Assembly: GCA_040383945.1 (NCBI GenBank)
Contig: JBEICN010000001.1
Location: 1 to 61,988 of the forward strand
DNA: 61,988 bases
Origin: Candidatus Peribacteria bacterium
Lineage (GTDB): Bacteria > Patescibacteriota > Gracilibacteria > BD1-5 > UBA2023
Reading direction: 5' to 3'
Shown here: positions 1 to 61,988 of the stretch, piece after piece
Numbering within the stretch: the stretch's first letter is position 1
How the letters are laid out: every line of letters starts with the position of its first letter
Made by a program: the position numbers and the translations under genes
The notes under the pieces: generated by a model
The model's database searches: none
Seen by the model: the letters and a program-made list of their open reading frames with translations, nothing else
What the model was told of the DNA's origin: nothing

Positions 1-75
1 CGTAAGTGCCGCCAATCCTCATATCAAAACAAATACAACTGCTAAGAAGAAAATATAGATGATAGAAGATTTCAT
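1..75 (-). CDS. hypothetical membrane protein, N-terminal fragment (gene runs off left edge)
   Basis: ATG at 75-73, then MKSSIIYIFFLAVVFVLIGGLAALT (a hydrophobic helix with one in-frame TGA read as Gly). Only 25 codons are visible. Confidence 0.25.
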
Positions 76-85
76 GGTATGACGA

Positions 86-1261
86 TTAATGCTCCTTCGA
101 AGTAGAGTTGGTATTTCAGCTACCAGAATTCTGAGCTCCACTTTGAGCCTTTGATCCTATGAATTTGATCAATTCTTGGACATCTTGATCTTCTCAATCG
201 AGAGGAATAGATGTCAGTGCTGGATATTTTATTGATTTTGGAAGCGCTTCAGTCAAGGCAGGAGTCAGTCATCTTTCGATTATATTTTTTAGTTGAGTAA
301 TGGCTTTTTCTTTGTCACCATTCGCCATTAAGAAATCTGCATACTGGAGCATGCTATACTGTTGATTATTTACGAGTGACCATTGCGTGCTATAGGTAAT
401 AATTTCCATAAAGGCAGCATCTACCTCTGTGCGAGGAACTTTTTTGAATCTCGTATGCAATCAAGCGAGGATACCGGCCCGTCCCAGCATAGCGCTCGTG
501 AGTTCGACTTGCTCCCCAGGATTATTTTTCATTTGAGTGATAGTTTTTGTTATATATGGCTCGTATTGTTTGTAAATACTATCTGCTATATCTGGCTTAT
601 CTGCTGGAACAGAGTTGATAAGACTAGAGGCAATCCAAACCGCAGACCCAACATATGGATCTAGCTCAAATTGAATTTGCATAATTTTATTCGTGGCATC
701 TGTAATATTAATGGCCCTCTTTTCGTAGCTATCGATAATTTGTTTTAATATCATGGGATCATTATAATTCACGGCCCAAAGATACATTCTCTGTAGTGCG
801 AGAGCTCGTGTTCGCTTGGGATAGGTTTCATTTTTTGAAAGAGCTATGAAAAGATCTGCACCGGACTTCCTATCAGTATTAAATTTGGATTGAGCCATAC
901 CAAATTCCACGATGGAACGCTCCTCTGGATTGGTAAGATCCAAGATGAGCTTACTATATATTTCAAATGCTTTTACATTATCTCAGCCAATCAATGCCAA
1001 ATTTCCTTCTCTATATTCTGGGTAATTTTTTTCTAGAATTCTAATAGCACTTTCATTATTCTGAATTTCTTCAGGTGTTTTTTCAGAGCCTTCTTCTGCA
1101 TCAGATTTTTGTGCGCCGGAAGCAACTACTGCTATAGAGGCGGTATTTGATGCGTCTCAAGTCTTGGTATCAGCAGAATTATTCTTGATAAAAAATAACA
1201 ATCCACCAACTACAAAAAGAGAGACGAGTATGCCGAGCAAAATAGAGTGTTTGGTGTTCAT
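86..1261 (-). CDS. hypothetical membrane-anchored protein with helical-repeat-like soluble part
   Basis: ORF pieces 269..460 and 461..943, plus upstream and downstream extensions, are contiguous in one frame across TGA codons. ATG at 1261, TAA at 86-88. N-terminal helix ILLGILVSLFVVGGLLFFI. No family recognised. Confidence 0.55.
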
Positions 1262-1549
1262 AAGTCGTACGATTAGGTGTTAACTTTGAGAAAAGTAGCA
1301 CAAGTATATATTTTATCAAAAATTTAGTAAATAGTTTTTTATGCCAAGAGTTAAAATGGCGCTATTCTAGCATCAGAAATTTCACTACACTACACAATGA
1401 CTTAGCAGTACAGTACTGCTCAGGAATATCAACACACTTACACTATACACTCACTATCACACCATCTACGCAATACAGAAACGAGATCGAATGACGTAAT
1501 AATCGTTCAGGGGATCGGGCCCGAGCTTCAAGTCTCTGGCAAATCCCAA

Positions 1550-3490
<1,941 letters not shown>

Positions 3491-3609
3491 TTATGAAAAT
3501 TGAAAATATAATGACACAACATTATAAAAAAATGTGTAAAAAAGCAAAGAATTTCCCTCAATACAAAAACCCATCCCTCGCTTGCTTGATGGAGACTCAT
3601 GTAATTTAT

Positions 3610-3637
3610 TTGACATAAATAATTTAGAATGTATAAA
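3610..3637 (+). promoter_or_regulatory. sigma70-like promoter (TTGACA-16 nt-TATAAA)
   Basis: TTGACA at 3610-3615 and TATAAA at 3632-3637, 22 nt upstream of the ATG at 3660. Confidence 0.4.
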
Positions 3638-3659
3638 CAAATAAAACTTTACCAAATTT

Positions 3660-4133
3660 ATGAAAAAATCTTTTCAACTCGCTTCTTGGTGCCTTGCCAT
3701 GATTACCATGATTGCCTCTGGATTATATTTGCCGGCTTATGCAAACGACTACTTCGAAAGTCAGATACTACGAACCACGAGCAAAGAAACCTCGCGAGAA
3801 AAACTTCGAGAAATTCAGATAGCTGAAGTAGCCCTCAAAAGTAGTTCTGAACGACTTCGATTGCAGCAGACAAAATTCTTTATTTCAAAAACAAAACGCG
3901 AAATCGAGAACCGATACGCGGAAGGGAATATTTCTGCGTATGATTTTGCTGACATAGAGCAAGAGCTCCAATATCTCACCTATTCTATGAACAGCTACTT
4001 CATGAATATCCGAGCATTTGAGCGTAGCAAAAATCGTGATTTTCAAAAAATGGCACAAGATAATCTCGGAGATGCCAGTCAATCATACTCTCGACTGAAA
4101 GCTGCGACTCGAAAAGCAGTTCGTACAAATTAA
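3660..4133 (+). CDS. hypothetical secreted protein
   Basis: Intact ORF ending in TAA. N-terminal signal-peptide-like MKKSFQLASWCLAMITMIASGLYLPAYA. Confidence 0.6.
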   Translation: MKKSFQLASWCLAMITMIASGLYLPAYANDYFESQILRTTSKETSREKLREIQIAEVALKSSSERLRLQQTKFFISKTKREIENRYAEGNISAYDFADIEQELQYLTYSMNSYFMNIRAFERSKNRDFQKMAQDNLGDASQSYSRLKAATRKAVRTN

Positions 4134-4157
4134 TAGACTGACTCAAAACCTAATAGC

Positions 4158-5465
4158 ATGAATACTCCGCATCCTTACAGTACATTACTCCCAAGTATGC
4201 TGCGTGAAGAAATTCAGAGGATTTTTTTACCACTACTCACGCAACAGCTTGCTCATAACGAGGATCAAAAGTATCTCGTTTCTGTTGGCACCTATGTTTT
4301 CGAAGCGGTCCAGCTAGAGTTACGAAGTATGTCTCAAGATTTGTGAAATCAAAACCACCACTTGCGAATGATCTCTTTTCGCATAGAAAGCACTCCGACT
4401 CAAAAATACGAAAAAATACTCTCCGGAATTACCCAAAAAATTCGATGAAGTTCTGCAAAAAATTATACCGTCCGCACCAATAAAAAATTAAAAAAGTCGG
4501 AAGATATTAAGAAAATGCCCGAGGGCTCGTCGGGTACTTCAGATGTAACTATGGTTATTTCTTGAGAAATACATGCAAATCAGGCCTCAGAAATCTCTCA
4601 TATCCTCGCAGAACTCGGGATGTTTGCTTCCGAATTCGATACAAATGAGTGGTATACAAAAATTGGATTCATTACGGGTAATCAGCTGGGGAAAATCCAA
4701 AAAATTCCTACCGCACTCCCGCTTCTGCCAAAATTAGTAGAAGGAGTATCTCGAGAAGTTTTCGAGACTATCGAGGTAAGAAAATGATCGAGGAAAAAGT
4801 GAAGAATCTTGAGTAGAAATGGTCAATATTTGGAAGAAAAAACTCGGCAATTGTTGCAAAAAGTACAAAACAAGAGTTTGTTTGTGAGGCGTGACGATTC
4901 CTATGTAAACCCCTCCCAACGAGACCAGATTCTATCCGATTATGAGTCCGCATTGGAGCTACAATTTTCAAACCCAGTATGCCAAAGTATACTCGGTCAA
5001 CCCACAAATAGTGTTTTTGAAATTGAAATGTGACACCAGAGCTTGAGACCTCTCATTATCAATGTGTGAGAATTTAATAGAAAATATGCGGAACGAAGTG
5101 TTGAATTTGGACTTTCTGTAAAAGAGTCCGATGCAGATAAGATTTGGGATGAGCTCGGTGAAAATTTCAAAAAAAACAGCAAAGAAATAGGAGATTATGA
5201 ATTTGAAGTCACCTATCCGAACGATGGAGCAACAGATATGAAGGGTGAGGCGAGTATCACTCTTGAGATGCCCATCGTAGCAAACGAGCCGGAAAAAATA
5301 CGAGAAGTGCTCTTTCTCTTCTGAAAACTTCTCTTTAAAATCGGATACCCCATACTTCGAAGCCCAACCGTACTCCCGTCTTTTGTAAACTCCAGTCGAA
5401 AATTTCAAAAGCTTGCAAAAAGCACAATCAAAAAACCAAATTTACCACCTCCATCAAAACGCTAG
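4158..5465 (+). CDS. hypothetical protein (435 aa)
   Basis: ORFs 4158..4346 and 4809..5033 share a frame. My codon-by-codon reading finds only TGA between them and on to TAG at 5463-5465. No motif recognised. Confidence 0.5.
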
Positions 5466-5486
5466 GCCTCAGAATAGGTAGTGTAA

Positions 5487-6977
5487 TTAAATTTTTTTCT
5501 TTTTTCTTACCCCCCTACTGAACCGTTTTCGCCGAGAAGCGTCCATTTTTGCTTGGTCTCCGTGGAATTTCTTTGCCACCTCTTCTGCTTTTTCCTCATC
5601 GGTTTTGAGTCATCCGCCCTTCTTATAAATACTCTCACGCCCTTTGAGTTCAATAATTATAGGGGTCCCCGCAAAGCCAAAATGCTCTCGGATTTGATTT
5701 TCTATGTACCGTGGGTAAGAAAAATGAAAGTGTTTTTCATTGTTCACCGATATCAAGAATTTTGGCGGATTCACATCTACCTGAGAACCGTAGAATATTT
5801 TTGGTTTATGAGATTTTTTATTTCCACTGGGAGCATGTTTATAAACAATTTGTTCGAGAAAGCTATTAAATACTCCAGTCTTAACCCGCTTATTGCGCTC
5901 AGTCTGTATCTGTAAGGCAGTGGATAATATCTCCTCCACCCGCTTTCCATTGGTGGCGGTTGTAAAAATAGGAGTGACGTAGTCGATGAATTCAAATTTT
6001 CGGTCAAGATATTTGTTGTACCCAGTCTGAACTTCATTTTGATCGACATCCTTCCGTGAGAGAACGATATCCCACTTATTAAAAACAAGTATCAAACCTT
6101 TCGCGAGTTCCAAGGCTTTCCCAACGATAGACTGATCTTGACTGGTGATACCCTCATTCGCGTCCATCATAATTACGGCAATATCTGCTCGTTCGATAGC
6201 CCGTTCACTTCGCATAACACTCCAGTCTTCAAGATTACGAGCCCCGATTTTCCCACTTCTTCGTATTCCAGCCGTGTCAATTAATACAATTTTTTGTCAC
6301 TCGTAATCTACGACCGTATCAATAGAGTCACGGGTAGTTCCTGCCAAGTCCATCACCATGGACCGATTCTCTCCCGTAATAGCATTCACCAGTGAGGATT
6401 TGCCAACATTTGGTCGACCAATAATGGCGATCTTGAGTACATCGTCTCCGTATTGTGGCTCATTGTAGCTGTATCCTGTAGATTTAAGCTCGGCAGCAAT
6501 CGTCATTCTGAGTTCATCAATTCCTCGAGTATGAAGCGAGCTTGTAGGAATAAGCTTGTTAAATCCAAGCTGCAAAAGACCTTGAGCTTCTCGCATTCGC
6601 TCTGGATTATCTGCCTTATTTGCCACGATAATCACCGTTTTTTTGGATTTACGGAGTAGTTTGGCTATTTCTGCATCATGATCGGTAATACGGTCATACT
6701 CCAAAACAAAAAGAATGATGTCCGATCGATCGATTGATTCTTGTACTCGCATGCGAACATCTGCGAGTATTTCGTCATTTTTTCCGTACGCCAATCCACC
6801 AGAGTCCGCAATAATGTATGCGATATTCTCATCATTATCGTGTATTTGGTACTCCAAAATATCTCTAGTGGTATTTTCTATATCGGAAACTATGGCTATT
6901 TTGTGTCGAGTAAGGGAATTGAAAATACTAGATTTTCCAACATTCGGCCGACCGACAATGGTGATTCTTGCTATCAT
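5487..6977 (-). CDS. der: ribosome-associated GTPase Der/EngA (two tandem GTPase domains plus KH-like C-terminus)
   Basis: Two G domains: GRPNVGKSS ... DSGG ... NKAD, and GRPNVGKSS ... DTAG ... NKWD. Pieces 6297..6977 and 5610..6215 joined over TGA. Stop TAA at 5487-5489. Confidence 0.9.
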
Positions 6978-6990
6978 TTAAAATTGGTAA

Positions 6991-7065
6991 TGGTGCCCTC
7001 AACACGAATCGAACGTGCGTCTAAGCCTTAGGAGTGCCTTGTTCTATCCACTGAACTATGAGGGC
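6991..7065 (-). tRNA. tRNA-Arg (anticodon CCU)
   Basis: Cloverleaf GCCCTCA/TGAGGGC acceptor, D arm GTTC-AGTGGATA-GAAC, anticodon loop CTCCTAA, T arm GCACG-TTCGATT-CGTGT, encoded CCA. One A-G mismatch at the base of the anticodon stem. Confidence 0.75.
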
Positions 7066-7166
7066 GGAGTATGCTCATGAGTTACTTTGAAAAAGTCCTA
7101 GGATAGGGACAAATCAAAAAACAACTTGTGTATCATAGGAAAAAAGACGAAATCTACAAGTTTCAG

Positions 7167-7613
7167 TTATGCCATGCTGTTTCGAGTTTGGCTGGTGGTC
7201 AAGAAAGGATTTGTGTAGGCGTCTTTAACGGTAGCGTAGGTCACTCGGGTAAGCTCAGCCTCTTCCTGCTTGTACAAACGCGATGGAACATATGTACCAT
7301 TTCGATAGACTCGAAAGCTCTCTATCGCGATAAAATCTACCACGCGGATAATTTGATCATCGGTAAGATAGCTCATGGCCGTCATGTGATACGTTCATCT
7401 CACCAAATAGGTTCCTCATCGAAAACTGAATTTCAGAGCAAATCTCGAAGCTTCAAAATCGCTACTTTCCGGATGAAAAATTGCCTTTCCAACACCTCGG
7501 ATAGCATCGACTCGGGTTTTCCGATACGCTGCGCTCGATCGATCAAAATCAATGGTCATTTGTTTGGAATCTGATTGAAACATGAAGTTTTGGTTAATTA
7601 CATAAATTTTCAC
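7167..7613 (-). CDS. hypothetical protein
   Basis: ORFs 7416..7613 and 7167..7385 are in one frame, joined over two TGA codons. Stop TAA. The start is uncertain (GTG at 7613 or ATG at 7583). Confidence 0.45.
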
Positions 7614-7745
7614 ATACTTTTTTTGATAGTCAAGTAAAATTAGTCAGGAATCTGTCTGATGTTTTGGTGAAAAATCCAACTTGCTTTGCGAGTTATTTTG
7701 GGGAATATATCAAAAATACCTTCCTCCTCTCCACTCCAACCAAAA

Positions 7746-8372
7746 ATGATCGCCTCGGTAAACCACTTTCTCCTCCCAGCTGAAAAAATCATCCGTCACT
7801 ATCAAAAATATATCGGGTATTTCTGTATCGCGCTTTCATTTGGGGTATTGCCGGTAGTATTTTTTCCAGAATATATGAAATCTGCGGGAGAATATGCCAA
7901 AAATCTACTCTTATTCATCCTGTTTCTTCCGATTTTTTCAAAGGTTATCGGACTCAAGATTGCCCAAATTCTGATGCCACTGCGTAAAGAAATGGGTATT
8001 CTCATGGGAAGCCTTGCCTTTGTCCATGGAGCTTCGTTCAATATCCAATACCCCTCCTTTATGCTTGAGGGTATATATTGGTGGCAAAATGGCATGGTAA
8101 CGCATCTCGGTGTTGGATTTTTTGCACTGCTTTTGACTATTCCGCTCGTGCTAACATCAAATGTTTGGGCCATGAAAAAGCTCGGAAAACATTGGAAAAA
8201 ATTGCATCGATTGGCCTATTGGATTCTCGTCTTGGTAATGCTTCATGTGATGTTAATAGCCTGGACTCAAGAAGCAGAATTCGAAATCGGCCCCATACTT
8301 ATTCTCATAGCCTATTTTTGAGGTAAAATCTTGGAGTGGAAAGGTATTACCTTACAAAAAACAAGCGCATAA
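7746..8372 (+). CDS. ferric-reductase-like (MsrQ/YedZ-type) polytopic membrane protein, tentative
   Basis: About six hydrophobic helices with conserved-looking His residues (FVHGASF, LHRLAYWILVLVMLHVML). ATG at 7746, one TGA at 8319-8321, TAA at 8370-8372. Confidence 0.45.
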
Positions 8373-8389
8373 TACCAAATTTATCCCGA

Positions 8390-9781
8390 ATGTTTATGAA
8401 CATATTTCAACTCATCTCTCGGAGTTATGATTTTCGTGCCATCTATCCGAGTGAATTTTCTGAAACAGACTTTACTCGCTTGGGTCAAGCCATTGGCGAG
8501 TGGGCCCCAGAAGGAACTATGTATGTTGGTGGTGATTCACGACTTTCAACTCCAAGTCTTAAGCAGGCCATGATCGAAGGACTCGTGCGTGAGGGTCGAG
8601 CAGTAGCCGATATAGGAATCGTATCGAGTGATATGCTACAGTATTCCACTATTTGCTTCCCTGATGCTGCCATGGGAATTATGATTACTGCAAGTCATAA
8701 TCCAAAAGAGTTCAATGGCTTCAAAATGTGTCTCAAAAATGCTGCCCCCATCAATCTCAAGCTCATTGCCCCGGAACTTATCCACATACTACAATCGCGT
8801 GGACTTCATACATCGGATGCAACTTCCAATTTTTTGACACCAAAAACCTCAAAGTGAAAACTTGAAGTAATTGATATTTTACCGCAATGGATTGATTTTC
8901 TTACCGCTCATGCGCAAGGAGACCTGAGCCATCTTACGGTAGTAGCTGATGCGGGCAATGGAACTGCCGGAGTATTTATGCAAGCACTTGCAGACCGACT
9001 AGGTTTCAAGCTGATTCCCTTGTATTTTGAACCAGATGGGAATTTCCCCAACCACCATCCTTCGCCTATTGAATCCAAAAACATGCGAGATTTGCAACAA
9101 AAAGTCCGTGAAACTGGAGCAAATATTGGAGTTGCATTTGACGGTGATGCCGACCGAGCGGTTATGTGCGACGAATTGTGAGAAATTATCAATGCTTCGA
9201 TCACTCTTTCTGCTATAAGTGAGCTTTTACTGACCAAAAATCCCGGAAAGAAAATCATGTACAATGCGACCTGTAGTCATATAGTACGAGATACCATTTT
9301 GAGTCTTGGCGGCACTCCTGTGCGAGAAAAAGTCGGGCATATCTACCTCAAAGAACATATGAAGCGAGATCCAGATATTATCTTTGCGGGGGAACACTCG
9401 AGTCATTACTACTTCCGAGATATGGGAAATGCCGATTCTGGAGCACTGGCATTCTTACTCGTCTTAGAATATCTCGAACAATACGAACTTACTGCTTCGG
9501 CAATGCGGAAAAAATTTGGAAAGTATCACAGTCTTGAGGAAACCAATTTTCAAGTAAAAAGCGTTCCTGAGGTCCTCGAGTCGCTTTCTGGTATCTATCA
9601 AAGCGAAAGACAGGAACGCTTTGATGGACTCACGGTCAGCTTTGAAGATGGAAGCTGGTTCAATGTTCGTGGAAGTTCTAACGAACCACTCATCCGCCTC
9701 AACCTAGAATCTCAGTCCAAAGAGCATTTTGAAAGTCTCTCCAAAAAAGTAATTTCGGAAATATTGGCATTTTGAGTATAA
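8390..9781 (+). CDS. phosphomannomutase/phosphoglucomutase (alpha-D-phosphohexomutase family)
   Basis: Active-site TASHNP, Mg loop FDGDADR, and GEHSSHYYF sugar-binding loop. Pieces 8336..8857, 8978..9181 and 9257..9775 share a frame. Confidence 0.85.
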
Positions 9782-9806
9782 ATAGAAGCATCCTTACTTA
9801 CAACCA

Positions 9807-10583
9807 ATGGTCCAGGATATCCAAGAACTCCTCCGAGAAAATTCGGATTTGAAAAGAAAACTCGAGATAAGTCGTGCCTGGATGGTACGCGAAGTCAAAG
9901 AAAGTGCTCACAAAATAGCTACAAAACGAGTAGGAAAAATGAGCAGCAACGAACGAGACGATTTTCTTGGGCAGAATCAAGAAGAAATTATTACAAATCG
10001 GATACGCGGATATTTTGGAGAACTCCTGCTGTTAAATGCTCCAAAAAATACCGTGGAACACCTCGTAGATTCTGAGATCAGTTATTATTCACTCGGAAAA
10101 AGCTCAAACGGGGACGGAATTGGAGTGGTAAGTTCGTATACAAAAATCATCGATAGCCTCATTGAATCGATCATCACAAACCAATTTCGAAAATTTGTGA
10201 GTAAACAAGGGGCGGTAATTCTCAGATCCAATGACCCCTTGGAAAAAGCGCTCTATCTCGTTATTAGCAAAAAATATATTCTCTCTACCGGGAGGCTTTA
10301 TGGGCTTCTCAAAAGCATTCGACGAGGAGAATCACTTCTTGAATTTAGTAATCTTTTCAAGATATATTTGGAAAAATACCAAAGTTTATGAGAGTTTTTG
10401 CTCAGTGATAGCTTTTTTGATCTCTATGGAGAACTCATCGAAGGAGAAGTGTTTGGTGGAAAAAGACACTCTGGAAAAATAACACGAGAAGAAACTCAAA
10501 AAGTCCGAGAACTACTCGTGGGAAATTTTGAAAACAAAAACGCCATACTCTATCAATTTCTTCAACAATCAAGTGTGATCTAG
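9807..10583 (+). CDS. hypothetical protein
   Basis: ORFs 9807..10391 and 10398..10583 share a frame and are joined by one TGA. Stop TAG. Confidence 0.5.
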
Positions 10584-10625
10584 GTGTTACAAAGGCGAGA
10601 AAATACTAATATAAAAATACGTATT

Positions 10626-10775
10626 TTATAATAATTCCTGCAACTCTTGAAGCTCTTCTGTGGTAAAATAGCCAAGCATATTTACGAATTGGTCCTGCTG
10701 TCGAGCAGACATGTCGGATTGACGGATACGATTTTCCAGGGGTACCTCAACAAGAACCTCTGATACAGAGAACAT
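10626..10775 (-). CDS. small hypothetical protein (49 aa)
   Basis: Internal ATG of ORF 10626..10883 (MFSVSEVLVEV...ELQELQELL). Divergent from ruvC. Weak support. Confidence 0.25.
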   Translation of the reverse strand: MFSVSEVLVEVPLENRIRQSDMSARQQDQFVNMLGYFTTEELQELQELL

Positions 10776-10876
10776 GATAATTTTTGATTTTTGAATATAT
10801 TGGAATGCAGATGAGCAAGAAATATGTTTCTTACGATTCTTCCTCAACAAACAAATTAAAACATACATAATTACAT

Positions 10877-11341
10877 ATGTCAATTATTCTCGGCATAGAT
10901 CCCGGAACGACCACCGTAGGTTACGGGATTGTTGAAGTTTTGGGGAAGAAGAGAACTATTCTCGATTGTGGAATTATCAAAACCGCACCAAAAATTGAAC
11001 TGTCTCAAAAAATTCTAGATATTAACCATGATCTTTTGGAGCTCATAAAACAGTATCAACCTACAATTTGCGGAATCGAGAAACTCTATTTCCATACCAA
11101 TGTCACAACCGGTATTGACGTAGCACAGAGTCGGTGAGCGATACTGCTCTGCCTGGCTCAAAAAGGGATTCAAATACGAGAATACACTCCCCTTCAAGTA
11201 AAAAAAGGTATTTGCGGAAGTGGGAGAGCTCCGAAAACGCAAATACAACATGCCTTACGCCTCATTTTTGGCCTAAAAGATATCCCAAAGCCAGACGATG
11301 CGGCGGACGCGCTGGCAATTGCGTATATAGCGAGTTTGTAG
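10877..11341 (+). CDS. ruvC: crossover junction endodeoxyribonuclease RuvC
   Basis: N-terminal ILGIDPGTTTVGYG and C-terminal DAADALAIA catalytic motifs. One TGA at 11135-11137. Stop TAG at 11339-11341. Confidence 0.85.
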
Positions 11342-11488
11342 AAAAACCAAGAGGAAATGTGTAGGTAGCTAATTATTAAAACTGGTAATTAGCGACACCT
11401 GTAAGGCCTTGAATTTTCTGTCCTGCCTTCCTTGAACTCTGAAGTCTTTTCTATACAATACACCTCGTTGTAAAATTACGCACTACCC

Positions 11489-13285
11489 ATGAACATTCAC
11501 TCATCAGAAATCCGATCAAAATACTTAGAATTCTTCAAGACCAAATCTCACGCTATTATCCCGTCGGCGCCATTGGTTCCGGAAAACGACCCTTCCGTAC
11601 TTTTCAATACTGCAGGGATGCAGCCACTCGTCCCGTACCTCCTTGGAGAACCCCATCCGATGTGAAAACGAATTGTTGATGTTCAAAAATGTGTGCGAAC
11701 CGGTGATATCGATGACGTTGGAGATAATCGCCATCTTACTTTTTTCGAAATGCTCGGAAACTGGTCGCTCGGAGATTATTTTAAAAAGGAATCTATCGCT
11801 TGGTCGTACGAATTTCTTACTTCAAAAGCATGGCTTGGGATCGATCCAAATATGCTTACCGTAACGGTATTTGAGGGAAATAGTGATGCTCCGAGAGACG
11901 AAGAGAGTGCAGATATATGGCGAAGTCTCGGCATGCCCGAAGATCGTATCAGCTATCTTCCTGCAGCGGATAATTGGTGGGCGGCAGGGCCAACTGGACC
12001 GTGCGGCCCAGATACAGAAATTTTTTATTATGTGGGAAACAGCGAACCCCATGGTAACTGTGCTACCAATCCTGACGACTGGATGGAAATCTGGAATAAT
12101 GTGTTCATGCAGTTTGACCGACAAGATGATGGCTCTCTCAAACCACTCCCCTCACAGTGCGTTGATACTGGAATGGGGCTCGAGCGAGTTACCGCAACCC
12201 TCAATGGATTCAAACACGTCTTCGATACCGATATTTTCCTGCCATATCTCGACAAAATCCGTGAGCTGACAGGTGACAAATACGATGATCGTGGGGCTCG
12301 AATTATCGCAGATCACACCCGCACGGCTGTGCATATGATTGCAGATGGTGTGGTGCCAAAAAATGTGGCACAAGGGTATATTCTTCGACGCCTGCTCCGA
12401 CGAGCCATTCGAGAATTCGTACGAATGGGGGTTACGGGAACCGTACTATGACAACTCGCAGAAATGGTCATCGCCACCTTTGCTGACGTATACCCTACGG
12501 TCGCCACGAATACAGATAAAATTCTGGAAGAGATCCGCAAAGAAGAGGAGAAATTTGGAAAAACCCTCGCGGATGGAACTCGAGAATTCGAAAAAATTAT
12601 CCGATGAATGAAAGAGGCAGAAATAAAAACTGGGCAGTCGATCACGAAAATTTCCGGTCAAAAAGCTTTTACCTTATTTGATACCTATGGATTCCCCGTA
12701 GAAATGACGGAAGAAATAGCAAAAGAGTACGGCATGACTGTGGATCGAGCTGGATTTGATGAGAAATTCAAGGCGCATCAAGAGCTCTCACGAACCGCTT
12801 CCGTAGGAATGTTCAAGGGTGGGCTTGCCGACCAGTCCGACAAAACCACAGCACTCCATTCCGCCTGCCACCTCATGCTTGCTGGACTACGACAAGTTCT
12901 TGGGAACCATGTGGCACAAGCTGGGTCGAATATCACTGAGGAGCGACTACGATTTGACTTTACGCATTCCGAAAAAATGACACCAGAACAAATCGCAGCA
13001 GTAGAAGCATATGTTAACGAAGCGATTCAATCTGGACTTAAGGTACAAGTAGCAGAGGAGCCAAAATCACAAGCTCAGGCTCGAGGAGTTTCGGGTTCAT
13101 TCTGGGAAAAATATCCAGATGTAGTAAAGGTATATACGATGTCTGGAAGTAATGGGAAAGTATATTCAGAAGAGCTTTGCGGAGGACCTCATGTAGAGGA
13201 TTCCACAAAAATGGGGGCATTCCAAATCGTCAAAGAAGAATCCTCGAGTTCCGGGGTGCGAAGAATAAAAGCAATACTCCAATAA
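11489..13285 (+). CDS. alaS: alanine--tRNA ligase, short form (598 aa)
   Basis: [44 protein letters not shown]; editing-domain HSACHLM and CGGPHV; ends just after GVRRIKA. Three same-frame pieces joined over TGA. Stop TAA. Confidence 0.9.
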
Positions 13286-13337
13286 CAAAAAAGCTCCCTT
13301 TATGGACCACCACCTGTTGGGGAGTTTTTGTATAAAT

Positions 13338-14543
13338 CTATTCGACCTTCAATCGTATTTCCCGAACCTCTTTTGATTTCTCTCGCATATTTTTTGTACC
13401 GGATACGATTCCAAAGGTAATATAAGAGAGCAAGCTTCCGATTTCATGTAAAATAGGAATTTGCAAAAACGGTTGGTTTTTGATAGTAGCAATACCCAGC
13501 ATAATTGGCAATATGGCAAGTAGAGTCATTCTAAGATTCGGATACAACAGATACCCAACCAGCAAGACAAGCAATGTTAGGATGATGCCTTGATTGATGG
13601 CGAGAGCATACCGGCTTTTTTGTGGAGCGAAGAACTGGTATATAAAAATGAGATTGATAAAAGGAATATAGATAATAAATGGGGAGAATACCATGCTAGA
13701 ATCTGAAAAAAAAGCTTCGAGCTCTTTCTCTGAATGCTTCATCCGAACTGAGATTTCTTCCCGTTTCTGGAGGAAAGAAAGTTCATTCTTGCGACCTATA
13801 ATTACGAGAAATACGTCTAAGAGATACGGTGGAATGGTTTTGAGATTTAGCTGGATTTCATTCATTCAAGGAAGCATTTGAATTGGGGACAAAAATCCGA
13901 TGCTCTTGTTGGTAATGAGAAATGCTCAAGTGGTAACAATAAGGACAATAATGAAAAACAAGGTGATCATTAGTAGATTGTCTCAACGGAGGAAAATGAA
14001 TTCCACCACCAAAAGTAATGTCCCGTATCCTGAAACCTTGGATCCGACCTGTGTAAGCGGTGTAGGGAAACGTTCCGCAATAAAAACTCCTATAATCGGG
14101 AAAAAAGAAAGAAGACTTCGAATCAATTCAGCTTCTCCCGAGATTTTGTGATACATGAGTGAATCCGCTGAATGATCTAAGCTTATCGAATGAAAAGCTT
14201 CGAATTTTTTTCCTTGGTAGGCAAGATAAGATCCGCGAAAAATGAGACATAAAAGTCCGAGTAGTACCGTAGAAAATAAGACTCTAGAGAGAGCAATGCC
14301 AATTACTGGAATCTGGTAGTCTAAAAGTTTGGTAAGTAATGTGTGGTATACTATCAAGAACCCAATAAATCCTAGATGTAGACGCGTTGCTGACCACGCA
14401 TGAGATCGAACAAAGGGGTGACTAAAATTTGGCTTCGTATAAGCAAGAAGATACAAAAAGCCCAAGAAAAAATAGCTAGTGAGGGCATTGGTACGAACTT
14501 GCAAAGGAAGATTCGAATTTTCGGAAGAATCAGCTTGATACAT
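13338..14543 (-). CDS. hypothetical polytopic membrane protein
   Basis: ORFs 13983..14543 and 13338..13865 are in the same frame. The stretch between them contains only TGA and reads as another hydrophobic helix (MITLFFIIVLIVTTGAFLI). It could alternatively be two genes. Confidence 0.45.
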
Positions 14544-14615
14544 GCTGGTAGATTACCATAGTTTTTTTGAAAAACATAAAAGACTTCTTGATAATCTTGA
14601 ATTTCATGTTCTCGT

Positions 14616-14649
14616 AAAAAAAGCTTTCTCGCACGAGAAAGCTTTTTTA
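14616..14649. terminator. bidirectional rho-independent terminator-like hairpin
   Basis: AAAAAAGCTTTCTCG-CA-CGAGAAAGCTTTTTT: a 10 bp perfect stem flanked by an A-run and a T-run. Confidence 0.5.
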
Positions 14650-14906
14650 GGTGTTTTTTGGTTGCGGTTTGCTGAACTCGCACGAACCGAATTTTTGTCT
14701 AACCCAAGGGCTTTTGAGGTGGATGAGGAATTCCTAAAATGAACCCTCATGCAAGCAAAGAAGACTTCGAGCGGATGATTTGGGAAAGGTGGAGATCAGG
14801 GAAGAAGTTTTACCTTGGAAAGCGTGGTGGTAAATCACGGCGGTCATGATAATTCGAGTTTCAAAAGTCGTGGTTCCGCCTATAATTCCAGCAACTCTTT
14901 CATCTT

Positions 14907-15746
14907 ATGAAAACTTCCAAGAAAATCCTCGTCCAAGAAGCCGAAATATCATTCTTCGGAAAAGGGGAATCGGATTTTATTTCCCTTACCGACATAGCCC
15001 GGACGAAGAATGCCGAAGACCCGAGGTACGTCATTCAGAACTGGATGAAGACGCGGTTTACCGTGGAATTTCTCTGATTTTGGGAACAAATCCACAATCC
15101 GGATTTTAACCGTGTCGAATTCGACGCGTTTAGAAACGAGGCCGGAAGCAACGCTTTCGTTCTTACTCCACAAAAATGGGTCGAATCAACGGGAGCAGTG
15201 GGAATCGTCTCGAAATCCGGCCGTTACGGTGGCGGAACCTACGCCCACAAGGATATTGCCTTCGAATTCGCCTCATGGATCAGCGCGGAGTTCAAACTCT
15301 ACCTCATCAAGGAATTCCAGCGCCTCAAAGACGAGGAAAGCGAGCGTCTGGCGCTTGGGTGGGATGTAAAACGCACCCTCGCGAAGGTAAACTACCGCAT
15401 CCACACGGACGCTGTCCAGAAATACCTCATTCCCGCAAGGCTTCCGGCGAATCTGCAATCGAACGTGTACGCGAGCGAGGCCGACGTTCTCAATATGGCG
15501 CTTTTCGGTATGACAGCCAAAACATGGCGGGAAGAAAATCCCGAAAAGGAGGGGAATATCCGGGATGAATCCGGCGTGGAACAACTCGTCGTGCTCGCGA
15601 ACCTCGAATCCCTCAACGCCGAATTCATCCGACAAGGCATTCCGCAATCGGAAAGGCTCGTAAAGCTCAATGAAATCGCCATTATCCAGATGACGGCACT
15701 TATTGGGAATCCAGCAATACGGAAGCTTTCATCTGAACAAAAGTAA
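14907..15746 (+). CDS. KilA-N domain DNA-binding protein (phage/mobile-element associated)
   Basis: ISLTDIARTKN...NWMKTRFTVEFL[TGA]FWEQIHNPDFN...SKSGRYGGGTYAHKDIAFEFASWISAEFKLYLIKEF matches my recollection of KilA-N family proteins. TGA at 15075-15077 sits where homologs have Gly (EFLGxWE). Stop TAA. Confidence 0.8.
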
Positions 15747-15768
15747 AAATTATCACTCACCATCCTTT

Positions 15769-16122
15769 ATGGGCATACATATTGAATTTAATCCTGATCT
15801 CGCACTCAGGAATGTTTCCGAATTTAAGAATGGAAAGCGAAAAATCGAGGAGTGCATTCCTGAAAATTTGGAAGTCGGGGAAGCCTACCCATTTCTAAAA
15901 AGCGGCCAACGAAATTATTGGATTCTTGGGGAAATACCGCTCATCGAAACGAAATGAGGCGAGGTATTATCTCGCCCGAAGGCTGGGATTATCATACTGG
16001 AAGCGACGCACTTCGTGGAAAATGATACCCTGTATACCCGAGGATTTTACAAGGTTGTGAGGGTTTTTCATGATGATGCGGTGCATTTCGAATGCTTCGA
16101 TATCGTCGGGACTCGAAAATAG
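15769..16122 (+). CDS. hypothetical protein (117 aa) inside the islet
   Basis: ATG at 15769, one TGA at 15955-15957, TAG at 16120-16122. G+C-rich like its neighbour. Confidence 0.45.
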
Positions 16123-16328
16123 TCCTGCAAGAAATTTTTCGCATACTATTTATGGACGAATTGCCTCCTGGAAGATGTTTTCGAGCGTTTCACGGTTAGT
16201 GTCACTCCAGTTTGGCGAACCAAATTGAAATAGACTCATTCGAACCTAATTTTGAAGTCCAAAAAAACCGCTTACCATAGCTGTAAACGGCCCTTTTGGA
16301 TTTCGTGAGAAATGATGGAATTCTGAAT

Positions 16329-16403
16329 TGGTTGCGGAGGTACGAATCGAACGTACGACCTCAAGGTTATGAGCCTTGCGAGCTACCACTGCTCTACTCC
16401 GCG
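16329..16403 (-). tRNA. tRNA-Met, initiator type (anticodon CAU)
   Basis: Anticodon loop CTCATAA. C1-A72 mismatch and an A11:U24 pair are typical of bacterial initiator tRNA. T arm GTACG-TTCGATT-CGTAC. Encoded CCA. Confidence 0.85.
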
Positions 16404-16552
16404 GTATAACTTACTTTGAATAAGTTCGTATATGATATGGATTATGGAGGAAAAGCAAGGCGATCTGCAATTTTGTCATTCCAACAGTTACATTTGAGTC
16501 TTCTCGAAAACTCTCCAACTTGAATGAAATGTCAATAATGGTAACTTATTTT

Positions 16553-16627
16553 TTGGTGCCAATGAGTGGAGTTGAACCACCGACCGCAGGGGTATGAATC
16601 CTGTGCTCTACCGCTGAGCTACATTGG
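16553..16627 (-). tRNA. tRNA with CAU anticodon (elongator Met or lysidine-modified Ile2)
   Basis: GCCAATG/CATTGGC acceptor, D arm GCTC-AGCGGTA-GAGC, loop TTCATAC, T arm GGTGG-TTCAACT-CCACT, encoded CCA. Confidence 0.8.
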
Positions 16628-16719
16628 CAAGTGGGCGGAGAATATGCAAAACTGTCTGAGAGTCAAGAAAAAGGGGAGAAAACGAGCGGGCAAACACCAG
16701 AGAAAACCGTGAATTTTAT

Positions 16720-16747
16720 TTGACTTCCAGGCCCTTTACTCTATCAT
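16720..16747 (+). promoter_or_regulatory. sigma70-like promoter upstream of fusA (TTGACT-16 nt-TATCAT)
   Basis: Hexamers at 16720-16725 and 16742-16747, 41 nt upstream of the fusA ATG. Confidence 0.35.
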
Positions 16748-16788
16748 TCGCGCGTCACAAACGAGGACACATTTTTTAATAATTTTTT

Positions 16789-18933
16789 ATGGCTATTGCG
16801 AGCGATCTGCGAAATGTCCGCAACTTTGGTATCTGTGCGCACATCGATGCGGGAAAGACCACTACTTCTGAGCGTATTCTATTTTACTCTGGTAAATCTC
16901 ACAAGATAGGAGAAGTTCACGACGGTGCCGCGACTATGGACTGGATGGAACAAGAAAAAGAACGAGGAATTACCATCACATCTGCTGCGACTACAACGAG
17001 CTGGAAAGGTATTCAACTCAATCTTATTGATACCCCAGGTCACGTTGACTTTACTATTGAAGTTGAGCGTTCCATGCGAGTTCTCGACGGAGCAGTTGCC
17101 GTTTTTGATGCATCTCAAGGGGTAGAGCCTCAGTCAGAAACGGTATGGAAACAGGCGGACAAATATGGAGTTCCACGAATTGCCTTTGCCAACAAGATGG
17201 ATAAAACCGGGGCATCATTTAAGATGACCCTCCAATCTATCAAGGACCGACTTACTGGACCAAACAAAATCCTCCCTATCCAACTTCCTATTGGAGAAGA
17301 AGGTGACTTTTCCGGAATTATTGACTGTGTGGAGAAGAAGGCCTACCGATTTGAGGGGAAGATGGGAGAAACCGTAGTTGAAATGGAAATTCCAGAGTCA
17401 TACAAAGCTGAAGTAGAAGCAATGCATACGGCTATTATAGAAAAAGCAGCGGATCAAGACGAAGTACTCATGAACGCCTATTTTGAGGCTGGAACCCTTA
17501 CCATTGCTCAAATCAAAGAAGGGCTTCGAAAAGGTACCGTTTCTGACAATCTCTATCTCCTCATGTGTGGTTCTTCCCTCATGAACAAGTGAGTTCAGCT
17601 CGTTCTCGACGCCGTAATTGACTACCTTCCATCTCCACTAGATATAAATAACGGAACCATTACCGGTCTTGATGCAAACAATGAAGAGCAGAACTTGACA
17701 TTCAAGCAGGAGGCAGGTGAACCTCTTTCCGCTCTTGCATTCAAAATCATGACGGACCCTTTCGTAGGACGAATCACCTTCGTTCGTGTATACTCAGGAA
17801 CTCTCAAATCAGGAAGCTATGTAATCAATCCGATTTCTGGACAAAAAGAGCGTATTGGCCGATTGCTCCAAATGCACGCCAATCAGCGACTTGAAATTGA
17901 CGAAATACCTGCCGGAAACATTGGAGCAGTTATTGGTCTTAAAGATACCAAAACCGGGGACACACTGTGTGACGATACACATCCAATTATTCTTGAGCGG
18001 ATGGAATTCCCTGAACCGGTTATCTCAATCGCGGTGGAACCAAAAACAAAAGCTGACCAAGAACGAATGGGTATGGCGCTTTCTAAGCTTGCCGAAGAAG
18101 ATCCTTCTTTCCGAGTTACCTCAAATGCCGAAACCGGGCAAACTATTATTCAAGGTATGGGAGAACTGCATCTTGAGATCATTGTAGACCGAATGAAACG
18201 AGAATTCAAAGTTGAATCTAATGTTGGAGCTCCTCAGGTTGCCTACCGAGAAACGATTACTCAGGCGGTAAAAGATCAAGAAGGAATACACAAAAAGCAA
18301 TCAGGAGGTCGAGGGCAATTTGGGCATGTAGTTGTGACATTTGAACCAATCACTCCAGAAGAACGAAGAGCTAATCCAGAAGAGCTCGTTGAGGAAAATA
18401 TCTTCGTCAACAAGATCGTCGGAGGAGTTATTCCAAGAGAATTCATTCCAGGAATCGAAAAAGGTCTCAAGAAGGCTTACTCTCGAGGTCTGATTGCGGG
18501 TTACCCAATTGTAGATGTCAAAGCCACTCTTACCTTTGGTAGCTATCATGATGTTGACTCAAATGAGCTGTCATTCCAACTCGCGGGTATCAAGGCCTTC
18601 CGAAATGCTGCAAGCAAATCTAAGCCAGTACTTCTTGAGCCAATCATGAAGGTAGAAGTAAATACTCCAGAAGAATATATGGGAGACGTTCTCGGAAACC
18701 TCAACTCAAAACGAGGACAAATTACCGAAATGACGGAACGTGGACTTGCAAAAATTCTTCGAGCCTTCGTTCCACTTTCAGAAATGTTTGGATATTCAAC
18801 TGATCTGAGATCTATGTCTCAGGGGCGAGCCACCTATGTCATGGAGTTCTCTCATTACAGCCAAGTTCCTGGAAACATTACTGAAAAAATTCGAGCAGAA
18901 CGAGGTGTGAAATTTGAAGACGACGACGAATAA
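16789..18933 (+). CDS. fusA: elongation factor G
   Basis: [21 protein letters not shown], and domains II-V. The single TGA at 17590-17592 aligns with the Gly of ...NKGVQ... Stop TAA. Confidence 0.95.
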
Positions 18934-18952
18934 ACATTTCTCGGGACACTTC

Positions 18953-18986
18953 AAAAATCCTTCAGTTTTCGGAAGGATTTTTTTAA
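18953..18986 (+). terminator. rho-independent terminator after fusA
   Basis: AAATCCTTC-AGTTTTC-GGAAGGATTT followed by a T-run. Confidence 0.6.
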
Positions 18987-19027
18987 GCTGAATAGCTCGT
19001 AGAATGAACTACAAATGCTTGATGAAA

Positions 19028-20599
19028 TTAGTCCTCCAGATTTCTCGGTTTCATTAACGGGAAGAGAACCACATCCCGCAAATTATTCTGTTGTGTAAGA
19101 AGTGCCAAGAGACGGTCAACGCCCATTCCCCAGCCAGATATAGGAGGCATTCCATACTCCATGGCGCGTATGAATTCTGCATCACCTGTCATAGCTTCTT
19201 CATCTCAAGCAGCGAGAGCGGTCTCACCTGCTCTAAAACGCTCTGCTTGATCGATAGGATCAACCAGTTCAGAATATGAATTCACCAGTTCCCATCCATT
19301 AATCACCAATTGGAAGGCATCTGCTTGATCTGAAAATATATCGTTGCGTCGAGCAAATGGCTTCAGCACTATAGGGTAATTGTAGAGAAATGTTGGGTGC
19401 ACAATTTTAGGACGCGACATTTTTTTGTAAAGATAATCGATGAGAGTGGCGAGCCCCATTTGGTCCATTCCTTCGATATCAATACCCTGAGATCGTATAT
19501 CTTTACGAAGTTCCATTACATCTGAATATTTTGAAACATCGATACCCGTATCTGATTTGACCAATTCAATATAGTCTATTTTAGCCCATGGGGTAGTAAA
19601 ATCTACATCTACCAGCTCCTCTGACTTGTTGAGTATTTTACGCTTTCTCTCAAGTTTGAGAGTGTCAAAAATATAATCAAACATTTTTTCTGTGAAAGCA
19701 ATGTTATCACGATATGTCCAATAATTGGCATTATGTTCTAGGTGCAGATGCTCTGGAAGGTGCGAGGGATCTTGTCATTCATTTCGGAATGCCTTCCCGA
19801 GCTCAAATATCTTATCCATTCCTGCCAAGTTCATTAACTTCAGTGGTATTTCATGCGATATTCGCAGAAAAACATCAATATCTAATGCGTTCTGATGCGT
19901 GACGTACGGTTGTGCCGCTGCTCCAGTTGCAGCATTTGTCAGAACCTGACCTTCAATTTCCATAAAACCCTCTTTCCAGTAAAATTCTCGGATTGTTCGG
20001 ATTAACTCAGAACGAAACCGAAATCGCTCCATGCTAGACTCATCAGTAATGAGATCCAAATAGCGTTCCCGATATTTAATTTCAGCATCCGCCAAACCAT
20101 GAAATTTTTCTGGTAACGGTCGGAGGGCTTTCCCTAGAAAAGTAAATTCAGAAACGAAGACGGTCAACTCTCCCTTATGAGTTCGAAATAGTTCTCCACG
20201 AACCCCAATAAAGTCTCCGAGATCGAGTAATTTTTCCGTGAACTTGAATGCTGTGATAGCATCTTCGCCCTCGCCCAATTGCTCTAGAGATCCGCCTCCT
20301 GCTAAAATCTTGCAGTTTTCTCGAGAAAACATTATTTGAATTCTTCCGCTATCATCTTGTAGATGGGCAAAAGCAATTTTACCAAAGCTTCGATATAGAA
20401 CTATGCGCCCGGCCGTTTCTATGTGTATGTTCGGAGCAGTAATAACTTCTTCGACAGAACGAAATGACTCGGTACCTCGAGCATAAATCTGACCAATATT
20501 TTCCTTTTTTCCAAAATTTTCGGGATATGGCATGACTCAGAGACTTCTGATTGTCTCAAGTTTTAGTTTTCGGACCGAAATTTCATCATTCCCTGACAT
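19028..20599 (-). CDS. lysS: lysine--tRNA ligase (class II)
   Basis: N-terminal [22 protein letters not shown]-fold region, class II motifs FRNE[TGA], and C-terminal GWGMGVDRL. True ATG at 20599, upstream of the track ORF. Stop TAA at 19028-19030. Confidence 0.9.
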
Positions 20600-20702
20600 A
20601 TATGTATTTGTAACAAATTATAAAATAATCCTATAAAAAATACGCAAAAAGTCAAAGGTGAGAGCTATTTGAAGGCGAAAATTCACCGAAATAAAAAGAA
20701 AG

Positions 20703-20730
20703 TTGATTGACCTTTAAAATACATTAAAAT
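20703..20730 (+). promoter_or_regulatory. possible promoter giving a leaderless mRNA (TTGATT-16 nt-TAAAAT)
   Basis: The -10 hexamer ends 7 nt before the ATG at 20738, so the predicted transcription start would coincide with the start codon. Confidence 0.3.
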
Positions 20731-20737
20731 CAGTTCA

Positions 20738-21370
20738 ATGAAAAAAATCAACAACTCACCTATGCTGATGAAAGCCTACCGCTATGTGTTAGGAATTCTT
20801 CAGCCAATAAAGCACTATTCGTATCACAATATTGGTCATACTTTGGACGTTTTTTGACGAGCTCAAGAACTATGAAAAGCTGAAAAAATACATGAAGAAG
20901 AATTAGAGGATTTGTTATTGGCAACGCTGTTTCACGATACTGGCTTTATTGAAGAATATGAACGCAATGAGGTTATTGGAGCTCGGATAGCTCGAGCGTG
21001 GCTACAGTCCGAGTGACATCCGGAACATCGAATTCTTCGAGTTGAACAACTGATTATGGCGACAGTGCTATTTTCAAAGACAAATAATCTTCTTGAGAAA
21101 ATCATACAAGATGCCGACCTGGATAACTTTGGAAGAGATGACTGCTTCAATAAAACTCTACAAGTAGAAAATGAGCTTCGTGAAATTTGAAAATTGGACA
21201 CAAAAACTATCTACACGATTTTTTGGAAACTCTTTCATGGAATCCAGTTTCAAACACCTACATGAATCAAAGAGCGCCAAGTGAAACTTGCGGAAAATGT
21301 CGCTCGATTTGAAAGCGTCTACCATGAAATCATGTGAACCCAGGGTGACTCGATACCATCTAAAATATAG
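20738..21370 (+). CDS. HD-domain phosphohydrolase
   Basis: YHNIGHTLDV ... LATLFHDTGF ... DADLDNFG metal-binding pattern. About five in-frame TGA. Stop TAG at 21368-21370. Confidence 0.7.
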
Positions 21371-21460
21371 CATACATGCTGAACTCGCAAATGGCCATGT
21401 GCCAACTTACATCAGGTTCTATCCAAAAACGCTCTCGGAATTTTTAGAGAAATACTCGGC

Positions 21461-23434
21461 ATGAAAAAATTTATTATATTCTGGTTTGCGTTATTTCTTG
21501 GTTTTAGCATTACGGCAGTGGCGTATGGATCTGACTTTTGATATCCATTTGCTCAAATTGCGAAACCAAGTTGTCGAAAAGAAGCATGGTCCACTTTGGA
21601 TGATACATGCAAAATGCCTCTTCCAAGAATTGTGAACGCAAATTATGAGTCATATAAAAACGATGCTCAATTTCGTAGGATATACACCGTTCTTTGGGGA
21701 GGAACTTACGATTACGGTTGGGATATAGGACTCGGAAGTCATCTCGGTGTCGATATCGCCACTTCCGCCGGCACCCCAGTTCTCGCCATTGCTGATGGCG
21801 TGGTAGATAGATCAGACTCGGTGAGTGGTTGGGGCAGTGTCATTACTATCAAGCATACGCTCGCGGATAAGACGATTATTTATTCCAATTATGCTCATCT
21901 CTCCCGCCGTGTGGTAAGCAAAGGAGATATCGTCCGGCTTGGCCAGAACATTGGAGAAGTGGGAAATACGGGGATTTCATATGGAAACCACCTGCATTTC
22001 CAAATTGATATTACCAATCAGCTTCATCCCTACTATTACACCTCTTGTGCCAAAGGAAAAAATCCTATTAACATAGTAAATGCTTGAGAATGCCGAGATT
22101 TTTTGACTACCCACACGATCGATCCGATAATGTTTATAGAAACTGGCACCATGTCAGTCATTCCGCCAAACGCAAAACTCATCCAAACTATCAAAGACAA
22201 GCCAAAAATCATCATTGAAAAACAATCAATAAAATCACGCGAGGAGATTTTGAACGAAGAAGCGGAAGAATTCTTAAAAAGTTATACCATCGGAGTAAAT
22301 CTCCCCTCTCGCGGAACTGCGGTAGTAGTAGGGACGCCATTGGAGTTCAATGTTGAAGTTCGTGATTTTAATAAAAATTTTAGCTCAAGAAGCCTTCCTG
22401 GTGCAGGAGTCAAGGTGAGTATTGATACAAAAAAAGCTGCAGTATTCCCAGATAACTTTACCCAGCTCTACGGCGGTGTGCGTCGAGTTTCCGTAACTCC
22501 AAAAAGTGCCGGTCCTATAGAAATAGTGTTTAGCATCTGAAAAAAAGAAATAGCTCGTAAAAGAATTTATGGAATCGCGAAATGATCACCCGTAATGACA
22601 AACGATTCGGAAACGCTCACGACAAAAAAATGATATATTGGGCAAGAATACGATCTCTATGTCTCCCCGCTCGTGCCAGGGTGATATTATGTCGGGAAAA
22701 ATGCCTACAAAGAAAGATACCGGCTCGAGGTTATTAAGGGGAAGGCAAAATTTTGCCTCAACGTACCAAAAGCTGGAACATCTTGCGACTCAGGATTGGT
22801 AGTGGAAATGATAGAATTTTCCAAAAAAGATACCCCAGAGGGATACTACGCCACAAGAATTATACCACTCGCACCGGGCAATATTGAAATACGAGTGACT
22901 CGAGTAGGACAACTCAACGGAAATTCTTTTAAAATTTCAACAGAAACGCCTATTGGGCTTGATAGAAGGCATATCTACTACGACACCATCATGTCCGGAC
23001 TCAGTAAAAATTTATGGAAAACACGAAGTGGATTTGTTGGGCAAGATCAAGAATTAACTACTGAAATGACCAAAGAATTTGTACTAAGAGTATTGAACTA
23101 TCGCATACTCAAAGCAGGAACAAATATGACAAAAAAGCAACTTGCCATCAATAACCGAGAGTTGTTCCTGAGAAACGAAAAATCCCTCGAATCTAAAATC
23201 TGGAGTCGTTGAGCATTCGCCGATATACTCCTCAAAAGCATGCGAGTACCCTTGGTAAAAAGTAAGCCCATATTAATGGATGAAAATGGAGTATATCAAG
23301 ACACTATATCTACTCTGAGAAACAACTATGGCTTCGAATGGCAAGATCAATTTGGAAAGCGGTATTTTCAAGCTGACAAAAAAATCACTATAGCTGAAGC
23401 TATGTATTTGGCAGAAGAAATCATGAAACAATAG
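21461..23434 (+). CDS. secreted M23 (LytM-type) metallopeptidase with a long C-terminal extension
   Basis: Signal peptide MKKFIIFWFALFLGFSITAVA. M23 motifs HLGVDIA and GNHLHFQI. Five same-frame ORF pieces joined over TGA. Stop TAG. Confidence 0.8.
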
Positions 23435-23436
23435 AA

Positions 23437-25404
23437 CTATTTCTTATTTTTTCGCTTTCTTCTCAGCTCCACCAGCTTGTCTCGAATTTCTGCGGCTAAC
23501 TCAAAATCAAGATTACTTGCGGCAACATCCATCTCCAACTCATAGCGACGGATGGTCGCATCGATTTTTTCAGATGGCAATTCCTCTAGATCCGCATCAA
23601 CTCTTTTTCCCTTAAGGCCTATTTCCTTAACACTGGAAATAATGGTTTGAGGCGTAATTCCATGCTCGACATTGTAGAGATTTTGTATTTCTCGACGACG
23701 CAGAGTTTCCCCTATTGCTTCTTCCATCGCACTCGATTGACGCTTATTGTGAGAATACATGATTACCTTACCATTCACATTTCGCGCAGCACGCCCGATA
23801 ATTTGCAACAGTGCACTCGTAGATCTCAGGAAACCGATTTTTTCAGCATCAAGAATACCGATAAACGAAACTTCTGGTAGGTCGAGACCTTCTCGTAGCA
23901 AGTTCACGCCAACGATGACATCTATTTTTCATAAGCGGAGGTCTCTGAGGATTTCCAGTCGTTCAATGGTTTCAATCTCTGAATGTAAATACTTTACTTT
24001 TATCCCATTTCCGGCGAGATATTCCGCGAGTTCCTCGCTAGATTTTTTGGTGAGAGTCGTCACGAGTGAGCGTTCATTGCGAGAGCGCGCCTCAATAATT
24101 TCGTGCAACAGCGAGTCCACCATAAATTCCATATCTTCTATGTACAACAAAGGATCAAGAAGACCGGTAGGTCGAATAATTTGTTCCCATACCTCTTGTT
24201 GCTTCACCGCCTCGTATTTTCATGGAGTCGCAGAAACAAATACCACCTGATTCATCTTGTTTTCAAACTCATCAAACTTAAGAGGACGATTTTCCAAAGC
24301 AGAAGGCAGGCGAAATCCATATGCAACAAGATTTTCTTTTCGTGCCCGATCTCCAGCATACATTCCCCCGATTTGTGGGATGGAAATATGTGATTCGTCA
24401 ATAAATGTGAGGTAGTCTTTTGGAAAGAAATTCAGCAAAGTAGACGGGGTCATTCCAGGTTTTCTTCCAGACAAATACATAGAATAATTTTCTACACCAT
24501 TCACATATCCGACTTCTTGGAGCATTTCCAAATCGTATTCTGTCTTCATTTTAATTCGCTCGGCTTCGAGCAATTTTCCCTGAGATGTAAAAAAAGCAAT
24601 CCGCTCTTCGAGTTCTGCTCTGATGAGCGGAAGAGCCTCCTCAATGACATGTGGAGAGGTGACAAAATGCTTGGCTGGGAAAATCGTAGCTGAAGTAACC
24701 GTATCTATTCTCTCGTTCGTCAATGCCTCCTTCCAAAAAAGTCATTCCAGCTCATTACCAAAAAAATCCAAAACCAAAATATGCTCACTCGAGCTCGGAA
24801 ATATCTCCAAAACATCTCCCATGATTCGAAACATACCCGGCTTAAAATCAGCAGTTGCACGACGAAATTGCAAATTGACGAGTTGCCCGATGATCGACTC
24901 GATGCTATATGACTTTCCCACCTCAAATCCTAGAGTTTTCCCATGATATTCATCCACCTCCCCAATACCATAAATACACGATACGGAAGCTACGATAATA
25001 ACATCTCTACGAGTAAGAAGGCTCTCGGTTGCTGCATGTCGAAGTCGGTCAATTTCTTCGTTGATAGTTGCTTCCTTTTCTATATACGTACCCGTTTTTA
25101 CCACAAATGCCTCTGGCTGATAGTAGTCGTAATAACTTACAAAATAATGAACCGCATTACTCGGAAAAAATTCTTTGAATTCTTGGGCAAGCTGGGCAGC
25201 CAATGTTTTGTTATGGGCAAGTACCAAGGTGGGGCGCTGAAGTTGCTGAATGAGATTTGCCATGGTAAATGTCTTTCCAGAACCCGTTACCCCGAGGAGA
25301 GTTTGAAATGTATTGCCTTTGTCAATAGATTGAATCAATCCAGCAATCGCCGTCGGCTGGTCTCCTGTCGGCTGATACTTGGAATGAAGTTCAAAATGCT
25401 GCAT
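23437..25404 (-). CDS. uvrB: excinuclease ABC subunit B
   Basis: [26 protein letters not shown][TGA][14 protein letters not shown], and a C-terminal UVR motif. Four same-frame pieces. Stop TAG. Confidence 0.95.
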
Positions 25405-25416
25405 AAAAAAGAAAGG

Positions 25417-26241
25417 TTACCCGAGAAGTCGCTGACTGAGCAATTGCCAGCAAGTTATATCAATAGTTTCCGCACGCGCATCCAGTCGAATTCCTAGTTC
25501 TGCAAACAGGGCTTCCAATACCTCTTTTGTAGCGATACCAGAGTTAGCCAAATTTGAAATTACTTTTTTTCTCGGTTGAGAAAATGCACAAGAAATGAGA
25601 CTCAAAAACTTCTTGGTAGCCTCTGGACTTGATCGATGCGTGCGTGTGCGAAAATATACTACCGCAGAATTCACTTTTGGGGGTGGAATAAAACTGCTTG
25701 CGTCAACTTCGAACAGTTTTTGTAGTATATCACAACGGTACTCCAAAGCGAGTGAAAGATACGAATTTTGATATCATTTTTGTTGAGTAATCTTGTCAGC
25801 CACCTCTTTTTGCATCAAAATTATCATTTCCGTAGGCGCGAAGCTCACTTCGTACAAAAAACGAAAGAGAATCGGCGAGGTAATGTAATACGGAATATTT
25901 GCGATAAGTATACTCGTTCGAGTGGGTGAAAATTTCAAAACATCCTGCTCAAAGATATCGAGTTTACCAGAAAAATGGAACTCCCCCCGCGACCAGCGAT
26001 CTTGTAGTATGGCAATCATTTTGGGATCATATTCCACCAAAGTAAGAGAAGCTGGGGAAGCTGTAATCAGCTTTTCTGTCAAAGCACCATACCCTGGTCC
26101 AACTTCGATAACGTCCGCACCGGAAATATCTATATAACTCGCAATTTTCAGAAGTGCCTCATCCTGCACCAAAAAATTCTGACCTAATGATTTTTTGGGT
26201 TCTATCGCGTATCTTTTGAGAAGATGTAAATGATTCGACAT
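25417..26241 (-). CDS. rsmA: 16S rRNA (adenine1518/1519-N6)-dimethyltransferase
   Basis: LGQNFL, VIEVGPGYGALT, and NIPYYITSPI motifs. One TGA. The start overlaps the upstream stop by 1 nt. Confidence 0.9.
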
Positions 26242-27050
26242 TATTCGTTTTGGATTTTTGTTTTAATATTCCACTTACTCTTGATGCGAGAAAGCTCCCC
26301 GATATAAATCGTCCACTGCATGAGAAAGTTCTGATACTCTTCGTTGATAACGTCAATAAATTTCTCCTTGTCTTCTATAAATGTCTGATTTATATTTTTG
26401 AGTCCTATCAGGTAGCCGATATCTCGATAGGCGGCTACTTTTGTGGCAACCAAGGCCATACAGGCATTATCATCATAAAGAAACTGTGCCGTCTGCCCAT
26501 CTGTGGTCACACCACCAGTATACACTTGCAGAACTGCATTGATAGGATTCCCCTCGGATTGAATATCCTGGCATATTTTTTGATACTTAGCAGTGAAGCT
26601 TTTGTCAAAATTTGGACCAGTCAGATCGAACCAATCGACCAATTTTGCACTTACATCCGTAGATTTTTTGACTTTATCTCACTGGAAGGCCAATAATTCT
26701 TTTTTTATTTCCTGGTCGATTTTACGAAACTCCAAATCTAGTACTACTTGATACGCCACATCATGGGGTGCCGCTACCTGACCCTCTGGACAAATATAGT
26801 CCGTAATCGATTTTGGACCAGCTCCATTAGGTAGACGTGCCGCTATACAAGCATCGATTTTTTGCTTATATCCGGCAGTGGTGTTGTCCGCCAAAAGAAA
26901 TACAAAAAAGCCTCCAATAAGCAATGACAAAAAAGATACAAGAGCTAGGACAAAAAGCTTCAGAAGAAATTTTGGTCTAAACCAGCTTCGAGAGAAAACG
27001 CGTGGGGTATTTCTCGGGAGTGAGAGTATTTTTGGTTTTATCGATTTCAT
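26241..27050 (-). CDS. hypothetical membrane-anchored protein
   Basis: ORFs 26679..27050 and 26241..26642 are in frame over one TGA. One N-terminal TM helix. Stop TAA. Confidence 0.5.
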
Positions 27051-27319
27051 CGAAACATGGAAAGCAACTTCTGGAAGAGACTAGCAGGTTTTTGAGTTTT
27101 TTCAACCTCTACCCCGAACACGAGCATTTTTACTATAGAATAAAAAGAAAGCTTGTTGGTTTTGGTTAAACTTTCTGATTTTCTATCTTGGTATTCTTCG
27201 GTTTTCTTTATCCCGTAAATTGATGCTACTATACCCCCAAGGATAAGACCAGTAATGACCGCATCCATTTTTTTTATACCCTGCTTCGGGAGTGATTTTC
27301 TGAGCTTACTACCAAACAT
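27038..27319 (-). CDS. small hypothetical membrane protein
   Basis: ORF 27047..27319 reads through its TGA for two more codons to TAA at 27038-27040. One TM helix (AVITGLILGGIVASIYGI). Confidence 0.4.
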
Positions 27320-27756
27320 TATGACTCCAATTTATTGATCTTGATCGTTTTAGAAGGAAAATGTAACTTTGGCACAGAAACTGAAAGAAGATTATTTTCC
27401 ATAGTTGCACTCACTTTATTGAATGAGAGATTTTCTGGAAGAATAATGCTTCGCGAAAACGGTCCATAAAAACATTCATTGACGAGAATTCTTTGTGCTT
27501 CACCGTAGACAGATGGCCTCTCTCTTTCGCCGGAAATCGTAAGAATATTTCTGGTTACCGAAATATCAATATGACTCAGGTCAATTCCAGCAAGCGGTGC
27601 AACTATAACAACAGCACTCTCAGTATCGAGAATATCCAAAGCTACTTGCCCTACGTCAAGTATCGACTCTTCAACTTCTGTATGTTCGATGTGAATACTC
27701 CCATCGCTATGAGCATGATCATCTTTTTGCCCACCTAATCCGAAAAATTTTAACAT
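27319..27756 (-). CDS. Hsp20/alpha-crystallin family small heat shock protein
   Basis: Alpha-crystallin core: DILDTESAVVIVAPLAGIDLSHIDISV...LTISGER...FYGPFSRSIILPENL...ATMENNLLSVSVPK. ATG at 27756. Confidence 0.8.
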   Translation of the reverse strand: MLKFFGLGGQKDDHAHSDGSIHIEHTEVEESILDVGQVALDILDTESAVVIVAPLAGIDLSHIDISVTRNILTISGERERPSVYGEAQRILVNECFYGPFSRSIILPENLSFNKVSATMENNLLSVSVPKLHFPSKTIKINKLES

Positions 27757-27841
27757 AAACACAAAAGATAGTAACGAAAAGTGACTTTTTTGCAAAAGAA
27801 AGGGTAGTGTGATACTCTAAATTTAAGAATTTACTCCTTGC

Positions 27842-29077
27842 ATGGCATTCGAATTCAAAAAATATTTCTGAGAAATTACCCTCCTCCCGACCTGGTGGCC
27901 AAAAAAACAGTCTGGCAATTCGGGTTTTTCACTTCCCAAAGAGAAACCAAGTGCAAATACCAACACAAAGATTTCTCTGAATCGAAAAGAAAAAATATTC
28001 TTTTTGGATATGGTGGGTTCTTTGGTGGAAGCTGGAATTCCCTTGGTTAAATCCCTTCAACTCCTATATTTTCAGTCCAAAGAACCTGCTGTCAAGCAGG
28101 CATGTCTCTATGTAAAAACGCAAATCGAGCGGGGAAACAACCTCGGAACGACGAGTCGCGAACTACCAAGAGTGTTCGGGAGTTTTGATTGTGCCATGTT
28201 TGAAATGTGAGAGGCCACCGGAAAGATGGGGTACGTATTTGGGAAGCTTACAGAAAAAGAAGAAAAAATGCTAGAAATTGAGCGGAAGGTATTTGGGGCA
28301 ATGATATATCCAATTGCCGTCATTTCAGTGGCACTTCTTATGATGAGTGGATTGTTGATTTTTGTAATCCCGCGTATCGAAAAGATCTACCAGGACGCTC
28401 AGGCCATTCTTCCTCCTTTGACTCAGGGAGTGATTGCATTTTCTCATTTTCTTCAGTCATACGGTATCATTACCATAATCTTACTAGGGTTTTGCGGAAT
28501 CGGATTCAAGATACTGCTTCGCCAAGACAAAATACGGCTCGCGGTAGATAGGAGCATTATGACGTTGCCAATTTTTGGAAAGTTGATTCAATATCGAATT
28601 TTGGTGAGCTTTTGCAACTTCCTCTCGCTACTGCTTGCTTCAGGAATTACAATACATCGAGCTCTCGAAATTGTCTCGAGTGGATTATGAAACTCCTATT
28701 ACTCCGGCCATGTACGCGGAATTATCAATGATATACGAACGGGTACACATCTTTCTAATGCCGTAGGAGGGGCGTACCTTGAAAAAAAAATGGCTGGCGA
28801 GCCTACTGACTCGAATGAAATGCTGATTAACAAAGAGCGTCTTGAAATTTTTACCGTAGAGCTCTCTACATCGATCAAAGTTGGAGAGCAGACCGGCTCT
28901 CTTTCACAGATGCTCGAAAAAGCGGGAAAACGCTATGAAAAAGAGATCGATGTTCGAGTGAAAAATCTCAATGCCCTCCTAGAGCCAATTGTAATCATCA
29001 TTATCGGAGCAGGAGTGTGAGTGATCATTTTGGCGATCATGATGCCATTTTTCAATATGGCAAAAGTGGTCGGGTAG
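27842..29077 (+). CDS. pilC: type II secretion / type IV pilus platform protein (GspF/PilC family)
   Basis: Two GspF repeats, each followed by TM helices (first repeat runs VGSLVEAGIPLVKSL to GEATGKM; the second ends EQTGSL). Four same-frame pieces. Stop TAG at 29075-29077. Confidence 0.85.
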
Positions 29078-29080
29078 GAC

Positions 29081-30154
29081 CTATTCTTTGCTTGCAGCAG
29101 CAAGTTTAGCGCTCTGATCAGCAATCTGCAGCGCTTCTACAATATGCTTGAGTTTTCCTTGCATTATCGCAGGAATGTTGGAGAAGTTTGCGCCGATGCG
29201 ATGATCGGTAACGCGATCCTGAGGAAAATTATAGGTTCGGATTTTTTCTGATCGATCACCCGTACCCACTTGCGCGAGTCGTGCTGAACCGAGTGCGGCA
29301 CTTCGTTTGGCTTCTTCAAGTGCCCATATACGAGCCCGGAGAATGACGAGGGCCTTCATTTTATTTTGAAGTTGAGAACGCTCATCCTGACACTCAACAG
29401 CAATACCAGTAGGAAGATGTACCATGCGAATCGCAGAGTTTGTTTTGTTAACTGCTTGTCCGCCCGCACCACTAGAACGACATACCATAATATCCAGGTC
29501 TTCATCTCGAATGACAATATCGAGCGCTTCTACTTCGGGAAGTACGGCAACGGTAATCGTGCTCGTATGCACTCTCCCTTTGGCTTCTGTTTCGGGAATT
29601 CTCTGCACTCGATGGGTTCCACCTTCAAACTTAAACTGAGAATATGCGCCACTTCCGCTGATTTTGAAAATCTTTTCTTTGATACCACCGATATCAAGTG
29701 CATTTTCTTCCAGCACCTCTACCTGAAACCCGGATTCCTTGGCAAAAATCTCATATGCATTGGCAAGTTCACGAGCGAATAATGCCGCTTCATCGCCTCC
29801 CGCGCCAGACCTAATTTCCAAAATAATATTTTTGTCATCGTTTGGATCTTTTGGCAAAAGTGCCAACTTAATAGCCTCTTCGAGTTCAGGGATTTTGATG
29901 TCCGTTTCCGCCAACTGCATCTTCGCGAGCTCGATCAATTCCGGATCTTTTTCGGTAGAGAGAATTTCTTTGGCTTCGGCGAGGTTTTGGATTTGCGCTT
30001 TGTATTGCAAGTAGAGATGTACCGTGTTTTCCAGGGATTTCTTCTTGAGCATGGTTTCCTTAAGGAGTTTTGGGTCGCCATAAATATCTCCGTCCTGAAG
30101 TTTGAGTTCAATGGAGTGAAAATCTTCTACCAAATGATCGAGTTCGAATTTCAT
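29081..30154 (-). CDS. prfA: peptide chain release factor 1
   Basis: PET anticodon-mimic tripeptide (RIPETEAKGRVHTS) and SGAGGQAVNKT (GGQ motif). No in-frame TGA. ATG at 30154. Confidence 0.9.
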   Translation of the reverse strand: MKFELDHLVEDFHSIELKLQDGDIYGDPKLLKETMLKKKSLENTVHLYLQYKAQIQNLAEAKEILSTEKDPELIELAKMQLAETDIKIPELEEAIKLALLPKDPNDDKNIILEIRSGAGGDEAALFARELANAYEIFAKESGFQVEVLEENALDIGGIKEKIFKISGSGAYSQFKFEGGTHRVQRIPETEAKGRVHTSTITVAVLPEVEALDIVIRDEDLDIMVCRSSGAGGQAVNKTNSAIRMVHLPTGIAVECQDERSQLQNKMKALVILRARIWALEEAKRSAALGSARLAQVGTGDRSEKIRTYNFPQDRVTDHRIGANFSNIPAIMQGKLKHIVEALQIADQSAKLAAASKE

Positions 30155-30263
30155 AATATTGATTGTTTGAAGCGGAATTGTAGGGAAAAAATCGAAAAAA
30201 TCCATAGATTTTGCATTTTCCCCAGGTTTCGATACTATCTAGCCCGTTCGCGATATGCGATAT

Positions 30264-30347
30264 GCCCTGATGGCGGAATGGTAGACGCGGAGGACTCAAA
30301 ATCCTCTTCCCTCGGGAGTGCGGGTTCAAGTCCCGCTTGGGGCACCA
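30264..30347 (+). tRNA. tRNA-Leu (anticodon CAA), type II with long variable arm
   Basis: Anticodon arm GAGGA-CTCAAAA-TCCTC, variable arm TTCCCTCGGGAGT, T arm GCGGG-TTCAAGT-CCCGC, encoded CCA. Confidence 0.9.
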
Positions 30348-30391
30348 AAAAAATTAAGCCCTCGTTCGTGAGAACGGGGGATTATTTTTTT
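30348..30391. terminator. bidirectional terminator hairpin
   Basis: CCCTCGTTC-GTGA-GAACGGGGG, flanked by an A-run on the left and a T-run on the right. Confidence 0.55.
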
Positions 30392-30395
30392 GTGT

Positions 30396-30545
30396 CTTCC
30401 GGTGGTGGGACTTGAACCGCAGCCACACGGTCGATCTGCGGAGCAGGCGACCGGGAGAAAGCCACCAAAGTGGCTTTCGTGGCAAGGCGTTCCTCGAAGC
30501 GAGCATCCGATCCCTGTAAGGGTCGGTGCGACACTGAGAGGAAAA
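30396..30545 (-). ncRNA. GC-rich structured RNA candidate, class unknown (strand tentative)
   Basis: About 150 nt, much more G+C-rich than its surroundings, non-coding in all frames. Nested perfect hairpins: GAAAGCCAC-CAAA-GTGGCTTTC, CCGCAG-N13-CTGCGG, CCGATCC-N6-GGGTCGG. The terminator at 30348-30391 lies on its - strand 3' side. Confidence 0.35.
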
Positions 30546-30798
30546 AGTCATGCTTGTCAATCGAAATTCCCAAAAAAACTTTTGTTTGAAAAAATATATC
30601 CTATACTCCCCTTACTATATTTCACGTGCATCTGCCCGCGTATTTTTCTCTACAATTTTACGCATACATTGGTGAGACTGTCTGGTTCGATCATCGCATC
30701 AGCCACAATCACCTTCACCCTTGCTCCCTGTGATACAGTGAGCCTGGGAATCCTGCACACAGGGAACAAATTTGGGCACAACGAAAATTTGGTGAAAG

Positions 30799-30824
30799 AA
30801 CCGAGTATATTTGCTCGGTTTTTT
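30799..30824 (+). terminator. orphan rho-independent terminator-like hairpin
   Basis: AACCGAG-N8-CTCGGTT followed by TTTT. No annotated + strand gene lies upstream of it. Confidence 0.45.
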
Positions 30825-30876
30825 GCTTGTTTGGTGGAGATTGTGTATACTGAAAGTGTAATTATCTAGATATATC

Positions 30877-33800
30877 ATGACTACCAACTCAGAATCACCC
30901 GAAAGTGGGAGCAATTCTCAAAATACTAACTTGCAAAAAGTGACTCGAGCAAGGTTGTTAATTGAGGGTAGGATTGCGATCAAATTTGATGAAGCTATCT
31001 CGATTTCAAGGGATGCTGAGGGTTTTATCAAAAAGCATCTTTCCAACAAAAACAATGCCATCACCTTTGTAAATACCGAGTGGGAAAAAGTGGTCAAAGT
31101 TGACTCCAGCCTTGATGAAGTTATAAGCGAAGCAGATCTGGCAAAAATTGCTCAAAAACTTCGAGTAGAATTTATTGCAAAGGCGAAAAGTTTTGAGAAG
31201 AACCGAAACGACATCAAAAATGCCATTGTTCGAACGTACCAATTGAATGAAGCACAAATAGCCGGTATCAATACGGCCATTGCTGATATTCCTAGTCAAC
31301 AACTCAACTCGTATTTCTCTGCCAGCAGACAGAGAGAATTGCTCAAACGAGTTTGTGAGGAATTACGTCAAAATGTTCCTGTAACACTCGGAGCATATGA
31401 GCAGCTGATAAAGATTTTCTGAAGAAAAGAAGTGCGAGCGTTTGATAACAACACTGTAGCTATACTTGTACGTGCATACAATGATGGGGGTATAGAATCA
31501 GAGGACTTCCTGGATATTTGGGGCAAACTATCTACAAACTCTCGCCCTAAACTTCTTTCCATTTTTTCTGTTTACCTTCCACTACAGACTCTCCAGCGGG
31601 CAGACACTACCATATTTTCAACAGAAGCACTCAAGGCGGCTGTCATGGCTCAGATACAAACATCTCTTCCAGATGATCTAAGAACAGAAGGCAATGATGC
31701 AGCACTAGGAGAACTGGAGTGGACCGATATTCAAGACTTATATATCAATGAGGAAGTCATAACAAAACTTTTAAACGAAGCAAGTAGTCCATTTCCAGAT
31801 AAGCTTATAGTACCATTTAGGCAATGGCTTGAAGAACAAGTTGAAGCTGCAGCTGAAGAAAAAAACGACGACGCAGACAAAAGCTCACAACCTCGAGAGT
31901 CTACTGGGACAGTGAGCCAAAATAATGAGAGTATCGCAGATAATAGACTTGAAGCAATTATTACAGCACTTTCTGAATCAGGCTGAGAAACTTTAGAATG
32001 ATTAGACTTGCTTCAAGAGGAGAACTTTTTATCAGGAAAAAAGGCACTGATATTGACCTCTCAAAAAAATAATACACAAGCTACTTACAGAATAGAAGTT
32101 GTTCGCGATCAAAAGCCTAAAAACTGATGAAGTACCAAAATACGCATCACAAAGCTGGGGGAAGAATGAGCTGATCTTACTAATTCACGGGAGATGTCCC
32201 TACAAAAATTTGGTAGATTTCTCGATACATTCGACAAGTTGGAATTTAAAAAAGATAGTACAGTTGCTGCCAAAAAGACCACTGACACTCCAGAAAATAC
32301 TGAAAATGTTTCAGAAGAAGAATTCAATGAGCTCGATCTTGAAGACTGAGAAGTCGAAGAAGCTACCAATACTAATTCTGAAGCACTAGGAGAGTCCCCA
32401 GGTGCCCTACTAGACGAAGCAGAAAACGCGGACACCATCGTTACTCCTCCTAGAGAAGAAACTCAGGACGAGCAAGATCAGCTACCGAACAGTCTAGATT
32501 CATTCAACAAGGCAGTTTCCGAAAAAATGGGAACAGCCATCTCGCTTACCAAAAACAACTGCATAAGCATAGGAAAACCAGGAACTGAAAAATACAATGT
32601 GTATCGCATTAAAGATTTTACGGAAACTGGCATTATCTTCTGGAATAACTCGCAAACAACTCCCGAAGAAGAAGTAAGCTTCGCGGATCTCTACGAAAAA
32701 GGCGTAAAAAATGAAACCGCTGCTTTCAAGGTGCTGGAAAATAAACTCGAGACCATCGAAGATCTCTTGGGTATCATGCAACAGAATTCAACCCAAAAAG
32801 CCCTTTGGAAAGAACTCGAAGTGACTCGCGACAACAAAGATAATCCTATATTTGATTTTGTTGATCGCAGGTTTGATTCTACCAAAACGAAAAAGCAGTA
32901 TTTTCCTGGAAATGATGGGAAAATCATAGAAATCATTTCCATAGACAATGGGAAGGCACATATCAGAGTCGGGGAAGAATTCCAAAAATCAAATAAAAGT
33001 TCGCAGGCAAGCACGGCAAAGTGGTTCCAGGAAGAACAAGTTCCTCTGCAATATTTAGTACTTTACATGACAAGATTTTCTTGTGCGCCATGGAATGAGC
33101 CACCTCGGGAAATCGCATCACGAGCAGTTCCAGAAGAGGCAAAAACCACGAATGGAAAGATGAAATCGATTTTTGGAAGATTGAGTGCGTATGATATCAT
33201 GTCTGGATCCAAGAAGTTCATGGAGGCATTCAAACATCAGCTCCAACATGGCAATCATCTCCAAGAACAGCGAGTTATGCTTGGCATCGCAAAAAAAATA
33301 GGACTCGACAGCTGGAATAGTGAGTGGTACGCAGATTTCAAATCACAGTATGAAAATGGGGAGAAAAAACTCATCGAAGAACGACTCGAGTCCCTCGGAA
33401 AAATGTGAACCCCCGATCGACACAGGTCTATACGTGCCTCCTTGCTCAATAACGGAACCCATGATTATGACCATTGGACCAATGCGCTTTCTATGCTGGA
33501 AAAACATGGAAATCTCTACGCAGGAGGACTTCAGGATTTGGAAGGAAGCTGGATATTTTTTAAGCGCATAGCCGGCATTCCACTTAGCGCCAATGTAAAT
33601 GACTATACAGAGTTTCAATCTGCAGTCGAAAATATTCAGAAAAAAGGGATTGATAATATTACCGAAGAAGCGGTGATTGAGGAGTATATGAAAACGAATC
33701 CCCACTTTCAGAATTCCCAAATATGGAGAATGGTGAAAAAGCGCGTCAAGGAAGGAACCGATACCGAATTTACTAATGGTGGAAATGAGGTGGAACAATT

Positions 33801-35133
33801 TATCAATCTCGAACAGCGACTTGGATATGCGATGGGAAAATTCCAGTCCAAAGAGTATGCTCATGGCATTGGCGCTATGGAAAAAATATTTGAAAAGGAG
33901 GGTTCTGCATGGAAAAAGCAAAGCATCGGGTTTTTACTCGCCATGAGTCGAATACCGGAACGACTACCTCGGCCTATATTGGATAAGTTTATTCCAATGT
34001 TTGATCAGTGACGAACCCACTCGCCCTCGCTGGCGTTCATTAAAGACAGGAGCAGCCAAGAAAAATTCCGAGACGCTGTCCGTGCTATTGTTGAGGTAAA
34101 GAAAGAGCGCCTCATAGCTGATTGAAAAGTAGCCGAGGGGCAGAAAATTCAAGAAGATTTTGATGGCATGATGAAAGCTATCCGCACCAACACAGATACC
34201 ACGTCTTCTTCCAATGGATCATCGCTCAAATTTAAGACAGATGCCTACGACAAAGTGGACAGCTTTTGGAAAAAGTACGGAAAGGAAATCCAGTATGAAT
34301 TAACCGGAAATCCAAAAGGCTCAATTATGATTTCAGAAACAGAACTCAAAAAGCGGCCCGCCCTCGCCGAGTATAAAGCCATGCTCACGGCGCAACTCGG
34401 AAATACCAACATCATGAATGGAGTTGAGCTTGATAATGGCACACCGCTTATGGATGGCGAGGCTGGCTCCGGGGTGATTTCCTTCAAACCCGGTAAAATA
34501 CTTGACAAGATGGGCCTACAAATCCATCATGGAGGATTCAGTTGAAGTGATCTAGAGCGAGCCCTGCAAAGTGATTTCCGAGCAAGCATGGAAATGATTC
34601 GTGATACCAAAGAATTGAGTGAAGAAGACAAAAAGGCATGGTTCAAAAATATCTATGTCGAATACGTCAAGAAAATCACCGCAACATCAAATCTTACGAC
34701 ATTCTTGGAGCACTCCACCGTACAGCCATTCAATAAACTTGGACTGGTTCCTCCCCTGTATGCTTCCGAAGTAGAAATTAATGCAAAAATTCTCAATCTT
34801 CAAAAAGCACTTAGAGATATACAGCTCTCTATCGCGATGAAAAAAGCAGAACTAAAACGAGATACTCCCGCAGAAAAACAAAAAGAAATAAATGAAGAAA
34901 TTATCAAAAAGAACCAAGATGCAGCGGTGCTGCAACGAGTGATACGAGAAACAGAATGAACTCGAGGGCGATATGTTGAATATGACGAAAATAACCCTTT
35001 GCATGAAGCTCATTTTGAGCAGCAATTCCGAGTATTTATGAAGCAGGCAAGCTCAACGGTTACCGTAACAAAAAATACTGCCAACTTGGTAGATGATATT
35101 ATTCATAGAAATGCTGAGCCAAGTTTGGTATAA
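30877..35133 (+). CDS. giant hypothetical protein (1418 aa), no recognisable domain
   Basis: Six ORF-track pieces (30877, 31432, 32527, 33442, 34168, 34588) all share a frame. I read every gap codon by codon and found only TGA (about 12 in total). Stop TAA at 35131-35133. No signal peptide or TM helix. Acidic low-complexity linker around 32280-32480. Confidence 0.7.
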
Positions 35134-35241
35134 ATTCCAAAACGCTCAACATACACAGAAGACTTTCAGATGATATGAATACGCCCCCTGCAGAATAAAT
35201 AATTTTGTTGCTGTATCTACATTTGTGTATATACTCGAGGC

Positions 35242-36375
35242 ATGACTCGTATTTGAATCGATGCAAGAATGTATGGCAGCATGTTTACTGGAATTGGGAA
35301 ACATGTTGCTTGTCTTATTGCCGAACTTTCTCGGCTCGTAGTGGCGGAAGACCAGATTACTTTCGTAATTTTTTGTAAACCCGAAAATGTCGAACAAATA
35401 CGGGAACTCTCTGAACATTTCGAGGTTATTGGGGTCAATATTCCGCACTATTCACTTCGAGAGCAATGCATCTTTCCGTACATACTGTATAGATCCAGGC
35501 TTGATTTGATGCATTTCCCTCACTTTAACGCCCCCATCTTCTATCGTGCCAAAACCGTAGTAACTATTCACGATCTTATTCTTTCTTTTTATCCAGGAAA
35601 GTCCATAGGCTCTTGGCTCAAAGAACTCGCCTACCGTATCACTTTGAACTCAGCAGTAAAGAACGCCGAGTGAATCATTGCCGTAAGTGAACACACAAAA
35701 AAAGATCTCATAGACTTACTTGATACAGAAGAGGAGAAAATTGGCGTAATCTACCATGGAGTCGACACCATATTTTCGACCCGAGCTTCCAACGAACGCA
35801 TTGCTGAAGTTTGAAAAAAGCTCGGCATTCCGGGGAAATATATTCTCTATTTGGGACTGCATAGAGAGCATAAAAACCTATGACGACTGGTTCGTGCCTT
35901 TGGAATTTTGGTATCGAGAGGATATGAGGGCACTTTGGTGCTTGGGGGGAAAGAAGATCCAAGAACCAATGAGGCAAGAGAAGCGGTTCGAGAACTTGGG
36001 CTAAAACATCGGGTTGTTTTCCCATGATACATGGAGTTTTGAGATGTGCTACCTTTGATACAAGGTGCGGAAGTATATGTTATGCCGTCTTTATATGAAG
36101 GATTTTGACTCCCCATTTTGGAGGCTATGGCATGTGGTGTTCCCGTAGCAGCATCAAAAACTACCTCACTTCCTGAAGTCGGCGGATGAGCGGCGAGATA
36201 TTTTCACCCCCTACGGATCAACGAGATGGCTGATGTTATTGAAGATATTATCAAGTCAAAAAAGCTTCAAAGCGAGATGATAGATCTCTGAAGTAAACAA
36301 GTAAAAAAATTCAATTGGCATACCATGGCAAAAGAAACGCTCGCAGTATACCAAAAAATACTTCATACCAAGTAG
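35242..36375 (+). CDS. glycosyltransferase, GT4/GT-B family
   Basis: N-terminal IGIDARMYG...GIGKH and C-terminal [21 protein letters not shown] motif. About ten in-frame TGA. Stop TAG at 36373-36375. Confidence 0.8.
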
Positions 36376-36431
36376 CTATACTCGGCTGAGCACATTACTC
36401 TTTGTTTTAAAAAATCTGAACGCTGTTCCAG

Positions 36432-37112
36432 CTAGTACTGTTCAAACTTTATGTATTCTTTTTGAACTCCAAGCTCGGCAAGTTTTGCTCTTGCGGATTT
36501 AACCATAGCTGGACTTCCGCAAATATAAAACTCGGAAAACTGGGCAACATATTCGGCGGTAAGGATATCCGTAACATATCCCTTTCTCGCATTTTCAGAA
36601 GCGTCCTGACTCAAAAATTGAACGAAGGAGAAATTCGAGCTTTTAGCAGTTAATCTCTCAAACTCTGATCGATAGAATATATCATCGGTAGTGCGTACCC
36701 CAAAAACAAACTCTGTCTTGGAGGCAAAATTTTGCTCTTCTAGTGCGCGTACCTGAAAATATAGTGGAGCAAATCCAGTTCCTGTGCCGAGAAAAAGCCG
36801 GGGAACATCAGAATTAGTCAGCACAAAGTGTCACATCGGTCCCATTCCGGTGAACACTGTACCGATCGGCGAATCACAAATTTCACTACTGCCCGATCAC
36901 TCAAATGGAATTCTTTTGATAATAAAGGTGAACTTACCGTCTTTTGCAAAGGAAACAGAGTAGGCTCGCTTGAGTCCAGAAGGAAGTTGAAACAGTACGT
37001 ACTGCCCAGGCTGTGGCTGGGGAGATTCACTGGAACTACAAGTTACTTCAAATACATCTTTCGTGAGAGATATTTTATTATCAAGTCGAAAAGCGGAGGT
37101 GATAATTGCCAT
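36432..37112 (-). CDS. ferredoxin-NADP reductase-like FAD/NAD(P)-binding oxidoreductase
   Basis: RAYS FAD-binding motif, GTGTGFAP NAD(P)-binding motif, and C-terminal YICGSPAMV. Pieces 36897..37112 and 36432..36824 joined over two TGA. Confidence 0.7.
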
Positions 37113-37183
37113 ACAAAAAAATAAATTTGGCTGCAGTATACATAATATACAGCAGCCAAAAAAAGAATTACAGATTTTTTGAA

Positions 37184-37552
37184 TTATACTTCCTCTAAAC
37201 TTGACTGGCGAAGTCGATTGAGTTCATTAACTATTTCAGCGTATTCTCTAACTTTTGCCGCTCCACTGATTCAAGTTGAAAATGAAAATTCTGGAATAAT
37301 GGGGACAAGCTTAGCGAGCAGTCAAGACTTGATTTCTGCAACCTTGATTTGATCGTTTACTGTGTCAGAAACTGAGGCCACCATACTGGCAACGGAATGC
37401 TCTTTTGCAGGAGGCGTTGGTGCAATAGGATTTGTACCACTTTGATCACTCAACACTGGAACACTCTCCACTTGACCATGGAGTATTTGTCCACTCTCTC
37501 GAGTAGCACTTGGTGTTTTATACGGAGTCTGCGGTGAATCAACGGTAGTCAT
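37184..37552 (-). CDS. hypothetical protein
   Basis: ORF 37322..37552 extends through TGA to TAA at 37184-37186. Pro/Ser/Thr-rich N-terminus and a helical C-terminus. Confidence 0.4.
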
Positions 37553-37577
37553 ACAACAGTATTATACCAGAATTCTA

Positions 37578-38570
37578 TTATTTCGCAAATAAAGCTCGGA
37601 TTTTAGCTTCGATTTCGTCGGCTAATTCAGGATTTTTTGCAAGAAACTCCCGAGAATTTTCACGCCCTTGACCCAATTTGATCTCACCATAGCTAAAAAA
37701 AGCACCTGCCTTCTTAATAATTCACTTTTCTGACCCAATATCCAAAATTTCACCCGTTTTTGAAATACCCTCATTGAAGAGTATGTCAATTTCAACTTCT
37801 CGAAATGGAGGGGCAATCTTATTTTTGACTACTTTGATTTTTACCCTATTACCAGTAGCTTCCTTGTCATCTCCCGTACCCGACTCAATTTTTTCTTTAC
37901 GACGAATATCCAATCGTTGCGAAGCGTAAAACTTGAGAGCATTTCCACCTGTGGTGGTTTCTGGGTTTCCAAACATGACTCAAATTTTCATGCGTATTTG
38001 GTTGATAAAAACCACCGTTGCATTGGACTTTGAAATCACTCCCGTAATTTTGCGAAGCGCTTGAGACATCAGTCGGGCTTGTAATCCCATGAAGGAATCC
38101 CCCATGTTACCTTCGATTTCTGCTTTGGGAACCAATGCCGCCACCGAGTCTACTACTATCAAATCGACAGCTCCAGATCGAACTAGAGCATCAACGATTT
38201 CAAGGGCTTGCTCTCCATAATCGGGCTGCGAAATAATGAGCTCGTCAATATTTACGCCTATTTTCCGTGCATACTCTGGATCGAGTGCGTGCTCTGCATC
38301 AACAAATGCTGCTGTTCCGCCAGTTTTCTGAACTTCGGCAATGGCATGGAGAGCGAGTGTAGTCTTACCGGAAGACTCGGGTCCGTATACTTCAACGATT
38401 CGTCATTTTGCAAAACCTCCGCCAAGTGCGGCGTCCAAAGATATAGAGCCAGAAGAGGTGGTTTCCACTTCAAGAAGGGCCTGAGTTCAGAGCGTCATGA
38501 CTGAACCTGCGCCAAATTGTTTTTCAATCATAGCGAGGGCTTGAGCGAGGGCTTCCTTTTTATTATTCAT
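37578..38570 (-). CDS. recA: recombinase A
   Basis: [20 protein letters not shown], and FINQIRMKI[TGA][23 protein letters not shown] at 38570. Stop TAA at 37578-37580. Confidence 0.95.
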
Positions 38571-38648
38571 ACAAAATAAATTACAAATATAATGTCACTC
38601 TATACATAAGTACATACATTGCAAGAAAATATATGTACTTTGTATATA

Positions 38649-38882
38649 TTATCGTTTTTTTGAGAAATGTTCACTGAGCGAGACAGTCGTTCCGGTAGCG
38701 ATATTTTCCCCTTGGCAAATAGTGCAGCGGTATTTGGCAAGATCTTCATCCATAACTTCAACGGCAATCATCTTTTTACAATCACGACAGTAGTGAGCAA
38801 TATCACCGCGTTCCATATCAAAATGTTCACGCTTTTTTCAGAAACTCGCCACATTTACGAGATCGTTGTAATTGGAAGTCAT
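38649..38882 (-). CDS. small zinc-ribbon protein (77 aa)
   Basis: Two CxxC pairs (YCRDCKK ... RCTICQG). One in-frame TGA. Preferred over the antisense + ORF 38667..38894. Confidence 0.5.
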
Positions 38883-38939
38883 GCTGCGGAATAAATATAG
38901 CAAAATAAAAAAGAAAAAATTGGAAAAATTTGAGAAAAA

Positions 38940-40061
38940 TTAGTCGAATAGTTTTTCAAAAAATCCTTTCGAATCATAGGTGTCTAACTTCTTTTCTTTG
39001 GCGATTGCCTCATAGAGTTCCCGCTCTTTTTTGGAGAGTTTTTTTGGAATTTCCAGAATGATTTGAACAATAAGGTTACCTCGAATACCAGATTTGGAAG
39101 ATACATTTGGGAATCCTTCGTTTCGGAATACCAACTGAGAATTCGGATCAGTTCCTGGTTTGATATCGATTTCTCGTTTACCTAGAATCGGAATTTGGAT
39201 TTCTCGCTTCGTTCAGAGAATGAATTCTACCGGATCAAATTTTACCGTACACAAAAGGTCATGTTCGTCACGAGTGAGATTTTCAAATTTTGAAGGCACT
39301 CGAAAATGCACATAGAGATCGCCTGAACCATCTATTCCTTCATGTCATTCATCGCGGAGCTTGATGGTCATTTCGTCATCAATTCCTGCTGGGATATCGA
39401 TCGTGCGGGTTCGTTTCTCACTGACATACTTCTTCCCTCTGCAGGTCGGGCAAGATTCTCGGATAATCTTTCCCGTACCGTCACACCTGTGACAAATAGT
39501 GGCCTGTTCAATCACCCCAAAAGGCGTTTGAACTCTACGACGCACTTTCCCAGCTCCATCACAATCAGGACATGTAGCCACTGATTCTTTTGATTTGGCA
39601 CCACTTCCCTTGCAATCTGAGCAAATTACTTTTTTTGTGAAGGAGATTTCTTTTTGGACTCAGGAGTATGCTTCTTCAAAAGAAATATCCAACTGTAGTT
39701 CTATGTCTTCACCCACCTCACGACGACGACCACTTGATCCGCTTGCTCCGAAACTTCCGCCACCATTGAAAAAAGTTTCGAAGATATCGCCCATGTTAAA
39801 TTCTGCCCCAAAGCCTCCACCACCAAATCCTCATTGTCCCTGCCCTTCGGAAGTTCCGAAGCGGTCATAGTGAGCTTTTTTTTGTTCATCTGAAAGAGTC
39901 GCATAAGCCTCATTTATTTTTTTAAAATCAGCCTCTTTGTTTTTGTCGCCCCTATGCCGATCTGGGTGATGATCCATGGCTTTTTTGCGATAAGCCTTTT
40001 TGATTTCCTCTGCCGTAGCGGTGCGTTCTACTCCGAGAATACTATAAAATTCGTGTGCCAT
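38940..40061 (-). CDS. dnaJ: molecular chaperone DnaJ
   Basis: J domain with HPD (AMDHHPDRH), Gly/Phe-rich linker, and four CxxCxGxG zinc-finger repeats. Several TGA in the Gly-rich region. Stop TAA. Confidence 0.9.
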
Positions 40062-40113
40062 AGTTGCGTTAAAAAAATCAAAAGCGAATTATAGAAATAA
40101 TCTTCCAAAAAAC

Positions 40114-40136
40114 AAGCACCAAAAGGGAGAAAGTGC
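40114..40136. promoter_or_regulatory. CIRCE-like inverted repeat upstream of dnaJ
   Basis: AAGCACC-N12-GTGC: the same half-sites and spacing as the element upstream of groES (57990-58013), and the same GCAC-N13-GTGC geometry as CIRCE. Confidence 0.35.
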
Positions 40137-40367
40137 AAGATCGAATTCATGGATAATAGTTATAGTAACTGGCCCTCAAAACATAGAAATGATGGCGAAT
40201 TTCGCACGAGAAATACATAAATGCTGACCGAGCAGAACGAAAGTTCTTGTCTCGATGATTTGAAAATTTGTTATCGGTAAGTGGCGCTTTTCGGCCTCCA
40301 TTTTTGGAAGAGACAATTTACACTTTGGAACAGGTGAGCAATTTGTGCTTTGGTTTGACGAGACGAG

Positions 40368-41114
40368 ATGGTGCATGTTGAAATATCCGACTTTATCCGT
40401 ATGGTAGAACTCAAAAATATGTCCGATACACTTGCAAGATTCCTTGGAATCAAATCCGAACCCTCCGAATCCGAAATCCAACTCTTTGAGCGAGCTCAAA
40501 AATACCTCCGAGCCGTATCATGGATCCCCGGACTTCGAATGATAGCAGTCTGCAATAGCCTCTCCATGTACGCCTCAGATGGAGACTCTGATATCGATAT
40601 TTTTGTGGTAACTAATCCGCGGCGAATGTGGGTAACTCGAGTGTGCATGACAGCCATTTTTCAGATTCTCGGAGTACGACGACATGGCAAAAAAGTTGCA
40701 TGAAGATTTTGCCTTTCATTTTTTTGTACCACGAGTGTCATGGATTTTGAAAAAATTGCTATCGAAAACGATGTGTATCTGAAAGCCTGGGTAAATCATT
40801 TGAAACCGATAGTTGATATTGGGGGTTGTTACGAGGAATTCCTTGGGGCGAATGCTGGATGGATGGAGGTGGCCTCATTGAATAACAAGGAAAATACTCG
40901 ATTTCGATGTATTGAAAAACCGCTCTCGGTAGAGCGGCTGGGGTGGTGGTGGAATTTTTTGGACGCTTTGTTGCGTACCATGTTTGAACCATTGACCCTG
41001 AAAGAATACGAACGACTTGGGAAACCTTGGGGCATTATTGTTTCTGAGGATATGCTGAAGTTTCATCCGGGAGATCGGAGGAGGGAGGTGCGGGGAGAGT
41101 CTACGGGAAAATAG
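40368..41114 (+). CDS. putative nucleotidyltransferase-fold protein
   Basis: NSLSMYASDGDSDIDIFVV resembles the GS-x-DxD polymerase-beta-type NTase motif. Pieces 40368..40703 and 40740..41114 are in frame over one TGA. The start is uncertain. Confidence 0.45.
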
Positions 41115-41118
41115 CTAT

Positions 41119-43947
41119 TTATAATACCTTCTCTTTCCTTTGTTCAATAGGCTTTGAGATATCATCTGTGGATATCACTACCACGTCTATTCCCATGCAC
41201 ATAAGCTGATCTCTGAAAAGAGTATCAGTATCTAGAACATTTTGCCACCAACTCTTTTCTTGAGATTTAGACGTTACAATAGCGAATTCCTTATTGGATT
41301 CATCAAAATGAATTTTAGGTCGTTTTTCTGAAGTATCAACCAAAGCTCAAAACAAATTGCATAGAATTTCTCGTTTAGCAAGAGTAGACTTATTCAGAAA
41401 TTCAACATAAAATTTTTGAGTAAGATTTCCCTTTGCGTCTATATATCCTTGTTTTTTTAAATCAAATTCAAGCTCTAGGTGATCTTTGTTATCTAATATT
41501 GTTGCTCACGTAGTGGCAGTAGCAACAAGTCATCATGCCAAAATTGCAAGTTTCCCTTTCTTAGGTATTTTTTCGGCTACTTGCATCAATAATTTTGCAG
41601 TTTGACTATACATAGCAGGAGTTGCTCTTGCAGCATGCATAGCTCAGCGCGACGCATAACCAAGTGATTTAGCTATATCGATAGGGTGCATGAAAGCAGT
41701 TTTAGCAACAGTTCATGCTGCTCATTTTATATCTCCGTGTCGAAATACCTTTACTGCAGCCTCGTTTAAACCTCCGGCAATTCTAATGCCTTCAAATGTA
41801 ATAATTGTCATGCCTAATGCAGCTATTCCCGCATCACTTAATGTAGGAAGTTTTCCATTTTTCAAATCCTCAAAATTGACTCCAACATTTTTAATAAGTT
41901 GCCATCCTCATACCATTGGCACAAGTACGGTTTTGAGAGATTCCATAATTTCGCTAGAACTCGTCGCTTCGTCGGATACCACATTGGACATTGTTACCAC
42001 GAACGCACCTGCTGGTAAAATAGAACCGAGTCATCGGATTCATTCTGGAAACACTGCCAATAACTTGCGGAGCTCTTGAAAATTCTTCACGTCTTTTGCA
42101 TCCTCTAGGTGAAGCAATACTGTATCACCTTGTCGAATAAGTTTCATAGTATTTACGAAATCTCTCAAACGATTGATTTTTTCAATTCCACCTTTATCGG
42201 AACTAACTAGTAGATTTTGAAACCAACGCACATTATCTATATCTCGAAGATACTTTTGAATAACTCCATCGCCATTTCCAAAAAACATTCTCAGGTTTTT
42301 AATCTCTAATGAACGGGCAGGTGGTGCTCAAACAACTTCTTTGAGTGCCGTTTGAAAATTCTGAGCTTGTTTGATTTTTACTATTTCCGTAGCATCAAGA
42401 ACCTTGCTAAGTTCTGGATGCGCCAAGAATTTAGCTTTATCGTATTTTACTTCATCAAGAACGGAAATAATTTTCCAATTCTTTGTTGCGATATTCATTG
42501 CAGTCTTTAATTCTTCAATAATCTTTGCCATTCATTGAGTGTGTGGATTATTCGGGAGATTGGCAAATTTTTGATTAATAAGCTCAAATTCCTTGAAAAC
42601 CAGATGGTAATCACCTCCAGCTCACGTAAGTCACCGGAGTACGGAATATCCATTGGCACCGTTTGCAGTATCAACTCAGGCGGCTATACCGAGTTTCGCG
42701 ATATTAGCTATAATTCCTGAGGTAACTGCCCAAAATACTCCAAGTGGACGGTAGAGCTCCAATTGTACTAGCGACATCGCTTTTTCCCCTCAATTTGCAG
42801 AGTGTTTAGAAATTAAAGTATGGATTTCTTCAATGGTCATCGTCATGGGTGGAAGTCAAAGGCCATGAAATGTAAGACCAACAGCAGTTTTTGACCCACT
42901 CGAAACAGCTTCATAAACAATATGCTTAAGAGGAACTATTCCGGAAAAAGCAATTTTCCACATAAGTTCGGTAGCTCCCGTTGATAGGGTACCTAGAATT
43001 TGGGCGAGATTTTCAACAGTAATTTTCCCGCTTTCTTGAATATTTTTCGATATTTTTTGCAACTCTTCAGGGTTAAGATTGGTAGAGGTGATAATTTCGC
43101 GAATTTTTTTTATTTTATCATCCGAGAGCTTTGCTCAACCAAGATAGGTTTGAGAGAGATCATTCGCAACTTCATCGACCATTTTTGTGGTCAATTTCTC
43201 AATTTCCACTGGAGACATCTTTCAAAAAGACTCTAAAGCACTTTCTGCTTGTCCTGGTTTTTTTTGAGTAGTTTTTTTGCCACCATCAAGAACCTCCTTC
43301 CCCTTTTCTCATACCCCAGCCCCTGCCTCTCCGACAATTTCCGACCATTTCATCCCACCCATCAAGAATTTCCAAATATTCGAAAGCACCGCGAAAATCC
43401 CCATGACTCCGCCTGTTTTCAGTGGCTCGAGCACTTTTTCCAATGCTTTGACACCACTATATTCCATGACTTTTTGCCCGGCTGCATTGATGCTCTCTTT
43501 GACCCCTTCCATCAATTTTGTAGCCTCCTTTATATCTCCAGATTTAATAGCTTCCACTGCTTTCCCACCGATTTCTTTGGTAGAACTCACTGTCTCCTGA
43601 CTTATGGATGCGATTTTCCCAGCCCCGGATTCAAGTGCAACTTTGGCATCTTGGAGTAATTTTTGTTGGCTTGGGGAAATACTGGAATTGAGTCTTGCCA
43701 ATTCATCCTTAGTGCCGTCAACCATCTTTTCTGATTTTATTTCAAACGAACGCATCAATTGCTCAGCAAGTCCTCGGAATCTATCCCGCTCCTCTTTGCT
43801 CGTAGCAGTTTCTGCGCGTTTTTTGAGGTCATCAAGTATTGTTTTTGGATTCAAAGCTACTGACTCTTGATGTTCTTTGGTGGAGAGATTTTCGGTTTTA
43901 ACGGGAATGCTTTCCAAAGAAGTAGGTTTTTCGAGAGAGGAATTCAT
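41119..43947 (-). CDS. giant hypothetical protein (942 aa) with Gly/Ala-rich hydrophobic blocks
   Basis: ORF pieces 43309..43947, 42856..43062, 42328..42531, 42040..42288 and 41119..41343 share a frame. Hand translation of all gaps gives only TGA (about 20 in total). In-frame TAA at 43975-43977 upstream of the ATG at 43947. Stop TAA at 41119-41121. Confidence 0.65.
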
Positions 43948-44074
43948 AAGGGATTCGTAATGGTTTTTTCAATTTTACCGTATTTTTTGGGGATTTGCAA
44001 AAAACCACCCAGAGCTCGGGTAGTTTTTGGTAAAGAGTTATCGATTACTTTGTATTTTCGAGGATAGATTCGGA

Positions 44075-47000
44075 CTACTTGGTAGCTGACCTGAGTGCTT
44101 CATCTGCCGCCCTAAGCGCATCATTTAGTCGTTGGCCTACCGCGTCTTTAGCTGGTGCCAAGTAACTTGGACTTGGCTGTCCATCAGTTCCAAACTTCTC
44201 AATTGCTGTAGCTGCAACCCCAGCAACTCCAGCCGCAGCTTTTTGGCCAAGATCCATGACTTCAGTACCTTCTACAATAGCCGAACCGAGCCATCCAAGC
44301 CAGATATAGTTAAAATAGTTATTGGCAAATTCTCCCTTATTATTATATGCGTAATTGATAAAGTCTTGGGTACCATGTATTTTATCGCTTCCATTTACCG
44401 CAAACTCTGCACCCGTAATCAAACCTACTGCCCCGAGTGTTTTGAGAGAAGGAGTCCATGCAGTAGGAAGGATTTTTCCGAGTCAATCATCTGCGTTCGA
44501 CCATAGGTGACCATGAGATGATCTACCAGTAAACAAGGTTCGAAGGACTTCGATTTTTCCAAGTCCGTTACCCGTGAATGGTAGGGTATTGAGATTTCAG
44601 GAAAGCTTGAGTTCTTTCCACATATTTCCAACCGACCAATCCCAAAGTTTAGTTGGTATTTTTTTGAGGAATTCCACCCCGAACATATCTTTGACTTTGA
44701 CGTTCTTGACTTTGTCAAACATGGGATTACCAGGTGAAAAAGGATTCTTAAAAAGCGAATCGAACTTACCGGAAGTGCCTTTCCCCAAGATAGCATTCAT
44801 GAGTGCATCAGCTTCTCCTTCACTTAATGCTTTGAGCTGAGCTTCCGTCATCCCTGTGAAACCACCATTGGCTCACTTTTTTTCGAGAATGAATCCTCCT
44901 GCCTCGTTTTTGGAAATTCGATAAGTCTGATCACCGATTCGGATTTCTTTCTTTACCATGGTTTCTACAGTACTGTTGAAATTCTTGGCGAGCGAATTTT
45001 TGAGCATCTGGTCTGGAGTGACATTCTCCGCAATATGTCATTTGAGTGCTTTGAGACCATTTTGGTTCACTGGAAATTTTACCGATTCGCCAACACCAGG
45101 CTTGAAGACATAATCTCTGTCTTTGAGTGTAACCGTAGCGTCTCCGATATTTACTGACTCGCCGTCTTTGAGTCCCTTGAGTTTTGATTCGAGATTTTGG
45201 AAAAACTTTTCAAATGATGCTCTCGCTGTTGCGGCAGGTCCGGGCTGTATGGCTGTAGTCTGCTCAACTGTTGGCGCAGGCGCCTCTACAGGACGTGCAG
45301 CTGGTGAAGTGGCACTAGTAGTGCGCGATGACTTGAACTTTCGCACATTTGCATTTACTCCATCAACGAACTCTTTGATTCAAGCTACTCGCGCAAGAGA
45401 AGGTCCTCCAAGTGGGCCAATTTCCAGAACTTCCACTCCATTACTCCCAGAAATTTTACGAACTGACCAAATAGATCCGTCGTTGGCAATAAACTGAGGA
45501 AATAGATTAGGATCCTTTTTCATCTGATTTCGAATTTTTCGAACGTCAGTTTGGGTAATTTCGCGGGTGGTAAAAAGTTCACGATTTGCCATTGTTGCTC
45601 GTGAAGCAGGCACTTCCGCAGCTGCAGATGATGTCTCCGCGGCACGTGCAGAAGGCGTCTCCACAGCACGTGCAGCACTAATATCACGATCTACCTGAGC
45701 AAGCACTTCGGATGCTCACTTTTTATCTCCGAGTGCTTGACGCACCTGAGCTTCCTGAAGTCGAGATTCGGCCCGTTTTGCAATAGCTTCACGACTCTTG
45801 GTATACGCCATTGATCCACCCCGAAATACCAGTGGAAGGAGTGCCCAAGGAAGATTGTTCTTGAGTGATTCCGCAAGAGAAATGTCAACACCTTGGAATT
45901 GGGATCGTATTTGATCCACAGTCACTCCAAGAGTATAATCTCCTGCCATTTCAACCCCAAGAGCTCCTGACTTACCAATTTTTCCGATGACCCCAGCCGA
46001 GCGGACTACACGGAAGAGCATACCTCCGGCGAGAAATGTTCCAACATTGATTGCCCCTTCTTGCAGAGTCTCTTTGCCAGAATATACTTTCCCCTCGAGT
46101 ACCATCGTAGCTCAAGTAGTAAGAGCTCCGCCAGCAAGTGCGGAGGCAGCCATCATCATCGGCACTCCTGCCACGGAACCAACCGCTGTGGCAGTAAAAA
46201 CAGCACCAGCAATTCCGAGTCCGACAGCAAGTAGTTGATCTCGCCCGAGAACCATTTTTACCTTATTCCGGTCCTTAAGATCAAGCCATCCCGTGGTTCC
46301 ATACATATCTTTGAGCTGATTGAGACTGCTTATTTCCTGGGCTGTCAATGATTTTTTATCCAATTTCCCTATTGCAGATATCATGTCCCTCTCATATTTT
46401 GCGAAGCTAGAATCATATACCTTATCCCAAGCACCTTTTATAGTAGGATTTGACAATGTTTCACCAAGAGCTTGATCAAAAGTCTTCCCCTGCTGCACTT
46501 TTGCGTTAAGCATGGTTGTAATAAGAGTTTTGGTATTTGCATCCAAACTCTTCATAATGTCAGTTTGAGTCGGAAAATTCGGAGTAGTCAATTTTGCACC
46601 AAGCACACCCTTCAACAAAGCCTCTGCAGTAAACGAATCTCGATAATGCTTATTACTCACCCCCCCTTCTCCTCGAAGATACAATGCCATTTCATTGCTA
46701 ATAGATTTTAGGTATTCCGCATTTCTTTCTGCATAGGCATTGTTTTTACCTAAAATATACTTAGCATTAAAGTCCGTCATTCACGCAATCAGAGCTTTCA
46801 TAGCCACGTCAATAAGCTGACCGTTGCTTTCTCGAGTTTTACCATCGGAGAGCTTATCAGCACCCTTTGTAGCTGATCTCCAAGCTCAGAGTAAATTTTG
46901 AAGACTTTCTAGGTCTTCTGTATATGTATCTTTAGTCTTTTCTGAGGAAGATGTAGATGATCATGCTGCACTAGAAGAAGCACTTGCGGCAGGCGCACTC

Positions 47001-47866
47001 GCTGGCTTAGCAGGACTTGGGGCTGAAGCAGGTGGTGACGACGATGCTGCCGCTGGACCAACTGCAGAACTTGCGGCAGGCGCACTCGCTGGCTTAGCAG
47101 AACTTGGGGCTGAAGCAGGTAGTGCACTTGGTGATGGTTTTGGCTGAGCAATGTTTTGGAGCGCTGCGAGGGTCAACGGACCAAACCAACCATCTGGAAC
47201 TCCTTTCCGAGAAACGGAAGCTACCGCATCAATCTTTTTGATTTCAGTCTGAAGTGCCAAAACTGCCTGGAGAGTAGGATTTTTAATAGCTGATTCGAGT
47301 AGTTCAAAGAGTTGAGGCTGACTGGTCTTGAGCTTTTCTTTGATGGCATCAAGTTCTGTTTTTTGCTTTCTCAAAAATTCTCTGCTATAAGCAACGCTTT
47401 TGGGCTCTCTTTCTGATACCGTTTCTGGTTTCTCTGAGGCTTTTGAGCTTGATGTAACTTTTGAGTCAGTCTTTACTCAAGCATCTCTTAACTTTGACTC
47501 CTCAGCACGGGATTGATTCAAAACAAGATCTTTATTTCGATCTCTCTTAGCATCAGCCGCTTCTGCCAGCGCAAAATACTTCTCAATAATACTAAACCGA
47601 TTTTCAAACTCCGGACCAGCATTTCCTCATTTGAGTTTCCGCTCCGCAGTGATGAAAGCGGTAATGTCAGCACGGGTTTTCGCATCGCCAAGATTTATTT
47701 TGCTGAGCTTATTCCACAAACTTTCAATTCGGCTTTCACCGTATACGCTGTCCCAAGAATCAATCTGTGACTGAAGCAGTCTTCGAAGTTCCTGTTGTTC
47801 AGTTGGAGCACCTTTTTGAACGATTGCAGCGTCAGAGAATAGCTCTAGGGTATATTTTTGAGACAT
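44075..47866 (-). CDS. giant hypothetical protein (1263 aa): PG-binding-like motif, Ala/Ser/Pro repeat linker, hydrophobic Gly/Ala-rich core
   Basis: Nine ORF pieces from 47627..47866 down to 44075..44422 share a frame. The gaps contain only TGA (about 12). ATG at 47866. Stop TAG at 44075-44077. Confidence 0.65.
46982..47124. repeat. imperfect tandem direct repeat (two 56 nt copies, 87 nt period) inside the 1263 aa ORF
   Basis: 46982-47037 and 47069-47124 differ at 2 of 56 positions. They encode PASAP..AKPASAPAAS low-complexity linker units. Confidence 0.8.
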
Positions 47867-47977
47867 ATAAAGTAGTTATTTACCCTATCTTGCCACAAAA
47901 ACCATAAGTTTGCAAAAAAACGCCATTTTACCTATTTTTGAACAAATCCTTTGGGTAAAGACTCCCAAGCTCAGGAA

Positions 47978-48604
47978 CTATCTGATGTACTCTGCTGAAG
48001 GCACCGTAGGAGGAATAAAATACTCAGGATCCATCCCAAATTCTGGAAGACCTTCCCCAAAATCAGTTGATTGATGGAGTCCCAGATGAAAATATTTCTC
48101 TTCGTTCTCATCCATGCCAACCGTGGGACCAATACTCCAACCCAAATTTCTCAAAATATTACTTACTCTTCCGTTAAAGCTGCTCATACTCTGGGGAGTA
48201 AGTCCTACTAAAAGTTTAAAGCCATGCTTTTGCGCCATGTATTCAAAAAAGTTTTGAAGCTCGGCTCACATTCCGACTTTTGCAAGAGAGGAGTCTATTT
48301 GAATGGCGTTGGGCGGAATAATCACATAGCCAATCTCTGGATCAATGATGTAGTAAAAATAACAGGTTTCATCATCAGATCTAAGTCTATAGATTCTCAC
48401 AGAACGAGAAATTCAAAGTGAATGCGTAAAGCTTTCGAATTGGGATTCGATAATGCTGGGTTGAAAATTAACCGTTCTTCCATCCTCAAGATGTATGGTC
48501 AAAAGAATGGGTTGTATGATTCCAAAATAGTTCTTTTTAGACTCGAGCTTCATGTAAAACAAGTAATTTGCTTCTATAAAATCATATATTTTGAACTGAG
48601 GCAA
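47978..48604 (-). CDS. hypothetical protein (possibly GNAT-like)
   Basis: ORFs 48413..48604 and 47978..48238 are in frame over two TGA. The VGM[TGA]AELQNFFEYMAQKHGF segment faintly resembles acetyl-CoA-binding motif A. The start is TTG at 48604 or ATG at 48553. Confidence 0.4.
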
Positions 48605-48608
48605 TTTT

Positions 48609-50009
48609 TTATGCCCTGAGCTCCAATCGTACTACCGTCTCTATATGATGCGTATGAGGAAACATATCAACAGGAACAACATCCGTCAATACATACTTAC
48701 CTTCTGCGAGCAGTATTTCCAAATCTCGTACCAGAGTGGATGGATTACAACTGACATACAAAATTTCTCGTGCTCCAAACGCCAAAATATTTGGGAGTGC
48801 CGTCGGATGCATGCCATCCCGTGGGGGATCAATAACAAGAGTATCAGCGGATTGCTTTTGCTCAAGATACTCCTTGAGAAATTTTTCTACTGGAGCTTGA
48901 ACAGCTTCAAAATTTGATATTTGGTTTATTTGAGCATTGACACGAGCATCAGCACTTGAGTCCTCAACTATTTCAACAGAACACACTCGGTCAAACAAAT
49001 GCGACAGAAGAATTCCAATAGTTCCCGTCCCAGCATAGAGATCAAGCAAAGTTCCACCTTGTGATTTTACCAGAGAAATAACCGTGGCGTAGAGTGCTTT
49101 GGCGCCAGTAGAATTTGTTTGGAAAAAACTCTTTGGTCGAATTTCAAAGGTTTTTCCAAGGAGTGTTTCCCGAATCGTACCTGTACCTTGGAGAATTTCT
49201 GCCTCTCCTGTGACAATATCCGCGAGTCCAGTGTTGTGAAACAGCACCTGGGTGGCAATATCAGTACGCTTGGCCATGTGTTGCCAAACCCCATCAAATT
49301 GAACTTGATCAAAAGCAGGATCTTTGGTATTGAGACTATATACCAGCATTTTCTGACCCGTAGTCTTAGCTTCCCGTACGACAAGATGTCGCCAAACCCC
49401 TTTAGTGGTCTTTGGATCGTAGGTAGGGATACCGCTCGCTCGCGATAGACGATTGACTTCCTGAAAAATCTCGTTGACAGAATCACTTGCAAGAACACAA
49501 AAGTTGCAATCTATGATGCGATCGAACTCTCCTTGTTTGTGAAATCCAAAACGGAACTCATCATGAATGCCCTCTTTTGCAGATATATACTTTCCAAATG
49601 AAAACTCAAGCTTATTCCGATACCCATAAATTTCTGGGCTCGCAACAATCGAACGCCACATAGTTGTACTCAAAAAACCGCGACTTTTGAGTCAGCTGAA
49701 GCATTCTTGCACCTGTTCGTTCTTGATTCGAAGTTGCTCGGTATATTTGATGGGGAGCCATTTACATCCTCCATATACCTGAAAATGTTCTGGTAACGGC
49801 TGTTCTAGGGGGGAATGCTCCAAAACGTCGACAATCTGCCCCTCGATATGCCCCTTTCGGATTTTGAGAACCCGCACGGAAACGGTTTGCCCAGGAATCA
49901 CACCACCTGCTATCATAATAGCACGGCCATCCACCGCTCGAGCAAGTCATTTGCCACTAAAAACGAGCTTTTCTACAAGCACGGGGGAAAGTATATCATT
50001 CTTGTTCAT
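48609..50009 (-). CDS. RNA (uracil-5-)-methyltransferase, RumA/TrmA family with N-terminal TRAM-like domain
   Basis: SAM-binding LDLYAGTGTIG, DPPRDG, and the catalytic YVSCNPSTL motif. ATG at 50009. Three pieces joined over TGA. Stop TAA. Confidence 0.85.
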
Positions 50010-50143
50010 GAGAACGGCGGTTATGGTATTGGAAAGGCAGAATTTACTCTAATTTCATATAAATCCAAATAAATATCCTGGCAAGCATTTGCGTTCAAAA
50101 AAATTCCCGAATGTTGGGAATTTTTGCTGCTCATGGGAATGCT

Positions 50144-50689
50144 CTATCTCACCTCTCCTCCTTGGCTCGAGAGTTCATACACCCCCTCCGAGGTAGTCAC
50201 ACGAGGCGCTGAAATATTGATGATTGCAGGTCCTTCCCGCTGAATCGTAAAGCCAAGTGATGCAATAATACTACCTGCAGGAATATCAGTAGGCTCAGAG
50301 AATAAAACTTTGATGAGAGAAACTCCCGGCAGGTTGGATGTCACGGCAATATCTCGTGATGCAATAGCTCCTGCCTGATCTATGGCACCAAATTTGAGAG
50401 CCTCTGGATTGGCCAAAATCGTGAGTTCGATTTCCTTGACCTTCTGCATCGCTCTCTCCATGCGGATATTCGCTCGATCCGTACCTGGCATGCTTTGAAA
50501 AATACTCATATCAGCGACGACTTCTGACTTTGATCCGACTGCCTCAATAGCAGAAGCCTGCATTTTGACGCCAGCATCCGTATTGAATAAAAAAACATTG
50601 ACGCCAAGAGCAAATGCAAATGCACTCACACCAACAGCAAGATGCTTTCGGAGAGTGACTTTTTTAAATTCTTGAAAAATATCTTTCAT
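50144..50689 (-). CDS. hypothetical membrane-anchored/secreted protein
   Basis: ATG at 50689. One N-terminal hydrophobic helix (AVGVSAFAFALGVNVFLF). Stop TAG. Confidence 0.5.
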   Translation of the reverse strand: MKDIFQEFKKVTLRKHLAVGVSAFAFALGVNVFLFNTDAGVKMQASAIEAVGSKSEVVADMSIFQSMPGTDRANIRMERAMQKVKEIELTILANPEALKFGAIDQAGAIASRDIAVTSNLPGVSLIKVLFSEPTDIPAGSIIASLGFTIQREGPAIINISAPRVTTSEGVYELSSQGGEVR

Positions 50690-50755
50690 AAAACAAGGAT
50701 TGATTAGGATGAGTGTATTCAAAACGACCTATTCGGTCAAACATTCTCTTACAAA

Positions 50756-51421
50756 ATGACAGTAATATCTATCTGAGTTGACGAAGCTGGACGTGGTGCA
50801 TGGGCGTGACCGGTGGTTGCGTGAGCTTTTGTGATACTCCAGCCAAAGTTCAAAAAGCGGGAGGTGTACTCAAAAATCAATGATTCAAAACAATTGACCA
50901 AAATACAACGAAACTGGATATTTGAAGAGCTGGCGAGTGCACAAAAGCTCTGAGAGATAGCTTTTCATGCCGCTGATATTTGGCCAGATAGTATCGATCA
51001 AGTGGGGATCAAAGAGGCAAATCGCGAAGCCATGGAGCAAGCCATTCATGGAGTGCTTGAAAAGATTTTTACATCAACGAGAAAGCAGCCTCTGGAAATA
51101 GAGATTCATATTGATGGAAATGATCACTATAAGTTTGATTTTGGAAAACAAAAACAACAACTTCACCTATCCGTATCAGAACATGTACGAGGAGACCAGA
51201 AATTCAAATGTATTTGAGCCGCATCGATATTGGCCAAAGTAACCCGAGACACCCTGATGGAATGATATTTTGAAAAATTTCCAGATTACGGTTTTGAGAA
51301 ACACAAAGGATACGGCACGGCTCAGCATCGTGAAGCCCTGGCTCGTTTTGGCATACTGGAAATACACCGAAAGTCATATTCCCCAATAAAATACTTGATT
51401 CTATGAGCAAAAAAACTATAG
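50756..51421 (+). CDS. rnhB: ribonuclease HII
   Basis: MTVISI[TGA][34 protein letters not shown], and KGYGTAQH. Stop TAG at 51419-51421. Confidence 0.85.
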
Positions 51422-51447
51422 TTTTGCCATAATTTAATGCTTTTTCC

Positions 51448-52590
51448 GTGAAAAAAATAATTGCTTTATGTATTTTGCTCAGTCTGACTATTTGAGCTCC
51501 GCTCGCTGGGGCAGTCACTCAGACAGGTTCTACTATGGTCTTACCTACCAATATTAGTCAAAATGTTACCAGAGTAGTAGAATCAACCCTCAGCACAAAT
51601 ACCGGAGAAACCGCCATTGCGCAAGATGAGGTTTCACTCGCGCTCGGGAAACTCATACAAATCTACGAAAAGCGAGTGACTCGTCTTCAAGATGAAGTGA
51701 ATCGACTTCGCATCGAAAATGACGCCCTCAAGTCAAAAATCGCTCTACAAAATGGCACTACTCCAGCGGTAGAAACGGTAGCAAGCAAGCCAACATTTCC
51801 GGTAGTTTCTAGTCAAAAAACAGAAGTAGAAAAAAAATACGATATCATTGTCTCTAATATCGTAAATAGTCTTCCAGCAATACTCAAGAAGTATAACATT
51901 TCAGCTACCGGAAGTATTGGGCTATTTGAATTCATAGAACCAAAAAACTTCTTCATTTCGATAGACGACGGTAAAAACCCAGCAGGTATTACCGCATTCA
52001 AAACCAAAATTCTCTTTGAATACGACGCAAATCTCAATCTCAAAGTAGTCGGTACATTTGATCTTGACTACGCTACGAGTCGATATGTGACTCTTGCTTG
52101 AGGAAATCCGTTTTCTGGCGTGGCTCGCATACGAGTAAAAAATCCAAGCTATACCGGAAAGCTCATGGAAGAAGTGGCTATATCAACAACGAACACTTCC
52201 ATAATTTCAAGCACACCTCTCACCAGCACTGGCACTCTTTCTACAACAAGTACAACTAATTCTGGAGCTACGCCAGCAAAAGGTACTGCAACGCTCGACA
52301 GTATACGAAAGGCATATGAAAAAAATAAGCTCGGGGATGTGGTTCAAATGAGTACCACGTATCTACAAACCAATCCAAACAATGTTGAAGTATTAACGAT
52401 GCGAGCGAGAAGCCAGTATATATTCAGTAAATTCGATGAAGCGCTCAATGACATAGATGGGATTTACAAGATACAAGGTCAAGCTATTGATTGTGGTATC
52501 GTAAATGATGGAGCTCGCGCAGAAAAGGCGCTCAAAGGAGCTCGAGGAAATGTATTTGGAGCCCTACAAAGCACCAAGTGTAAAAGATAA
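51448..52590 (+). CDS. hypothetical secreted protein
   Basis: GTG start with signal peptide KKIIALCILLSLTI. Coiled-coil segment, Ser/Thr-rich linker, and a TPR-like C-terminus. Pieces 51535..52101 and 52120..52590 are in frame. Confidence 0.5.
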
Positions 52591-52634
52591 TTTGGCAGAA
52601 CTTGTTGCCATTTCATGCAGGGAGTGCCAAGAAG

Positions 52635-55001
52635 TTACTCGGATATCTCGAGAGTTGTCTCAGTCAGGGGTATAGAAGATGTGACTGGTGCCGGAGGAAG
52701 TTTTGTGAAAAATACGCTAAAACAACTCCCCTTGCCCACCTCGCTTTGTAGCTCAATCCTTCCTTCCATCCGAGTAATGACTTCTTTTACAAAAGCAAGC
52801 CCCAATCAAGTTCCTTCGTAGGTTCGTGAGAGCGGATTTTCGCTTTGGCCAAATTTTTCAAAAACCTTCTGATAATCTTTTTCTGCAATGCCCACCCCGG
52901 TATCGATTACGGAAAGAACGAGCTCGCTTCATTGCCTATGAATATCAAGCGATACCTTTCCACCGGGCGGAGTAAACTTGAGTGAGTTTCCGACCAGATT
53001 CAAAATCGCCTTTCTCGTTTGATCCATATCCCCAATGATAATTGGTGACTCTATGAGATCTCCTTCGCTGAATTCCATTTTGATGTTTCGATCAACCGAA
53101 ATCGCATGAACTTCATTCAAAATGCTTTGACAAATCTCTCGAAGCGATACGGCCTCTTCTTGAAGCACCATGTGTCCAGATTCCAACTTTGCCAATTGAA
53201 GCATTTGGTTGATGATATTAAAAAGTCGATTTCACGAAGATTGGACAATATTGAGAGCTTTTGTAGCTGGCTCCGGAAGGATACCGTAGTCCCCATCTAT
53301 GAGCATGGAAATATATCATAGAATAGAGGTTATAGGGGTGCGAAGCTCATGCGATGCAATGTTCAGAAACGAATCCTTGCTGTCGGATAGTCTCTGTAAT
53401 TGAGCCCGCTCTAATGCTTCTTTTCGCAATTCTCGAAGATCAAGCATCATTCCTACCGTTCCAGTAGGAATAGGTATACCCGTAAGCCGAACTGGTATGA
53501 TTTCATTTGATTTGGAAAGCAAGTCTCCTTCATATGTGGATTTCTGTCCGTGTTCTCGAACTTCATTGTTATTTTGAACGGTGGCAATCGAGTCCTTTGC
53601 CCAAAAATCGAATGATTTTCTTCCCATCATTTCATCGAGTGTATATCCGACCAGCTCTTCAAATCGAGAATTCGCATACACCGTTTGCTCCTCCTTATCA
53701 CCCATCCAAATAGCCACGGGAGCATTATCGATAATTTTTTTTAGTGCCTCGTGCTGAGAATTTTGCAAATGATCAATGCGCTGTTTTTCATCCTTCATCG
53801 CCTCTTTGAGGACATTTGTTTCGCTCGTATTGAGGACCAATTGATTTTGAAGAATTCAGCGCAAAAAATTAAAACTATTGAGAATGGGATTATTGGCATG
53901 CTTCTCAAATAAATCCCGTACGGTATAATCGGGAATTTTTGTAGTGTGAGAGTCTGAAATAACTACGAGTCAAAGAGTTTGTGATAAGCTTTCATTGGTA
54001 CCATGAAATGGACTAAAAGCGACATTTCAGAAAACTCCGATAATCCCATTTTCTAAATCGGACTTAAGATTCCATTCAAGACTTTCTCCAAGTAACGCAT
54101 ATCTGGAATTATCCGTAAATATAAACCCACCTTCATGCTGAGTATTGCATAAAAAAGAGATGCAATATCAAATTCCACTCAATACCTGGTCGCTCGATAG
54201 CATACTCAAATGTGCATCTTCTCCCTCAAAAACGCTTCCGCTCCATGTAATACTTTTGGTAGAAAAATCAACTTTGACAATCGAGCGTGGGGCGGGAACA
54301 CCATTTCGTATTACGGACAACGGAAACTCAATGGTCTCTTTTTTGAGAACTTTATGTATATAGGATTCTCCAAGAACGGAGTTGATATATTCCAGTGCCG
54401 GCATTCCATGTAGCTCCAAAGTTGTGGTTCCTCTTGAAGCTCCCACTTTGAAAGAATTCCCCAACGGAAATACATCACTTTGAACTTTTGATTGGAATAT
54501 GATATCTCCATAAAAAAATATAGCTACACTCTGATCAACCACCTCATGGTGATTGAATAATCCAAATGCTTCTGACTGGAAGAATGCTCCTCCGTATACG
54601 GGAGTATCTGTGGGTACGCCCTCACACCTTCGCAGATCTCATTCTGGATCCGTTTTCCCAAAGCCAAAAAGAAATATTCCAGATGCCTTTTTGGACGGAA
54701 TTTTCGCAATATTCTCTCCTATTGGGGTGACCTCGCAAGTAAACGACCCGGACAAAATAGTCACCACGACGGTGTCGATAGAATTCTTATTTCCATTGGA
54801 AGAAACATTTCCTCCCGAAATCAGACACACATTCGCTCAAGGGAAGCTTTCTTTGAGCTGCATGTGTGCTTGTTGTCCGCGAACACTCTGGGACGGGTCA
54901 CAAAAAATAAATACTACTGTGGTGTCAAATGTATGCGTGGCAACTTCCATTTGTTCACAAATATTCTTCCATTGGTTCGATTCAAAGCTTCGAAAGAGCA
55001 T
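52635..55001 (-). CDS. cytoplasmic sensor histidine kinase (N-terminal FIST-like region, PAS, HisKA, HATPase_c)
   Basis: H-box SHELRTP, N-box LVGNSLKFTP, G-boxes DTGVGI and T[TGA]LGLAFV. PAS-like segment APVAIWMGDKEEQTVYANSRFEELVGY. About 390 aa of N-terminal sensory region without TM helices. Five same-frame pieces. ATG at 55001. Stop TAA at 52635-52637. Confidence 0.8.
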
Positions 55002-55010
55002 TATCTCATG

Positions 55011-55448
55011 TTAAAAATGAAAGCCACAATTTGGGCAGGTAGTCTGAGCGGGAACATGGGAAGGCGCTGGAGCGGCATCACCCAAAAGTTTTCTTACATA
55101 CGCCACTGCCGAAGCTGGAGTAGTTTCTGCTTTTACAAGATATCCATCCGCCCCAAGTTCTTTGGCCTTATTGCGATCTCCCTCTCCACTCAAGTTTGAG
55201 AAAATAATAATTTTTGTAGTCTCAAGAGATGGAGCTAATTTGCGAATAACACGAATGGTTTCAAAACCATTCATCGTAGGCATCATCATATCCAAAAGGA
55301 TAACTCCTGGGGAAAATGTTCAGATAATAGTGGTAGCAACTATGCCATTTTCTGCAATTTTCACATGAAATCCTTCGCGTTCAAACTTCCCCGCATACAT
55401 CTCTGCAATAATCGGATCATCTTCGACAATAAGTAGATTTTGGTTCAT
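55011..55448 (-). CDS. single-domain response regulator (CheY-like receiver) with a short Cys-containing tail
   Basis: LLIVEDD, phospho-acceptor LLDMMMP, and a conserved Lys in LVKA. The C-terminal tail ends TTCPNCGFHF. One TGA. Stop TAA, 10 nt before the kinase ATG. Confidence 0.8.
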
Positions 55449-55634
55449 ATAGATGAGTTATTTAAGACATTACACCATATGTGATGCTCCGAGTCAAAGA
55501 TTGAAATAGAAAATACTTGAGAGAAGCTACTTCAAGAGCTATGTCTTCATAGGCATAGCCATTGGCAAAAAATAAAAATACCCATAAAAAAAATCCCGGA
55601 CTATCTCAAAATCCAGGATTTTCAAAAATATTTC

Positions 55635-57281
55635 TTAATACATTCCCCCCATTCCTCCCATTCCTTCTGCGTGAGCCCCATGTGCAGCAGGTGCTGTGGT
55701 TGCCGGTGCATCTATGATAAGCGCCTCTGTGGTCAAGAACATGCTCGATACAGAAATAGCATTTTCCAAAGCACAACGCGCCACTTTTTTGGGATCGATA
55801 ATTCCCATTTTGATCATATCAACAAATGCATCTTGCGCCGCATCGTATCCATAATTTGGTTCTTTGGATCGAATAATTGAGTCCACGATAAGGGCCCCTT
55901 CTTTCCCCGCGTTTTCCGCAATTTGTCGTACTGGATAACTGAGAGCTCGGGCTACGATTTGTGCTCAAATTTCCTGGTCTCGATTACCAAACTTTATATC
56001 AGCCAAAATTGCCGAAGCTCGAAGTAGTGCCACTCCTCCACCCGAGACAATACCCTCTTCGACCGCCGCCTTGGTGGCATTCAGAGCATCTTCGATTCGG
56101 AGCTTTTTCTCTTTCATTTCTACCTCACTCGCTGCCCCCACCTTAATTACGGCAATTCCACCTGCAAGCTTTGCGAGTCGTTCCTGTAATTTTTCTCGAT
56201 CATAGTCTGACTCCGTGCTTTCGATTTGTCTTTGAATTTCAACAACTCGAGCCGTAATGGAAGAGGTATCTCCCAGTCCTCCGATAATGGTGGTCGAGTC
56301 TTTTTTGGCGATGACCGTTTTGGCTCGTCCGAGATGTTCTAGTGTGGCCATTTCGAGCTTGAGTCCAAGCTCATCCGTGATTACCGTCGCACCTGTAAGA
56401 ATTGCCAAATCTTTAAGAATTTCTTTTTTTCGATCTCCAAACCCAGGAGATTTTACCGCCAACACATTCAACACACCTTGAAGTTTATTGAAGACAATAC
56501 CCGTAAGTGCATCTCCATCCACATCATCTGCAATGATGACAATATCTCGTTTACCCGTCTTGGTCAATGATTCGAGAATAGGGAGAATATCCTTAAAATT
56601 TGAAATTTTTTTATCGGTGATAAGCAGATGCGCGTCATTAAAACGAGCTTCCATTTTGTCTTTTTCCGTCACCATATACGGAGAAATGTATCCGTTATCG
56701 AATTTCATCCCCTCGGTGAGTTCTACGGTAAGTCCGAGTGTCTGTCCTCCTTCGATAGTGATTACCCCATTTTTCCCCACCTTGTTCATGGCATCAGAGA
56801 TAATGTTTCCAACCTCTGAATCCTGAGCAGAAATAGTGGCAACCTGAGCAATTTCTTCCTTGGTGGAAATCATTTTTGCATTTCGTACGAGCTCCTGAAC
56901 CACAGCTTCTCCGGCCTTCTTCATTCCATTCTTAAGCTCAATAGCGTTGATACCAGATCGAATTTCTCGTAATCCCTCTTTTATCATAGCATAAGTAAGA
57001 AGTGTGGCGGTTGTAGTACCATCACCAGCCGCATCATTCGTGCGGGATGCAGCTTCTTTGACGAGCTCGGCCCCCATGTTTTCAATCTTATCCTCGAGTT
57101 CGATCTCTTTTGCAATCGTAACTCCGTCATTGGTGATTTGAGGAGCTCCGTAACCTTTGGAGAAAATTACGTTTCGCCCCTTAGGACCTATAGTGGCAGT
57201 TACCGTTTTGGCAACTTTTTCAACTCCGTTAAACATTTTGAGTCGTGCTTCATCACCAAAGTGAATGTGTTTTGTTGTCAT
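55635..57281 (-). CDS. groEL: chaperonin GroEL
   Basis: [19 protein letters not shown], and a C-terminal GGMGGM tail. One TGA at 55965-55967. Confidence 0.95.
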
Positions 57282-57350
57282 AGTAAAAATGTTATTGACT
57301 AATTATGTATTGTATTTAGAGTAGATTTGCCGTAACACAGGAGAGACATC

Positions 57351-57860
57351 ATGGCACATATTCCTCGAATCATAGCGAGAGCATCGCAAGGATGGAGTGG
57401 CGTTACCGAATGGGCTTTCATGGCGATCATCATCATGTTCGCAGTTGGAATGCTCATGCTCCTCGGCTGGATGATTCCACTGGTTCTGGGATACCCATTC
57501 TACCTGGTATACACCAAGCTCTTTAGCTTTGGTGTAAGCCCGGCGGAATCATTCTGGCTCACATTGGCTCTGACATATTTTGTTTGGCTTTTGACATGGT
57601 TTGTCAAACGCTTGGACTCTATCATCAGAGGCTGATTCTCCGAAAGCCACAGTGCAAACTGTGGCTTTCAGTCCGCTAGGAGATCTTTGCGAGTATATAC
57701 TCGTATGCCACGATCTTGTATTTTTTTCCATCAAGCTCCACTTCATCTCAAGAATATTGCCCAGAAAGTACTCGGTCTCCTGGGACCAAATCAATGGTTA
57801 CCATTTTTCAATTTTTATCTTCTCGACCTGGTCCGACAGCAATTACTTCATATACATTAG
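57351..57860 (+). CDS. small hydrophobic ORF between groEL and groES (94 aa to TGA at 57633-57635; 169 aa if TGA is read as Gly)
   Basis: AGGAG lies 7 nt upstream of the ATG. Three predicted TM helices. The TGA is followed immediately by an 11 bp-stem hairpin. Under table 25 the frame continues antisense into groES to TAG at 57858-57860. It is uncertain whether this gene is real. Confidence 0.35.
57641..57672. terminator. strong hairpin between groES stop and the + strand ORF
   Basis: GAAAGCCACAG-TGCAAA-CTGTGGCTTTC: an 11 bp perfect stem, 3 nt downstream of the groES TAG. Confidence 0.55.
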
Positions 57861-57966
57861 GTCGCTCCTTGTTGGAGCTATTTGGGATAAGAATCCCTGA
57901 TTTTGTAACATTTTCCGGCTCAACTCCTTGAAGAAGTACGCGGTCGGAAAGTGGAAATATCTGCAT
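57676..57966 (-). CDS. groES: co-chaperonin GroES
   Basis: MQIFPLSDRVLLQGVEPENVTKSGILIPNSSNKERPNVYEVIAVGPGR...VPGDRVLSGQYSGDEVELDGKKYKIV matches the GroES consensus. One TGA at 57808-57810. Missed as a single ORF in the standard-code track. Confidence 0.85.
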
Positions 57967-57988
57967 AGTGACGATGTTTAAAGAAATA

Positions 57989-58015
57989 TAAGCACCTAAA
58001 TTATATACGTGCCAA
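57989..58015. promoter_or_regulatory. CIRCE-like inverted repeat upstream of groES
   Basis: TAAGCACCT-N9-ACGTGCCAA against the CIRCE consensus TTAGCACTC-N9-GAGTGCTAA (6/9 matches in each arm, exact spacing), 23 nt upstream of the groES ATG. Confidence 0.4.
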
Positions 58016-58100
58016 CAAATGAGTCAAAAAAAAAAATAGAAAAGTTTTGTAAAGTCCTCACTCTTCCCTATACTTCGCGACAAACTTATTTGAAATTCAT

Positions 58101-59894
58101 ATGAAAAACCTTGGTCTCAAATTTTCTGCGATCGCTCTACTGAGTATAATCGCACTTGGATATATTCTTCCGCTCAAAGAACACGGCATACAGCTCCCAT
58201 TTGACACTGGCACCTACCGACTTGGTCTTGATCTCCATGGGGGTGTAGAGCTTGACTATAAGATTGATTTCGAAGATCTGAAGTCACGCGGTCAAGCCTA
58301 CAATGAAAAGGATGTTACGGAGGGACTCAAGTCCATCATCGAAAAACGAGTAAATTCACTCGGTACAGCAGAGCCAACCATTAGTACTGCCAAATACGGT
58401 GACGAGTCTCACATCATTGTGCAAATACCTACACAATCATTTGAAGGGGAAAATTTGAGTGAGGCAGAATTACGAGAAAAAAACAATGAATATATCAAAA
58501 ACGCAAAGGAGACTATTGGTAAAGTAGTTCGACTCGAGTTCAAAGAAGAAAAAACAGAAGTCACGGCAGATGATGTTGCAGAACGAACTACCATAGCCAA
58601 GGCTGCCCTTGAAGAAGCAAAAAAAGGAGGAGAATTTGCGAGCATTGCCAAAAAGTATTCTCAAAATCATGAAAATACTCGGCATATTACAGACGCCAAA
58701 GTCGACTTAGAAAATCTCCCAGCCGAGCTGAGTTTTGAATCATTTAAAAAAATTACCACCACCGGACTCACCTCGCTTCTCGAAGGACAACTTGCCGGTT
58801 CATTGACTATAGATGAATCTGGAAAGCCAGTAATGACAGCGGGAGATAAAGTATTTGTCATTGCAAATATTACCGAGAACACAGAAGTAACTCGGGAGCG
58901 GCCAAAAACAGGAACTGGAAATACTACCGGAAGCGGGGAGACGGCTACCATGGAAAGCTACAAAACTCGATCATTGAGCTATGAAGCACTAGTAATAAGC
59001 CAAAAACCGAGCCAATGGACTCCTGCGAAGACGGTCGCTGGAAAAATTCTAGATGAAAAATACCTCGTCCGCGCAGGAGTGAACTTCAGCCAAGGTTTTT
59101 CTCCTCAAGTAGAACTTACTTTTAATGAAGAAGGAAAAACTATTTTTGCAGAACTTACCAAGCGACTTATTGGTAAACCAATTGCTATTTTCGTAGGGGG
59201 AGAACTTATCACCGCCCCTACAGTCCAGGCTGTTATTCCTGACGGAAAGGCAGTAATAACTGGTCAATATACTCCTGAATCCGCGAAAAAGCTCGCTACA
59301 GATATCAATACCGGTATTGTGCCAGCGCCGATTTACCTAACGAGTGAGCGGGCGATTGATGCAAAAATTGGAAACAATGCCTTGGTAGTGATTATTCAGG
59401 CTGGTCTTATAGGTTTGGTTGCCATAGTGCTCTTTCTCACTTTCTACTACCGCATATCTGGACTTCTTGCTGGTATAGCACTTGTAATCTACGCCATACT
59501 ACTCGTCGCTATTTTCAAGGCATTTGGAATAGTACTCTCTCTTGCCAGCATAGCCGGAATGATCCTTTCTGTCGGACTCGCGATCGATGCAAATATCCTC
59601 ATCTTTGAAAGAACCAAAGAAGAGCTTCGAGCCAACTCTGATCTCAATCGCGCGACATCGGTTGGATTTGGAAAATCATGGACCGCGATCTGGGATTCAC
59701 ATGTCACCTCATTGAGTTCGGCAGTTGTACTCTACATATTTGGGACCTCCCTGATAAAAGGATTTGGCTTGGCACTTGGAATAGGAATCCTCCTCTCGCT
59801 CTTTACGGCTATGTGGGTATCTCGAATACTGATTTCTTTCGTGGGCGCAAAGTTCACGCATAACATCAAAGCGTTTATCGGTCTTACCAAGTAA
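58101..59894 (+). CDS. secD: protein translocase subunit SecD
   Basis: N-terminal TM helix, large periplasmic-type domain (LGLDLHGGVEL...), and a C-terminal five-helix bundle with the GLAIDANILIFER motif. Intact in standard code, with no TGA. Confidence 0.85.
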   Translation: MKNLGLKFSAIALLSIIALGYILPLKEHGIQLPFDTGTYRLGLDLHGGVELDYKIDFEDLKSRGQAYNEKDVTEGLKSIIEKRVNSLGTAEPTISTAKYGDESHIIVQIPTQSFEGENLSEAELREKNNEYIKNAKETIGKVVRLEFKEEKTEVTADDVAERTTIAKAALEEAKKGGEFASIAKKYSQNHENTRHITDAKVDLENLPAELSFESFKKITTTGLTSLLEGQLAGSLTIDESGKPVMTAGDKVFVIANITENTEVTRERPKTGTGNTTGSGETATMESYKTRSLSYEALVISQKPSQWTPAKTVAGKILDEKYLVRAGVNFSQGFSPQVELTFNEEGKTIFAELTKRLIGKPIAIFVGGELITAPTVQAVIPDGKAVITGQYTPESAKKLATDINTGIVPAPIYLTSERAIDAKIGNNALVVIIQAGLIGLVAIVLFLTFYYRISGLLAGIALVIYAILLVAIFKAFGIVLSLASIAGMILSVGLAIDANILIFERTKEELRANSDLNRATSVGFGKSWTAIWDSHVTSLSSAVVLYIFGTSLIKGFGLALGIGILLSLFTAMWVSRILISFVGAKFTHNIKAFIGLTK

Positions 59895-59905
59895 ATACCT
59901 GCCAT

Positions 59906-60553
59906 ATGGCAAAAAATCCCCCTGTTATCGCATTGGATCTCGACTTCACTTTGGCTCGATTTCGGTGAGGTTACCCGGGGATTTTTGATATAGTTGCATC
60001 CTTTGGAATTGAAAGAATTCATGCTGAAATTGAGCTAAGACGGACTATAGAAAGTCCACGAGGCCTAAACTTGAAAGAATATGCACAGAATTTGTTTGTT
60101 CATGATACAGAAACAGCTCAAAAACTCGCTGCTCGCTTGGAAGCATATTTTGATGAAGAGTTCGATTGGTACCCCTGAGTTCGAGATATACTCGAGAATT
60201 GGAAAAAATCTGGAATTACCCTGGTGGTAGTAACTGCAGGAGCTTTGGAATTTCAATCTGCCAAAATTCGGCGGCTCGGATTTGAATTCGATGCAACACA
60301 TATTACAAATATTACTCAGAAAAACGGTAAGGCACTGATAATATCCCGCCTGCTTCAGGAATACCCTGGTCGCACCCTACTCTATGTCGACGATAAATCA
60401 TCCGAGCTCATAAATATTGCGGAAGATCCTTATGTAGATTTGAAGCGGGTTAAGTTGTTTCAAATTTCTCATGGCGACAGACCTACGAATGATCAAATTT
60501 CAAAAAAGGGAATATGCCAAAAGGTATACTCGCTCAAGGAAATGTATGGGTAA
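59906..60553 (+). CDS. HAD-superfamily hydrolase
   Basis: Motif I ALDLDFTL (DxDxT), motif II VVTAG, motif IV YVDDK. Two TGA. Stop TAA. Confidence 0.7.
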
Positions 60554-61289
60554 ACTCTGATTTTTTGATTCTGGAATCGGCGGACTCCAAGTGATGCAGG
60601 AATTTCGCAAATTATTTCCAGAACTCGACATGGAATATTTTTGAGACTCAAAGCATTGTCCATACGGAGATCGCCCTTCTCCAGAAATTAAAAGTTTGGT
60701 AATTTCGGGGGTAGAATCATTGATCGACCGAGGGTGCACGATCATCATTCTTGCTTGTAATACAGCGGTTGCACAAACCATTCGATACCTACAAGAAGAG
60801 AAATATCCGAAGGGGAGCTCTATAAAAATTCTATGAGTCACTCTTCCCGGAGTTGAAAAAGTGATCGAGTCCAAGTGGAAACGAGTGGGGGTTCTCGCAA
60901 CACAATCTACCATACGCAATGGGGCCTATCGTGACAGAATACATAAACTCAACCGTACCATAGATGTCACAGAAGTTGCTATTCCTGGTCTTGTGAATCT
61001 TATCGAAGATCCACAGCGTGATCATCTTGCGATTGAGAGAATGCTCACAGAAGCTCTCATAAAATTCCAAAGCAACACGGAAGCCATGGTACTATGATGC
61101 ACACACTATCCTATTGTGGAAAGAGAAATCACTGCCATTTGGAAAAGTATTCACAAAACAGACATCGAAATCGTAGATCCCGGCAAAGAAGCTGCCTTGC
61201 GTTTTGGTGACTATTTGAAACGGCATTCAGAATTTCAGCTCTCCAAATGAGGAGCTACTTGCGTATTTTTTACGTGTTCCAAAACTTAG
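60546..61289 (+). CDS. murI: glutamate racemase
   Basis: MGKL[TGA]FFDSGIGGL, YF[TGA]DSKHCPYG, ILACNTA, and L[TGA]CTHYP. The start overlaps the HAD gene by 8 nt. Stop TAG at 61287-61289. Confidence 0.85.
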
Positions 61290-61867
61290 TACTCCTTTAG
61301 TCGGTCTTCTAGCTCTGTAAGTAATTGCATTTTTTTGAATGCTTCGACTTCTTTCTGAACATCTGCTCGCTCGTACATTTTGAGTAGATAGTCAAATCGT
61401 ATGGAAGCAGGTTGCAAATAGGATTTGTTATACAGATCAAAATACGAAGGAGTTATTACATCACGCGTGGTAAAGCGCACTCCTCACTTCTTCGATTTGA
61501 GAGGCAGAATAAATCCATGGCTAGAATCCCAATATTTCGCGATCCAAAGGTCCGAGTCTGACTCTTTTTCTAGTCCTTCCATTTCTCTCTCAGGAGACAT
61601 GGATTTTCTCCAGCCTTCGGTTGGAAAAAATAAATGATTCAAAATGCTTTGCTCAGAGAGCTTAATCTCTGCCAAAAAAATCTTGATAAAAAATTTTAAG
61701 TTTTTGATATCAAATCCCTTGAGAATACGAGCTGCCGCTGATAGAAATTTTTTTAACTCATACACTTCCGTTTTATTGAAACCGTTTTCCATGCCACCAA
61801 CATACTGGAATTGCATTTCGATCATCCCGGTTGTCACCACACCCGAGCCGTTTTCCTTGTAACTCAC
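61286..61867 (-). CDS. hypothetical protein
   Basis: ORFs 61484..61867 and 61286..61480 are in frame over one TGA. GTG start (there is no upstream ATG before the in-frame TAA at 61949-61951). Stop TAA overlaps the murI end by 4 nt. Confidence 0.4.
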
Positions 61868-61948
61868 CGGTCCAGTAATATATCCATTTTTCAGGTACTT
61901 ATTGGTGGCATTTTTTAAAGGACCATCTTGAAGTAGCCGAATACCTCT

Positions 61949-61988
61949 TTAGCGGATAACATCAATACTCAGAAGTGCTCACATTTGC
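61949..61988 (-). CDS. C-terminal fragment of an unidentified gene running off the right edge
   Basis: An open frame ends at TAA 61949-61951. Only 12 codons are visible. Confidence 0.15.

Follow-up and report, generated by a model that had tools for sequence, protein, structure and literature searches.

The frame at 30877..35133 on the + strand of the window (the whole stretch of 61,988 nucleotides that was analysed) was shown to be a single-copy gene that genuinely codes for protein in a code-25, Gracilibacteria-type bacterium, and it is almost certainly a real gene within a conserved, uncharacterised family. The supposed singleton is thereby turned into a defined family with clear domain limits and a confident partial C-terminal model (868 residues). 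Translation of the window gave 4257 nt, or 1419 codons, in one frame, complete under code 25, with TGA read as glycine at codons 182, 370, 375, 417, 418, 431, 491, 844, 1045, 1083, 1223 and 1361. All 1418 codons ahead of the TAA stop at 35131-35133 were read, and no in-frame TAA or TAG was present among them. The original prediction of a single uninterrupted code-25 frame with about 12 TGA codons and a TAA end was confirmed, the number being exactly 12, and the six junctions at which a stop codon might have been misread were all clean of TAA and TAG. At this base composition the chance of a 1418-codon run free of TAA and TAG is about 2e-27; such runs reached at most 315 codons in 100 shuffled versions of the window, and the remaining two + frames contained 40 and 41 of these codons. 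The closest upstream in-frame stop is TAA 30859, and ATG 30877 is the first start past it. The N-terminus MTTNSE... was seen again in orthologues, and start and end are common to the window protein and the orthologues L001 (1403 aa) and L004 (1405 aa). That the gene is real follows from the improbability of the open frame, from the low dN/dS of the C-terminal core (0.08-0.13 in three pairwise comparisons) and from the start and stop kept in these two orthologues. Alignments indicate that TGA means glycine in this genome: of four TGA codons that were read in the RecA gene, three fall opposite a Gly of E. coli RecA, the orthologues of the 1418-aa protein carry GGN opposite TGA columns in 30% of cases vs a Gly background of 6.9%, and all 11 orthologues encode Gly at codon 1045, by GGN or by TGA.

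Exhaustive phmmer with aa 536-843 as query revealed 22 clusters of relatives at E<=1e-3 among 1.84 billion representatives. Full-length homologues (1240-1540 aa) were present in at least 12 Gracilibacteria or Patescibacteria lineages, usually with the gene order kept; those in Gracilibacteria MAGs were about 20-90% identical, and the carriers include 5 GTDB species representatives. With these clusters, full-length homologues, species and conserved synteny, the designation 'ORFan' had to be abandoned, whereas the predicted lineage specificity held, as relatives were seen only in the Gracilibacteria lineage. The family was shown to be small, vertically inherited and seen only in this lineage. 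Vertical inheritance is deduced from the recurring gene order: prfA, tRNA-Leu, sRNA, ORF, GT4, FNR-like, orf122, RecA, DnaJ was found, whole or in overlapping parts, in L015-L017, and the shorter order ORF, GT4, FNR-like in L008 and L009. The window contains no paralogue, and no relatives were found in viral collections. A phage origin of the gene was unsupported by PHROG, BFVD and the viral collections. Searches of Pfam, NCBIfam, PADLOC, PHROG and PDB sequences gave no significant match to the protein; clear homology to a known family had been looked for as a refutation of the prediction and was not encountered, because no characterised family matches.

One homologue of the protein is NCBI MDD2486784.1 (PHS92_00230, GCA_028685185.1; 1266 aa), annotated as 'hypothetical protein'. 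It aligns end to end with the window protein at ~19% identity and likewise has the N-terminal domain, the barrels and the helical core in this order, with the GT4 gene next. Unlike the window protein, it is without the long helical hairpin at aa ~1301-1360 and has a shorter acidic linker, and the upstream sRNA was not detected. Searches of public databases showed that gene calls under table 11 or table 4 fragment or mistranslate the family; for this reason word-indexed searches missed it, and the fragment P0024 bears the misleading name 'CheR methylase'. The table-11 fragment that spans aa 551-843 was looked up by exact match, and no record was returned. When the full protein or a 14-sequence profile served as query of a word-indexed search, P0001 and the fragment P0024 were among the matches listed, and a core-only profile gave 10 matches. 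A pattern scan of GTDB genomes and JGI metagenomes yielded none with a two-sequence alignment and 5 GTDB loci with a closer-set alignment.

The N-terminal and C-terminal parts are separated, as had been predicted, by an acidic low-complexity linker (aa 456-540, 32242..32496, +; pI 4.05, 26 D+E vs 5 K+R), which is disordered, aligns poorly and differs in length across the family. The AlphaFold2 model m8ca48680db58 covers the C-terminal 868 residues of the orthologue P0001, which is ~95% identical there (pLDDT 80.5); a single-sequence AlphaFold2 run of aa 536-843 was unusable (pLDDT 45.5). As modelled, the C-terminal half shows two Tudor/SH3-like barrels and then a ~650-residue all-helical region. 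The two small Tudor/SH3/KOW-type β-barrels are predicted at aa ~562-611 and ~647-733 (32497..33111, +), with a helical spacer between them; their strands correspond to model residues 27-66 and 112-188, and the pLDDT of the block is mostly 72-93. Over the barrel region, Foldseek gave weak matches to the tandem Tudor of the FMRP N-terminal domain (4OVA/2BKD), the extended Tudor of TDRD1 (5M9N), DSIF KOW6-7 (5OHQ) and DUF1653/SH3-like phage proteins, all sharing tandem five-stranded barrels with the model. These matches were not significant (E 0.08-0.9), the remainder of the protein being unrelated; Foldseek probability rose to 0.99 for small phage barrels, yet with E>=0.08. R664, F676 and G681 are invariant or nearly so in the family, and a faint chromo-like Pfam match was observed at aa 701-727 (E 0.19). 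An internal duplication of three β modules was considered and dropped, as the hhalign probability was just 1-13%.

The most conserved block of the family (aa 746-1080, 33112..34116, +; model pLDDT 80-96) begins with a short disordered stretch (aa 745-773), which is followed by an all-α domain. It contains the motifs KKFxExFKHxLxHGNHLQE, GTHDYDHW, KHGNLYAGGLxDLEG and EYAHGIGA, its identity ranges from 63-83% in L014-L018 down to 22-41% in the remotest members, and the segment aa 746-1090 has a pI of 9.0. The majority of the 63 invariant or near-invariant family columns lie within this block; these columns are chiefly G, L, F, P, W and Y, and a catalytic-type motif is absent from them. Judging by its dN/dS values, the C-terminal core is under strong purifying selection. 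A variable loop with an indel (aa 1081-1130, 34117..34266, +; 60% identity, 15-aa deletion in L001) leads to a second conserved helical block (aa 1131-1300, 34267..34776, +), which is 98% identical to L001 with a dN/dS of 0.09-0.12 and 37-68% identical in L014-L018. F1130, W1131, Y1166 and G1188 are invariant in the family. A long helical hairpin (aa ~1298-1361; model helices 748-776 and 782-811) and then C-terminal helices make up the end of the protein (34777..35130, +); the hairpin is missing from distant members, with ~10 aligned positions left in L008-L012. The proposed checks by HMMER and by AlphaFold and Foldseek were both run: the former brought in the relatives, while the latter, with the C-terminal model against PDB and BFVD, gave no match at E<0.01 (best E 0.016-0.04, TM ~0.1). 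This shows the ~650-residue helical region to be without a detectable relative among solved structures. The top whole-chain matches were IFT-A, HOPS, CBP80, CRM1/karyopherins and beta-catenin, which consist of long arrays of short helices; at TM ~0.1, rmsd 20-40 Å and E>=0.04, the resemblance to these α-solenoid scaffolds, all of them eukaryotic, is one of fold class only.

The N-terminal half (aa 1-455, 30877..32241, +) evolves fast and is mosaic between strains. Over the N-terminal ~520 aa two strains differ by 30-60% while their flanking genes are 99% identical. Comparison of the window with L001 gave 41% identity at aa 21-90 (dS 0.90), 96% in a conserved island at aa 91-180 (31147-31416, +; dS 0.017) and 63% at aa 181-520 (dS 0.26, dN/dS 0.91); dS in the genes flanking the ORF was 0.01-0.04. 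Between species whose cores share 63-83% identity, that of the N-terminal half is only 10-30%, and across species the dN/dS of this half drops to 0.3-0.5. In every family member the N-terminus is polar over 25-40 residues and probably disordered, and the sequence pattern at aa ~381-450 suggests that one more small β module may be present.

Directly upstream of the gene lies a previously unannotated structured sRNA of ~215 nt (30614..30839, +). It comes with a TATACT -10-like box (30602-30607, +), an invariant CU-rich loop of 16 nt, UUUUUCUCUACAAUUU (30643-30658, +), and a terminator-like site as intrinsic terminator (30795-30830, +). The sRNA is ~97% identical between species whose prfA genes have a dS of 0.50, and it was found immediately 5' of the homologous ORF at eight loci (the window, L002, L004, L015, L016, L017, L018 and L009). 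Its structure is backed by covariation, with 23 pairs changed on both sides vs 8.2 +/- 2.1 in shuffles (0/500) and 88% of cells paired vs 32-47% in slid controls. No Rfam match to the sRNA was obtained at E<=1 in window positions 30200-30900, where tRNA-Leu alone passed, or at E<=0.5 in L009, L015, L017 and L018; identification as RNase P, tmRNA, SRP or 6S RNA was rejected for lack of Rfam support. The sRNA was not found 5' of L008 and L010, the homologues furthest removed, and the metagenome locus L019, which matched the sRNA pattern, was a chance match without the ORF. No site in the window complementary to the loop lies close to a start codon. On the 3' side, 108 nt from the ORF, a gene for a GT4 glycosyltransferase follows (35242..36375, +; Pfam Glycos_transf_1, 93.7 bits, and Glyco_transf_4, 51 bits), and the gap between 35133 and 35242 contains no terminator-like site. 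A GT4 gene is also located 3' of the ORF in L001, L014-L017, L008, L009 and L011/L012.

Gracilibacteria are uncultivated bacteria with recoded, reduced genomes, and life on other cells is assumed for them; roughly one in two of their proteins is without an assigned function. Tentatively, the 1418-aa protein is read here as an intracellular scaffold. Its role in the cell would be that of a scaffold or adaptor without enzymatic activity, whose conserved helical core and barrels might hold conserved partners, either protein or nucleic acid, and whose N-terminal half might contact a partner that differs between strains, with new N-terminal variants possibly shuffled in by homologous recombination. 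The intracellular, non-enzymatic character is proposed because no hydrophobic segment or signal, no catalytic-type motif and no significant family match was found. The maximal 19-residue Kyte-Doolittle mean of the protein was 0.85 vs >2.7 for membrane proteins of the window, and by hydropathy alone no signal peptide or TM helix of a Sec/Tat-exported or membrane protein was detected, the N-terminus being polar; in this, and in the missing catalytic motif, hydropathy, invariant columns and family searches agreed with the original prediction. A scaffold fold is proposed since the sole resemblances are to generic α-solenoid scaffolds and Tudor/SH3/KOW barrels, and a variable interaction end since near-identical blocks alternate with blocks of dS 0.26-0.90 between flanks of dS 0.01-0.04. 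The co-oriented downstream GT4 and the upstream sRNA are candidate partners because both adjoin the gene across deep divergence. The term scaffold is, however, the default reading of a modelled fold class whose Foldseek matches are not significant. Hypervariability at strain level is also unusual for an intracellular housekeeping scaffold and more typical of exposed or antagonistic proteins, cysteine is low family-wide (0-0.5% vs 0.7% in housekeeping proteins), and the polar N-terminus of 25-40 residues could be an unrecognised export signal. Cysteine depletion is common in exported proteins of monoderm bacteria. With its conserved core, strain-mosaic N-terminal end and kept neighbours, GT4 and the sRNA, the family has become, through its domain limits, model, mosaicism and neighbourhood, a concrete target for recoded expression, localisation and partner identification.

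The same features would also fit, with a rather low likelihood, an exported or surface-exposed factor for contact with a host, a prey cell or a phage; its exit would have to be non-classical. A role in host interaction had been the original suggestion. Here the hypervariable half would be the exposed end that recognises or is recognised, and the C-terminal half would anchor it or bind machinery, an arrangement that is likewise somewhat unlikely. The mosaic N-terminal alleles with raised dS and dN (dN/dS 0.9 within species) in a 99% identical background, the cysteine depletion, the disordered N-terminus conserved in kind, the lineage-specific distribution, the presence of further large Cys-poor proteins without known function close by, and the neighbouring GT4, which could glycosylate the protein, all speak for export. 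However, neither a signal peptide or TM segment nor a cell-wall anchor or S-layer motif was detected, and the model is a helical solenoid with Tudor/SH3-like barrels, whereas adhesins usually carry Ig-like or β-helix repeats. Moreover, the gene is situated in a housekeeping block and not by secretion genes; between it and PilC (27842-29077) lies prfA, on the opposite strand; the cross-species N-terminal dN/dS of 0.3-0.5 fits relaxed constraint as well as positive selection, and the strong purifying selection on the core argues against a role in host interaction. A clade-specific ribonucleoprotein of the 1418-aa protein and the sRNA, with the barrels and basic helical block as its would-be RNA-binding parts, is improbable. 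It is favoured by the position of the sRNA on the same strand directly upstream in 8/8 loci having upstream sequence and a clade member, even at L009, where the core is just 16-33% identical, and also in L015 and L018, where 2.7-2.9 kb of unrelated genes part the sRNA from tRNA-Leu; the covariation, the weak fold matches to Tudor/KOW-type barrels and the pI of the basic block point the same way. Against it, a -10-like box and a terminator belong to the sRNA itself, and the ORF apparently has a -10-like box too, so that their adjacency may be mere synteny; the sRNA was not found 5' of L008 and L010, a known RNA-binding motif is absent from the protein, and the CU-rich loop would suit an sRNA that acts in trans by base pairing just as well. 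Helical-repeat proteins encoded beside an RNA are exemplified by Ro60 (Rsr), as the Y RNA genes adjoin rsr (rsr/yrn loci). The 1418-aa locus would by analogy resemble this layout in placing a helical protein gene beside a structured small RNA gene; unlike Ro60, the protein has no vWA domain and no sequence or fold match to it, Ro60 not being among the Foldseek matches, and the RNA is without an Rfam match. Gene and sRNA as a Gracilibacteria-specific RNP or sRNA-controlled module, in which a variable N-terminal domain exchanged by recombination sets host, prey or phage specificity, would be a similarly long shot.

Variable sensor ends are common in defence proteins, and the GT4 matches the Pfam model GT4-conflict above its cutoff (42.4 bits, cutoff 26). 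A conflict or anti-phage component acting with GT4, with the variable N-terminal half as sensor, is nevertheless very unlikely, as PADLOC gave no match, effector domains such as a nuclease or an NTPase were not found, GT4 scores far higher with the generic GT1/GT4 models and reaches no NCBIfam equivalog above its own cutoff, and throughout the clade the gene is found at one fixed place of the core genome and not in a defence island. An enzymatic role of the N-terminal part as a CheR-like SAM methyltransferase is barely conceivable. It was raised by a Pfam match at aa 83-179 (E 0.022) and by the JGI name of P0024, a table-11 fragment of an orthologue, 'chemotaxis methyl-accepting protein methylase'. 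The match to PF01739 reaches 14.7 bits vs a cutoff of 27 and is confined to positions 85-181 of the 195 in the profile, its C-terminal half, that of the orthologue is marked 'weak', a Gly-rich SAM-binding loop was not seen by eye in the segment, and in relatives further away (L015 onward) the identity of the segment is just 14-31%. Identity as a CheR methyltransferase was rejected on account of this sub-threshold, partial-profile match.

Polymorphic toxins combine an N-terminal trafficking part that is conserved with a C-terminal toxin that varies, and an immunity gene lies next to them. A polymorphic toxin (LXG, Rhs, CDI) was rejected, as the polarity is reversed here, with a variable N-terminus and a conserved C-terminus, and the downstream gene is the conserved GT4. 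Target genes of diversity-generating retroelements (DGR) are marked by a near-identical template repeat, adenine-specific substitutions and a reverse transcriptase nearby. No repeat of >=40 nt involves the 1418-aa gene, and its strain substitutions include all transition and transversion kinds, the commonest being G>A (64) and A>G (45); with this lack of repeats and of adenine specificity, and with variation spread over ~1.5 kb, a DGR target was also rejected. In a closed Gracilibacterium genome, a hypervariable PTD-repeat gene with copy-number and sequence variation of 9-mer repeats has been described (Sieber et al. 2019, PMC6851277). Unlike that gene, the 1418-aa gene has no repeats and varies in mosaic allelic blocks over ~1.5 kb of non-repetitive sequence; like it, it is large and lineage-specific and shows extreme local variation within a Gracilibacterium population.

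The gene at 30877-35133 (+) of the window comprises 1419 codons including the terminal TAA. TGA occurs twelve times in frame, at codons 182, 370, 375, 417, 418, 431, 491, 844, 1045, 1083, 1223 and 1361, where the original prediction had estimated about 12. No TAA or TAG was found ahead of the terminal TAA, and the uninterrupted frame assembled from six fragments was thus confirmed. The nearest in-frame stop upstream is a TAA at 30859, followed by the ATG at 30877. A run of 1418 codons free of TAA and TAG has a chance probability of ~2e-27 at the base composition of the window; the longest such run among 100 shuffles was 315 codons, and the remaining two plus frames contain 40 and 41 TAA/TAG over the same span. 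The ORF is a real gene, and its original description proved accurate in all particulars of the reading frame and of the TGA recoding.

When only TAA and TAG were taken as stops, long ORFs tiled the whole window, among them the familiar proteins UvrB, KsgA, Hsp20, PilC, RF1, RecA, DnaJ, EF-G and AlaRS, most of which contain TGA. Of four TGA codons read in RecA, three matched glycines of E. coli RecA (RLGE, PMGRIVE, MKIGVMF). Opposite TGA in orthologues of the ORF, GGN-encoded glycine was found at 30% (glycine background 6.9%), and tryptophan was not among the eight commonest residues. TGA-1045 corresponded to glycine in 11/11 orthologues (GGA, GGG, GGC, GGT or TGA) and TGA-182 to GGC, GGT or GGA in three. 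Judged from these alignments, TGA is read as glycine in the window. The RF1 gene prfA, at 29081-30205 (-), itself has zero TGA codons, and its exact protein sequence is also recorded in samples ERZ19400094 and ERR9973194. No RF2 was noticed among those window ORFs that were examined.

The protein had been regarded as an ORFan, a view that had to be abandoned. A word-indexed search with the full protein yielded a single relative, the 1403-aa orthologue P0001 (83% identical), on a Logan contig of 7.7 kb. The contig's run, SRR8088698, is part of an Israeli freshwater metagenome data set (PMC9606356). An exhaustive HMMER search with a TGA-free piece of the ORF (aa 536-843) gave 22 clusters among 1.84 billion representatives. 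Long relatives at 23-26% identity were P0014 (1240 aa), P0018 (1013 aa), P0020 (919 aa) and P0022 (1266 aa), the last recorded at NCBI as MDD2486784.1, "hypothetical protein", from a MAG of Candidatus Gracilibacteria. Among the GTDB species representatives, a pattern scan based on an alignment of the closer set added five genomes carrying the family, labelled Gracilibacteria or Patescibacteria, one of them from Lake Loclat. Re-translation of the loci with code 25 gave full-length orthologues of 1240-1540 aa, which aligned with the query over its full length, including the N-terminal domain. No relative was found in IMG/VR or the JGI metagenome collection. Public databases store the orthologues (P0001, P0024, P0002 and others) as table-4 translations with tryptophan at TGA or as table-11 fragments, and most family members escape word-indexed searches.

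Pfam gave no match above threshold and two below it, to CheR (aa 83-179, 14.7 bits; cutoff 27) and to a chromo-like domain (E 0.19). NCBIfam, PADLOC and the PDB sequences gave zero matches, PHROGs a single one (E 0.11), and a 14-sequence family profile had no match to PDB sequences up to E<=10. A Pfam scan of 28 family members returned one stray match in one member (E 0.006). The JGI name "chemotaxis methyl-accepting protein methylase", attached to P0024, a table-11 N-terminal fragment of an orthologue, is built on the same weak CheR match and should be ignored. The ORF represents, in this window, an uncharacterised family that has been seen in Gracilibacteria only, and neither a characterised family nor a solved fold shows any detectable relation to it.

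In L015, L016 and L017 the order prfA, tRNA-Leu, ORF, glycosyltransferase GT4, FNR-like reductase, 122-aa ORF, RecA and DnaJ was found whole or in overlapping parts, and L001, a locus from the same species as the window, covers the part from the ORF to RecA. The distant loci L008 and L009 carry the ORF, an 88-aa PF02594 gene on the opposite strand, GT4 and the FNR-like gene; L011 and L012 carry the ORF, a divergent GT4, the FNR-like gene, RecA and DnaJ. Only L010 deviated in gene order, and no paralogue was found within the window. The ORF is a core gene, vertically inherited and not mobile.

Between the window and L001, the neighbouring genes GT4, FNR-like, orf122 and RecA are 98-99.7% identical (dS 0.012-0.043). 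Within the ORF, amino acid identity was 100% at aa 1-20 (dS 0), 41% at aa 21-90 (dS 0.90), 96% in a conserved island at aa 91-180 (dS 0.017) and 63% at aa 181-520 (dS 0.26, dN/dS 0.91). Differences over aa 1-520 were equally distributed over the three codon positions (110, 84 and 106). Further downstream, identity was 97-100% at both amino acid and nucleotide level at aa 541-960, 93-100% (nucleotides 86-93%) at aa 961-1080, 60% at aa 1081-1130 (dS 0.55, with a 15-aa indel), 98% at aa 1131-1350 (dS 0.08) and 75% at aa 1351-1418 (dS 0.37). This ~50-fold contrast in dS between neighbouring blocks rules out selection on the protein as the sole cause of the mosaic and indicates that the divergent segments were probably imported by homologous recombination. 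L004, a third complete allele from a different species (prfA dS 0.50), is 86-91% identical to the window in the conserved C-terminal core (dN/dS 0.10-0.12) and 48% at aa 181-520 (dN/dS 0.32). Across the family, members with 63-83% identity over aa 746-1080 have 16-39% in the N-terminal half. A DGR origin was rejected, as there were no repeats and the substitutions had no adenine-specific pattern. In L002, also from the same species, the tRNA-Leu terminator hairpin (window ~30348-30400) is swapped for a different hairpin sequence between near-identical flanks, a further sign of local recombination.

Over the 530 nt from tRNA-Leu to the ATG, the window and L004 share ~97% identity, far exceeding the synonymous-site identity of the adjacent prfA. 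The 3' portion of these 530 nt, ~30614-30839 (+), is found again immediately upstream of the ORF homologue in L002, L004, L015, L016, L017, L018 and the distant L009; an unannotated, structured sRNA of ~215 nt is thus kept next to the family in eight loci, window included. It has a conserved -10-like TATACT box at 30602-30607 (+), a 16-nt CU-rich hairpin loop at 30643-30658 (+; UUUUUCUCUACAAUUU) that does not vary among six loci and differs slightly in L009, and an intrinsic terminator with a covarying stem at 30795-30830 (+). Compensatory changes were observed in several stems. In seven sequences, both sides had changed in 23/58 pairs, compared with 8.2 +/- 2.1 in shuffles (0/500), and 88% of the cells were paired, compared with 32-47% when the partners were slid. 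Rfam gave no family match for the sRNA in the window or four orthologous loci. The invariant loop may serve as a seed for base pairing. TATACT occurs again at 30846-30851, which suggests a promoter of the ORF's own.

Unrelated genes spanning 2.7-2.9 kb part tRNA-Leu from the sRNA in L015 and L018, where the sRNA still adjoins the ORF; upstream of the ORF in L008 and L010 the sRNA was not detected. A functional pairing, as RNP or through regulation, is unlikely, and the adjacency could be plain synteny. These insertions in related species are variable: that of L015 (763-3260) encodes a protein with MORN repeats and a 423-aa ORF, TPR-like by eye, and that of L018 (658-3258) a small membrane protein and an ABC transporter ATPase/permease. 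The tRNA-Leu side of the sRNA-ORF pair appears to be an insertion hotspot.

A structure of P0001 residues 536-1403 (query aa 536-1418, ~95% identical there) was modelled from a 28-sequence alignment (mean pLDDT 80.5, pTM 0.58). It comprised two small beta-barrels (aa ~562-611 and 647-733), a disordered stretch (aa 745-773) followed by short helices spanning ~630 residues, a long helical hairpin (aa ~1298-1361) and C-terminal helices. Foldseek gave zero matches at E<=0.001 against PDB and BFVD. The top whole-chain matches were generic eukaryotic alpha-solenoids (IFT-A, HOPS, CBP80, CRM1; TM ~0.1), and the barrel region recurrently matched Tudor, Agenet, KOW, SH3-like and DUF1653 domains (E 0.08-0.9). 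Invariant or nearly invariant columns number 63, the majority of them G, L, F, P, W or Y; those with charged residues (R664, K786, H787, D820, K876, E930) form no recognisable motif, and we therefore read the protein as probably non-enzymatic.

Large proteins of unknown function are common in CPR genomes. Our best guess for this one is a scaffold or adaptor, since it is large and soluble, with a conserved, non-enzymatic helical core, two barrels of Tudor/SH3-like type and an N-terminal end that varies, and its neighbours are fixed; an intracellular version is put forward tentatively. The C-terminal part would hold conserved partners and the N-terminal part a variable one. The main rival, proposed in the original prediction, is an exported or exposed factor contacting host or prey. 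Hypervariability at strain level, cysteine depletion across the family (0-0.5% vs 0.7%) and the polar, disordered N-terminus common to all members would suit such a factor, but export or anchoring signals are absent and the fold class is unfavourable, which leaves it doubtful. A defence role is very improbable, and a CheR-like enzyme, with its sub-threshold match, is hardly credible. With its conserved core, recombining hypervariable end and attached novel sRNA, the putative scaffold or adaptor is a well-defined target.

Between the sRNA and the terminator of tRNA-Leu lies a second conserved non-coding stretch, ~30382-30607 (+/-). L004-L006 match it at ~95% identity and L015 has it at 563-774, but L017, in which the tRNA is followed by the sRNA within ~80 nt, lacks it. 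One hairpin of the stretch shows compensatory change (AAAGCCAC/GTGGCUUU vs AAAUGCCA/UGGCAUUU), and another, at 30506-30526, is capped by GUAA. Two mechanical code-25 ORF calls did not look protein-like: 30239-30631 (-; 130 aa) overlaps tRNA-Leu and this stretch, and 40089-41066 (-; 325 aa), of low complexity between DnaJ and a 942-aa ORF, may hide another non-coding feature. That 942-aa protein (41119-43947 (-), 20 TGA) and one of 1263 aa (44075-47866 (-), 12 TGA) had zero Pfam matches; both are Cys-poor with one TM-like hydrophobic segment, and the latter contains an Ala/Ser/Pro-rich low-complexity region with an 82-nt direct repeat at 46956-47124.

What the first reader, a model, noticed from the sequence alone, without database searches (positions are those of the whole stretch)
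41119..47866. Tandem giant ORFans (1263 aa + 942 aa) with Gly/Ala-rich hydrophobic cores: candidate envelope or host-interaction module
Fourteen ORF-track fragments on the minus strand collapse into two adjacent genes under table 25, 44075..47866 and 41119..43947, separated by 127 nt. They are co-oriented with the small gene at 47978..48604 and the RNA methyltransferase upstream. Neither has a signal peptide. Both contain long blocks of small-residue hydrophobic sequence that look like multiple membrane-inserting helices, for example LAVGLGIAGAVFTATAVGSVAGVPMMMAASALAGGALTT and GTFLAGGMLFRVV in the first, and GVMGIFAVLSNIWKFLMGGM, GVFWAVTSGIIANIAKLGIAAG and KLAILAGGLVATATT in the second. These are embedded in coiled-coil-like and low-complexity regions. 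The architecture recalls phage tape-measure proteins or large pore-forming or translocon proteins: a wall-binding motif, long helical regions and Gly-rich hydrophobic segments. No phage structural genes are nearby. The 942 aa gene uses TGA-Gly about 20 times, far more densely than housekeeping genes. Together with the 1418 aa ORF at 30877, about 3600 codons of this 62 kb window are giant ORFans.
Basis: partly seen in the sequence, partly recalled or inferred. Interest (0 to 1): 0.75.

Follow-up and report, generated by a model that had tools for sequence, protein, structure and literature searches.

The report
Gracilibacteria gene pair with swappable cassette
Two large neighbouring genes of an uncultured, recoded (UGA = glycine) bacterium are real, always occur as a pair in related bacteria, probably sit in the cell envelope, and the second carries a 2.2-kb section exchanged between lineages like a specificity cartridge.

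Summary
With TGA read as Gly, 44075..47866(-) gives a 1263-aa protein (A) and 41119..43947(-) a 942-aa protein (B). Codons aligned opposite TGA in homologues are mostly Gly, almost never Trp.

They are not strict ORFans or paralogues. A belongs to a rare family: 59 clusters among 1.84 billion representatives, none in Pfam, PHROGs, NCBIfam, PADLOC or PDB. A B-like gene follows the A-like gene in all seven loci with enough downstream sequence (GC 24-62%), in housekeeping synteny, so a prophage origin is rejected.

Two A relatives carry a genuine PG_binding_1 domain at the position of A's "PDGWFGPLT" motif. The Gly/Ala-rich segments are only marginally hydrophobic, so "multi-pass membrane protein" is weakly supported.

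The main new result is a mosaic. B residues 1-215 follow the species tree, but residues ~219-942 fall into at least three ancient allele classes (about 22% identity between classes, about 80% within) that contradict it. The cassette has sharp breakpoints and is AT- and TGA-richer. A's middle region is dimorphic. A conserved terminator and promoter separate A and B.

Best reading: a lineage-specific envelope module with an exchangeable specificity region facing host or phage. Function is inferred, not shown.

The parts
44075..47866 (-). Gene A, 1263 aa (code 25; 12 TGA-Gly; TAG stop)
   Evidence: Open under table 25. Homologues at 63%, 49% and 42-53% identity in the syntenic loci L001, L005 and L006. 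Family of 59 clusters.
47147..47284 (-). A residues ~195-240: sub-threshold PG_binding_1-like motif (..LQTEIKKID..GVPDGWFGPLTLAALQNIA)
   Evidence: Invariant PDGWFGPLT in A homologues. It aligns column-for-column with the PF01471-scoring segment of P0041. Window A itself gives no Pfam hit at E<=1.
46937..47146 (-). A residues ~241-310: Pro/Ala/Ser-rich low-complexity linker with a 59-bp direct repeat (46979-47037 and 47066-47124, 95% identity)
   Evidence: Sequence. Repeat found by blastn self-comparison. The region is unalignable and variable in length between homologues.
45632..46969 (-). A residues ~300-745: family-defining core, a helical domain followed by a Gly/Ala-rich hydrophobic block ending in 'LAESLKNNLPWALLPL'
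   Evidence: Shared by all long family members. In the AF2 model of the L001 orthologue, the helical part has pLDDT 75-95 and the hydrophobic part 45-64. This region is dimorphic: type 1 in window, L001 and L005; type 2 in L002 and L006.
46097..46237 (-). A residues 544-590: hydrophobic Gly/Ala-rich helical hairpin (LLAVGLGIAGAVFTATAVGSVAGVPMMMAASALAGGALTTGATM)
   Evidence: Kyte-Doolittle maximum 1.96. Hessa dG +1.05 kcal/mol, which is marginal. It is the most conserved stretch within type 1.
44078..45289 (-). A residues ~860-1263: conserved C-terminal domain (beta-hairpin modules, 'LRTLFTGRSSHG', then hydrophobic tail)
   Evidence: Conserved in all five A homologues, including those with a type-2 middle. 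It follows the species tree.
47875..47920 (-). Conserved upstream element of A: TTTTTTGCAAA-N10-11-TGTGGCAAG..AAATAAC
   Evidence: Conserved in window, L001, L005, L006 and L002 despite saturated synonymous sites.
43999..44021 (-). Intrinsic-terminator-like hairpin plus T-run after A
   Evidence: Sequence. Conserved in 5 lineages with both-sided compensatory changes in 5 of 12 pairs.
43972..44000 (-). Promoter-like site for B: TTGCAA-17-TAAAAT
   Evidence: Scan hit. Both hexamers are conserved upstream of B in L001, L003, L005, L006 and L007.
41119..43947 (-). Gene B, 942 aa (code 25; 20 TGA-Gly; TAA stop)
   Evidence: Open under table 25. The database holds the same protein with W at the TGA sites (P0003). 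B-like genes follow A in L001, L005, L006, L007, L009 and L010.
43303..43947 (-). B residues 1-215: conserved helical N-terminal module ending in GIFAVLSNIWKFLMGGMKWSEIVGEAG
   Evidence: 78-97% identity per window to L001 and L003, and 35-58% to L005 and L006. Follows the species tree in 1000 of 1000 quartet bootstraps. GC3 is 0.41.
41100..43291 (-). B allele cassette (codons ~219-942 plus 20 nt past the stop): class I here
   Evidence: About 79% identity to L005 but 22-23% to L001 and L006. Quartet (win,L005)|(L001,L006) in 1000 of 1000 bootstraps, contradicting the housekeeping genes. No nucleotide similarity to L003 here, while the flanks are 87% and 94% identical. GC3 is 0.28, and the region holds 19 of the 20 TGA.
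47978..48553 (-). Small upstream gene (191 aa from M18), variably present
   Evidence: 66% identical homologue in L006 only; absent from L001 and L005 at the same position. No family hit.
40368..41114 (+). Convergent neighbour whose sequence carries a nucleotidyltransferase-like GS..D.D motif; it forms the 3' conserved flank of the cassette
   Evidence: Reading frame. Conserved next to B in L001, L003, L005, L006 and L009. No Pfam or NCBIfam hit.

Best explanation
A and B are a vertically inherited, lineage-specific two-protein module of Gracilibacteria-type (code 25) Patescibacteria, and it most likely works at the cell envelope. Protein A looks modular. It has a helical N-terminal part carrying a peptidoglycan-binding-type motif, then Pro/Ala/Ser-rich spacers, then a conserved helical domain. 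Next comes a Gly/Ala-rich, weakly hydrophobic helical block that could associate with or insert into a membrane, followed by a conserved C-terminal domain. Protein B has a conserved N-terminal 'adapter' of about 215 residues that evolves with the genome, like A's conserved ends. Its remaining ~720 residues form an exchangeable region that exists in at least three deeply diverged allele classes. Within a class this region is as conserved as housekeeping proteins. Between classes it is about 22% identical, yet still alignable end to end with hydrophobic segments at matching positions. Classes are swapped between lineages by homologous recombination in the conserved flanks: B's 5' 650 nt on one side and the downstream convergent gene on the other. 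A's middle region is likewise dimorphic and assorts independently of B's class. Such old, maintained, recombining alleles on a conserved scaffold are what is expected of a part that meets a variable outside partner, such as a host-cell surface or a phage. I therefore read B's cassette, and A's middle, as specificity determinants of an envelope complex. Shown here: the gene models, the code, the family, the conserved pairing and synteny, the PG_binding_1 domain in relatives, the mosaic and its breakpoints, the compositional shift, and the terminator and promoter between the genes. Inferred: localisation, A-B interaction, and the selective agent.
For: Gene models and code. Family: only 59 clusters at E<=1e-3 among 1.84 billion representatives, with a shared core at A residues 300-745. 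Pairing: a B-like gene follows the A-like gene in window, L001, L005, L006, L007 (hmmsearch 1.4e-95), L009 (3.7e-43) and L010 (blastp 3.5e-8), across GC 24-62%. Synteny with the RlmD-like methyltransferase, DnaJ and RecA, and with DnaJ and the nucleotidyltransferase-like gene even in distant L009. Wall-binding: P0034 and P0041 score 35.3 and 26.7 bits on PF01471 (cut-off 23), and P0041's scoring segment aligns with A's PDGWFGPLT motif. Mosaic: sliding identity. Quartet bootstraps: 1000/1000 for housekeeping genes, A's C-terminal domain and B's N-terminus favour (win,L001)|(L005,L006) (960/1000 for A's N-terminus), while 1000/1000 for B 240-942 favour (win,L005)|(L001,L006). dN for B's C-terminal region is 0.15 to L005 and 0.96 to L001, while for B's N-terminus it is 0.37 and 0.11. 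Sharp breakpoints against L003. The cassette has lower GC3 and nearly all TGA in all five genomes. The terminator and promoter between A and B are conserved with compensatory changes.
Against: Neither protein has a signal peptide, so a wall-binding N-terminal 540 residues of A would need an unexplained export route. Window A's own motif does not reach any Pfam threshold. No segment of A or B is clearly hydrophobic enough for a classical transmembrane helix. AF2 is unconfident exactly in the hydrophobic block, and the B model failed (mean pLDDT 38.9). No structural or sequence match links the pair to any characterised envelope machine. An A-B physical interaction is not tested. Only 5-8 loci exist, so the allele-class counts are small. 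High TGA use in B argues against an abundant structural protein such as an S-layer.
Confidence: 0.45

Rival explanations
1. A and/or B are divergent membrane or scaffold components of the Patescibacteria type IV secretion system, for example the VirB6-like or VirB8-like subunits that profile searches fail to find in Gracilibacteria.
For: In L009 the A-B pair lies four genes downstream of a VirB4-type ATPase (P-loop_TraG 96.6 bits, AAA_10, DUF87). In L010 three T4SS_pilin genes lie 5-10 kb upstream. PMC12102498 reports that VirB6 homologues are absent in Gracilibacteria and that their T4SS genes are not clustered with virB4. A wall-binding module plus a helical hydrophobic block would suit a monoderm channel component.
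Against: No T4SS gene was found among the 18 window proteins scanned against Pfam, or among the called genes of L001, or next to A-B in L005 and L006. There is no sequence or fold similarity to VirB6, PrgH or VirB8. Adjacency to VirB4 is seen in 1 of 8 loci. The hydrophobic segments are far weaker than those of polytopic VirB6 proteins.
Confidence: 0.15
2. The pair is a polymorphic toxin or effector system. The conserved N-terminal parts act as trafficking modules. B's variable C-terminal region, and A's hydrophobic hairpin, are delivered to and inserted into a host or competitor membrane as a pore or translocon.
For: The architecture of conserved N-terminus plus exchangeable C-terminus with a sharp junction. 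No signal peptide. Marginal hydrophobicity is typical of proteins that are soluble first and insert later (general knowledge of colicin-type hairpins and secreted membrane effectors). A PG-binding module could act in a host periplasm. The cassette is compositionally foreign.
Against: No immunity-like gene travels with the cassette: the downstream gene is the same conserved convergent gene in every class. The classes are homologous along their whole length rather than unrelated toxin domains. There is one copy at one fixed core-genome position. No known toxin, LXG, Rhs or CDI domain was found. No dedicated secretion ATPase is nearby in most loci.
Confidence: 0.12
3. They are cytoplasmic or peripheral helical scaffold proteins, for example cytoskeletal, division or defence-related. 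The Gly/Ala-rich helices pack inside a soluble bundle, the PG-like motif is a relic, and B's allele classes reflect intracellular conflict such as phage sensing, or relaxed constraint.
For: No signal peptide and no convincing transmembrane segment. Both proteins are predicted to be almost all-helical. Window A's wall motif is sub-threshold. Variable sensor regions on conserved scaffolds are common in defence proteins (general knowledge).
Against: Genuine PG_binding_1 domains in two family members, at the same position. Pro/Ala/Ser/Thr-rich spacers typical of wall-spanning regions. No PADLOC hit. Within-class conservation equal to housekeeping genes argues against relaxed constraint.
Confidence: 0.15
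4. They are remnants of a prophage: a tape-measure protein and a tail protein.
For: Long helical proteins with Gly-rich hydrophobic segments and a wall-binding motif recall tape-measure proteins. The top, non-significant BFVD matches are tape-measure proteins.
Against: The same pair sits between the same housekeeping genes in four genomes, and next to DnaJ in a fifth. No phage genes are adjacent. No PHROG hit. No tblastn hit in 50,697 phage records. Foldseek TM-scores are about 0.07.
Confidence: 0.02

Closest known systems
Envelope proteins carrying a PG_binding_1 (PF01471) module, e.g. wall hydrolases, or ExeA/GspA of type II secretion
   Same: Two family members (P0034, P0041) score above the Pfam cut-off. 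Window A keeps the core 'DGxFGxxTxxAL' motif at the aligned position, followed by Pro-rich spacers.
   Different: Window A itself is below threshold. No catalytic or ATPase domain is attached. The module sits N-terminal to the hydrophobic block without a signal peptide, a topology not explained by known examples.
Mosaic receptor-binding or surface proteins with a conserved anchoring N-terminus and an exchangeable distal part (phage tail fibres; Campylobacter fetus Sap S-layer proteins; type IV pilins). Comparison from general knowledge.
   Same: B's N-terminal ~215 residues track the genome, while the remaining ~720 residues occur in discrete classes moved by recombination at a sharp junction.
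   Different: No sequence or fold relation. No silent cassettes were found in the window. B's cassette contains weakly hydrophobic helices and is mostly helical rather than beta-rich. Surface exposure is unproven.
Ancient allelic dimorphisms in bacterial interaction genes (Helicobacter vacA m1/m2; Staphylococcus agr specificity groups). Comparison from general knowledge.
   Same: Deeply diverged allele classes are kept across species boundaries inside conserved flanks. Conservation is strong within a class.
   Different: The divergence is much deeper here (about 22% identity). The proteins are unrelated. The selective agent is unknown.
Phage tape-measure proteins
   Same: Length, helical content, Gly-rich hydrophobic stretches and a wall-binding motif.
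   Different: No homology in PHROGs, phage genomes or BFVD, and a core-genome housekeeping context.
Monoderm T4SS membrane components (VirB6-like PrgH/ConG; VirB8-like PrgL)
   Same: Large envelope-associated proteins. One locus has a VirB4 neighbour. These components are reported missing in Gracilibacteria.
   Different: No detectable similarity. Hydrophobicity is far lower than in polytopic VirB6. There is usually no T4SS neighbourhood.

Membership tests
Phage tail tape-measure protein | Sequence or profile homology to known tape-measure families | tested here: not met
   PHROGs: no hit better than E = 0.05, none a tape-measure family. tblastn against 50,697 phage records: no match.
Phage tail tape-measure protein | Located in a tail-morphogenesis gene cluster of a phage or prophage | tested here: not met
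   Flanked by the RlmD-like methyltransferase, DnaJ, RecA and GroEL in the window and in L001, L005 and L006.
Phage tail tape-measure protein | Structural similarity | tested here: not met
   Best BFVD match E = 0.014, probability 0.28, TM = 0.07-0.08.
PG_binding_1 (PF01471) domain proteins | Score above the Pfam gathering threshold | tested here: not met
   Window A: no Pfam family at E<=1. Relatives P0034 (35.3 bits) and P0041 (26.7 bits) pass the cut-off of 23.
PG_binding_1 (PF01471) domain proteins | Positional homology of the motif to a bona fide domain in relatives | tested here: met
   In alignment A7, P0041's scoring segment LQAELSKIGFYKSKIDGAFGKAT aligns with LQTAIKKID..GDPDGWFGPLT of the A orthologues.
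PG_binding_1 (PF01471) domain proteins | Actual binding to peptidoglycan and extracytoplasmic location | not testable with these tools
   Needs biochemistry or localisation.
Polymorphic toxin systems (LXG, Rhs, CDI, MafB types) | Conserved N-terminal trafficking part plus variable C-terminal part with a sharp junction | tested here: met
   B: junction at codon ~219.
Polymorphic toxin systems (LXG, Rhs, CDI, MafB types) | Cognate immunity gene immediately downstream that varies with the toxin domain | tested here: not met
   The downstream gene is a convergent, conserved gene (94% nt identity to L003) in every allele class.
Polymorphic toxin systems (LXG, Rhs, CDI, MafB types) | Recognisable trafficking or toxin domains | tested here: not met
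   No Pfam, NCBIfam or PADLOC hit. The allele classes are homologous along their whole length.
T4SS VirB6-like (PrgH/ConG) component | Profile or fold similarity to VirB6/PrgH | tested here: not met
   None in Pfam, PDB sequence profiles or Foldseek.
T4SS VirB6-like (PrgH/ConG) component | Polytopic membrane protein with at least 5 strongly hydrophobic helices | tested here: not met
   Only one segment per protein scores below +2.5 kcal/mol, and both are positive.
T4SS VirB6-like (PrgH/ConG) component | Encoded near virB4 | tested here: inconclusive
   Yes in L009. No in the window, L001, L005 and L006. Gracilibacteria T4SS genes are reported to be dispersed.
Classical integral multi-pass membrane protein | Several segments with favourable predicted insertion energy | tested here: not met
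   Best dG is +1.05 (A) and +1.14 (B), against -2.5 to -4.0 for SecDF, PilC and FtsH in the same window. A dedicated topology predictor was not available.

The most novel reading that the evidence does not exclude
A and B form the host-contact or feeding conduit of these episymbiotic or predatory bacteria. They would be exported without a Sec signal, possibly through the dispersed type IV secretion system. A would be tethered to peptidoglycan. The weakly hydrophobic Gly/Ala helices would insert into the partner's membrane. B's exchangeable 720-residue cassette and A's dimorphic middle would set host range, so swapping a cassette by natural transformation would re-target the symbiont.
Probability: 0.12. 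Interest if true: 0.85.

Novelty: new variant of a known kind. Interest (0 to 1): 0.55.

Why it matters
How Patescibacteria (CPR) cells recognise and exploit their hosts is largely unknown, and for Gracilibacteria no determinant has been named. This locus is a concrete candidate. It is a core-genome gene pair restricted to this lineage. Relatives of A carry a wall-binding module. B contains a sharply bounded region that exists in ancient, recombining allele classes, the population-genetic signature of a specificity determinant. Even if the function turns out differently, the locus defines an unannotated protein family. It also offers a clean natural example of intragenic cassette exchange in recoded bacteria. 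Finally, it gives a practical marker: the B class could be correlated with host or phage identity in metagenomes.

Tried and rejected
Family libraries:
- Pfam, PHROGs, NCBIfam and PADLOC on A, B and the small gene gave nothing meaningful.

PDB sequence-profile searches:
- The profiles of A, of B and of the core gave only non-significant hits: paramyxovirus F0 at E = 0.2 and MntH transmembrane helices at E = 0.13. Both reflect Gly/Ala-rich hydrophobic composition.

Database scans:
- Two JGI metagenome scans found no relative.
- The word-index protein search is nearly blind to this family, with 2-4 hits per search. Code-11 or code-4 gene calling fragments or mistranslates these genes.

Structure prediction:
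- AF2 on B (TGA-as-Trp version, 2 sequences) failed with mean pLDDT 38.9, so no fold search was run on it.
- AF2 on the L001 orthologue of A gave two confident helical domains but no Foldseek match in PDB or BFVD.

Other tests:
- Paralogy of A, B and the 1418-aa ORF is rejected (blastp E > 0.5; hhalign probability 0.3%).
- No silent cassettes or partial copies of A or B exist elsewhere in the window.
- dN/dS is uninformative because synonymous sites are saturated (pS 0.64-0.84) in all pairs.

Unconfirmed or rejected readings:
- An SH3b-like segment that I thought I saw in P0008, P0010, P0033 and P0045 was not confirmed by Pfam. I do not rely on it.
- An S-layer reading was considered and set aside, because B's high TGA usage contrasts with the avoidance of TGA in highly expressed genes (EF-G, GroEL).


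Full report
**1. Gene models and genetic code**

With TGA read as sense, 44075..47866(-) is one ORF of 1263 aa (A; 12 TGA, TAG stop). 41119..43947(-) is one ORF of 942 aa (B; 20 TGA, TAA stop). They are 127 nt apart and have no internal TAA or TAG. Neither start can be moved upstream.

I aligned A and B with five homologues each. Residues opposite a TGA codon are Gly 123 of 325 times and Trp twice, so TGA = Gly (code 25) rather than Trp. The public protein collection holds B with W at all 20 TGA positions (P0003), on a contig of exactly 61,988 bp from NCBI/ENA. The window is therefore a deposited contig whose products are mistranslated or fragmented in that resource.

**2. Genomic context**

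- Upstream and co-oriented lie a small gene and an RlmD-like RNA methyltransferase (TRAM + tRNA_U5-meth_tr).
- Downstream of B, the long minus-strand ORF 40089..41066 is spurious. The real gene is on the + strand, about 40368..41114, convergent with B.
- DnaJ and RecA follow.
- The 18 window proteins scanned against Pfam gave no phage or type IV secretion hit.

**3. Family-library and structure searches**

- A, B and the small gene have no meaningful hit in Pfam, PHROGs, NCBIfam or PADLOC.
- Sequence profiles give nothing significant against PDB.
- tblastn finds nothing in 50,697 phage records.
- A, B and the 1418-aa ORF at 30877 are not detectably related to one another.

**4. They are not singleton ORFans**

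Syntenic loci were recovered from a Logan assembly (L001) and from two GTDB representative MAGs: L005 (Patescibacteria group bacterium) and L006 (Candidatus Gracilibacteria bacterium). The shared order is GroEL, response regulator, histidine kinase, RNase HII, methyltransferase, [small gene], A, B, convergent gene, DnaJ, RecA.

An exhaustive HMMER search with an A profile against 1.84 billion cluster representatives returned only 59 proteins at E<=1e-3, many of them code-11 fragments. The long members share a core equal to A residues ~300-745. This core is a helical domain followed by a Gly/Ala-rich hydrophobic block ending in "NLxWALLPL".

In three distant loci the A-like gene is again followed by a B-like gene:

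| Locus | GC | Support for the B-like gene |
|---|---|---|
| L007 | 62% | hmmsearch 1.4e-95 |
| L009 | 62.5% | hmmsearch 3.7e-43 |
| L010 | 24% | blastp 3.5e-8 |

. L009 also keeps the convergent gene and DnaJ downstream. The pair is therefore an old, vertically inherited module of this clade, which excludes a prophage remnant.

**5. Wall-binding motif**

Window A's "GVPDGWFGPLTLAALQNIA" is invariant among orthologues but scores in no Pfam model. Two family members, P0034 and P0041, score 35.3 and 26.7 bits on PG_binding_1 (cut-off 23) just upstream of the core. In a 24-sequence alignment, P0041's scoring segment aligns with the A motif. I conclude that the motif descends from, or is, a peptidoglycan-binding module. 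It is followed by a variable Pro/Ala/Ser spacer that contains a 59-bp direct repeat.

**6. Hydrophobic segments**

The quoted Gly/Ala-rich stretches exist but are only marginally hydrophobic. The best 19-residue windows score +1.05 (A) and +1.14 (B) kcal/mol on the Hessa scale. SecDF, PilC and FtsH in the same window reach -2.5 to -4.0.

AF2 on the L001 orthologue of A (24-sequence alignment) gave these results:

| Region (orthologue residues) | pLDDT |
|---|---|
| 10-130, helical domain | about 80 |
| 290-510, helical domain | 75-95 |
| hydrophobic block | 45-64 |

Foldseek found nothing significant in PDB. In BFVD the best hits were non-significant tape-measure proteins (E = 0.014, TM = 0.07). 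AF2 on B failed. "Multi-pass membrane protein" is thus not established. Conditional or peripheral membrane association remains possible.

**7. The mosaic (main new finding)**

Housekeeping proteins are 78-95% identical to L001 and 63-93% to L005 and L006. A is 63%, 49% and ~38% identical, and B is 35%, 72% and 28%.

- B residues 1-215 are 78-97% identical (per 60-residue window) to L001 and L003, and 35-58% to L005 and L006.
- B residues 240-942 are 65-90% identical to L005 but about 12-32% to L001, L003 and L006, while L001 and L006 are 71% identical to each other overall.

Quartet bootstraps:

| Data set | Favoured split | Support |
|---|---|---|
| 1735 housekeeping columns | (win,L001)\|(L005,L006) | 1000/1000 |
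| A N-terminus | (win,L001)\|(L005,L006) | 960/1000 |
| A C-terminal domain | (win,L001)\|(L005,L006) | 1000/1000 |
| B N-terminus | (win,L001)\|(L005,L006) | 1000/1000 |
| B 240-942 | (win,L005)\|(L001,L006) | 1000/1000 |

Synonymous sites are saturated everywhere, so these are old events. dN for B's C-terminal part is 0.15 to L005 and 0.96 to L001, whereas dN for its N-terminus is 0.37 and 0.11.

Against the close relative L003 the nucleotide identity changes abruptly:

| Region of B | Identity to L003 |
|---|---|
| codons 1-218 | 86.8% |
| codons ~219-942 | undetectable |
| from 20 nt past the stop | 94.4% |

The three classes remain alignable end to end. In all five genomes the cassette has lower GC and GC3 than the 5' part of the same gene and holds almost all of its TGA codons. 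In the window GC3 is 0.28 against 0.41, and 19 of 20 TGA lie in the cassette.

A's middle region is dimorphic: type 1 in window, L001 and L005; type 2 in L002 and L006. It assorts independently of B's class. No silent copies exist in the window.

**8. Regulation**

After A there is a hairpin plus T-run, directly followed by TTGCAA-17-TAAAAT and then B's ATG. The hairpin is kept in five lineages with both-sided compensatory changes in 5 of 12 pairs. The promoter hexamers are conserved even in the 62%-GC L007. A has its own conserved upstream element, TTTTTTGCAAA-N10-11-TGTGGCAAG. The genes are adjacent transcription units rather than a plain operon.

**9. Interpretation**

The evidence supports a lineage-specific, probably envelope-associated two-protein module whose variable parts behave like specificity determinants. 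Those parts are B's cassette and A's middle region. They show ancient classes that are strongly conserved within a class and are exchanged by homologous recombination in conserved flanks.

The likely selective partner is a host-cell surface or a phage. Related code-25 bacteria are described as epibionts or predators with giant envelope proteins thought to mediate attachment (PMC8080830).

A link to type IV secretion is an open rival:
- A VirB4-type ATPase lies four genes upstream in L009.
- T4SS pilin genes lie near the pair in L010.
- VirB6 is reported missing in Gracilibacteria (PMC12102498).
- However, most loci have no such neighbours, and there is no similarity to T4SS parts.

A polymorphic-toxin reading fails the immunity-gene test. 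Localisation, interaction and function are not shown.

**10. Verdict**

The giant "ORFans" are members of a rare, unannotated, clade-restricted family pair. The novelty lies in the family and in the intragenic allele cassette, not in a demonstrated mechanism.

Noticed in passing
window 40089-41066 (-) versus 40368-41114 (+): The long minus-strand ORF next to B is an antisense artefact. The real gene is on the + strand. It encodes a ~250-aa protein with a nucleotidyltransferase-like GS..D.D motif and has no Pfam or NCBIfam hit. It is conserved, convergent to B, in L001, L003, L005, L006 and L009.
   Followed up: partly
window 47978-48553 (-): The small gene upstream of A (probable start M18) has a 66%-identical homologue only in L006. 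It is absent at the same position in L001 and L005, so it is an indel unrelated to A or B allele class. No family hit.
   Followed up: partly
L009 1275-9979 (ENA k141_978609, 246-kb contig): In this 62.5%-GC relative the A-B pair is preceded by a SpoIIE phosphatase, a VirB4/TraG-type ATPase and three unannotated proteins of 650-780 aa. This may be a clustered secretion locus.
   Followed up: partly
L010 1-5047 (GCA_028698305.1, GC 24%): Three T4SS_pilin (PF18895) genes lie 5-10 kb upstream of the A-B pair. The A and B homologues there use TGA-Gly 58 and 65 times.
   Followed up: no
window 46979-47037 and 47066-47124: A 59-bp direct repeat (95% identity) lies inside A's Pro/Ala/Ser linker. It is a likely site of length variation.
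   Followed up: no
window 16252-16779 (+) versus tRNA-Met 16329-16403 and 16554-16628 (-): Two tRNA-Met(CAT) genes lie under a spurious TGA-rich ORF (8 TGA in 175 codons).
   Followed up: no
window 29081-30205 (-), 58101-59894 (+), 16789-18933 (+), 55635-57281 (-): TGA-Gly use varies strongly by gene. It is 0% of Gly codons in the gene I took by eye for a release factor (29081-30205) and in the SecDF-like gene, about 2% in EF-G and GroEL, 25% in B, 29% in the GT4 glycosyltransferase and 39% in RNase HII. This is consistent with avoidance in highly expressed genes.
   Followed up: partly
window 27786, 37633, 43053 (+); 44004, 47919 (-): TTTTTTGCAA occurs five times in the window, including just upstream of PilC (27842), of A and of B. 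It probably represents the local -35/UP-type promoter signature.
   Followed up: no
   Followed up: partly
window 21461-23434 (+) and 27842-29077 (+): A secreted M23 peptidase with a Filamin-like repeat and a PilC (T2SSF) type IV pilus platform protein are encoded in the same window. They are envelope functions, but are not linked to A-B in other loci.
   Followed up: no
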